The position numbers and the translations under genes were made by a program. DNA of 40,293 nucleotides, taken from positions 1 to 40,293 of IMG/VR virus record IMGVR_UViG_3300044707_000286; one strand, written 5' to 3'. The notes below the pieces were generated by a model that worked only from the letters and a program-made list of their open reading frames with translations, made no database searches and was not told where the DNA came from. Every line of letters starts with the position of its first letter. Position 1 is the first letter of the stretch. This document shows positions 1 to 40,293 of the stretch, piece by piece. The DNA is from a virus. Lineage: Duplodnaviria; Caudoviricetes.

Positions 1-127
1 ACCATCACCGACCAGCGTTGCGTCCGGTGCAGGTAGCTCGCCAACTGCGGGCGCGGGATGATGTTAATTTTGAGGGCCACCGATGGTGATGATGTGGTCC
101 AGCCCTCCCGAGACCTCGACCTTCTCC
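1..127. repeat. Terminal direct repeat (circular assembly overlap), identical to 40167-40293
   Basis: The first 127 nt match the last 127 nt exactly, and terS and terL overlap across the join. The length equals a common assembler k-mer, so this is an assembly overlap rather than a physical DTR. Confidence 0.95.
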
Positions 128-435
128 GGTTCGTTCCAACCCATCGCCTTCGCGAGCATCTCCCCGTATTTCGCCGTGGCGGGAAGTTCCGGTGGCATTT
201 CCATGAACCGCTCGCGGAGTGTTTCGAGGTAGGTCTCGCGTTTGTAGCTCATCTTGGATTCCGACTTGGCGCGGAGTTCTTCAATTCGGGCGGCTACACT
301 TGCATTTCCTTGCAATTTGCAAGCGGCACCATCGGCTCCCTTTTCCGAGTAACCGGCGCGGATGTAGGCTTGCGTGAGCGAGAGACCGCTCGCGACACCT
401 TGGCAAAACGCCTCCTGTTTTGGGTTCAGTTTCAT
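64..435 (-). CDS. terS: Terminase small subunit
   Basis: MKLNPKQEAFCQ...TQAYIRAGYS...ACKL...VAARIEEL is the typical TerS HTH N-terminus. It lies directly upstream of terL across the circular join. Start placed at ATG 435. Confidence 0.85.
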   Translation of the reverse strand: MKLNPKQEAFCQGVASGLSLTQAYIRAGYSEKGADGAACKLQGNASVAARIEELRAKSESKMSYKRETYLETLRERFMEMPPELPATAKYGEMLAKAMGWNEPEKVEVSGGLDHIITIGGPQN

Positions 436-452
436 AGAGTTGATGGTATCAG

Positions 453-866
453 TCAAAATTGGTCTTGACAAGATTCTCGGTTCTCCCCCTCATACTCCCC
501 CTGTGTAGTGATTTCGACGGTGGTCATTTCTTCCGCTTTCGTCGCGACTTTGACTTGCCGGAAGATAATTTCGACGCTTCCCGGGTCATCGTCTGTGATA
601 AGTTTCGCGTAGCGGAGTTGGTCAATAAGTGGTTTGCAGCCTCCTGCAAAATTGTCGGCGTCGAGCAGACTGACTGCCCGTCTCGTAATGCAAAGAGTAG
701 TGCGATTTTTGCACTCACTTTCTCCTTTTGGATTGCCGACCAATGTTGGCCGAGGAGCCGGTTGAGGCTGGGGGTGAGGTAGCCGCGCAGTTGAAGTGTG
801 AGAGAATGAACCATCGGGATTTTGGCGGTAGCCGAGCTTTCGGAGTTGTTCATGGGTCCAGTTCAT
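453..866 (-). CDS. RusA-like Holliday junction resolvase (catalytic part)
   Basis: LLDADNFAGGCKPLIDQL...ITDDD matches the RusA DxDN..K...D...DD pattern. ATGA coupling to the upstream gene. Confidence 0.65.
   Translation of the reverse strand: MNWTHEQLRKLGYRQNPDGSFSHTSTARLPHPQPQPAPRPTLVGNPKGESECKNRTTLCITRRAVSLLDADNFAGGCKPLIDQLRYAKLITDDDPGSVEIIFRQVKVATKAEEMTTVEITTQGEYEGENRESCQDQF
524..814 (-). CDS. Overlapping (+1 frame) ORF resembling the RusA N-terminal segment
   Basis: SLTLQLRGYLTPSLNRLLGQHWSAIQKEK resembles the 'L.LP..PS.N....HW' start of phage RusA-like proteins. Alternative start at 853. Confidence 0.45.
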   Translation of the reverse strand: MVHSLTLQLRGYLTPSLNRLLGQHWSAIQKEKVSAKIALLFALRDGQSVCSTPTILQEAANHLLTNSATRNLSQTMTREASKLSSGKSKSRRKRKK

Positions 867-1123
867 TTGTTAAGTCCACCGGCATGGTTGGTCGCGCCTT
901 CCAGTTTCCGGATGCGCTCGGCTTGGCGTTCGATCTTTTCACGCGCCTTGTCGCGCTCCATGAGTAGCCGCGTCTGATCTTTGTGAAATTCATCAGCGAG
1001 TTTCCTCGCCTCGTCGCGCTCGCGTTCCAATTGCCGTGCGTGCCTCCATATAATCGGATGAGAAAACTTTGCCGCGCTTCCAAGTTGATCTTCAAGGTGA
1101 TCTGTCTCTGGTGTGTCACTCAT
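863..1123 (-). CDS. Hypothetical coiled-coil protein
   Basis: ARQLERERDEAR..ERDKAR repeats; ATGA overlaps at both ends. Confidence 0.7.
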   Translation of the reverse strand: MSDTPETDHLEDQLGSAAKFSHPIIWRHARQLERERDEARKLADEFHKDQTRLLMERDKAREKIERQAERIRKLEGATNHAGGLNK

Positions 1124-1437
1124 CTCTTTTTCCTTTCGCGAAGCATCTTGATGATCTGCGGAAATTTCGCCGGGTGAAAGGCCGCATCTTTAATTTTGTC
1201 CGCAGGTAAATCCAGCGTGGAACAGATTTGGCGGAACGACCGGCCTTTGAAAAAATGCCGAGCCGTCCGCCTTGCTTCCTTGATAATCGCCTGCTGGTGC
1301 TTGCTTTTGTAAAAATGCTTGTTCCAGATGTCCTCGATGGCTTGCCAAATGACATGGCAAGCCAGATCGCGGACTCCCTCTTCGTGGTAATCAGAAAGGG
1401 ATTTCGTCACCTTCGTCGTCGTGGGTTTTTTCGACAT
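1120..1437 (-). CDS. Hypothetical protein
   Basis: MSKKPTTT...LACHVIWQAIED...ARHFF...FRQICSTLDLPAD looks like a typical small phage protein; stop is coupled to the next start. Confidence 0.6.
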   Translation of the reverse strand: MSKKPTTTKVTKSLSDYHEEGVRDLACHVIWQAIEDIWNKHFYKSKHQQAIIKEARRTARHFFKGRSFRQICSTLDLPADKIKDAAFHPAKFPQIIKMLRERKKR

Positions 1438-1687
1438 GGGTCTTGATTTCCTTCGCGGCCTGCGCGACCGGGATGAGTTGTTTCGCGTTGCCAAGGATCG
1501 GCATTTCGATCTTCGCGGCCCGCTCCTCCTTGGTGACTTGCTGTTTGACGATGTAGTCCCCGTAATCGCTTTCCGGGGTGTCGATGAGAATGAGGTCGGC
1601 AAAGATCGCCTCTTTGCCGTTCTTGCGGGTGATCCGCTTGAAGCGGGCTTTGTCAAGTTGAGTTACATCAATGGATAATGTGATCAT
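1391..1687 (-). CDS. Probable single-stranded DNA-binding protein
   Basis: Beta-rich core and acidic C-terminal tail DDEGDEIPF typical of SSBs; located in the replication module. Confidence 0.6.
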   Translation of the reverse strand: MITLSIDVTQLDKARFKRITRKNGKEAIFADLILIDTPESDYGDYIVKQQVTKEERAAKIEMPILGNAKQLIPVAQAAKEIKTHVEKTHDDEGDEIPF

Positions 1688-1688
1688 G

Positions 1689-1871
1689 TTAGTATTGGAT
1701 TGGTTGTTCGTCTGGTGGGAGAGTGTTCAAAAAGGCGACCGCCTTGCCGGACCCGGCGACCTCCGCTGCGGTCACGCAGTTGTCGGAAATCACCCCGTAG
1801 TTTTGCAGGATGTTCATCGTCTCGGTTTCGTTGAGCCGGTGCGCCTCGATGTAGTGTTCTAGTGTGTTCAT
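1689..1871 (-). CDS. Hypothetical protein
   Basis: 60-aa ORF that fills the gap exactly and is preceded by the TTTTGACTGATACCA motif. Confidence 0.65.
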   Translation of the reverse strand: MNTLEHYIEAHRLNETETMNILQNYGVISDNCVTAAEVAGSGKAVAFLNTLPPDEQPIQY

Positions 1872-1887
1872 ATGGTATCAGTCAAAA

Positions 1888-2754
1888 CTAAACGCCGCAC
1901 ATCCCCTCGCATTCGTTGCCAAATGATTGTTCGTCGAGCCAGAGCGAGAGTTGCCCGCGCTCGATGTCGGTGGAGAGATCGACCTGATCCAGCGGGACAA
2001 GGCTGGGGTGAAGGAAAGGAACGCCGCGCATTTTTTCCGTCTTTGCCTTGACCGCTTGCAGGTCTTTTTCAAAGCGGATGGCTCGCGCAAATTCTTCTGG
2101 CTCTTCGTCGCGGAGTCGTCGCCATTCGTTGTCGGAATGAAACGGGCAGTAAACGCAGGCCGAGCGTGGTGGCTTCGGGTAGCCATGCGACTCCATCCAT
2201 TTGAGGCAGTCCCGGCGACCCATGCGAAGCTCCACAAGCGGCCAGCGATGTTGGGACCATGCCACCCGACTCGGCTTGATGCGTTGGATTTCGTCCCATG
2301 AAATCCCGATCCATTGGGTGACGGTGATTTCCTTTTGCCCACGCTTAACCTGTCCCAGTCGCCGAGCGGCTCGCTCAAGCTGCTCCACTTTGTAGGAATA
2401 GGTGCATTGCCGACCCATGATTCCACGGGAGCCGTCTTTATTTTCTATAAATGCAGGGATCAGGCTTTTGCTCCAACATCCAGACCCATCTTTGCGTTGC
2501 CTGATAAGTAGAGACTCATCCGTCATGTCGCCACGGGTCACGCGATGCACCGGGAACGGTAAGTGCTCCTCCAGCCAATCGAGCCACTTGTAGACGCTGG
2601 CGGGTTCGGCCTGCGTGTCGGCAAAGATCGCCGCATCTGGCATCGGCGTGATCTCGCCATGCGCGGCCATGAGAGCCAAGGTGCTACTCTGCACTCCGGC
2701 CCCAAGAGATAGAAAGTTAAATTTTGTTTGTGGCGGTGTTTCCAATGGACTCAT
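1888..2754 (-). CDS. PAPS-reductase-like / PP-loop nucleotide alpha-hydrolase family protein
   Basis: LSLGAGVQS PP-loop-like motif, IFADT, R.CT..YK, WIGIS.DE, SACVYCPFH and C-terminal CEGMC. Confidence 0.7.
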   Translation of the reverse strand: MSPLETPPQTKFNFLSLGAGVQSSTLALMAAHGEITPMPDAAIFADTQAEPASVYKWLDWLEEHLPFPVHRVTRGDMTDESLLIRQRKDGSGCWSKSLIPAFIENKDGSRGIMGRQCTYSYKVEQLERAARRLGQVKRGQKEITVTQWIGISWDEIQRIKPSRVAWSQHRWPLVELRMGRRDCLKWMESHGYPKPPRSACVYCPFHSDNEWRRLRDEEPEEFARAIRFEKDLQAVKAKTEKMRGVPFLHPSLVPLDQVDLSTDIERGQLSLWLDEQSFGNECEGMCGV

Positions 2755-3446
2755 GTCTTAATAATTTTGGTAAACTCCGAGAGCCGCCGGAGGATCGGCT
2801 CGCCCCTGTCGGGCGAGAGCATTTGCTTCAGCGGTTCGCGGCCCGCATTCGCCGTCCAGATGATTGGAAGTTCATGGGAGGATCGGTGTTCCAGCAGGTC
2901 GAAGAGTTCCAGTTCCGCCCGCTCGGTGAATTTGTTTTTCCCGAGGTCATCGAGGAGCAGCACCTTCGTTCGGCGGCAGCGTGTCAGCGTGTCCTCCGCC
3001 AACGCCTTCGCCTGCGGATCGTCGTGCCATTGGTCGGCACAGGCTTTCGCGAATCCCGTGGCCGTGATTCCGAAAACGCGAACCCCGCTGAAATGCAGAC
3101 GCTTGAGCAGCATCCACGCCGCCCGGGTCTTGCAGGTTCCCGCAGGACCGACAAATCCGAGACCTTGGGGAGAAAACTCCCATGCCTCGCATTCGCGCAG
3201 AAATGCCGCTGGAATGCGTTTAGAGTCGCTTTCGCGGTAGATTGGTGGGCAGATAGTGTTGAACGCCTCCTGCCGCCTCTCCTGCTCCTCTGCGGCCTGC
3301 TCCTGCTTGAGCTTCTCGATCCGCTTGAGGTCACACTCGTCGCACAGGATTTTTATGTTCGGGAAAATCCGGAGCAAATCCTCGCTCGGCGATGGCACCG
3401 AGTTGTAGCACTCTGGCGATGCACAGGCTTGGACCGTGGCTACCAT
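2751..3446 (-). CDS. DnaC/IstB-like AAA+ helicase loader
   Basis: Walker A GPAGTCKT, Walker B LLLDDLG, IIWTAN, N-terminal Cys pairs; follows the replication initiator. Confidence 0.85.
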   Translation of the reverse strand: MVATVQACASPECYNSVPSPSEDLLRIFPNIKILCDECDLKRIEKLKQEQAAEEQERRQEAFNTICPPIYRESDSKRIPAAFLRECEAWEFSPQGLGFVGPAGTCKTRAAWMLLKRLHFSGVRVFGITATGFAKACADQWHDDPQAKALAEDTLTRCRRTKVLLLDDLGKNKFTERAELELFDLLEHRSSHELPIIWTANAGREPLKQMLSPDRGEPILRRLSEFTKIIKT

Positions 3447-4126
3447 GTGAGATCGACCTCCTTGACCATTGCAGGCGCGAGCGCCGGTTCCACCTTGTTA
3501 AGCCAGTTGATGACAAACTGCCGGGTCTTCTTACGCCCGGGGTGCGCCAGCAACCACGCATCCATCTTGCGGGACTCCGCATCGACATCGATGCCCGGAT
3601 AGTGCCGCCGCATCTCCGCCCAAAACTCCTCATCCAGAAGGTAGGCGTTGCTTTGGGGAGCGGAGCGACCTACTTCCTTTCCTTTCCCTTCCATTACATT
3701 CCTTTCCTTTCCTTTCCGTTCGCGGTCAGCTTCGCCATCCTGTGAACCACCTGCTTCACCTTCTGGTTGAAGCTGTGCTTCAAGCTGTGCTTCGCGGCGT
3801 GCTTCACCACTTGCTCGACCACCACGCGAAGCAAATTCGCGTTTTGCTTGAACCTCTGCTTCCTTCGCAACCGGATAGAATGCAATGCGTAGGTCGCGCC
3901 CGCGCCACTCCCAAAGTTGCGCTTGTGCGGAAACCTCGCTTGCCAACACTCCGCAGGTCATCTGCCATTGCCGGTCTTTCCACTCACGGCAACCTTTGAT
4001 GACGCCGCCGTTTTCTTGGTCGGAGCAGTAAGCGAGAAGGGACAACCATGTCGCTCGTTCGACCGGCTCCGCCCCAACAAAAGCCGGGGACCGGAGGTTC
4101 GCGATCTCGATATTGAGCCACCTCAT
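3440..4126 (-). CDS. Replication initiator protein (lambda O-like arrangement)
   Basis: N-terminal helical domain, SRGGRASGEARR linker, KGKE repeats, C-terminal '..F..NWL' domain; lies upstream of the DnaC-like gene. Confidence 0.65.
   Translation of the reverse strand: MRWLNIEIANLRSPAFVGAEPVERATWLSLLAYCSDQENGGVIKGCREWKDRQWQMTCGVLASEVSAQAQLWEWRGRDLRIAFYPVAKEAEVQAKREFASRGGRASGEARREAQLEAQLQPEGEAGGSQDGEADRERKGKERNVMEGKGKEVGRSAPQSNAYLLDEEFWAEMRRHYPGIDVDAESRKMDAWLLAHPGRKKTRQFVINWLNKVEPALAPAMVKEVDLTW
3673..3817. repeat. Candidate replication origin (12-bp-periodic iterons plus pyrimidine tract)
   Basis: AAGCTGTGCTTC tandem at 3770-3793; GCTTC at 3729, 3753, 3777, 3789 and 3801; TTCCT-type tract at 3673-3717. 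Confidence 0.5.
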
Positions 4127-4878
4127 TTCAATTTCCCTCCAAGAATTTGGAATGCGAGCGCAGCCACGATTGGAACTTGTCCATTCCCAACGGCTTTAAG
4201 TCGCTTTGACCTATCGGCCACATCATCCTCTCTTCTTGCCAACAAGGGTTTAATGCTACCCGATCTGGCATTTCCAAATTGAATTCCAGCCAACTCTTGC
4301 AAAGAAACCTTGCTACCCGATCCCCTTTGTAGAGTTTTGCTAAAGACTTTGGTTTTGCCCAAGTGTCTCGGCATTCGGAAGCCACTGGAGTAGGCCAAAA
4401 TCCATATCCTTTTCCGGATGTGATCTCCTCCCACATTGTCTGCTCCCACAACTCCCCATCGTGCATCATACCCCAGTTCGGAAAGGTCTCCAAGGACTCG
4501 CCCAAGTCCTCGAAAAGTAAGCATTGGGCTGTTCTCCATGAACGCGAATTTCGGTCGTATTTCGCCAATGATTCTGGCCATTTCTGACCAGAGTCCGCTT
4601 CGTTCGCCTTCAATTCCAGCCCCCCCCCCTGCGCTTGAGATGTCCTGGCAAGGGAATCCTCCGCAGACGACATCGACTTTCCCTCTCCACGGAGTTCCGT
4701 CGAAGGTGGTGACATCATTCCAGATTGGGAACTTTGGCAGGATTCCGTCCCGCTGCCTTTGCAACAGGACTTTCCGGCAATAAGGTTCAATCTCGACAGC
4801 ACAGACTGGGGTATGTCCAAGAAGGATGCCGCCGAGGATTCCTCCCCCTGCTCCAGCAAATAGGTGTAGCTCATTCAT
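4123..4878 (-). CDS. DNA (cytosine-5) methyltransferase, large polypeptide
   Basis: Motif I LFAGAGG, IV GGFPCQD, VI ENS, VIII RKRIWI, X RLKAVGNGQV; no motif IX in this frame. Confidence 0.9.
   Translation of the reverse strand: MNELHLFAGAGGGILGGILLGHTPVCAVEIEPYCRKVLLQRQRDGILPKFPIWNDVTTFDGTPWRGKVDVVCGGFPCQDISSAGGGAGIEGERSGLWSEMARIIGEIRPKFAFMENSPMLTFRGLGRVLGDLSELGYDARWGVVGADNVGGDHIRKRIWILAYSSGFRMPRHLGKTKVFSKTLQRGSGSKVSLQELAGIQFGNARSGSIKPLLARREDDVADRSKRLKAVGNGQVPIVAALAFQILGGKLK
4128..4874 (-). CDS. Overlapping +1-frame polypeptide carrying MTase TRD/motif IX-like segments
   Basis: 248-codon open frame with WPTPVASE and LNPCWQEERMMWPIG; its ATG overlaps the upstream stop (ATGA). Confidence 0.65.
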   Translation of the reverse strand: MSYTYLLEQGEESSAASFLDIPQSVLSRLNLIAGKSCCKGSGTESCQSSQSGMMSPPSTELRGEGKSMSSAEDSLARTSQAQGGGLELKANEADSGQKWPESLAKYDRNSRSWRTAQCLLFEDLGESLETFPNWGMMHDGELWEQTMWEEITSGKGYGFWPTPVASECRDTWAKPKSLAKLYKGDRVARFLCKSWLEFNLEMPDRVALNPCWQEERMMWPIGQSDLKPLGMDKFQSWLRSHSKFLEGN

Positions 4879-5164
4879 GCGCCCCCCTGTAGACGGCAAG
4901 CACCCGTGCATGAGCCTGCGCCCGCTTCGCCTTGCGGTAGCAGAGGTGCTGGATCACGCCGGTTTTGACCGCTGCCGAAAACCTCGCCCCCATCGCGTTC
5001 GGGTGGGGCGGTTCGGGAATCCATGGCCGGACATCTTCCGCCGTGAATTCCGCGCCATTCCGGGCGAGCCACCCGATCACTTGGTCACAGGTCGCCTTCC
5101 AATCCTCCGGGGTATTTCCATCCACCGCGAGGATGCCTCGGTCGCGTAGTTCCTCGCCGGTCAT
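4871..5164 (-). CDS. Hypothetical protein (possibly winged-helix-like)
   Basis: MTGEELRDRG...FTAEDV...PPHPNAMGARF; ATGA-coupled to the upstream nuclease gene. Confidence 0.7.
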   Translation of the reverse strand: MTGEELRDRGILAVDGNTPEDWKATCDQVIGWLARNGAEFTAEDVRPWIPEPPHPNAMGARFSAAVKTGVIQHLCYRKAKRAQAHARVLAVYRGAHE

Positions 5165-6174
5165 TTGGATTTCCCTTTCTTCGGCTTGTCCTCGACCAGT
5201 TTCACGATCTCCTTGCCGATCTCCGCCTCGCCGTCCTGCACCGGCACACCCATCTTGCCGCACCATGCGCGGTAGGTCGCCCCGCCCATCTCGCCGCCGA
5301 GCGCCTCGACCAAGTCGTCGAGTCCCGACTTTCCGGCCACCGCCGCCCGCACAATCGACAAGCGTGAGAATGTTTCGCTCCCCTTCTGCTTCTGGAGCTT
5401 CCACCCCGGCACCTCCGCGCCAGCGACCATCTGCGCCTTCGCCGCATCCTTGAGCGGCTTCACGAATTCCTTGGAGAAAATCGATTCCGCCTTGAGGAAC
5501 TTCCCAAGCCGCACCGGATCGGCAAGCAGGCTTTGGCGAATCTCCTCCAGCGACACCGAGGATTCCACGGTCGCCAGCGTCTCCACCACCGGAGCCGTCA
5601 GCGCGACACAAGTGTCGGATTTGCGGCACCATGAGCAGTATTCACAGGAGGTCGGCTTGCGATTTGGATCGCTCGCCGAGGCCAAGACATCTGCCACAAC
5701 CTGCGCGGCCTTCTCGTAGGTGAAATGATATTCCACCACCTCGCGTTGGTCGCAGAACAGCAAATGCATGGTCCACTCTTGTGCAAATGCGCGATCCATA
5801 TTGCCAAGGCAGTAGGCTGCGGCCTGCTCGTAATACGAGCGCAGAGACCCCGACTTGAGGTCATAGCTCGTCGCCTTGCTTTCTGTCCTCGCATCCTCCG
5901 TGCCTTCATGCTCCATGCCCGGGGTGCGAACTTTGAGCTTCGCCTCGTCCGCCTCGATCTCCGCGCCGTCCGCGATGTCGCGGGCGGTATCCACCGCCCA
6001 CATCACCGCTTCCAGTTCCTCGGTCGTGAGGTCGCCGGTCACCGGCTTGCCCATGAGGAACGCCCGGAACGCCGCATCCATTTTCGTGCCACGCTCCGCC
6101 GCCGGTCCTGCCACGGGATTGCTCTCGTAGCAGGGGCATTGGGCTAACTTGGGGAGTGCAGAATGACGGATCAT
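5161..6174 (-). CDS. PD-(D/E)XK (Cas4-like) exonuclease, RecT partner
   Basis: HSAL...C, AAERGT, GTED...YDLKSG, Q...Y, CEYCSWC...C; adjacent to recT. Confidence 0.75.
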   Translation of the reverse strand: MIRHSALPKLAQCPCYESNPVAGPAAERGTKMDAAFRAFLMGKPVTGDLTTEELEAVMWAVDTARDIADGAEIEADEAKLKVRTPGMEHEGTEDARTESKATSYDLKSGSLRSYYEQAAAYCLGNMDRAFAQEWTMHLLFCDQREVVEYHFTYEKAAQVVADVLASASDPNRKPTSCEYCSWCRKSDTCVALTAPVVETLATVESSVSLEEIRQSLLADPVRLGKFLKAESIFSKEFVKPLKDAAKAQMVAGAEVPGWKLQKQKGSETFSRLSIVRAAVAGKSGLDDLVEALGGEMGGATYRAWCGKMGVPVQDGEAEIGKEIVKLVEDKPKKGKSK

Positions 6175-6992
6175 GCCGCCTCCTTTTGTCCGAGGACCGC
6201 CGCGATGAACTTCGGCGTGTTAGCCAGCACCCGGGAACGATAAGCCCCATCGGGAAGATCACGGAAGGTCTGGCCCTCGGCGATCTGCTCCTTGGCGATA
6301 AGGAATGCATTCACCGCCTCCTCGTTTTTGACCATATCCTCTGGCCAATCGGGGGCGGTATCAGCCGAAACCGCCACGGCCTCGACCTCGATCAGCTTCG
6401 GCGCTTCCGCCGCCGGTTTCTCGACGCGCACTTTTTCAAAAGCCACCGCATTTTTAGCGATGTCCCGCGCCTCGTCCTCATCGGTGATGCCAGAGATTCC
6501 GAAAGCCACACGCACGGCTTCCTTCACCGCCTTGTGTCGAAGCATCCGGCGAGGGAATTGTTTCCACGGTTCCGTTGGCCGGTAGCACTCCGCAAAATAC
6601 TCGGTCACCTTGGTCGCGTGGGTGCGGTCCTTGCGGTAGACCACCGCCGTGACCGATGCCGGTTTGCCGTCCGGGCCATCCTCAAACAAAAACTCGATGC
6701 CGTCGAATTGCGGTTGCGAGTTAAGGATGTGTAGCCAACCGTCCACCGAGACGACCGGCGTGATGCCACCCTTGCTAGGGAATGCGTAGATTTGCTTGGT
6801 GAGTGGGTCTAACCCGTAGCGGTTGCTCACAGCAACCAGCGCCAGCATTTCCTCGTTGCTCGCGCCCTTGAAGCAAGTTGCCTTGAGGGTGTCGAGGAGT
6901 TTGGAGGGGTCTACAGACAAGCGGTCGGCCATGATGCCAAGCGCCGTTGTCCGGGGTTGTTTGACTTCGATCTGTGTTTCTGTATTTTTCAT
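6171..6992 (-). CDS. recT: RecT/Bet single-strand annealing protein
   Basis: YGLDPLTKQIYAFP..GGITPVVSVDGW, FDGIEF, TEYFAEC, PW...PRRMLRHKA.....R.AFG.SGI.DEDEA. Confidence 0.9.
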   Translation of the reverse strand: MKNTETQIEVKQPRTTALGIMADRLSVDPSKLLDTLKATCFKGASNEEMLALVAVSNRYGLDPLTKQIYAFPSKGGITPVVSVDGWLHILNSQPQFDGIEFLFEDGPDGKPASVTAVVYRKDRTHATKVTEYFAECYRPTEPWKQFPRRMLRHKAVKEAVRVAFGISGITDEDEARDIAKNAVAFEKVRVEKPAAEAPKLIEVEAVAVSADTAPDWPEDMVKNEEAVNAFLIAKEQIAEGQTFRDLPDGAYRSRVLANTPKFIAAVLGQKEAA

Positions 6993-7072
6993 TTAGTTAT
7001 TACTGCTTTTCTTGTGGTTTAACTTTGCCCCGTTGGATTGCCGTCCTTCGGGGCGCTTTCTTGTGGTGAGGA

Positions 7073-7225
7073 CTAGTCCTCGAAATCTTCCCATTCCGCC
7101 CAGCGTTTGCGGCGTTCCTGTAAATCACGCATCCGGATAAACATATTGCGTTGGCCGAGGTGATAGCTCGCAAGGCACGACCCGAGGGTGACAATGGCCA
7201 GCGCGATTCCCTCCCAGCCGCTCAT
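7073..7225 (-). CDS. Small membrane protein
   Basis: MSGWEGIALAIVTLGSCLASY... has one hydrophobic segment; ATGA overlap with the upstream ORF. Confidence 0.55.
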   Translation of the reverse strand: MSGWEGIALAIVTLGSCLASYHLGQRNMFIRMRDLQERRKRWAEWEDFED

Positions 7226-7323
7226 CGGGCCAACCTCCATGTCAAAAGGCCGAGGATGACGACCGGAGCCATCGCAAACGCAAAATCCAGCGCATACCCG
7301 ATGCATCGGAGAATGGTGTCCAT
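7222..7323 (-). CDS. Small hydrophobic protein (33 aa, not in the ORF track)
   Basis: MDTILRCIGYALDFAFAMAPVVILGLLTWRLAR; TAATG overlap with the xis stop and ATGA overlap with the next gene. Confidence 0.5.
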   Translation of the reverse strand: MDTILRCIGYALDFAFAMAPVVILGLLTWRLAR

Positions 7324-7523
7324 TACGCGACCCTCCGGTTGGTTGTCTGGCGGCGGCGATCCGCCCACCAGTTTTCCAGAGAAGGGCGCAAAATCCGCCA
7401 ACCTCCTTTGTTGCCTCTTGGTTTTTCAGCAGTAAACGCCCCCTTGCGGCATAGCTGCCTCACGGTGAAAGGAGCGTATCCTGTGACTTGCGCGGCTTCC
7501 TCTACGGTCATCATTGTGTTCAT
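7323..7523 (-). CDS. xis: Excisionase-like HTH DNA-binding protein
   Basis: MTVEEAAQVTGYAPFTVRQLCRKG...WRI...L..W follows the HTH_17/Xis pattern; near the integrase. Confidence 0.75.
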   Translation of the reverse strand: MNTMMTVEEAAQVTGYAPFTVRQLCRKGAFTAEKPRGNKGGWRILRPSLENWWADRRRQTTNRRVA

Positions 7524-7555
7524 GGGTTACTAAAACCTTTCTTCAAAAAAATTGA

Positions 7556-7777
7556 CTATTGTGCGTATGTATTGTATGAATTTGATGATTGGCGGGTTAC
7601 TAAAACCTGCTCCAAAAAAAACTCGACCTGCCGACTAGTTGGTCTTTTGCCTGCTGCCGCCTCAACTTTTACTCGGGCGACGAGTTCTCTTGGAAGCCAC
7701 ACGGCCAGCAGCTCTTTTTGTGGCTTCGGCGATGGCGATGTAGTCTTCCGGCGCGAGGGTGGTTTGGCGAGTGGCAT
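7556..7777 (-). CDS. Ribbon-helix-helix (Arc/CopG-like) regulator 2
   Basis: KELLAVWLPRELVARVKVEAAAGKRPTSRQVEFFLEQVL; paralogous to RHH1 and overlapping it in the +1 frame. Confidence 0.6.
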   Translation of the reverse strand: MPLAKPPSRRKTTSPSPKPQKELLAVWLPRELVARVKVEAAAGKRPTSRQVEFFLEQVLVTRQSSNSYNTYAQ

Positions 7778-7910
7778 GGGTAAGGACTTCTTCAATAAAA
7801 GCGGTGATTGTCAGCCCACGGGTTTTAGCAGCTTTGCGGACCCGTGCCGCCAATGTGCGAGGGATGTAAAATCCGATCACTTCTTTATCAGCGGAATGTT
7901 GGTTTGGCAT
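7662..7910 (-). CDS. Ribbon-helix-helix regulator 1
   Basis: KEVIGFYIPRTLAARVRKAAKTRGLTITAFIEEVL follows the RHH pattern. Confidence 0.7.
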   Translation of the reverse strand: MPNQHSADKEVIGFYIPRTLAARVRKAAKTRGLTITAFIEEVLTHATRQTTLAPEDYIAIAEATKRAAGRVASKRTRRPSKS

Positions 7911-8030
7911 GACGGTGAAGATTCCTATCCGAGGTTACTAAAACCACACAAGAATTATTTTTCAATGAGGTGATCACCCACCATAAAAAAACACTTGACT
8001 TCCGCTTGTAGACTGGATTTGCGGGCGAAA

Positions 8031-8222
8031 TTATTTTTTCGGGACTCGCGTTTTCTTTGCCTTGTTCTCCATCACGCGAGCAATGACTTTTTCGCGATTC
8101 CGCTGATACCAATCAGCCTTGCGATCCTTCTCCGCCTCCTTGAATTTTTCGTCCGTTCGGTAGCGATCCGCATACTGCTTCGCCATGAATTTCCGCTGCC
8201 TTTTTTTGTTCGCGTAAGGCAT
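8031..8222 (-). CDS. Small basic hypothetical protein
   Basis: 63-aa K/R-rich ORF starting 3 nt after the integrase stop. Confidence 0.6.
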   Translation of the reverse strand: MPYANKKRQRKFMAKQYADRYRTDEKFKEAEKDRKADWYQRNREKVIARVMENKAKKTRVPKK

Positions 8223-8225
8223 AGG

Positions 8226-9224
8226 TCAAATCCTCCAGAACGCCTTCCAATCGGCACGAACGGCGGGAACCGCATAGACTCGCTGCACCATCGCAGGCGA
8301 GGTGTGGCCCATCTGGTAAGCAGTCAAACCGGCGTTGCCGCAGCGCCCCAAGTGATAAGTCGCGAACGAATGCCGCAGCGCATTCTCTGGCCATCCCTCC
8401 CAGCCAAGCCCCAGCGCCACTCGCCGCCGAGCCTCATGCAACGCCTCCAGCGATCCTTTCACGATCACGCCTTTCTTCCCCTTGAAAAACTCACGCCGCT
8501 TCACCAGCGGTTCGGTCATGTCCACGACCCGCTCCAGCATCCCCGTGGTCTGTTTGCTGACCTCGGGCCGGACATGGATTTGCTTGGATTTGAAATCCAC
8601 ATCCTCCCAATTCATCCGCGCCACCTCGATGGTCCGCAGGCCCGCGAATGCGCCCAGCAGCACCAGCGCCTTCACATCATCCTGCATCGGTGCTTTGAGC
8701 AGTTCCTTCATTTGCGCGGGCGTGAGAATGTTTCGCGCCGGGGTCGCTCGCGGAGACCGCATCCCATCGACCGGCGACCGCTCGATGAACCGCATCCTCG
8801 CAGCCCACCGAAAAAACATCCGAGCATAACGAAACCACATCGCCCGGGTGGTCGGTGAATCCGAGGTCTGGTTTAACCACCGAGTCAAAGCCACCGGCTC
8901 AATCGCCGCGACCGGACCAGCCCAGCGGGCATTGAGTTCCTTGCACAGCATCTCGACCTTCGCGAAATGCGACTTCGATTTCGTCGCATTCTCCGCCGCA
9001 AACATCCGGGTCGCCGCAGCCACGGAAATGCCGCCCTCATCTTTGAGTCCTCGCGTTCCCTTGTCTCGGATGACTTCGACCATGCGCTCGCCTTCCTCGT
9101 ATGCCTCCGCCTCGGTCGGAAAAAAACGGCGAATTTTTTCTCCAGCGAACGAAGATTTGATCTCCAGCTTCCACGGCGAGCGCGGGCGAGCGGGGTAGGG
9201 GCGAACGATGTAGTGTTGGTTCAT
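8226..9224 (-). CDS. int: Tyrosine integrase
   Basis: AGLRTIE (R), SK, NALRHSFATY, QMGHTS and catalytic Y in QRVYA; adjacent to a tRNA fragment. Start placed at ATG 9224 (MNQHY). Confidence 0.92.
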   Translation of the reverse strand: MNQHYIVRPYPARPRSPWKLEIKSSFAGEKIRRFFPTEAEAYEEGERMVEVIRDKGTRGLKDEGGISVAAATRMFAAENATKSKSHFAKVEMLCKELNARWAGPVAAIEPVALTRWLNQTSDSPTTRAMWFRYARMFFRWAARMRFIERSPVDGMRSPRATPARNILTPAQMKELLKAPMQDDVKALVLLGAFAGLRTIEVARMNWEDVDFKSKQIHVRPEVSKQTTGMLERVVDMTEPLVKRREFFKGKKGVIVKGSLEALHEARRRVALGLGWEGWPENALRHSFATYHLGRCGNAGLTAYQMGHTSPAMVQRVYAVPAVRADWKAFWRI

Positions 9225-9233
9225 GTTGGCGCT

Positions 9234-9471
9234 TGTTGTCCGTGTTGTCCAAAAACTGCACTTGGACACCAACAACACTCCACGACAATCAACAGAAAGC
9301 AACAACAAAGAAAACCCCGCAGATTCAGTCTAGAAGAGGCTCCAGAGGCTTTACTGGAGTGGCGGAAGGGGAGGGATTTGAACCCTCGGCAGGTTGCCCT
9401 GCGTTCGATTTCGAGTCGAGAAACTAGGACTGCCAATCAACGCTTTGCACAAGCGTTGTCCGTTGTTGTCC
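9234..9471 (+). repeat. Integrase arm-type sites, paired (T/C)GTTGTCC repeats flanking the core
   Basis: Copies at 9234-9241, 9243-9250, 9454-9461 and 9464-9471. Confidence 0.6.
9360..9419 (-). other. attP core: 3' part of tRNA-Ser(CGA)
   Basis: Minus strand reads TCGA-CTCGAAA-TCGA, long variable arm GCAGG-GCAA-CCTGC, T-arm GAGGG-TTCAAAT-CCCTC, then CCCTTCC-G-CCA. No 5' half is present. Confidence 0.88.
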
Positions 9472-9983
9472 TAAACGACAGGTCGGATGCGGATGAAATT
9501 CCGGGCAATGCTCTTGCTGCGGGTTTTGCGCCACACACCGTCCCCGGACTCGGAGTCGCGGTCACCTCGCCCATTGGTGTTGCCCTCGATGGTGACGATC
9601 TGTGATCCGCTTTCGGACTCCACGATTCCGACATGGGAGAAATCAAAAACGACGATGTCCCCCGGGCGGGCCATGTCTCGGTCGTGGAGGATCACCGTGG
9701 TCTTCGGGCGGGATCGCGCCCATCCGAGGAACCCGTAGGCGAGGGCGGTCTTTGGTCGCCACTCCTCGGGTGTTTTACTTTGCAGGTTGAGCCATGCGGT
9801 GACCTCGGGAGTCATTAGCCACTCACGGATGCACCAATCGACAAAAGCCGCGCACCACGGCCATGCGGACGGGGTGAGGTCGGTTGCCTCTTGGTAGTCG
9901 CGGATTCGTTCACCGTTGTTGTTTCCGCCGACTTCGCGGACCCCGACTTCGCGGGCAGCAATCTCGGCGAGGAATTTGGTCAT
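9471..9983 (-). CDS. Endolysin, CHAP/amidase-type
   Basis: EVGVRE, PWCAAFV, PGDIVVF, SHVGIV, TIEGNT. Confidence 0.85.
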   Translation of the reverse strand: MTKFLAEIAAREVGVREVGGNNNGERIRDYQEATDLTPSAWPWCAAFVDWCIREWLMTPEVTAWLNLQSKTPEEWRPKTALAYGFLGWARSRPKTTVILHDRDMARPGDIVVFDFSHVGIVESESGSQIVTIEGNTNGRGDRDSESGDGVWRKTRSKSIARNFIRIRPVV

Positions 9984-10225
9984 TTGTCGCGAATGGTTCG
10001 GCTATTCAAAAACTCGTTCCACGCGAAATCCTGTGCGGCGGTCGTTGGCGCTGCGGTGCTGGCGGGGACATAGCGGACATCGACTTTGACATCGAGCTTG
10101 CCGAGTTCGCCGACCCGGTCACCGAATGGTGGAACCGGAATGCTCACGCATGAGGTGAGAAAAGCGAGGGCGAGGAAAATCCAGCCCAGCATGACCATCG
10201 CAGCGGCGATCCGGCCCGGAGTCAT
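9980..10225 (-). CDS. Lipoprotein (spanin-like lysis accessory)
   Basis: Hydrophobic signal followed by lipobox FLTSC; located in the lysis cassette. Confidence 0.55.
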   Translation of the reverse strand: MTPGRIAAAMVMLGWIFLALAFLTSCVSIPVPPFGDRVGELGKLDVKVDVRYVPASTAAPTTAAQDFAWNEFLNSRTIRDK

Positions 10226-10401
10226 TTTTTCTCTTTGCGAAGGAAATTTACCAAGCCGACGAGGCCCAGCCCCAGCGCGACGATATGGTTCTGGAGAGCC
10301 GGTTCGACGGAAATCCCAAGACTGGTTAAAATTAAAATACCGCCCCTCCAAGTTGAGTTCTCCGAGGCGCGGGCGAGCAGGTAATCGAGTGTGTTTTTCA
10401 T
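10222..10401 (-). CDS. Holin (59 aa, not in the ORF track)
   Basis: MKNTLDYLLARASENSTWRGGILILTSLGISVEPALQNHIVALGLGLVGLVNFLRKEKK has two TM segments, an E.STWRG motif and a basic C-terminus; ATGA-coupled on both sides. Confidence 0.7.
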   Translation of the reverse strand: MKNTLDYLLARASENSTWRGGILILTSLGISVEPALQNHIVALGLGLVGLVNFLRKEKK

Positions 10402-10691
10402 GGTTGATGATCTAACTTGCGCTCCACTCGTTCCATGATGGCCGAATTTTGCGCGATGGTTTTTGCGGAGGTCGCGACGACCTCCAGCATTTCTTTGTTG
10501 GCTTGCTTGAGGTGGGCCACAAATTCAGCGGACTGCTCGTCCATGCGTGTTCTCAACTGGTCGATTTGTCGGATGAGGTAGCGGAACAAGACCCATGCAA
10601 ACGCGAGGCAGATAAGGAGGAGACAAACGAATAACCATCGGTCATTTTGCGCCGAAGCATGATTGGCAAGGGACAGGAGGTCGTCGGTCAT
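10398..10691 (-). CDS. Membrane-anchored coiled-coil protein (holin/antiholin-like)
   Basis: One TM segment followed by a coiled coil; first gene of the lysis cassette. Confidence 0.6.
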   Translation of the reverse strand: MTDDLLSLANHASAQNDRWLFVCLLLICLAFAWVLFRYLIRQIDQLRTRMDEQSAEFVAHLKQANKEMLEVVATSAKTIAQNSAIMERVERKLDHQP

Positions 10692-10734
10692 GGAATCGCG
10701 GGTATGGTATCAGTCAAAACTCTGTAGTCAAAAA

Positions 10735-13700
10735 TCAGTCTTCGGTGACTGCATCGACGGCAGAGTCGCCGAGGTTGAATAGGTCTTTTGCAAGGTGAGT
10801 GATTGAGGCTGCGGCTGCGATATTTGGGTGAGCAATACCCATCGCAGAGACGATCATGTCTATGTCTCGCATGACATCGCGCATCTCAAAATCTCCGGAC
10901 AGGTATTCGGGGATGCGCTTCACAGGGTTGATTGCGCGATCCACATCGAACATCGATCCGGTTGGCTTGTATTCTCCGAATGCTGCATAGATGGCATTCT
11001 GCGCGGTCGAGCCGAGGACCGGGAACCCGTAGAGTGGCTCGGTGGCGACTGCTAGGGCGATGCGCTTTGGCGACCAGTATTTGTCATCGAAGAGTTCGTC
11101 GTCCTCGTCATCGAGAATGTCTCTCCAGATGGATCGCAGGATAGAAGATGCAATGGAGTTAAGTGCCACGACATAGGCGAGCGTCCTCATCCTTGTTGCC
11201 AGCGGGCGCTCGGCGAAGGAATAGGCGACCAGAGCAAGGTTCTTGCGAGCTTCCGAGGCAAATGCCCATCCGGCGCGGGCCAGCGGGTTGGTGGATGTGT
11301 TCTCGTAGAGGCTCCGCGCCCCGGGGCGTGTCGGCTGGGCAATCCGGTCGGTGACCCGCTCGGCGATGTTCCGCGCATAGGATTCCGCTTCCGCGCCGGT
11401 CAAGCCAAGTTCCTGCGCTTTGGTGAGGTGGTAGTCGTAGGTGATCGCATAGGTGCCTGCGGTGAATAACCCGTCCGCCCCGGAGAGCAGATTGCCAAGG
11501 CGCTTGCCTGCTTGCTGGATTGCGGTGGGCTTCGCGCCCTTGAGTCCCTGCATGGCCATCTGCACGACCGGCGGCATCTGCGCGATCCGGCGCTGGATGT
11601 ATGGCGAGTTGAGCGCAGCGTCCCACCCGAGTTGCCCTGTCAGCAGTTTTCCCATGCGCTTGAGGTATGCCTTGACCGGCATCTCGGCGACTGCCGCTCC
11701 AAGTTGAGTGGACTGCACCAGCAAGGTCGATGCGCGACCGATAAGGGCGACCTGCGAAGCACGGCCAAGCACATTGCTGATGCCTTGGTTGAGCGCCAGA
11801 TGCGCCCCGGCATCGCGAGTTCCGCCTTGGGCAAAGTAATCGAGCCATGCGTTGAGAATCTTCCGCGCCTCGGCCCCGCCTTTTTCCTCGACCGAGTTTT
11901 GCACATCACGATTCCGCAGGACCGCATTCGCCTCGGCGATGTATGGGGCAAAGGCTTTCCAATGCTCCATCTGGAGCGTGTGCGCGATGTATGTTTGCAG
12001 CACATCTTGGAAGCGAGGTTCCGCGATGGCGGTTCCGCGAGTGCGTAGCGCCCCGGGGGATGTGCTGGCCCCAGACATGGCCGACCCGCTGACCGGGTCG
12101 AGAACCTGCCCGGTCGGAGCGGAAATCGGTTGAACGGTAACCGGCGAGTAGTTGCGAATCTGTGGGAGGTTGACTCCGTTGAGTTCGGCATAGACGGCGT
12201 TGATGTTGCCGTATTCGTCGGCGTATTGCTTGAGCAACCAATCCCGCAATTGCAGCGCCTCGGGCGAGAGGTTCGCCATGATCTCATCCACGAAATCTTG
12301 GTCGTAGTTCCAAGCGCCGGTCGGGTTGCCGGTCTCATCGAGTTCGCCGGTCATGTGCCTGCGCCCATCCTCTTGCTCCCACATCATCACGGCGGACAGA
12401 CCTTCCAGTTCTGACAACTTGATGCCCTGCACCTCCATGCTGGGTTGCGCGAGGTTGTAGCGGAGTTGCTCGCCCGCAAGCAAGTTGCCCCCGGCGAGGT
12501 TGGTGAAGTAATCCTCCAGCGCCTGCATCTTTGCTTGCTGCCCGTCCTCTTTCGCATTTTCCGCAGCCCGCTGGCGGTCGATGAGCGTGTTTGCGGTCTC
12601 GCTATTTTCTCCGAAAAGGATGCCTGCCACTTGGTCAAAATTAAGCAGGTTGAGGATGTAGTCCTTCCAGCTTCCTTTGAGTCCCGAGTCGGCAATCGCC
12701 TTGGATTTTCTACCAGCAAGTTGACCGGCCTTGCCGGTGGCTTGGATCGCCTCCAACCGGGCGACCTCGCGTTGCTCGCGGAGTTGGATCACTTTTTGTG
12801 CGTGTGCCGCATAAGCGCCCTCCCAAATCCTTGTCGCCTCATCCAGCGCCGATTTGCGGCGATCCGCATCGGCATTGCGCCAATCTCCGACCAATGCAAC
12901 AAGCGCGGCTTCGACCTGCGCCCGGGCTTCCTGCTCGGCGGTGAGTTCACCGCTGGCGATCTTCGCATCGAGTCCTGCAATGTGTGCGGCGACCGATACG
13001 GCATCCATTTCCACGGCGCTGCGGACCACGGTGAACAAGTCTTGAATGTCGGCTCCGATGCCTTTTGGTTTTTCTCCGGGCGCGGCTTTCTTCGGCTTGG
13101 TTCGGTCGAGCAGTTTTTTGAATGCTGCATCGTATTCCTTGCGGAGTGATTTTTCGACTTCGCGGTCAATCATCCCGATGCGTTGTTTGAAAAAGTCAGC
13201 AAGCGCCCGGTCGGCGCGGGCCGTGGCAAGGTTTTCTTTGGTCGTGTATCCGGGCGGGAGTTCGGTTTGCTGACCGGCCTGCCCGATGCTCATGCCTTGG
13301 CGCATCCATGCGGAGATAAGAGCGCCGTTCATTCCGCTGACCTCGCTGACCTTTTCGCCATCCTTGAAGACATCCATTGGCGCGATGTTCGCCAGCTTGG
13401 TGTATCCGCCCACGCGACCACGGATGTCCGGCGGGAAAACCGAGAGGATCGCGTCGAGTTCTCCGAGACCTTGCAGAAGTTGTGTGCGGCGGAATTTCGC
13501 GGTGTCTTTGTTGAGAGATTCCAGCGCCTCACGGTTGCGCTCCATAACTCCTTGGAACTTCGCCCGCGCCCGCTCGTAGACTTTGAGCCGCTCGTCCGGG
13601 CCTCGGTTCATGCCGCCGAGGGCGCGGTTCACCCGGTCGATCTCGGACTGCGAGGCGATGGAGTAGTTTACTCCTCCGTCTCTGCCTGCTCCGGTTGGTC

Positions 13701-16700
13701 GAACTCCAGAAAGTAGACCTCCTCCAGAGACATCTCGACTCCCATCTTCTTGTAAGCCGCTTGAGAGCGCTTGAGATTCTCGATTGTCGTTGGCTCCAGC
13801 CCATACTGGGCTTGGAATTCTTCCTCCGACAAGAGTGTTTCGGGCGTTGGCATCAGTTAAATCCTTCCATGTTTTTTGTGATTTCGCAAGGGTGGCTGCA
13901 TTTTTGGTTGCTGCCGGGTAGACCAGTCGGATTGCCTCCCATGTGATGGATTGCATCTGGCGTGGCAGTATTCCGCGATCCGCTGCGGCTTCGCGGTAGG
14001 CGTCGAGATAGAGATGATAGACTCCGGAGATGCCAAGCACCTCGCTGCCATTCATGCCCGATCCGAAATTGTGTCCGACCTCCGTTGCTTTGGCCCCGTA
14101 TGGCATGAGGTGCGCGGCTGCGACAGCATGGGTGTCGATGGTCGCGTCTCCGTATGGAGTGTTTGGGGCGGCGATGTTGTTGTAGAAATTCCGAACCTTG
14201 TGTTCGTTGCCAAGGTTGTCGCTGATGTTTTTCAGCGACCCGTCCTTCATTATGCGGACGGCTTTTTCGATTTCGTTGATCGACCCCCAGCCATTTTTGG
14301 CCAGAGCGCCGTCATCGTTGGTGGCCATTCCGAGCCGGTCGCCTTCCGGTGAGAGGTTCCGGTAGTTGCGTCCAAATGTTACCTGCGCCAAGACGCGAAT
14401 TCCCCACCCTTGAAGTGTTGGCGTGGCATCAAGCTGGCGAATTGTTTTTCCAATGACCTGTTCAACAATTTTCCTGCGCTTTTCTTTTTCAAGTTTATCC
14501 AGCGCCTTGTTGTATTCTCGGCGCTCGGCGGTTTGTTCCTTGGTTTCTCCGTCTACTTTTTTGCGCTTCTGTTTATCGGCTACGGTAGCCGCTTCGATGA
14601 TGCCTTCGATCTCGGCGCGGACGAGGGATTCCTCCAGCACGACATCCTGCGAGTTCGTCCAGAGTTCCATGAACTGCTCGGCCTGCGCCACATTCATGAA
14701 CCAATCCTTCTGCGGCGAGAACACGGCGATCACGCCGGACGCCTGCTCGACCGAGGCTTGGAACTGACTGCCCATTCCCTTGGCGATGCGGTTTGCCCCG
14801 TCATACCAATGGGTGGCGCGGGCGCGGAATTCCTCTGGGAAGGCGTCATGCAATGCCAGCAGGTTTTTCTTGAACCAGTTGATGAGCTTGCGGCGTTTTT
14901 TCTTGGGGTCTTTTTCCGAGAGGATGTTTTTCGGAAGGTGCGCGTAGTTCATCTTCTCCATCTGCTTGGCAAGGAGATCGTCTGGAACATTGTCGCCGGA
15001 GACATTGGAATCCTGCGGCGTGTTTTTGGGAACTTTAGATGTGCCGAGCTTGGCTGTTCCTACGCGAGACGCATCGTCTTTGTCGCTGACTTGGCTGATG
15101 GCATTGCGAGCGATGCCGATGCTGTAGTTGATATTCGCCGAGGTCGGGTCGAAGGTGCCACGGTTGCCGGTGGCGGATTTGACCTGCGTTTCGTTGAATG
15201 GAATCCAGACTTCGTGCTGCACTCCGCCATTTTTCCCGCCGGTATCCTTGATGCCATCGTATCCGAGGGACGACAGAGTTTCTGTGACCCAATCGGGGAT
15301 GCGCGTCCACGCATGGGTCGTTCCTTTCGCCATGTCCTCTTTCAGCGCGGCCATCCAATCGTTCCCGCTGATGGTGTTTTTATCCCATGCGTCCGGGTTG
15401 CCTCCTGCGGATTGCTTGGCCCGCTTGCGCTTGCCTGCTTGTTCCAAGGCCGAGACGACATCGCCGGGGATGTTTGCCGTATCAAGCGGGTTTTTGATCG
15501 AAAGATAGACCGGGTAGACTGCCGAGCGGGCGGCGTTGGGATCATCGAGCGTGGCCCCTTTCACGCCTGCCGCTTGCAGGACTTCCAAAAACCTTTCCTC
15601 TTGGTTGAAAAGCGATCCGCTGGATAGCCACATCTCGACCAAGGCCCGGAGACCGTTCCCCCGGGCTTGGCGCAATTCGTAGTCGATGCTGTCGCGGGGC
15701 ATGATGCTTTGCGAATCCGCGACAATTGGGCCTTCGCCAGCATCCCAGTCGGAATAGCCAATCGTGTAGATGCGTTCGTTTACAGCAGCCCGCTCCTCGG
15801 GAGAAAGGTTCCACCATGCGCGGTCGATAGCGACCGGCGAGCGCATCCCCTTGCCCTTGTATTTGAACCACTCGGCGTAGTCCGATGGCATCTCCGCAGA
15901 GGTGTCTCGTTTGTTCGTTGAGTAGGACGAGGCAATGGCCGGGTCGTTTGTGAAAAAAGCCATCGGCCCGGAAGTGGCGCGGGATTTACGGAAACGGTCT
16001 CCTACGCGATCCGCCCTTTGTGTGCCGTGGTAAACCACCATCGGCTTGCCATCGGAATCGACCACCTTGGATTCTCCGAACCATCCTTTGAACTGCGGTG
16101 TCCCAATGCTATAGTTGGTATCAGTCGAAACAGGTTGAGCGAGAGCTTCCGATGCGGGGATGCGGTTGCCGTTCTCCTCGGTGATCTTGATGAGGTTTTC
16201 GTCGAAGACCACATAGTTGTGAGTGCCTTCACCATCCGAGCGACTGCCGCCGTCGAGGTAGCGGATGCCGGGGATGCCTGCCTCGCTCAATACTTGTGAG
16301 GCTTGCTGTTGTCCCCCATTGATGTTGGAAAGCTGCGTGTAAAATTCTCCTGCTGTTTTGTCTCCATACGATCCAGTCAATGCTTTTGTGAATTCACTTT
16401 CTCGCAAGCGTTTGAAGACTAATCGTGATTGCTCAATTATTGGCTTGTCCCAGTCGAGCAGTTCTTCCGGTTCGACATCGAGTTCCACCGAGTATAGATT
16501 GCCGGTTTGTGTAGGGGTTGCGTCTTTAATTACCGACAAAACCTCGTCTACATCTTTTACATATTGCGAGTTGGATTCGACATTATCGCCTTGCGCTGCC
16601 CAAACCTTTGATTGGGATTTTGATGCCTCCAATTGTTTTACAAAACCATCCAGCGATTTTGTTTGCTTCCAAAAAGCCCGAGCTTCTTTGAGTATTTTTT

Positions 16701-19700
16701 TCGCCCCCGGCGTGGACACAATGTTGTCTGCCATCTGCCCATCTGCGGTCATCAACCGAATGCCGCCGAGTTGATCTCGGTATCCTTCTCCAACCGCTTT
16801 TGCTTGTGCAAAATAAAGCCCCCATCCATAAGCCTGCGCTCCTTCGCCGGTTCCGATTTTGTCCAGGCTAAACTTGTCCACCTTGTGCGGCGTGCCGTGG
16901 AATGCGCCGATGCTGTAGTTTGCAGGGCCGGTGATCGTGGCGTTGCTGGCGCGAATGGAGGGAGTATCAGTCGAAACGGCGTTGGTTCGGGAGCCGATGG
17001 AGAAGTCCATGAGCATCTGCCCGCCATCGGTGATGATGTCACCGCTCGCCCGCTCCCGGGTGGTGTCCACCATCGTCTGCTGGTTGAGTCCCACGGATTC
17101 GGCGAGGAAGCCTTCAAAGTTGGAGTCGATCTTGCCTTCGGCGATTGCTCGCTTGAGGCGGTAGGCTCGGCGGAAGATGTCTTTCACCACAACGGCTATC
17201 CGGCGCAAGAACCCACGGAGTCCTCCGGGGATTTGCTCGTCACGGATTTTCCCGTTCATGTAAGCGACCGCGACATCGGAGAATGATTCGATGACATCGG
17301 TGTCGGTCTCGGTGCGGAGCTTGCGCTCGGTTCGCTCGCTTTCGATGAGCGGGATGACTTGGTTGAGTTGCTCGCGCACCCAATCCATGGACACTCGCCC
17401 CTCGGCAAGCGCCCGCTTGAGGTTGTCCTGCGAGAAGTCTCGCATGACCTCAATGCCGGTCGCCCCATCTTGGATGCGGATGACTGACCGGTAGATGCCC
17501 TCTGCAAGCGCCCCTTGGTTGCTGGCGAGAACCGGGAACTGCGCGAGTTCGGAGGGTTCGTTGATGTCCATGCCGAATGCGCGGACGGTTTGGAAAAGGT
17601 TGTCGAGGTTTTGCTCCGTAGGGTTTGCCTCGTATTCATCGAGCAGGTTGCGCGGAGCGTCATCGAGAACCAGTTTTTGAATGTCCTCGCCACGGGAAAT
17701 CGCTTGGTTGACTCGGTCTATGAATTGCAAGGACTCCACGATGCCGGTGGTCGCCCCGGTGATCCGAGTGCGAAGCATTTCCCGGTGAGCGGTCATGGCG
17801 GACTGCTCGTCCTCGCTGCGGTAAGCAACCGTGCCTTTCTCGTCGCGCACAACAAAGACCGGCTTGCCGTTTTCTCCTTGCTCGCGAGTCATGGTTGGCA
17901 GGGTTGGGTCTTCCTGCATGGACTTGGCCTCATCAATCTTTGTCTCCATGTAGGAGATGCCCGCCTTGATGTTGTCGGGAGTGAGTTTTTTGTATTCGGC
18001 TTGCAATGCCGCCTGCCGGTCCTGCGGAGTCTGGTTGTCCTCCACCCGCTTGATCGCGGCTTCGTCCATGCCGAATGTCCGGTAGAGATCGAGGCGCTCG
18101 TTGAAATCGTTGAACCGCTTCCCATCGGCCATGGTGGCAACGCCGGTTCCGATGAGGATGCCGGGGATCGTTGCGGCAAGGACATCGAGGCGGGAGGTTC
18201 CCCATTGCCCGAGCGTTTCCCGCCAATTCACATCCGGCACATCCGCGCCCAATGCATCAGCGACATCTTGCACGACCGGAGTGACCAAGTCCTGCGTTCC
18301 CTCCACGATGTTCTCGCCCACGACAGCAGTCCCAAATCGGATGCCTGCGCTGCCAGCACGACCGACTCGCGCCGGGTTGCCGATCTTGGACATCAGTTTT
18401 TCAAACGCCGGGAGCTTGCCGAAAATCATCTTGGCACCGACACGCTCTAGCCCGGATTGCAGGATCGCACTTGGCGCGGCAATCGCCCGGGCAGTTCCGG
18501 GATCGACTCCATCAAGGCGCAGTTTGTTGTATTCTTCGGAATAAATCGCCGCGCCTGTCATCCAAGGACCGACTCCGGGGACAAGCGCCATGCCGGTGTA
18601 AGCAAGCGCCTGCGGAGACCCGTATGCCATCGCCTCCATGAATCCGCCAAATCCTCCCTCATTGATTTTTTTGATCGGGTCGAATTGATTGTCGGCAATG
18701 TTGAAAAGCTCCCGGTAAACTTGCAGCCGGTCGAATTTCTTCTGCGCCTCGGCGGTCAGTTCGGTGCGTTCCTCGGGGGTGATTTCTTTGGCGTTGGATT
18801 GGTCGAACCCGGGGTAGACGGTCAGCTTGCCGGTGTCGGTATCTTTCCAGACCTTTGGTGCTTCCTTGAGAAGTTGCAGTTCTGAATAAGCGGCATCCTC
18901 CTGCATGACCATCGAGCCGGATCGGAACATATTGAGCGTCCGACTCCATGATTCTCCCCATTGTTCCAAAAATTCCTTGGGTTCCTGCCCAGCTTGCTTT
19001 GCTCCAAGAACCACGGCGGCATAGGCGCGGTCGCGAACCTCGGGCGGCATGGTTGCCAGCGTGTCGGCGAGGGCTTCGATCTCCTGCACGGATTTAGGAT
19101 TGTCCTCCCCGGCCCGCTTGGTGTCCCGCCCGGTTACCGCAGCGAGGTGGTCGTAAACTTGCTTGAGAGGTTCGGAGTAGTTCCGAAGCATCCCTTCGGT
19201 CTCGGTGGCGTAATCCGATGCGGCTTGGAGCAACCCGGATTCCCAGCCCGCTGGCAATTTTTTGAGTTTCTCGGCGTTGCGTTCTTTCCAGATGCTGACA
19301 AGTTTCGGCACCTCGACCGCCGTGCCTTGGCCAATGCTGTCAAATAATCCCAAGGCAATGTCCCCGGGGATTTCGTTGGCCGATTGCATCACCTCATTTC
19401 GGGACTGCACTCCCTGCTGGATGAGGCCAAAGGTTTCCTTTTCCGAGAGACCCTTTTTGCCAAACGCCTGTTGTGTCCAGATGTCGCGCTTGGCCGGGTA
19501 GATCATCCCTTGGTCTTCGACCGTCTCTCCAAGTTGGTTGGCAATGAATTGCCGATTGGCAATCTGGTAGCGTGATTCCTCGTCCAGATCGGAATATCCT
19601 TCGTCCGAAATGTAATTGTCGAAATCGGTGTAAACCCGGGTGAGGTGATCCCATTCTTGCTTGTTACGCTCGGCATCCTTGGCATCCGCCCATGCCTCCA

Positions 19701-19806
19701 GAGCTTTTAATTTTGTGCCGTCATCCTCGACTGAATTCGTGTTGAGTTCGTTGTAGTATTGGGATGCCGTCTCGTCATCGATCACGGCGGTGCGGAGTGT
19801 GGACAT
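10735..19806 (-). CDS. Giant internal virion / DNA ejection polyvalent protein (3023 aa)
   Basis: Occupies the position of T7 gp16. Contains two ADP-ribosyltransferase-like modules (FHGTPH..GLYFA..NYVVFD; YHGT..FFT..YPVYL..KNPLD..GYDG..QVKSATGNRGTFD) and an HhH-glycosylase-like module (WY..SPQ..KVRNF..TIDTH..Q...W), delimited by NYSI motifs. Confidence 0.85.
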   Translation of the reverse strand: MSTLRTAVIDDETASQYYNELNTNSVEDDGTKLKALEAWADAKDAERNKQEWDHLTRVYTDFDNYISDEGYSDLDEESRYQIANRQFIANQLGETVEDQGMIYPAKRDIWTQQAFGKKGLSEKETFGLIQQGVQSRNEVMQSANEIPGDIALGLFDSIGQGTAVEVPKLVSIWKERNAEKLKKLPAGWESGLLQAASDYATETEGMLRNYSEPLKQVYDHLAAVTGRDTKRAGEDNPKSVQEIEALADTLATMPPEVRDRAYAAVVLGAKQAGQEPKEFLEQWGESWSRTLNMFRSGSMVMQEDAAYSELQLLKEAPKVWKDTDTGKLTVYPGFDQSNAKEITPEERTELTAEAQKKFDRLQVYRELFNIADNQFDPIKKINEGGFGGFMEAMAYGSPQALAYTGMALVPGVGPWMTGAAIYSEEYNKLRLDGVDPGTARAIAAPSAILQSGLERVGAKMIFGKLPAFEKLMSKIGNPARVGRAGSAGIRFGTAVVGENIVEGTQDLVTPVVQDVADALGADVPDVNWRETLGQWGTSRLDVLAATIPGILIGTGVATMADGKRFNDFNERLDLYRTFGMDEAAIKRVEDNQTPQDRQAALQAEYKKLTPDNIKAGISYMETKIDEAKSMQEDPTLPTMTREQGENGKPVFVVRDEKGTVAYRSEDEQSAMTAHREMLRTRITGATTGIVESLQFIDRVNQAISRGEDIQKLVLDDAPRNLLDEYEANPTEQNLDNLFQTVRAFGMDINEPSELAQFPVLASNQGALAEGIYRSVIRIQDGATGIEVMRDFSQDNLKRALAEGRVSMDWVREQLNQVIPLIESERTERKLRTETDTDVIESFSDVAVAYMNGKIRDEQIPGGLRGFLRRIAVVVKDIFRRAYRLKRAIAEGKIDSNFEGFLAESVGLNQQTMVDTTRERASGDIITDGGQMLMDFSIGSRTNAVSTDTPSIRASNATITGPANYSIGAFHGTPHKVDKFSLDKIGTGEGAQAYGWGLYFAQAKAVGEGYRDQLGGIRLMTADGQMADNIVSTPGAKKILKEARAFWKQTKSLDGFVKQLEASKSQSKVWAAQGDNVESNSQYVKDVDEVLSVIKDATPTQTGNLYSVELDVEPEELLDWDKPIIEQSRLVFKRLRESEFTKALTGSYGDKTAGEFYTQLSNINGGQQQASQVLSEAGIPGIRYLDGGSRSDGEGTHNYVVFDENLIKITEENGNRIPASEALAQPVSTDTNYSIGTPQFKGWFGESKVVDSDGKPMVVYHGTQRADRVGDRFRKSRATSGPMAFFTNDPAIASSYSTNKRDTSAEMPSDYAEWFKYKGKGMRSPVAIDRAWWNLSPEERAAVNERIYTIGYSDWDAGEGPIVADSQSIMPRDSIDYELRQARGNGLRALVEMWLSSGSLFNQEERFLEVLQAAGVKGATLDDPNAARSAVYPVYLSIKNPLDTANIPGDVVSALEQAGKRKRAKQSAGGNPDAWDKNTISGNDWMAALKEDMAKGTTHAWTRIPDWVTETLSSLGYDGIKDTGGKNGGVQHEVWIPFNETQVKSATGNRGTFDPTSANINYSIGIARNAISQVSDKDDASRVGTAKLGTSKVPKNTPQDSNVSGDNVPDDLLAKQMEKMNYAHLPKNILSEKDPKKKRRKLINWFKKNLLALHDAFPEEFRARATHWYDGANRIAKGMGSQFQASVEQASGVIAVFSPQKDWFMNVAQAEQFMELWTNSQDVVLEESLVRAEIEGIIEAATVADKQKRKKVDGETKEQTAERREYNKALDKLEKEKRRKIVEQVIGKTIRQLDATPTLQGWGIRVLAQVTFGRNYRNLSPEGDRLGMATNDDGALAKNGWGSINEIEKAVRIMKDGSLKNISDNLGNEHKVRNFYNNIAAPNTPYGDATIDTHAVAAAHLMPYGAKATEVGHNFGSGMNGSEVLGISGVYHLYLDAYREAAADRGILPRQMQSITWEAIRLVYPAATKNAATLAKSQKTWKDLTDANARNTLVGGRIPSPVWAGANDNRESQALSSGLQEDGSRDVSGGGLLSGVRPTGAGRDGGVNYSIASQSEIDRVNRALGGMNRGPDERLKVYERARAKFQGVMERNREALESLNKDTAKFRRTQLLQGLGELDAILSVFPPDIRGRVGGYTKLANIAPMDVFKDGEKVSEVSGMNGALISAWMRQGMSIGQAGQQTELPPGYTTKENLATARADRALADFFKQRIGMIDREVEKSLRKEYDAAFKKLLDRTKPKKAAPGEKPKGIGADIQDLFTVVRSAVEMDAVSVAAHIAGLDAKIASGELTAEQEARAQVEAALVALVGDWRNADADRRKSALDEATRIWEGAYAAHAQKVIQLREQREVARLEAIQATGKAGQLAGRKSKAIADSGLKGSWKDYILNLLNFDQVAGILFGENSETANTLIDRQRAAENAKEDGQQAKMQALEDYFTNLAGGNLLAGEQLRYNLAQPSMEVQGIKLSELEGLSAVMMWEQEDGRRHMTGELDETGNPTGAWNYDQDFVDEIMANLSPEALQLRDWLLKQYADEYGNINAVYAELNGVNLPQIRNYSPVTVQPISAPTGQVLDPVSGSAMSGASTSPGALRTRGTAIAEPRFQDVLQTYIAHTLQMEHWKAFAPYIAEANAVLRNRDVQNSVEEKGGAEARKILNAWLDYFAQGGTRDAGAHLALNQGISNVLGRASQVALIGRASTLLVQSTQLGAAVAEMPVKAYLKRMGKLLTGQLGWDAALNSPYIQRRIAQMPPVVQMAMQGLKGAKPTAIQQAGKRLGNLLSGADGLFTAGTYAITYDYHLTKAQELGLTGAEAESYARNIAERVTDRIAQPTRPGARSLYENTSTNPLARAGWAFASEARKNLALVAYSFAERPLATRMRTLAYVVALNSIASSILRSIWRDILDDEDDELFDDKYWSPKRIALAVATEPLYGFPVLGSTAQNAIYAAFGEYKPTGSMFDVDRAINPVKRIPEYLSGDFEMRDVMRDIDMIVSAMGIAHPNIAAAASITHLAKDLFNLGDSAVDAVTED
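13668..13853 (-). CDS. Nested 61-aa acidic ORF in the +1 frame of the giant gene
   Basis: GGAAGGA lies 8 nt upstream of the ATG; the sequence is protein-like; the stop falls at the NYSI module boundary. Confidence 0.5.
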   Translation of the reverse strand: MPTPETLLSEEEFQAQYGLEPTTIENLKRSQAAYKKMGVEMSLEEVYFLEFDQPEQAETEE

Positions 19807-19809
19807 GAT

Positions 19810-21480
19810 TTAAGAAGGCATCTCCGGCAGCGGAGTTTCAAAATCGATCTTTTGGATTTCCTCCATGAGATTCCTTTTGGAGGTTTTTTCTTTGGACTTT
19901 TTAAGTTGCCGGACATCAGCCGGGGTCACCGGAGCGGGAGGTTCGACGGTCGGAGCCGGGGGTTCCCAAGGCCAACGCCAACGGGTTTTCTCATTCTGGT
20001 ATTTTTGCATTTTACGGTCGTAGGCAATCAACGCATTGAAATGCTCGTAGACCTTGTTTTGGTCGGCGGCATCCTTCGGGTTGTTTTTCGCCCATGCCTC
20101 CAGCGCGGTTTTCACGCCTGCAAATTTCTTCCCAGCCTCGATGTATTTATCGACTTCCTCTTGCGATGCAGGGAGTGCGCTTGTGCCTTTTTGAAATGTG
20201 CCGAATTGCCCTTGGTCAAACATTTGCTTGGCTTGCGCGACTGCTTCTTTGACCGGCGTGGTTTCCCCGGATTCGTTTGCCCGCTTGCGTAGGATCGACA
20301 AGGGTTCCTCCCGCTCGCCCTCGGGCAGTTGGAGGATCGTGTCGCGGATTTGCAAATACTCACGCCGGTCTGTGTCGCCTGCCGGGTCGTAGGCATCTGC
20401 CAACGCAAATGCCATCGGTCGCATTTTCAAACCTTGCTCAATCTGCGCCGGGGTCTTGGCAAAAATGCCGAGCAGGGATTGGATTTTATTTTCTGGCAAA
20501 ACATCCTTCGCGTGTTCGCGGACTTCCTCGGGGGTGGAAAGTTGGCCTTTAATAATCAAGTCCACCGTGTCGTCATCAAATTGATTGCGGTAGCGGGTCG
20601 CCTCGTTGCGTGATTTTTCAAAGAATCGCACGGCATCGGATTTTTCCATCCATGAGTATTTCGAGGACTTGCCGGTTTTTACTGCTTCCTGCGCTTCTTT
20701 TTCGGAACCGATGGGATCGAGGATGATGTCTTGCTCTACGACCGCCTCGCGCTGGACCTTGGCCTTTCGCTGCACATCGTCCAGTAGACGGGATTTCCAA
20801 AGAGTGGAATCCTCGGGGCTATGGATGCCTTTTTTGACCGACTCATCCATGACGGCAAATGCTCCCTCGTAGTCCTCGTTTGCGATTTTTGCCAAGGCAT
20901 TAGCCTCCATATCCGCCCGGAATCCTTTGATCTGCTCTTTCTTGGCGAGGTTGTCGATTTTGAGCGAAGAAAGGGTAGACCACCGCTCAAAATAGGGAGC
21001 GATCTTTTCAGAGGCATTGTTGCTGAATTTGATTTCGGCAAGCGCCCGTTTGGCTTGCTCTTGGTTTTGATTCCACAGGCTGCCCCACTCTTCGACCGGC
21101 TTGCCGAGTTGCTCGGTTTGCTGTTTTTGAAAAGCAGACTCCAAGATTGTTTCGACCCGGGAGATGTCCGCAGAGTCCTTGGCCTCGGCGAATTTCTCCC
21201 CCCACTTCATGGCGACATCGCCGATGCCGTCGATGGAGTCGGCGAATTTGCCCATGGCGCGGGCTTCCTGCGAGAAGGCGTCGAGTTCCAGAGTCTGCGT
21301 GAGCATCGACTGCGCGGCGTTCCGCGTGGATCGAGAATCCATCATCGCGGCTCCGCCAAGTTGGGCGACCTCGGGGTTGACTTGGTAGCGCGGAACCGAT
21401 GGCGCTCCGATCATGGCGGAGCTTGCGGCGGCTGCACGGGGTCCAGCGTTTGGGATGTCGGCGAGTCGGATGGCGGGCAT
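19810..21480 (-). CDS. Internal virion protein (gp15-position ejection protein)
   Basis: Synteny; helical, A/Q/K-rich composition. Confidence 0.65.
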   Translation of the reverse strand: MPAIRLADIPNAGPRAAAASSAMIGAPSVPRYQVNPEVAQLGGAAMMDSRSTRNAAQSMLTQTLELDAFSQEARAMGKFADSIDGIGDVAMKWGEKFAEAKDSADISRVETILESAFQKQQTEQLGKPVEEWGSLWNQNQEQAKRALAEIKFSNNASEKIAPYFERWSTLSSLKIDNLAKKEQIKGFRADMEANALAKIANEDYEGAFAVMDESVKKGIHSPEDSTLWKSRLLDDVQRKAKVQREAVVEQDIILDPIGSEKEAQEAVKTGKSSKYSWMEKSDAVRFFEKSRNEATRYRNQFDDDTVDLIIKGQLSTPEEVREHAKDVLPENKIQSLLGIFAKTPAQIEQGLKMRPMAFALADAYDPAGDTDRREYLQIRDTILQLPEGEREEPLSILRKRANESGETTPVKEAVAQAKQMFDQGQFGTFQKGTSALPASQEEVDKYIEAGKKFAGVKTALEAWAKNNPKDAADQNKVYEHFNALIAYDRKMQKYQNEKTRWRWPWEPPAPTVEPPAPVTPADVRQLKKSKEKTSKRNLMEEIQKIDFETPLPEMPS

Positions 21481-22448
21481 TATCTTGTAAGTCCTGCGGT
21501 ATTTTTTTCGTTTCCTCCACCCCCACCCCCCCCGCTTTTATACATGGAGTAGGTCATTCCGGTGTTGGCCATGCTACCGATGCCGCTGGCAAGCGCGGTG
21601 TAGCCACCCATCGCGGTCGCCCGGGCGGTGGCGTTGCCTGCCATTTGTTCAATCGCGGCTTGGCGCATATTGATTCGGTATCCGGCCCCGGCGGCTTTTT
21701 CGGCGAATTGGGCGTCATTGAATGCCATCCGGGCGGAGTTGAGGTTCATCTTCGATGCGAAGAGGTCTTGCGACAGGTTGAATCCGACTGCGGAATCGTT
21801 GAGCGTGGCTTGGTCGCGCATCATTTTTCCCTCCAGCGCGGTGATGCCCGCATTGAAATCGGTGACATCGGCCTCGTAACGGCGCTTGTTGGATTCCAGA
21901 TTGGCGAGGAGTCGGGTATCGGCGACCTGCATTTCGTAAAGGTTGGCGGTATCAGCCAAAACTGCAAGAGGCGATCCTTCGGTGGTCACTCCGCCCTTGG
22001 CGTATTGGGAACGCTGGAGACCGAGGATGCGGGCCTTCTCGGCGCGGATGCGGTCGGCTTGCTCGCGGGCTTGGCGGTCCTGCCCATCGGCTTGCTGGCG
22101 CATCTGGTCTGCGGTGTTGCGCTGGAGTTGCGCCTGCATATCGCTGAATTGCGACTGCTGGCGCATTTGCTCGTTTTGGTAGCGTGACGCCGAGGCGTTG
22201 AATTCCCCCTGCTGTGCCTGCGCCTGCGCGTTATACATCGCGAGTTGCGCGTTGTATTGTTCACTCTGCGCGGCCCGCTCCGATGCCATGCGCTGCCATG
22301 CGGCGTTCTGCTCGTTCTGGATGCGGTTGTATTCGGCGATGGCGGCTTGCGACTTGCTTTGCTCGCTGGCCGAATACAAGGCGATTCCGGTCGAGGCGGC
22401 TGTGGCAACCACAGAAGCTATCATTAATGGAACTGCTGCTTGCGGCAT
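21480..22448 (-). CDS. Internal virion protein (gp14-like)
   Basis: Hydrophobic N-terminus, A/Q-rich coiled coil, QRSQYAKGGV..EGSPL motif. Confidence 0.7.
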   Translation of the reverse strand: MPQAAVPLMIASVVATAASTGIALYSASEQSKSQAAIAEYNRIQNEQNAAWQRMASERAAQSEQYNAQLAMYNAQAQAQQGEFNASASRYQNEQMRQQSQFSDMQAQLQRNTADQMRQQADGQDRQAREQADRIRAEKARILGLQRSQYAKGGVTTEGSPLAVLADTANLYEMQVADTRLLANLESNKRRYEADVTDFNAGITALEGKMMRDQATLNDSAVGFNLSQDLFASKMNLNSARMAFNDAQFAEKAAGAGYRINMRQAAIEQMAGNATARATAMGGYTALASGIGSMANTGMTYSMYKSGGGGGGGNEKNTAGLTR

Positions 22449-22449
22449 T

Positions 22450-22860
22450 TTACTCTTCCTCCTTTGTCGAAACAAAAAGTTGCACTAAATCTTTTGTTGC
22501 CGCTTGGAACCCCTGCCGCTCCAACACGCGGGCGATGCCAGAATAGGTGAAGACGGCCATGGTATGGTAGCCAAGTTCGCGGGCCATTTTTTTGAGGCAA
22601 GCCACGCAATGCCGGAAAGCGAGCAGGGCGGTTTTCAAGGAAAGGCCCGGGGCGCTTGCGGCGTGGTCGATCATGCACATCCCACAGGAATTATCCATGT
22701 GCAGGAAGAGGGCGCTGACCGGTTGGCCGTCGATCTCGCAGACAACCCCACATTTGGGAAGCATGGCTTCTGGCAACCATGGTTTCCCATGCTTGGAAAC
22801 CCACTCCGAGAGCATCTCGTAGTCGGTCGGTTCGTAGTGGCGGATGTGAATGTCACTCAT
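22450..22860 (-). CDS. GNAT-fold protein (T7 gp13-position)
   Basis: IRHYEPTDYEML..W, ARELGY, LERQGF; located right after the nozzle gene. Confidence 0.6.
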   Translation of the reverse strand: MSDIHIRHYEPTDYEMLSEWVSKHGKPWLPEAMLPKCGVVCEIDGQPVSALFLHMDNSCGMCMIDHAASAPGLSLKTALLAFRHCVACLKKMARELGYHTMAVFTYSGIARVLERQGFQAATKDLVQLFVSTKEEE

Positions 22861-25612
22861 TGCCGTAAGCGTCCCACTTGGGAAGGATCGAGATGATGCA
22901 CATTGGGTAAGGTTCGGTCTGGCGGACATCGACATCGGCGTCGATGCCGAACGCTCCGCCGAGGATGATCTTTTGGTCGCCCGTGGTGGTCGTCGGGGCG
23001 AGAGCATACCATGTTCCATTATTTGTGCGAACTTCGCCGCCGCGACTCTTGAGGGTGCGCACGACGACTTGGTGGATGCGCTTCTTGCGCGACTGCGCGG
23101 TTCCATCCTCGAAATCGGCATCGAGCTTCATCGGGCGCAGCGTCGAGGTGTAGGGCAGGCCGAGGTAACCGGCAGAGGCGGATGGAATAGTTATCGATCC
23201 GCCGCTGACCGTGCGGATCGAGAAGCCCGAGTCCAGCATGACGGTAACGGTCTTGCCATTGAGGTGCGCGAGGCCGGAGACCGTGCGGCCTGCCGCCCCG
23301 GAGGCGAAGGCGACATGGCCGTCGAGGTAGCGGTAGTTCGCGGAAGATTGGTTGTCGAATTGGGTTCTCCACAAAAGCGGGAACCGCTCGATAGTGCGGT
23401 AATCCTGCCCGGAAACGGTGCGCTTCACGACCATCCAGACCTCGTCCTCTGTGCCGTTGCCGTAGATGGTGGCCACGGACTCGACATCGGCATTGTCGGC
23501 GATGGTGTGGCGGTGCCAGCCGACGACCTTCTGGTCGCGCTCGTAGGTCATGGCGATGAGGGTTCCGTCTCCTCGCACACACCAGAGGATCGCATCCGGT
23601 TGCTGCTGGTAGCCGATCTCGACAATCTCGCCATTGGTGATGTGTTCGGCCAATAAGGTGAGGTCTGGCGCGACCCATCCGTCTTTTCCGAATTCGTAAA
23701 CGAGTTCGCGCACCTTGCGTCCGTTGCGTTGCACGAAAAGCAGGACATCGTTGACGAGCGAGGCTCGCATATATTTCGAGCCGTAGGAGGACTGCTTGCG
23801 GGCCTCGACATTGGTTGCCGAAAGAGATTGTGCGGTGTCCGACGATCCGATTGTCCATTCGTCCCCGGTTGTTCCAACGAGCAATTTCGATTGCGAGTAA
23901 AGCCAATTGATGCGGTTGCCTTCCGAAGAAGCCAGCGTAAACGATACCGCATTGGACGCGGTTGACCCAATGGTGAAATTTTCAAAATTGTCAATTTCGC
24001 TCAACCATAGAGTCGTGGGCTGCTTGCTTGTCCCGCCGAATGCGAGGCGTTGTTCGTGGAGCGCCACGGCGCGGGGGTAGCCAGACACTCCAGAGAATGC
24101 CGGTTCTTTCCAATCAGTAGTCGGATTATTTTTAGCATTGGCTCCCAGCCATTCGACTACATTAGCTTGAGCAGAGAGGCCATCTGCCGCGACTGAAAAT
24201 ATGCTAACCACTCCGCCTGTTCTGTATTCAGAATTTGAAAGCACACATCTTGGCGATGTGTCTTTTGCGTAGGTAAAAAGTCCGTTGGACAAAGAAGAAA
24301 TTGTCAGCATCGGAGTGCTAACAATTCCCCCCACAATGGATACCGTGGTCACGCCCGGTGTGATTGCGGCATTTGTCAACGAGACCGCCCCGCCAGAGGT
24401 CGTGGTGATGTTGAAGGTGTTTCCAGAAACATTCGAGACCGAATAGGTTGTCGTGCCGTTCAATCCGGACCCGGATGGCAAAAGCGAAAAGACAACCTCT
24501 TGCCCGTTTTTGATTGGCGGGTTGTAGGAACTCACCCAAATTTTCAATCCGCAGCGTTCGGACTCGTTTCCGCTAGTAACGACATTGCGATCCGCGTTGC
24601 CATCGTATTCGCGAACGATTTCCATTTGCGAAAGGTTTTCAATAGTAATTGATTGCGGTGTATTTACCCAAGTGTTAGTTGTTTGAACGCTATACGAATG
24701 TGTATCAATTACCGATATTTTATATGGAATATCTGATATCCACGCCGATGGGCCACCGAAAATATGAATGAAATCATTCGTTGCGTAACCATGATTGTAG
24801 TGAGTTATTGTGATAGTTGTTCCAGAACGAGTTCCGGTAACTTCAATCGGGCCACCAACCCATGTCTTGTTGGGGATTCGCATGATGCGAACAACGGCAT
24901 CCCATTTCCCAAAAGTAGTAAAATCCCAAGCTCCAATTGTATCTAAAGAATTGCTGACTATTGAGTCATTGATAGTTAAATCTAAAGATGCAGAAAGTCT
25001 TTTGTATTTCAGTCCCCACTTGGTGCCGACATGGCCGGACTTAAAGATGGGACTAGACGCGGTGAGAGCGGTTGAACCTTCAGATTGTGAAGAACTAATT
25101 GTGGTAGACGAATTGTTCTGCTCCAACTGCGGAGGGAACTCCCAATCGACAACTTCAAAAGTCCAGTTGTTGTCGGCGATACGCGAGAGTTTGCGCGGCG
25201 GGTAGTTTTCATGCGCGAAATACATGATGTCGTTGATCTGGACATATTGAATTTCGCGCAAGTCGGCCCCCACATAAGGATGTGAGACTTCCAAAATGCC
25301 GCCCGAGGTATTTGTCTGGAGTTGACCGGTGGTTGGGTTCCAGAACCTCATGTAACCCACGCCCATTTCGATGATGAACCGCGTGGTGGTCGAGAAGTTG
25401 AATCCAATCAAACGGACTTCGCCCGCCGTGACAAACTTGGTCGCGCCGAGGAATTGCGTCCCCGGGCGGCGGATCACGCCACCGTAGGGGAGGATTTGGA
25501 AGTTCTCCAAAGTGCGGCAGGCGCTGCGGTATTTCTCCAAGCTCGTCCGGGCGTCGATGAAGGGACTCACTTCACCGGCGTTGAACGAGGGATAGAAATC
25601 AAATTTTGGCAT
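22853..25612 (-). CDS. Tail tubular protein B / nozzle (T7 gp12-like)
   Basis: SFNAGEVSP, N....YGGVIRRPGT, YP.AVALHEQRL.FGG, LFVQRNGRKVRE, GWHRH, GLPYTS. Confidence 0.9.
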   Translation of the reverse strand: MPKFDFYPSFNAGEVSPFIDARTSLEKYRSACRTLENFQILPYGGVIRRPGTQFLGATKFVTAGEVRLIGFNFSTTTRFIIEMGVGYMRFWNPTTGQLQTNTSGGILEVSHPYVGADLREIQYVQINDIMYFAHENYPPRKLSRIADNNWTFEVVDWEFPPQLEQNNSSTTISSSQSEGSTALTASSPIFKSGHVGTKWGLKYKRLSASLDLTINDSIVSNSLDTIGAWDFTTFGKWDAVVRIMRIPNKTWVGGPIEVTGTRSGTTITITHYNHGYATNDFIHIFGGPSAWISDIPYKISVIDTHSYSVQTTNTWVNTPQSITIENLSQMEIVREYDGNADRNVVTSGNESERCGLKIWVSSYNPPIKNGQEVVFSLLPSGSGLNGTTTYSVSNVSGNTFNITTTSGGAVSLTNAAITPGVTTVSIVGGIVSTPMLTISSLSNGLFTYAKDTSPRCVLSNSEYRTGGVVSIFSVAADGLSAQANVVEWLGANAKNNPTTDWKEPAFSGVSGYPRAVALHEQRLAFGGTSKQPTTLWLSEIDNFENFTIGSTASNAVSFTLASSEGNRINWLYSQSKLLVGTTGDEWTIGSSDTAQSLSATNVEARKQSSYGSKYMRASLVNDVLLFVQRNGRKVRELVYEFGKDGWVAPDLTLLAEHITNGEIVEIGYQQQPDAILWCVRGDGTLIAMTYERDQKVVGWHRHTIADNADVESVATIYGNGTEDEVWMVVKRTVSGQDYRTIERFPLLWRTQFDNQSSANYRYLDGHVAFASGAAGRTVSGLAHLNGKTVTVMLDSGFSIRTVSGGSITIPSASAGYLGLPYTSTLRPMKLDADFEDGTAQSRKKRIHQVVVRTLKSRGGEVRTNNGTWYALAPTTTTGDQKIILGGAFGIDADVDVRQTEPYPMCIISILPKWDAYGNE

Positions 25613-25655
25613 TATGTGGTCGAGATTGGATTTTTATTTCAAATATCTGCGCACA

Positions 25656-27578
25656 TTAAAAATAAGTTGTAATTACCACAATGCCGGGTGCGCCAGCGCC
25701 TCCGTTGCCTGCCACAAAACCAGCAGTATTGCTGGAGCAAGAACCTCCTCCTCCACCACCACAACCAAATCCAGAAGCATTTCCGCCTGCGCCTCCATTG
25801 GATGTTATTGATGATCCGCCACCTGCACCGCCTCCACCATTTATAAGTAGAGATGGGATGCTAATTGGCGTAACCGTGCCACCTGCGCCACCGCCAAGTG
25901 TCCCTGCTGCTGCTGTAGGTAACCCCGATATGCTGTTATTTCCACCCGGCCCTCCAGCGAATGCTGCCGTTGTGGATGTTCCGCCTCCAGAACCTCCAGC
26001 ACTTGGCCCAAAGTTAGCAGACCCGCCAGAACCTGTTGTTCCTCCTGCTGCTCCTGCCGTTCCAGAAATTCCAGCAACCCCCTGCGGAAGTCCCGCAAAA
26101 CCTCCCGTTGAATTGCCGGGAGTGGCCCCGTTCCCTCCACCTCCGCCGCTACGGCAAGAAATAAATATTCCAAGTGTGCTACCAGCAACAGATGAATTTG
26201 TTCCAGAAATTCCTCCTGCGCCACCAGCAATTCCACCAGACCCTCCAGCCCCAACAGTAACTGTATAGGTAGCATCTGTTAAATCAGCGGCATTGATTGT
26301 TGCGCGGGAATATCCACCAGAACCTCCAGCAGCACCGCCAGAAGAAATTGTAGCAGCAGCAACTTTTATTCCAGCACCACCACCGCCACCGCCAGCAACA
26401 AGTTCAAATAAAACTTGTTTTGCACCTGCGGGTTTTGTCCATGTGCCAGAACCTAAAAATCTGTCAATCTGCGGGGACTTCGCCCCCAGAGCATCTCGCG
26501 CCGCCGCAGCAGTTGTCGAGCCTGTGCCGCCTTTGGAAATCGGGAGCGTGGTGATAGTCGGCTCCGCGCCGATATCGGCAGGCGTGAGCGCATCCGTCCC
26601 GCCTGTGGCGTGGGAAGATTTATGGGCGGTGGCCGGTCGGGAATTCGTGAGGCGGCTATCGGAATCAACGACCGCCGTGCCGGTGATCGCGGACGGGGCG
26701 ATGCCGGTCGCCGGGGCGTAAGAACCTGCGGTTTGCTTTCCATCGAGAGCGGTCTGTAGCCCGGTGACATCGGCTATGGCATGAGGGTGCGAGGTGTTGG
26801 CCTTGCCGTTGAGTGCGGTTTGCTGGGCGGTGCTGACCGGCTTGTCGGCATCTGCCGTATTGTCCACATTGCCGAGGCCGACATCGGTTTTTGTAAGCGT
26901 CACAGAACCTCCGCGCCCAGCCACGGATTGAACCGGCGCGGCGGCAGAGGCTCGGGCGTTTGTGAAATACAGGTTGGTGCCTTCCGGCACATCGGTCGTG
27001 GTGCCGGGGGATGAGGTAATTTCCACATAGTCCGATCCGCTCCAGCGGTAGATTTTCCCGGTATCAAGCGTCACATAAATCTTGCCCCGTTCCCCTGCGG
27101 GAAGCGCGGCGAACAAAGCGACCTCAATGATATCATCCACATAGCTAGGCAGGAGGGTGGAGGCGATCTTGTCGCCATCGAGCAGGCCGGTCACTTCGGA
27201 GGGGGCATGGATGTGATTGGCGGGCGCATAGCTTCCGGCGGGTTGTTTCCCGGCATCGATCACATCCTGTGCAGCGGAGGTGCGGTAGGGGGTGAGCGCG
27301 GCGGGCTGAAGCGCGGTGTCGGCCAAAGCGCCCTGCGCAGCGGTGGCATAGGAGCCAGCCGCCTGTTTCCCATCGAGCGCGGTCTGCAAGCCTGTGACCT
27401 CCGAAATCCCATGCGAATGCGTGGCAGGCGGGAAGGTCTCCGGTTTATTGAGGACATCGGCCCAATCGGGATTCTGGAACGCCGAGACTGCCCGCCACGC
27501 CGTTCCGTTCCATTGCCATGTGCGGCCCATGGAGGAGAAGGTGTCGTTGAGTGCCGGGTTGTTGGGGAAGTCGGTCAT
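25656..27578 (-). CDS. Tail fibre protein with glycine-rich C-terminal adhesin-like region
   Basis: FPNNPALND..WQWNG.AW start, repeated H.H.I..VTGLQTALDGKQ, LPSYVDD, GLGNVDNT.D..KPVS, and a WTKP..GGGGGG Gly-rich tip. Confidence 0.85.
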   Translation of the reverse strand: MTDFPNNPALNDTFSSMGRTWQWNGTAWRAVSAFQNPDWADVLNKPETFPPATHSHGISEVTGLQTALDGKQAAGSYATAAQGALADTALQPAALTPYRTSAAQDVIDAGKQPAGSYAPANHIHAPSEVTGLLDGDKIASTLLPSYVDDIIEVALFAALPAGERGKIYVTLDTGKIYRWSGSDYVEITSSPGTTTDVPEGTNLYFTNARASAAAPVQSVAGRGGSVTLTKTDVGLGNVDNTADADKPVSTAQQTALNGKANTSHPHAIADVTGLQTALDGKQTAGSYAPATGIAPSAITGTAVVDSDSRLTNSRPATAHKSSHATGGTDALTPADIGAEPTITTLPISKGGTGSTTAAAARDALGAKSPQIDRFLGSGTWTKPAGAKQVLFELVAGGGGGGAGIKVAAATISSGGAAGGSGGYSRATINAADLTDATYTVTVGAGGSGGIAGGAGGISGTNSSVAGSTLGIFISCRSGGGGGNGATPGNSTGGFAGLPQGVAGISGTAGAAGGTTGSGGSANFGPSAGGSGGGTSTTAAFAGGPGGNNSISGLPTAAAGTLGGGAGGTVTPISIPSLLINGGGGAGGGSSITSNGGAGGNASGFGCGGGGGGSCSSNTAGFVAGNGGAGAPGIVVITTYF

Positions 27579-28795
27579 GTGAGGTTGGCGATTTGGTCTC
27601 CGGTGGTGGCGACGGTGGAGCAGTTGGCGAGGCGTTGACCCACGCTGCCTGCGGTGGTCAAGGCGGAGGTGGGAACTGCCCAAATGTCATTTACGACAGA
27701 ATCCATTTTCAGCACGGCGGTGCCTGTCGTGTTTCTGATAGGGACACCCCATGCCACCGAATTTGCTTCCGGGACTGCGCATGTGCCGGTGAGCGCACCC
27801 GAAGCGTAGCTCACGCCGCTGCGCACATTTTCTTCGGCTGGCATCTGGCCTTGCGTTGCATCGACGAGTATCTTCGCGCCTGCGGTGTCGCAGAAATTGA
27901 AAACAGCGACATTGGTTCCCATTTTTTTAAGACGGATGCCGCCGCCACTTACAGGCGATTGACCATTTGTGCCAAATTCAATTTCTTCGACTTCAATAAA
28001 CCCGGTGCTGGCATTACTTGCCCCAACTCCAGAACCAAGGCCGGAAGACCCCGGCCCATACGCATTTCCCCTAGCTCGTTTCAAAAAAATCGCTCCGGTG
28101 GAATCGTTTAATGCGCCCGGACCACTACCTGTAACCGGCGACCCAGCGGCTATTCCATTTATGTTAATGGTTCCAGTAGCAGAACGGTTTCTGACGCCCG
28201 GGGCGCTGCCAGTTCCTCCAAAACAATTTCCTGTGACATTTACAATCGCGGTGCCGGACGGCACATTTATTCCCGGCCCCAAACTGCTAGAACCACCAGT
28301 TGCATTCCCTGTGAAATTTAATGTCCCACCGCCACTAACATTAATCGTCCCATTGCTGGTTCCAGCCCCAGTAGCATCGCCAGTCACATTACCCGTAAAA
28401 TTCAATGTTCCCGATCCTGTAAATTGGATAACATTTGCATTTCCGGATGTGTTTACTGATGTGGCGTTTCCTACAATTGAAGCCGAATTAGGGAATGACC
28501 CCCCATAACTAACAATTGTCGCGCCACCAGTAACTTGGCTTTGAATCATGTTTGCGGTCAAAGTGACATTATTGGATAGAGTGAATGTGCCTCCAATAGT
28601 TGCCCCTCCCGTTGTGTCGTTGCGGACTTCAGCAACCGTTGTGCTGACATTGACGGTGATGGCAAAGCTGTTTGACATCAACACATCGGCGTTTGTGAAT
28701 GTTGGGAATAAATCGCTGGCCGTGCCGCCGGGCGCGGTCGCCCAGACATCGGGGGCGTTGATGTTTCCGGCTTTGCGGGCAAAGTAGGTAGGCAT
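27575..28795 (-). CDS. Tail-associated beta-helical / Gly-Thr-Asn-rich protein
   Basis: Repeated GTLNFTGN(V/A)TG units, VRSGVSYASG.LTGT..VP motif; in the fibre cluster. Confidence 0.65.
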   Translation of the reverse strand: MPTYFARKAGNINAPDVWATAPGGTASDLFPTFTNADVLMSNSFAITVNVSTTVAEVRNDTTGGATIGGTFTLSNNVTLTANMIQSQVTGGATIVSYGGSFPNSASIVGNATSVNTSGNANVIQFTGSGTLNFTGNVTGDATGAGTSNGTINVSGGGTLNFTGNATGGSSSLGPGINVPSGTAIVNVTGNCFGGTGSAPGVRNRSATGTININGIAAGSPVTGSGPGALNDSTGAIFLKRARGNAYGPGSSGLGSGVGASNASTGFIEVEEIEFGTNGQSPVSGGGIRLKKMGTNVAVFNFCDTAGAKILVDATQGQMPAEENVRSGVSYASGALTGTCAVPEANSVAWGVPIRNTTGTAVLKMDSVVNDIWAVPTSALTTAGSVGQRLANCSTVATTGDQIANLT

Positions 28796-28797
28796 TT

Positions 28798-29082
28798 TTA
28801 GAGTCCTTTCGCGGTGATGTAGGATTGGAGAGCGGTCTGGATCGCGGCGACGGCGGCTTGCTCGGCGGGGTCTGCGATCTCGGAGAAACTACCGCGCAGG
28901 AGACCGATGGCTGCGGAGTCGGCGGTTTCGACTACTTCATTCTCCACCCGTGTGGGAATTAAGCGCATTGCGATGGATGCGTCTTGCGATCCGTCTGCTT
29001 TGTAGAATCCGGTGATCGCGAGGTTGAGGCTGAATTTGTCGTAGGATTTTCCGTTGATTTCAATTGGGTTGGTAGCGTTCAT
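28798..29082 (-). CDS. Hypothetical tail-cluster protein
   Basis: 94-aa ORF starting MNATNPIEINGK that fills the gap. Confidence 0.65.
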   Translation of the reverse strand: MNATNPIEINGKSYDKFSLNLAITGFYKADGSQDASIAMRLIPTRVENEVVETADSAAIGLLRGSFSEIADPAEQAAVAAIQTALQSYITAKGL

Positions 29083-29101
29083 GGTGTTGGATTTTTTAGG
29101 T

Positions 29102-29455
29102 TTAGCTGTAGGTGAGAGATTCGCGGTCATTCCAGATGCCCGATGCGGTCGCGGTAGCGACCACGGCTCCGGAATTATCAATCGTCACTTGGCGGATCGA
29201 CCAACCGGAGGCAGAAGTGGCGGTTCCTTCAAAGGCAATGCCGGTGTAGTAAATGAGGTTGTTGGTGCTGTTCACCGCAAAACGGCGCTCGCGCCTCATT
29301 GGCGAGTAGCCGAGGGAGTTCCATGCGGTGGTGCCTGTTCCGATTTTGAATTTGTTGGTATCGACCTCCAACCCCATCTCGCCCTCTGCGAGGGTAGGAT
29401 TTGCTGTAGTCCATTCTGCGGCGGTGCCGCGACGAAGTTGAATTTGTTGTGCCAT
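29102..29455 (-). CDS. Small tail fibre protein with Mtd N-terminal-like domain
   Basis: MAQQIQLRRGTAAEWTTANPTLAEGEMGLEVDTNKFKIGTGTTAWNSLGY. Confidence 0.75.
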   Translation of the reverse strand: MAQQIQLRRGTAAEWTTANPTLAEGEMGLEVDTNKFKIGTGTTAWNSLGYSPMRRERRFAVNSTNNLIYYTGIAFEGTATSASGWSIRQVTIDNSGAVVATATASGIWNDRESLTYS

Positions 29456-31179
29456 TAGGGTGTGCCTCCGACGATGTTGTTTGTTCCTCCGTAGATCGTG
29501 GCTGGGGTGCCTCCATCGATGTTGCCGAGCGTTTCGCCTGCGTAGCCATTCACGACCTCGACCCACGCATTGTCGTAGCGCACATAGGTGCGGAGGGTGG
29601 TCTCGTCGAACCACACCATGCCCGCTTGCGGCGATGCTGGCGGGGTGGGTGAGGTGACGATGGCAATCGGGCCGGTGGGGATGGTGAAATTAAAAACGGC
29701 AGCAGCCGAGGTTCCGGCGTTTGTGACCAAGGCCGACGATCCCGCTGGTCCGGTCGTAGTGGTTCCGACTGCAATGGTCGCCGCATCGCCTTTGTCTCCG
29801 CGAGGGATGGTGAAATCCAGAACCGCTGCGCTCGGGGTGCCGGTGTTCGTGATCGAGGCGCTGGACCCGGGAGCGCCGGTCGTGACCGTGCCGACCGACA
29901 TGGTGCCGGTGTCGCCCTTGACGCCCTGCGGAATGGCAAAATCAAAAACGGCGGCAGCGGAATTTCCCGAGTTAGTGACCGAGGCATTGGTCCCCGGCAG
30001 GCCGGTGGTTGTGCTGCCCACGGCCACGGTAGCGGCATCGCCTTTGTCTCCCTTGGGGATTTCGAGGTTGAGCGTCTGGTTGGGCGCGGTGCCGGTGATG
30101 GTCGCGCCAGCGGATGAACCGGCGGCTCCCGTGCTGACCGTGCCGACCGAGAGGGTGTTGGCGGGACCGACCGGCCCTTGCGGGAGTCCGAAATTCAAGA
30201 CCGCCGTGTCGTATTGGCCGGTGTTGGTGACGGTGGGGGTTGTTCCGGTGGGCAGCGAGGTGACGGTGCCGACCGTGACTTGGAGCGAAGGATAGCTGAT
30301 CCCACCCGCCGGTCCGCCGCCGGTCGCCTTCGATGTCTCGATGCCATCGCCGCCATTGCGCGAGGAGACGAGTTTGGAGGACATCCACGCCGGTTTGATC
30401 TTCCCCTTGCGCTCGGTGGAATCCCGGCGCATGGCGGGGTTTTTGCCGAGCAGTTCGGTTTCTTTCGCGAGCAGCGCGGCCTTGTTGGCATCGCCGGTCA
30501 GCGGGACGGCGAGCTTGGCGGCGAGGTTAGCCGTGAGGAGGTCTATGAAGAGCGAGTCGAAAGCCGTGACCTCGGTGACTTTGCGGACATATTCCAGCGT
30601 GATGGCGGACCCGAGCCAGATATCCCAATCGGTCGTCCAATTCGCGGTGACGCCGGGTTGCTTGGTCGATCCTGCGACCATGCACTTGTAGACCGCTCCG
30701 TTGTTGGAAACGGCATTGCCGATCTCATACACACGATCCACGACCCATGCCGGGGAACCGGAATCGGCGTTGGTGTAAATGAAGTTGCCAAGGATTTCCC
30801 ACGCCGATTCGCCAGCGGAATCGTAGTCGTTCACCCTAAAGACGCGCAGGCAGTCGGACGGGATCGCGTAGCGGTAGGCCCACTTGTATTCCGGGCGCGG
30901 GAGGGTTTCGATGACCGTGGTGGCCTTCATGGCCCATGTCCATGAACCGGCAAGCAGGAGGGCATCGCGCACCTGCGGGTAGAGGGACTTGGCAAGCAGG
31001 AGAGCGTGAGAAGACGCTCCGAATTGTTCGCCGGTTCCGATTCGCAGGATCGCTTGGCGGCAGAGTTCGTCCTCGGAAATCGAGACCGAGGGACGGAACG
31101 CCGCTCGACTTTCAACCGCCGCTTTGAGGGCCGGTTGAGAGGTGAGGTATTGAAGTTCTGCGAAGAACTGCTCTTTCAT
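29455..31179 (-). CDS. Adaptor (gp11-like) domain 6 with a CBM-like insert, fused to fibre repeats
   Basis: ELCRQAILRIG...W.WA...Y.YRYAIPSDCLRV...FDSLF...LAAKLAVPLTG, then about 5 VGT(V/T)TT..PG..A.(V/I)TN.G..A...F.IP.G repeats. Confidence 0.8.
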   Translation of the reverse strand: MKEQFFAELQYLTSQPALKAAVESRAAFRPSVSISEDELCRQAILRIGTGEQFGASSHALLLAKSLYPQVRDALLLAGSWTWAMKATTVIETLPRPEYKWAYRYAIPSDCLRVFRVNDYDSAGESAWEILGNFIYTNADSGSPAWVVDRVYEIGNAVSNNGAVYKCMVAGSTKQPGVTANWTTDWDIWLGSAITLEYVRKVTEVTAFDSLFIDLLTANLAAKLAVPLTGDANKAALLAKETELLGKNPAMRRDSTERKGKIKPAWMSSKLVSSRNGGDGIETSKATGGGPAGGISYPSLQVTVGTVTSLPTGTTPTVTNTGQYDTAVLNFGLPQGPVGPANTLSVGTVSTGAAGSSAGATITGTAPNQTLNLEIPKGDKGDAATVAVGSTTTGLPGTNASVTNSGNSAAAVFDFAIPQGVKGDTGTMSVGTVTTGAPGSSASITNTGTPSAAVLDFTIPRGDKGDAATIAVGTTTTGPAGSSALVTNAGTSAAAVFNFTIPTGPIAIVTSPTPPASPQAGMVWFDETTLRTYVRYDNAWVEVVNGYAGETLGNIDGGTPATIYGGTNNIVGGTP

Positions 31180-32837
31180 TTTTTAACAGGTGCCGCTGCC
31201 GATCCGATTTCGAGGAGTTGGGCGAGTTTCATCGCCAGCGTGACGATCAGCACATTCACAAAGACCGGCGGGTATTTGGTGACATCCGAGACAATGGAAA
31301 TGGTTTCAACTTGGATGGGCGAAACTTCGTTTGTGTGGATGTAACCGGAAACAATTTCCCATTTGCCGAAGTTCTCGTCCTCGTCCACGCCGTTGACGCG
31401 AAGCACCTTGAGGGTGCCGGTTGGGAGGGCATAGCGCCTACTGTAACCAAACGCCGGGGCGGTCGGGTCGGCGTTGATCGTGGCTTGCGCCCGGGCGAAC
31501 TGCCAATCGTAGTCGGAAAGCACCTCATTGCGGGTCTGGTCGTAAAGACTGGTAGCAATCGCCATTGGCTCCCCGTAAGGTTTGAAAGCCTCGGCGGTGC
31601 CGATTCGCAGGATGGCTTGGCGGCAAATTTCGGAAACCGAGTTGGCGGCGGTAGTAGTGCGAGGTTTGGCCGACTTTTCGATGAGGATGCGGATGCTTGG
31701 TCGCGACATCGTTTCGATGGCGAGAGTAGCCATGGCTTGTGCGATTTCCCCTTTTTGCGTGAGCGGCATGGAAATCTTGGCCGCGAGGCGGGCGATCAGA
31801 GCTTCCGTAAAAGGAGGAGGAAACTTGGTCACATCGGTTTGCTTCCAAGTGTAGTCGATTTTGACAGGAGAACCGAGGTCCGTGTGAAGATACCCACCAA
31901 CGATTTCCCATTGGCCGAAATTCTCGGAGGAATCAATGTTTTCCACCCGGATGAGTTGCAGGAAATCGCTGGGCAGGGCATAGCGTTTGGTAAATCCTTG
32001 GGTCGGCGCAGCGGCATCCGCCGTGATGCTCAACTGCTTTTTGGCAAACGCCCACGGAACATCGGAAAGCAGTTCCTCCAAGGTCTGGTCGTAGAAGGAA
32101 TTGGCAAATACCATCGGTTGCTTGATGAGGGTCTCCGAAGACCCCAACCGCATGATCGCCTGCTTGCAAATTTGTGTGCGTGTGGTGATGGTATTGGTTG
32201 CCATCGAGTCCGCGATGGATTCGATCTCGCGTTTCAAGGCGGACCGCTCGGCGAGCGTTTCAAATTCCTTGATTGCCGCGACCGCTTGATCGCCCAGCCC
32301 CATTGCCATCGCCAGTTTGTAGGCCATGCGGACCACGACCATTTCCTTGAAGATCGCCGGATAAGTGGTGTCGCTGGCGGGGGGGGCGATGTAGTCGATG
32401 GCAATCGGCGTGGCAAGATTGGTGTGGATGAACGCGCCAACTTCCTCCCATGTTCCAAAATTTTCCGCCGAATCGATGCCATTGATTCGCATGATTTTCA
32501 AAGAACCGCTTGGGGTTGGGTATCGGAAATCGTAGCCGGTCACCGGGTTGGTGCCGTCCTTTGCCACGCTCCCGACTTGTTGGCGAGCAAACCGCCAATC
32601 AAACTCTGAAAGAATTTCCAGCACCGTGGGTTGGTAGAATTTCGCGGCGAAGACAAAGGGTTGACCTTGATTTTTGTAGGTCTCCGCATTGCCAACCCGA
32701 AGGATCGCCTGCCGGATGAGTTCCGAAGCGGTTGCGGTAAGGGTGCCACTATAGTTGGCGACCGACTCGATGTTTTCCAGCAAGGCCGGTTTTGCCATCA
32801 AGAATTGAAGTTCTTGGAACAGGGCTTCGTATTTCAT
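31176..32837 (-). CDS. Tandem adaptor (gp11-like) domains 3-5
   Basis: Three repeats starting ELIRQAILRVG, QICKQAIMRLG and EICRQAILRIG, each with W.FA and (F/Y)P..F...L...LA.K motifs. Confidence 0.8.
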   Translation of the reverse strand: MKYEALFQELQFLMAKPALLENIESVANYSGTLTATASELIRQAILRVGNAETYKNQGQPFVFAAKFYQPTVLEILSEFDWRFARQQVGSVAKDGTNPVTGYDFRYPTPSGSLKIMRINGIDSAENFGTWEEVGAFIHTNLATPIAIDYIAPPASDTTYPAIFKEMVVVRMAYKLAMAMGLGDQAVAAIKEFETLAERSALKREIESIADSMATNTITTRTQICKQAIMRLGSSETLIKQPMVFANSFYDQTLEELLSDVPWAFAKKQLSITADAAAPTQGFTKRYALPSDFLQLIRVENIDSSENFGQWEIVGGYLHTDLGSPVKIDYTWKQTDVTKFPPPFTEALIARLAAKISMPLTQKGEIAQAMATLAIETMSRPSIRILIEKSAKPRTTTAANSVSEICRQAILRIGTAEAFKPYGEPMAIATSLYDQTRNEVLSDYDWQFARAQATINADPTAPAFGYSRRYALPTGTLKVLRVNGVDEDENFGKWEIVSGYIHTNEVSPIQVETISIVSDVTKYPPVFVNVLIVTLAMKLAQLLEIGSAAAPVKK

Positions 32838-33841
32838 TTGGATTCGATAATCCCGCACAATTTAAGCGCGAGGGTTGTGGTGAGGAGTTGAGTGAAGATG
32901 GGAGGGAACTTGGTCACATCGGTGACTTTCTCGGTGACAAGCAGTCGGACGGGTGTTCCGAGGTTGGTATGCAAATACTGCCCAACGACTTCCCATTGTC
33001 CGAGGTTCTCCGCAGAGTCGATGTTCTCGACGCGCCAGATTTTGAGGATGGAAGTTGGGAGGAGGTATCGTTTGGTGTAGCCCCCCGATCCGACATAGGG
33101 AGCCACGGCATCAGCCGTTAGGCCCGGGGTAGCGCGGGCAAACGCCCAATCAAAATCTCCAAGCAGTTCGTCACGGGTCTGCTCGTAAAGCGACTGCGCG
33201 AGAAGCATGGGTTCCCCGTAAGGCTTGAAGGCTTCCAGCGACCCGACCCGGAGGATGGCTTGGCGACAAATCTCGGTCACGGAATTCGCCGCCGAGGTCG
33301 TGGTCTTCGGCGCTTGCGTGTTGATGAGAAGCGAGCGGAGTCCGGGCTTCTGCATGGTTGCGCCAAAAAGTTCCGCCATTTGGCCGAACAGGTCTTTCGA
33401 GCCGGTCAGAGGCATGGCGAGGAGTCCGGCCAATTTGATTGTCAGTAATTCGACAAACAACGCCGGGAACTTCGCCGGGTCGGTCACGGCGGCAATGTAA
33501 TCGAGCGCGACCGGGGAAGAGAGGTTGGTGTGGATTTTGTCGGCGATGATTTCCCAAACGCCGAAGTTCTCGTTGGAATCCACATTCCCAAAACGAAGCA
33601 CCCGCAAGAAATCGGTCGGCAGGGTGTATTGAACCGAGTAGCCGGTAAGCGGGGCCGTGCCGCTGGTGAGGTTCACTTGCTTGCGGCAGAATTGCCAATC
33701 GTATTCGGCTTGGAGTTCCTCGACGGTCTGCGTGTAGAACAAACTGCAATACTGCGCTTGCGCCGTGGAATCGGTCAGCGCGGTGATTCGCGCATCCCCG
33801 AGGCGAGCGAGGGCCAGATTGCAGATTTGGATATCGGTCAT
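32834..33841 (-). CDS. Tail tubular protein A / adaptor (gp11-like), domains 1-2
   Basis: MTDIQICNLALARLG is the canonical gp11-like start; second copy starts EICRQAILRVG. Confidence 0.85.
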   Translation of the reverse strand: MTDIQICNLALARLGDARITALTDSTAQAQYCSLFYTQTVEELQAEYDWQFCRKQVNLTSGTAPLTGYSVQYTLPTDFLRVLRFGNVDSNENFGVWEIIADKIHTNLSSPVALDYIAAVTDPAKFPALFVELLTIKLAGLLAMPLTGSKDLFGQMAELFGATMQKPGLRSLLINTQAPKTTTSAANSVTEICRQAILRVGSLEAFKPYGEPMLLAQSLYEQTRDELLGDFDWAFARATPGLTADAVAPYVGSGGYTKRYLLPTSILKIWRVENIDSAENLGQWEVVGQYLHTNLGTPVRLLVTEKVTDVTKFPPIFTQLLTTTLALKLCGIIESK

Positions 33842-33852
33842 TGGCGCAGGTT

Positions 33853-33890
33853 AAAAAGGGGTGGCAGACATTTCCCGGTCTGCCAGCGGG
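33853..33890 (-). terminator. Rho-independent terminator after the major capsid gene
   Basis: Stem TGGCAGAC/GTCTGCCA followed by CCCCTTTTT on the minus strand. Confidence 0.6.
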
Positions 33891-33896
33891 TTTTGG

Positions 33897-34802
33897 TTAG
33901 GCTTCGTCGCAGGCGATCTCGACGACCTTCTTCTCTTCCATGCGGACGGCGGCGAGGGATGCCACCGAACGGATTTGGAGCGAGTGCGAGAGGTCGGTGC
34001 GGATGTCCATGTGGGTCTTGAGTCCGCGCTCGGCGAGGATGACTCCGGATTTCACATAGGCGTAAACGCTGCGAACCGTTGCGGTTTTCGGAAGCAGTTG
34101 GGTGCGGCGGAATTTGAAACCCATGAAGGTATTCAAGTTGCCGTCCACCAAGGCGCGAACCGTGTTGTAGTCGGCGCTTGTGATTTTATCGTCACGGAGC
34201 AGGTCTTGAAGCTGCTTGGCCGAAACAACAATGATGCGCTCCTCCTCTTCATCGACATCGTTGGAGTCGAAAAGGAATTTCGCAGCGCGGAGCTTTGCGA
34301 TGGTGAGGCCGGAATTCGCGGCGGTGCCGGTTTCCACATACTGAACGCCCACTTTTTGGGTGGCAGGCAATAAAGTTTCAACAACGCCTGTCGGCCCTGT
34401 GTAGGCTTTACCACCCAAAGCGCCGATGATGATCGAGTCGCAGGTGCGACCGTAAGCCGCAGCATGGGATTGGATGATCGGGCTAGTTGGCAACACAACC
34501 TCGCCGAGCAACTGCTCGTCCCACTCATCGATGAGCTTCGCGGTGTCGTATTGGGTTGGACGAATCCAACGCTTGGCCATCGGTTGATTGCTGATCCGAG
34601 TGTCGCCGGAGCGATGCTCGATTGCAGTCATTGTGGCTGGGTCGATTTGATTGTAGGACTTCTCTTTTCCTTCGATGGAATCGATGGTCACATATTCTTT
34701 TAGCTTGGAATTTTTCTGCTGAACGAGGTGTTTCCAGTTGGAATCAAACTGGGTCGTGAAGTGGTCGGGGATGTTCGTTAGAACGCCGTTTTGGTTAGCC
34801 AT
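33897..34802 (-). CDS. Major capsid protein
   Basis: QF......LVQQ..SKL, A.AYGR..D..II, S.DYN..RALVDG....FMGFKF, AVRMEEKKVV; strong SD AAGGAG; follows the scaffold gene. Confidence 0.9.
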   Translation of the reverse strand: MANQNGVLTNIPDHFTTQFDSNWKHLVQQKNSKLKEYVTIDSIEGKEKSYNQIDPATMTAIEHRSGDTRISNQPMAKRWIRPTQYDTAKLIDEWDEQLLGEVVLPTSPIIQSHAAAYGRTCDSIIIGALGGKAYTGPTGVVETLLPATQKVGVQYVETGTAANSGLTIAKLRAAKFLFDSNDVDEEEERIIVVSAKQLQDLLRDDKITSADYNTVRALVDGNLNTFMGFKFRRTQLLPKTATVRSVYAYVKSGVILAERGLKTHMDIRTDLSHSLQIRSVASLAAVRMEEKKVVEIACDEA

Positions 34803-34963
34803 TTTTTTCTCCTTGTGTTGAGTTGGTTGGTATCAGTCGAAACTGATGGTTCGTTGCTCCCTCGCTTCCGAGTGTCCCGTGTGGGGTCTTCGACGGCGGG
34901 TATTAGGGAGCAGGCTCACAAAGGAGGTGTCTGCTCTGACGGAGGAGTGTGTAGCACACTCCG
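34803..34963 (-). promoter_or_regulatory. Structured 5' leader of the capsid gene
   Basis: Several stems, a UUCG hairpin and an internal anti-SD (see findings). Confidence 0.5.
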
Positions 34964-34981
34964 TGGTATCAGTCAAAAAAT

Positions 34982-35052
34982 TAGCAGGGCCGGGAGTTGA
35001 ACCCGGAATTCCAGATTATGAATCTGGTGAGATACCATTTCTCCACCCTGCG
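34982..35052 (-). tRNA. tRNA-Met(CAT), initiator-like acceptor stem; CCA not encoded
   Basis: CGCAGGG-TGGAGAAATGGTATCTCA-CCAGA-TTCATAA-TCTGG-AATT-CCGGG-TTCAACT-CCCGG-CCCTGCT-A folds as a cloverleaf. Confidence 0.85.
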
Positions 35053-35057
35053 ATTTT

Positions 35058-35939
35058 TCATCCCTGCTTGAGCAAGGATGTGACAAGCGCGGCGGCTTCT
35101 CGGTCGCCCTCCATGTAACGCTTGTGCCAAGCATTCTCGGGGTTCGACATGATGTCCTTGGCGCGGGCCGCGCCGGTCATAAACTCGGTGCCGCCCATCG
35201 AGCGACCGACCTTGTCCTCGCTCATCATTTGCGCCATGCGAACAAATCCACGCACGACCTCGGGATCGGAAAATCCATGCGAGTTCGCATCTACGCCCGC
35301 GAGCTTCGCGGCCTGCTTGGCAAGTCCGATGTTTTTCCCGAAATCATTTCCCCACTCTTTTTGCAGAGTCTGCACGGCCTCGGTGCGCTGCTTCTCGTAG
35401 GTCGCTTGGATCGCCTCCAATTTGAACATCTCGGTCTTCGCGTGTTGCGCGACGAGTTCCTTCATGGCCGATGGCGGGATGCCGTGCTTGTGCGCGATCT
35501 CGGCATACGGTTTTGCCATGTCGTCGCTCCATGTCATGCCCTCGGGCAGCGAGTCCGGAGCGAACTTGTATTCCTCCAGAGTTTCGGGAATGCCCATCGC
35601 ACGGCGGAAGGCGGCGACTTCCTCGGGCGAGGATTTCTCGTTGGGGACGCCGAGTTTTTTCCCGATCAGCGCATTCGCGTTCGCGAGCGCCTTCGCCATG
35701 TCGGGAACGCTTTTGTATTTCGCGAGCGTGTCCTTGTAGTCCTTCGCATCGTCGGGCAGGGCATCGAGCCACTTGTCTCCGAAGGTGCCGTCTGGATTCA
35801 CCCAGCCGGTCGAGGGAGTTGAGGGTTGCGTGGTTTCCGCAGCGGGCTGCTGCGCCTGTGCCTCCGGAGAGGCGCTTGTGTTATCGGCTGCGGCGAGAAG
35901 TGATTCCTCGCCGGAGGTGTCGATTGTGGTGTCTTCCAT
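35058..35939 (-). CDS. Capsid scaffolding/assembly protein
   Basis: Acidic N-terminus, W...LP, P...EEY, L.KEWG.DF; located between portal and MCP. Confidence 0.8.
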   Translation of the reverse strand: MEDTTIDTSGEESLLAAADNTSASPEAQAQQPAAETTQPSTPSTGWVNPDGTFGDKWLDALPDDAKDYKDTLAKYKSVPDMAKALANANALIGKKLGVPNEKSSPEEVAAFRRAMGIPETLEEYKFAPDSLPEGMTWSDDMAKPYAEIAHKHGIPPSAMKELVAQHAKTEMFKLEAIQATYEKQRTEAVQTLQKEWGNDFGKNIGLAKQAAKLAGVDANSHGFSDPEVVRGFVRMAQMMSEDKVGRSMGGTEFMTGAARAKDIMSNPENAWHKRYMEGDREAAALVTSLLKQG

Positions 35940-35964
35940 AAATGGTATCAGTCAAAACCGCGCA

Positions 35965-36141
35965 TCAGTCTTGATGCGGGTGGTAACCGAGGTGGGTCGA
36001 GCGACCGGCGTAAGTCTTCTGAAATTCCTCGGGCGCGTAGTCGCGCAGCCACTCGACAAGTTCGATGGTCTTATCGCCGAGCATGGGGTCCATTTCGGGG
36101 CGTGGCGGGATGTCGTTTTTGGGTTCGGATTTCTTGCTCAT
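35965..36141 (-). CDS. Hypothetical protein (58 aa, not in the ORF track)
   Basis: MSKKSEPKNDIPPRPEMDPMLGDKTIELVEWLRDYAPEEFQKTYAGRSTHLGYHPHQD; ATGA-coupled to the upstream gene. Confidence 0.65.
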   Translation of the reverse strand: MSKKSEPKNDIPPRPEMDPMLGDKTIELVEWLRDYAPEEFQKTYAGRSTHLGYHPHQD

Positions 36142-36431
36142 TTTTTGATCTTTCGTTTGGGAGTTTCGATGTCGCCGTCCGCGATGACCGGGCGTTTCAG
36201 CATGGTCTCGATGTGGATGACCACGCCGCGCTGCCCGTCTCGCAAAGCGGCAACAACGGGGTTGTAGTCGTAGCCGGGGAGGAAAACTTGGCTTTCGGTC
36301 GCGAACTGCGCCTTGAGGTCGGCAATGACCGCTTGGCCTTCCTTGGAGGTGAACACACGGTGGTAAGCGTTGGTGATCTTTTGGCGTTCACGCTCGCGTT
36401 TCAACGCGGCGGCTTTGTCTTCGGGAGCCAT
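36138..36431 (-). CDS. Small head-associated protein (Bbp19-like)
   Basis: Y.RVFTSKEGQAVIADL...F...A.RDGQR.VV..I; immediately after the portal gene. Confidence 0.75.
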   Translation of the reverse strand: MAPEDKAAALKRERERQKITNAYHRVFTSKEGQAVIADLKAQFATESQVFLPGYDYNPVVAALRDGQRGVVIHIETMLKRPVIADGDIETPKRKIKK

Positions 36432-38101
36432 CACGCTTGTCCCATCATGCCGGGAAGCATTCCGGCGAGAGCGGAGTCCTGCCGCACGCTGCCCGCTTTG
36501 CCGAGTGCGCTTGCGGTTCGCTCCATCTGCTCGGCCTGCATTTGCTGCTGCGCGGCTTGGGCGCGGGCGGCTCGTTGCTGCGCGACCATTTCCTCGTCCA
36601 TCAGCCAACGAGCAGGGAGACCATCGTTGCGGGCCATGTCGCGGGTGATCTCGTCGAAGTCGAAGTTGTCGAGCATATCGGGCTTGATCTGCGCGTAGGG
36701 CAGAAGCATCTCGCTGGTGCGAACAAAAGCGGCGTTTTCAAGCTGCTTGATCGCGAGGGCGATTCGGGAGTTGTAGGCGATATCCGGCTCGGGGATGAAT
36801 CCGACCATCGCGAGTTGCTGGGGTGGGGGAGGGAACTTGCCTTGTCTGGCCAGCACCGCAAACACACGGCGCAGCATCGGATTGAATAGCTCGGTCGTCA
36901 TCCGGGCAAAGGTCGGCGAGAATTGAATGAGCTTTTCGGCGCTGCGCTCGGCCACCTCGCGAGCGGTCATCTGCTTTTCAAGTTGCGCGAACATCTTGAA
37001 AAGATCGACATGGAACGCCTCGTTGATCGCCTCACGCTTGTGGTTGGCTCGGTCCACGCCGATGTCGTAGCGCCCGCCGGTTCCCCATTCTTTCGGCATC
37101 GCCGAGGGGTTGTTGGGATCGAAATATGTCACGCCCCCGGCGCGGAGATCGATGTCGTTGTCGAATCCCGCTGGAATGAGAATGCGCGGGAACGCATGAA
37201 TCTCGGCGAGCGAGTCGAGTTGCTTTTCCAGAAAGTTGAGTTGCTTGCATTCCGGCAGCGCGGTCCAGCTTGGCGAGTAGCCATAGGCTTCGCAGGATTT
37301 CCACTTGAGGTAACGAGTGACGAAAAACGGTTGCTCGTCGTAACCCGAAACCATCAGCACATGGCGCGAGGCTTTCTCAATGTAAACCGAGGCATACGGC
37401 TTGTTGTTCGCGTCCTTCTTGCCGAGTTCGATCTCGCCCGGCCCCCGGGGATAGATCATGTGGATGATCGTGTATTTCTTGGAGGACTTGGTCGCCTCCA
37501 GTTCCTTCCGCATCGCTTCGGGCAGCGCCTCGACGCCGAACTTCAGCGCGGCTTGCCGGGCGGTCATTTCGTATTCGCGGGAGAGCGTATCGACATAGCC
37601 CTCGTCGTTCTCCGCGATGGCGAACGATCCGATGTCGAGCTTAACAAAGTTGAGCGGGGAATTGCGACCGGCCTCGACCAGAATTGCCGCCGTGCCGAAT
37701 GCGCCACGGTCGAGATAAAGTTCGTGAATCTCCGTGTAAAAATTGCTTCGCGTGAGTTCGGACTGCACGACTTCCGTGCATCGTTTGAACCATTGCTCCA
37801 CCGCATCCTCGGATTCCATTTCCTTCGGTGCGTCCATCGAGAACCAACGGGATTCCATCGGAGTCATCCACGCGAGTTGGCCGTTCGCGAGAATCATGTT
37901 CGCCCGAACCGCCGTGGCATCAAATAGCGCCGTCTCGTCGGCAATGTCCGGCTGCGACTGCTGGGTGAATAGACCGGCTTTCCGTGGCATCACGAACTTC
38001 GCGATGTCCTCCCACAAGGTTTCCCAAGTGGTGCGCTGCTGCACCATTTCTTGGTGCCTTTGGATTACCTTCTCGACGAGTTCGGGATTTTTTCCGGTCA
38101 T
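36431..38101 (-). CDS. Portal (head-tail connector) protein, T7/BPP-1-like
   Basis: WEDIAKFVMPRK, FDATA..AN..LA, SNFY, FGTA, YGYSP, MTAREV.ER..EK. Confidence 0.92.
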   Translation of the reverse strand: MTGKNPELVEKVIQRHQEMVQQRTTWETLWEDIAKFVMPRKAGLFTQQSQPDIADETALFDATAVRANMILANGQLAWMTPMESRWFSMDAPKEMESEDAVEQWFKRCTEVVQSELTRSNFYTEIHELYLDRGAFGTAAILVEAGRNSPLNFVKLDIGSFAIAENDEGYVDTLSREYEMTARQAALKFGVEALPEAMRKELEATKSSKKYTIIHMIYPRGPGEIELGKKDANNKPYASVYIEKASRHVLMVSGYDEQPFFVTRYLKWKSCEAYGYSPSWTALPECKQLNFLEKQLDSLAEIHAFPRILIPAGFDNDIDLRAGGVTYFDPNNPSAMPKEWGTGGRYDIGVDRANHKREAINEAFHVDLFKMFAQLEKQMTAREVAERSAEKLIQFSPTFARMTTELFNPMLRRVFAVLARQGKFPPPPQQLAMVGFIPEPDIAYNSRIALAIKQLENAAFVRTSEMLLPYAQIKPDMLDNFDFDEITRDMARNDGLPARWLMDEEMVAQQRAARAQAAQQQMQAEQMERTASALGKAGSVRQDSALAGMLPGMMGQA

Positions 38102-38121
38102 TGGTATCAGTCAAAACTGCA

Positions 38122-38580
38122 TCAACCGAGAGTCGAGTAGCCGGTCGTCATGGGAGCTTGGTTGCTTTCCCCGGAAAGGATCGACCGGCGCATTCCCTTG
38201 CGTCGAAGCGCTTCTTTGGCCGTGTCTCCAGCGGGATCGCCTGCATCAATTTCTGCGGAAGGGGACGGGGAATTCATGGCCCCCTGTCTCCTCATTTCCT
38301 CAATTTGGAATTGCTGGGCAGCGGCGGCTTCGGCCCTTTGCTGTTCCAATAGTTCCATTTGCTTCCGTTGTGCCTCGGCTTGGGCTTTAGCCTGTGCGGC
38401 GGCTTGCTCTTGCGCCGCCCTCTGCGCAGCAGCTTGCTGTGCAGCCTGCTGCTGCATTTGCTGTTGTTGCTGTTGCGCGGCTTGTTGCTCCTGCTTGCTC
38501 GGGCCTTTGCGTCCGCCTCCTCCGAACCATGCTAAACAGGTGGAGAGAATTGGGTTTTCGGTGTGGTCAGTAAGTCGCAT
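38122..38580 (-). CDS. Small Q/A-rich virion protein preceding the portal (gp7.3-like position)
   Basis: FGGGG, Q/A coiled coil, RRKG.RRSIL...TLG C-terminus. Confidence 0.6.
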   Translation of the reverse strand: MRLTDHTENPILSTCLAWFGGGGRKGPSKQEQQAAQQQQQQMQQQAAQQAAAQRAAQEQAAAQAKAQAEAQRKQMELLEQQRAEAAAAQQFQIEEMRRQGAMNSPSPSAEIDAGDPAGDTAKEALRRKGMRRSILSGESNQAPMTTGYSTLG

Positions 38581-38927
38581 CGCGTTTGGAGTTTCGAGGT
38601 TTCGTAAATCCGGAGAGGGCGGTCTCGCCGACTCCATGCGATGAAGGGAAGTGTATACGGCGCGAAGTTGCAAGGGTTATTTTGACTGATACCGCAATAT
38701 ATAGTGATCAGCCAGCAGTTCTGACACAACCGGCGGTATGTGTGGGCGGCATCGCGCCAGCGTTCCTCGGGGTCAAAAATGTCCACCGGGCGGGCCAGAA
38801 GGAAGAAGTCCTCGGTGTTCACGACCACGCCATTCCAAGCGGTGAGTTCGACCTCCTCGGCGAAACATCGCGGCTGCGGGTAGCGCCGGTAGAGGTCGAG
38901 GATTTGGAGTTCCAGTTCGCGTTTCAC
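38532..38927 (-). CDS. Hypothetical protein
   Basis: GTGA-coupled to the terL stop; 131 aa. Confidence 0.6.
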   Translation of the reverse strand: MKRELELQILDLYRRYPQPRCFAEEVELTAWNGVVVNTEDFFLLARPVDIFDPEERWRDAAHTYRRLCQNCWLITIYCGISQNNPCNFAPYTLPFIAWSRRDRPLRIYETSKLQTRCDLLTTPKTQFSPPV

Positions 38928-40246
38928 CGCCGCACCTTTCCGAATCCACCGCCTCGGAATCCGGCGACGACTTTGATCGCCTCATGGCGCTCCGGTTTGC
39001 GCGGGATCGCGGAGCGGTCGATGACCATCCCGCGCTTGATTGCTTGATGCGAAAGGCTGAACGCATCCGCGAAATGCGATGACCAATCATGGACCGGCAC
39101 ATCCTTGATGGTGACGCCATCGCGTTCTTCCTTGGAATGGTAGGCGTCGAGCGCCTCGATGCCGTCCGCGCACCCGGCTTCGTTCATCGAGATGCGAGGG
39201 AACGCATCGTTGGCAAGATTGATTCCATCCCATACCGAAATCTGCCGAGGCACAGGAACCACGCCGGTCAGTCCGCTGCGAGCGAGTGCCTCTTGCCAGA
39301 GTCCTCCCACTTCCGCTGCGGCATCATGCGGGATGTAATGCCCCCCGTAGGCATATTGGCGATCTTTGAGTCGTGCCGCCCAATCCGCTGGGGTCTTGCA
39401 TTCGTCGGACCCGGAGAGCGCCTCCAAATAATTGATGCGGTCGCCGACCATCTGCCATATCCAGACCTTCTGATTCAGCGGAGCGCCCACATCCCATGAG
39501 GTGTAGACGGGAAGCTCCTTGAACCACAGGACATCGTTAGTGACCCGCTTCTCGGCTCGCGCTTTTTCTAGGGATCGCACATAGATCGCGCCCGGGCGAC
39601 CAATGTTGAAGCTGCACTCGTATTCTTGCTGGAACGCATTTTCCGTGGTTCCACGCCGAATGTCCGCGAGTTCCTCGGGCGGGATGATTCCGCTTTCGCT
39701 CGCCTTGAGTTGGAGTGTGAACCAGTCGTTGTCCGCACACGCTTTGTTCCACATCTTCCAAAAAATGTTTCGCCCCTTCGGCGTTCCCACCCATGTCGCC
39801 CAGCCTTGGTAGTCGGTCAGCGTGGGCCGGATGACATTGTCCCACGCTGCCGGGTCGAGGTCTGCCGCCTCGTCCATCACGACCCCATCGAGATAGATTC
39901 CGCGAAGGCGCTCGTAGGCTTCGCCCGAGTAGAGCCGGATCGTGGCCTCGTTGTGGAAGGTGATCTGCAAATCCGCCTTGTTGATCACCACGCCGGGGAT
40001 TTGCGAGGTGAACTGGACAAGGTATTTCCACGCGATGTCTTTCGCCTGCTCGCGGGTCGGAGCCACATAGGCGTAGCGCAGGGGCGGTCCGCTGCGTTTG
40101 TGCGAGAGCGCCTTGGCGATGAGGTCTTGGATGCAGACGAAACTCTTCCCGGCGCGGCGGTGCAGCACCATCACCGACCAGCGTTGCGTCCGGTGCAGGT
40201 AGCTCGCCAACTGCGGGCGCGGGATGATGTTAATTTTGAGGGCCAC
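38924..40246 (-). CDS. terL: Terminase large subunit
   Basis: Walker A HRRAGKS, YVAPT..QAK, LRG...DGVVMDE, GTPKG, nuclease SWDVG, PHDA, HDWSSHFADAF. Confidence 0.95.
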   Translation of the reverse strand: MALKINIIPRPQLASYLHRTQRWSVMVLHRRAGKSFVCIQDLIAKALSHKRSGPPLRYAYVAPTREQAKDIAWKYLVQFTSQIPGVVINKADLQITFHNEATIRLYSGEAYERLRGIYLDGVVMDEAADLDPAAWDNVIRPTLTDYQGWATWVGTPKGRNIFWKMWNKACADNDWFTLQLKASESGIIPPEELADIRRGTTENAFQQEYECSFNIGRPGAIYVRSLEKARAEKRVTNDVLWFKELPVYTSWDVGAPLNQKVWIWQMVGDRINYLEALSGSDECKTPADWAARLKDRQYAYGGHYIPHDAAAEVGGLWQEALARSGLTGVVPVPRQISVWDGINLANDAFPRISMNEAGCADGIEALDAYHSKEERDGVTIKDVPVHDWSSHFADAFSLSHQAIKRGMVIDRSAIPRKPERHEAIKVVAGFRGGGFGKVRR

Positions 40247-40293
40247 CGATGGTGATGATGTGGTCCAGCCCTCCCGAGACCTCGACCTTCTCC
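40167..40293. repeat. Second copy of the terminal overlap
   Basis: Identical to 1-127. Confidence 0.95.

Follow-up and report, generated by a model that had tools for sequence, protein, structure and literature searches.

Six adaptor domains of the T7 gp11 type were found in tandem in three minus-strand open reading frames (ORFs) of a freshwater podophage, laid out as two, three and one, between the capsid and nozzle genes. In the textbook view, short-tailed phages have one adaptor ring. Judged from sequence, the polyproteins encoded here probably build six stacked 12-membered rings, which would form a neck about 25-35 nm long that resembles the tail barrel of crAss001.

The stretch analysed, hereafter the window, is a complete genome of 40,293 bp with an integrase and belongs to a temperate phage whose host is probably a member of the Verrucomicrobia. 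The ORFs are found in the gene position of an adaptor, after the capsid gene, with the portal upstream and the nozzle downstream (Table 1). We take the 919-aa phrog_376 protein to be a gp12-type nozzle from its position and size.

Six domains and their fold

Table 1. Features of the adaptor locus and its neighbours, in window positions
Feature	Coordinates	Strand	Remark
ORF1, 335 aa	32834..33841	-	domains A and B; B without helix 4
Domain A, its helix 4 and linker	33284..33841	-	putative nozzle-side ring
Helix1-helix2 loop of domain A	about 33734-33802	-	single-domain type; A is the only copy with such a loop
Domain B	32837..33283	-	stops after helix 3
Junction 1, ATGA overlap	32834..32837	-	fused in frame in natural protein P0124
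ORF2, 553 aa from ATG at 32837	31176..32837	-	putative donor helix, domains C, A' and B'
ORF2 N-terminal helix 4 and linker	32733..32837	-	homologous to in-chain helix 4; predicted completion of B
Domain C with helix 4 and linker	32184..32732	-	
Domain A' with helix 4 and linker	31641..32183	-	
Domain B'	31179..31640	-	sister of B; stops after helix 3 and a variable tail
Junction 2, ATGA overlap in the window	31176..31179	-	in-frame TAA stop in many relatives
ORF3, 574 aa	29455..31179	-	putative donor helix, domain C', fibre-like repeats
ORF3 N-terminal helix 4 and linker	31078..31179	-	predicted completion of B'
Domain C'	30340..31077	-	~50-aa insert; putative portal-side ring
C-terminal arm of C' (RRDS..PAW..S.LV..R)	about 30358-30429	-	only free arm among the copies
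Fibre-like repeats, ~five, ~42 aa each	29650..30290	-	short G-X-Y runs; limits approximate
Major capsid protein	33897..34802	-	directly upstream of ORF1 (context)
Portal	36431..38101	-	Pfam Head-tail_con (context)
919-aa tail protein	22853..25612	-	phrog_376 (context)

A sequence-only reading of the window had claimed six repeats of the adaptor domain, and six were found: pairwise blastp among them gave E 1e-13 to 1e-60 at 23-56% identity, and phrog_394 matched two stretches in ORF1, three in ORF2 and one in ORF3. The common junction motif that it had described was also recovered (PKTTTSAANSVTEICRQAILRVG / PRTTTAANSVSEICRQAILRIG). In the same way, the proposed gp11-type fold is supported by phmmer, Foldseek and VIA matches. 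The Carin-1 connector (8CK1_E) was matched by phmmer with E 1e-10 and by VIA with Z 16.4 (rmsd 4.2 over 179), while VIA gave Z 15.0 for the LME-1 adaptor (orf17, 9EFK), whose entry holds 12 chains, 11.8 for T7 gp11 and 8.1 for a crAss001 ring (PDB 7QOJ).

A four-helix bundle with an inserted beta barrel was observed in AlphaFold secondary structure, Foldseek and VIA. The AlphaFold secondary structure covers C, A' and B' of ORF2 and the A- and B-type copies of P0124, and C' was assigned by sequence (repeat blastp, phrog_394). B and B' have three helices within their own chain. In alignments A4 and A5 repeats were out of register, and A6 was used instead for folding, with 1/10 rows out of register and residues beyond ~516 almost unsupported. 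The pTM was 0.40 for ORF2 and 0.26 for P0124, and neither model fixes the domain-domain geometry, so that axial stacking is what we infer rather than what is seen.

All eight segments are under similar purifying selection (pN/pS 0.11-0.24). The insert of C' is CBM_5_12-like at 18.3 bits, under the Pfam cut-off of 26.2. In some relatives, the beta domain of A' carries an insert of ~90 aa. The fibre-like extension is variable in length among relatives and absent in one of them (L080).

The earlier suggestion that a three-domain unit had been duplicated was not borne out. In a quick tree of the repeats (75 rows, 144 columns, SH-aLRT support only), A clusters with adaptors of a single domain, A' and C' each form a clade of their own, and only B and B' are sisters, so the labels A/A' and C/C' do not denote pairs. 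Read from this tree, the history is that of a duplicated B cassette and not of a duplicated triplet.

Gene breaks and the terminal helix

Both breaks in the window fall directly after the LA.KL helix (helix 3) of B and B'. This position had been claimed to be conserved, and among relatives the break always lies after helix 3. Across 31176 and 32834, the junctions are intact, without insertion or deletion, in contigs of two independent public runs: 0 differences were counted over 31047-31771 and 32778-33025 (X2), 16 over 30821-31716 and 0 over 32227-33019 (X3). Two further runs examined as raw reads (X21 and X22) placed no reads here. Sequencing error as a cause of the breaks was ruled out by these contigs and by the junctions of relatives.

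The terminal helix missing from B and B' had been placed at the start of the next ORF, and profile, fusion and fold agree that this N-terminal helix is helix 4. On a profile of in-chain helix 4 and linker, 30/30 distinct split N-termini scored 12.6-32.3 bits, and 600 shuffles scored at most 11.0. A natural fusion, P0124 (two contigs), joins break 1 in frame, and in its AlphaFold model the fused helix takes the place of helix 4 in B (pLDDT 72/65); the orphan helix in the ORF2 model has pLDDT 50/48/38. The upstream B or B' domain probably receives its helix 4 from the protein encoded downstream. Unsplit chains of two, four and six domains also exist, which is a point against the model preferred below, as it does not account for the persistence of the breaks.

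Stacked rings might also come from a single chain of ~1460 aa, made by -1 slippage, as had been suggested, or by readthrough at the junctions. Every out-of-frame junction is in the -1 frame (gaps -4, -1, +5), the second junction of the window is AAA AAA TGA and junction 1 exists in fused form in P0124. However, an in-frame TAA stop is present at 18/33 last and 2/24 first junctions, at which slipping by -1 would take the ribosome out of frame, and a slippery heptamer was found at 0/24 first and 8/33 last junctions. The conserved slippery heptamer with conserved -1 phase of a programmed frameshift was thus not found. Moreover, the Met-Lys start is invariant, an A before ATG is ordinary here (14/20 window genes), and P0124 was the only protein >968 aa found, in a weak search. 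Such recoding appears extremely unlikely.

Since sister B-type sockets close both ORF1 and ORF2, and near-identical donor helices open ORF2 as well as ORF3 (MKSEELFKELQFLMSKPAL and MKSEELFKELQFLAGKPAL in many relatives), ORF2 could be skipped or repeated. By donor-helix exchange, one genome might then give necks of three, six or nine rings, a plug-and-socket assembly that we regard as unlikely. If true, it would be a tunable tail without a tape measure and, taken with the chains elsewhere that reach 16 repeats, a separate route to a long phage tail made from adaptor rings only.

Copy number and the two ends of the array

Among 47 locus clusters, the copies are laid out as 2 (14 clusters), 2/1 (two), 3/1 (four), 4/1 (three), 2/3/1 (23) and 3/3/1 (one), with A first and C' last in 47/47. 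L082 (Phycisphaerales, 30%) was left out of the loci for want of a domain match. A search for relatives with both the same break position and the same copy number had been proposed; the former is kept, but the latter runs from two to seven. The 5-copy arrays (three clusters) are MCP-anchored and two of them reach the nozzle gene or past the last domain. The 7-copy array is drawn from L075, where the contig ends within the last domain, together with L074 and P0124, both of which lack the last ORF. Portals that are 97.1-99.5% identical occur with 2, 3, 4, 5 or 6 adaptor copies; for instance, portal pairs at 98.6% identity go with 6 vs 5 copies and likewise with 6 vs 2. Because relatives carry two to seven copies, the copies likely stack and their count would set the length of the neck. 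No cultured phage with a tandem array was found: coverage of ORF2 and of P0241 stays below 80% in all 50,697 records searched.

In T7, the helix1-helix2 loop binds the nozzle, as described in the accessible text of PMC6702177. HMMs of the loop and of the C-terminal arm were built from 69 one-domain adaptors. The loop HMM exceeded 5 bits in 47/47 first, 0/116 middle and 0/47 last copies. The arm gave a weaker signal, averaging 9.0 bits in the last copies against -0.4 and 0.4 in the other positions, and >5 bits in 14/116 middle copies. An initial position-specific matrix for the arm failed to tell last copies from the rest, and the strict arm motif is present in only 4/69 one-domain adaptors. 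Its presence in 45/45 last copies is partly circular because an RRDS-type motif was itself the criterion for a complete locus. With the arm HMM, the claim that only copy 6 has the canonical C-terminus held up. Features for the nozzle side lie in the first copy and those for the portal side in the last: instead of one domain per chain with both, the chains hold two, three and one domains, with the loop in copy 1 and the arm in copy 6.

In distant phages, adaptor polyproteins have 2-16 repeats, and two or more repeats were present in 105/152 proteins examined, in a search that ranks multi-repeat proteins first. Of 96 distant polyproteins, 60 have their highest loop score in the first copy and only 41 their highest arm score in the last, against 31.8 expected in either case. 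One distant phage strings six domains on a single chain between its capsid and nozzle genes; four are present in a relative of that phage. IMG/VR offered genomic context neither for P0252 (16 stretches) nor for P0250 (7).

It had been suggested that the six domains could form a pseudo-dodecamer, a single symmetry-broken ring in which each of the six different domains occurs twice. Copy numbers of 6, 4, 3 and 2, together 43/47 clusters, all divide 12, the ~23-residue arm and linker could also bridge ring neighbours, and geometry is left free by the AlphaFold models. Yet arrays of five and seven copies cannot tile 12, near-identical portals pair with two to six copies and distant chains reach 7-16 repeats. 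Each position of such a ring must touch both portal and nozzle, whereas the loop is in copy 1 only and the arm in copy 6 only. G-X-Y fibres are assumed to be trimeric; two copies of ORF3 would be too few for a trimeric fibre, and twelve would give four. The suggestion did not survive these observations, and a single ring seems very unlikely.

In another arrangement, one or two domains would form rings and the rest a flexible decorated collar, or the polyproteins would be cut and their subunits reordered. The low pTM fits beads on a string, the beta domains tolerate inserts (CBM-like in C', nozzle-like in A') and the repeats of P0252 and P0297 match the profile only in part. Nevertheless, all six copies retain a complete helical bundle and are under comparable purifying selection, and nozzle and portal features lie at opposite array ends, which puts the middle copies on the path from portal to nozzle. 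A collar or cleavage is quite improbable.

In the stacked-ring model, which is preferred, twelve copies of each chain would give six 12-membered rings between portal and nozzle, with each chain putatively along the tube axis. The linker to the next domain is homologous to helix 4 and the portal-gripping arm of one-domain adaptors; its geometry in the tube is putative. C' (copy 6) would grip the portal by its free arm and display the fibre repeats, A (copy 1) would seat the hexameric nozzle by its loop, and copies 2-5 would act as spacers, so that neck length follows from how many there are. The three proteins, separate and translationally coupled, would plug together through the donated helix 4 without recoding. 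A longer neck may help to cross a thick capsule or envelope of the host, probably a member of the Verrucomicrobia, or offer room for ejection cargo, both speculative and by analogy with crAss001.

If this model is true, tandem repeats within the adaptor gene serve to lengthen the neck in many unrelated podophages, and neck length could be read from sequence, with no tape measure. The series of two to seven rings on near-identical portals would make the relation of tail length to host envelope or capsule thickness testable. The mid-domain split with its donated helix would be an unusual ordering of tube assembly and might offer a design rule for protein nanotubes of programmed length.

Comparison with known systems

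A literature search with thin coverage of subscription journals, supplements aside, found no paper on fused tandem adaptors. T7 gp11, the Carin-1 connector (8CK1), LME-1 orf17 (9EFK) and phrog_394 resemble the domains described here in fold and in gene position after the capsid gene. The window phage keeps the helix1-helix2 loop of one-domain podophage adaptors in copy 1 and their C-terminal arm in copy 6, whereas these adaptors have a single domain per gene, one ring, and loop and arm on the same domain.

Two-ring tails are also known. Pseudomonas phage Pa223 gp63 forms 2 coaxial rings (120 A), and in such tails the C-terminal segment binds the portal or the ring above (10.1101/2025.06.11.659172, accessible part), where GP4 gp81/gp82 is cited as another two-ring tail. 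As far as that part goes, Pa223 and GP4 use one protein twice, or two genes, for only two rings, and it describes no covalent tandem or donor helix.

The tail barrel of crAss001 has 5 stacked adaptor rings over ~23 nm, a multi-ring barrel is called a defining crassvirus feature, and the distal ring meets the 6-fold muzzle by its helix1-helix2 region (residues 15-26), according to the accessible portion of PMC10172136. As with R1-R5 of crAss001 in that portion, several adaptor-fold paralogues were found here between portal and a nozzle-like protein, and their number varies among relatives. In crAss001, the rings are described there as separate one-domain genes of 15-31% identity in a 100-kb Bacteroidetes phage. 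In contrast, the domains of the window phage are fused in tandem, 23-56% identical and split mid-domain in a 40-kb temperate phage, and not encoded as one gene per ring in a Crassvirales genome. Unlike the crAss001 barrel, the neck proposed here would be built from polyproteins.

Domain content and genome setting

The window is a complete phage genome of 40,293 bp with direct terminal repeats. On its minus strand, a terminase, a portal (Pfam Head-tail_con), a Bbp19-like protein, a putative scaffold and the major capsid protein are followed by three adaptor ORFs, fibre genes, a 919-aa phrog_376 tail protein that we take to be the nozzle, ejection-type proteins reaching 3023 aa, a lysin and an integrase. 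The adaptor ORFs contain six tandem domains that are 23-56% identical to one another, all match phrog_394 and have the Carin-1 connector and LME-1 orf17 as their only solved-structure relatives by sequence. The gp11-type fold assigned in the sequence-only reading was borne out, the ORF2 model (pLDDT 78.7, pTM 0.40) matching Carin-1 (VIA Z 16.4), LME-1 (15.0), T7 gp11 (11.8), GP4 (10.0), Pa223 (9.3) and the crAss001 ring proteins (8.1). Moreover, purifying selection was observed on all six domains and on both leaders, the N-terminal helix 4 and linker of ORF2 and ORF3 (pN/pS 0.11-0.24, 23 genomes).

Positions of the adaptor ORFs and other features in the window
Feature	Position	Strand	Content
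ORF1	32834-33841	minus	335 aa: domains A, B
ORF2	31176-32837	minus	553 aa: 35-aa leader, then C, A', B'
ORF3	29455-31179	minus	574 aa: 34-aa leader, then C', then fibre-like repeats
ORF3 extension	29650-30290		3' of last adaptor domain
Presumed nozzle	22853-25612	minus	shared module at aa 370-448
3023-aa protein	10735-19806	minus	ART-PolyVal (PF18760, above cut-off) and DUF7178 domains
TTTTGACTGATACC box, 14 bp	445-458, 1874-1887, 10706-10719, 34829-34842, 34965-34978, 35944-35957, 38103-38116 (minus), 38680-38693 (plus), and four more

The ORF3 extension is 30 to 752 residues long in relatives, with 0 to 13 collagen-type triplets among these and the window; it is an exchangeable appendage that does not depend on how many rings there are. 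A module of about 80 aa is common to the nozzle, where it gives a weak E1_FCCH-like Pfam match, and to the A' beta-domain insert of a relative (second adaptor ORF of L042; 45% identical, E 1e-11). Present in the A' of some relatives, it is read as a mobile surface domain. Capsid genes are mosaic: one relative (L003) has a portal 98.6% and a nozzle 99.9% identical to the window's but a capsid protein only 76% identical, and another (L081), with a 2-domain adaptor, has a capsid 88% identical. The TTTTGACTGATACC box occurs 12 times in the window at no more than 2 mismatches (chance mean 0.10), frequently directly 5' of start codons, as at the portal, scaffold and capsid genes, and 145 of 194 fetched loci carry exact copies; it is possibly a phage promoter or operator.

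In a genome scan, two Verrucomicrobia MAGs provided the closest cellular records, both of them 2-domain prophage-like loci, and from these we infer a verrucomicrobial host; one lies on a 432-kb Terrimicrobiaceae scaffold and encodes a portal 90.6% and a terminase 95% identical to the window's. The 16 runs containing at least half of the window's words, its possible source among them, are metagenomes labelled lake water or freshwater or bearing no label. The 3023-aa protein, in ejection-protein position, is a polyvalent protein, probably injected into the host bacterium.

Gene breaks and the helix beyond them

The ORF breaks are real. Contigs from two further public runs span both junctions (31176 and 32834) without indels, so that sequencing error is set aside. 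The break position is also conserved as had been proposed: all 126 listed junctions, from 75 IMG/VR loci and the window, lie beyond helix 3 and leave a tail of 2-14 residues. The ORF past the junction opens with an MK..LF.EL helix 33-35 residues ahead of its first domain, with one exception row (L069). Against a profile built from 79 in-chain helix-4 linkers, 30 of 30 distinct leaders scored 12.6-32.3 bits and 600 shuffles at most 11.0. In a natural fusion (P0124; 1063 aa with six domains, present on two contigs), junction 1, between ORF1 and ORF2, is fused in frame, recently since its B domain is 98-99% identical to split relatives over residues 401-500. Its model places the fused helix directly after helix 3 of B (pLDDT 72/65), as helix 4; helix 4 of the two preceding in-chain domains has pLDDT 65/74/63 and 68/57, and the orphan leader helix in the ORF2 model 50/48/38. 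Homology of the leader and its position within one chain support donation of helix 4 by the downstream ORF to the upstream B domain, for which binding between separate chains is predicted.

The sequence-only reading had alternatively joined the ORFs into one chain by -1 slippage. In the cluster representatives, the first junction is an ATGA overlap in 21/24 cases, TAATG in 1/24 and in-frame TAA in 2/24, and the last junction is ATGA in 15/33 and in-frame TAA in 18/33; a slippery heptamer was found at 0/24 and 8/33, respectively. The in-frame stops and scarce heptamers argue against such a chain, and judging from these sequences recoding is not conserved at the adaptor junctions. In support of the sequence-only reading, the +1 frame was seen at no junction, and low-level slippage may occur in some members. 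Translational coupling of three proteins would account for all junction phases.

Variable copy number and specialised end copies

Relatives were collected by scanning IMG/VR three times and genomes once, with ORF2, capsid and C' as queries and the 80 best matches retained per scan. Among 188 loci including the window, 110 had an upstream capsid gene and the terminal motif, and 42 capsid-bearing loci were incomplete, apparently truncated where the contig or locus ends. After manual addition of L075, the complete loci gave 59 distinct regions, which formed 47 clusters at 95% identity. Writing ORF breaks as slashes, the layouts were 2 (14 clusters), 2/1 (2), 3/1 (4), 4/1 (3), 2/3/1 (23) and 3/3/1 (1), counts that are not to be read as population frequencies, the ORF2 query being biased toward six copies. 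The first copy is always A and the last always C', and the middle copies are mixed cassettes: A C'; A B'/C'; A X B'/C'; A X A' B'/C'; A B/C A' B'/C'; and A X B/C A' B'/C'. Differing copy counts occur with portals 96.9-99.5% identical in 9 of 10 layout comparisons and 88.8% in the tenth (61 full portals).

In a quick tree that combined 68 family domains with 7 one-domain adaptors, A grouped with one-domain proteins (support 99), A', C and C' formed three separate clades (99-100) and B and B' were sisters (96). The duplicated unit, as far as the tree indicates, is therefore the B cassette with its break rather than the three-domain unit first suggested.

In T7, the helix1-helix2 loop binds the nozzle through acidic residues, and the C-terminal helix wraps around the portal (PMC6702177); in crAss001, distal-ring residues 15-26 contact the muzzle (PMC10172136). 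A loop HMM built from 69 one-domain adaptors exceeded 5 bits in 47/47 first copies (mean 34.9), 0/116 middle and 0/47 last copies. The signal of the C-terminal arm is weaker: its HMM averaged 9.0 bits over 45 last copies, of which 43 exceeded 5, against -0.4 for first copies and 0.4 for middle ones (14/116 above 5), a first arm scoring matrix did not separate last copies from others, and the strict motif occurs in only 4/69 one-domain proteins. As loci were chosen by the RRDS motif, arm presence in last copies is partly circular, the non-circular part being that 163 first and middle copies lack the motif. A single ring would need loop and arm on every domain and a stack only in its two end rings; the split features thus speak against the pseudo-dodecameric ring proposed earlier, as do copy numbers of five and seven, neither of which divides twelve.

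Polyproteins were many among the best 150 matches of a profile search (1.84 billion representatives). In 152 recounted proteins, one to six domains were found in 47, 36, 27, 16, 13 and 4, seven and eight in 3 each, and 9, 11 and 16 in one each. The longest are partly degenerate, middle copies of P0252, P0297, P0285 and P0269 (Logan proteins, 8-16 repeats) matching the profile only in part, and IMG/VR yielded no genomic context for the longest; were each repeat one ring, the tails would be as long as those of siphoviruses. Across 96 distant polyproteins, the highest loop score fell in the first copy in 60 and the highest arm score in the last in 41 (expected 31.8 each). P0361, with six domains in one chain, lies in a podophage module between capsid and nozzle genes and has a four-domain relative. 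No such array was found at 80% coverage in 50,697 cultured-phage records.

A probable stacked neck and known adaptor rings

Twelve copies of each chain would build six coaxial rings, with the C' ring seated on the portal, the A ring on the nozzle and the leaders completing B and B' between chains. By analogy with crAss001 (4.6 nm per ring) and Pa223 (6 nm), the neck might measure about 25-35 nm; inter-domain geometry is fixed by neither the ORF2 nor the P0124 model. Speculatively, it could serve to reach through a capsule or provide cargo space, as proposed for crAss001. Unsplit multi-domain chains exist alongside split ones.

Stacked adaptor rings are described for crAss001 and, as cited in the Pa223 preprint, for GP4, from separate genes in both, and for Pa223, which uses one protein twice. 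In the window, by contrast, six different domains over three ORFs are covalently fused and helix-split, an arrangement not found in the literature covered (main texts, chiefly open-access journals). The feature is real. Stacked rings were already known, and fused helix-split arrays are apparently new.
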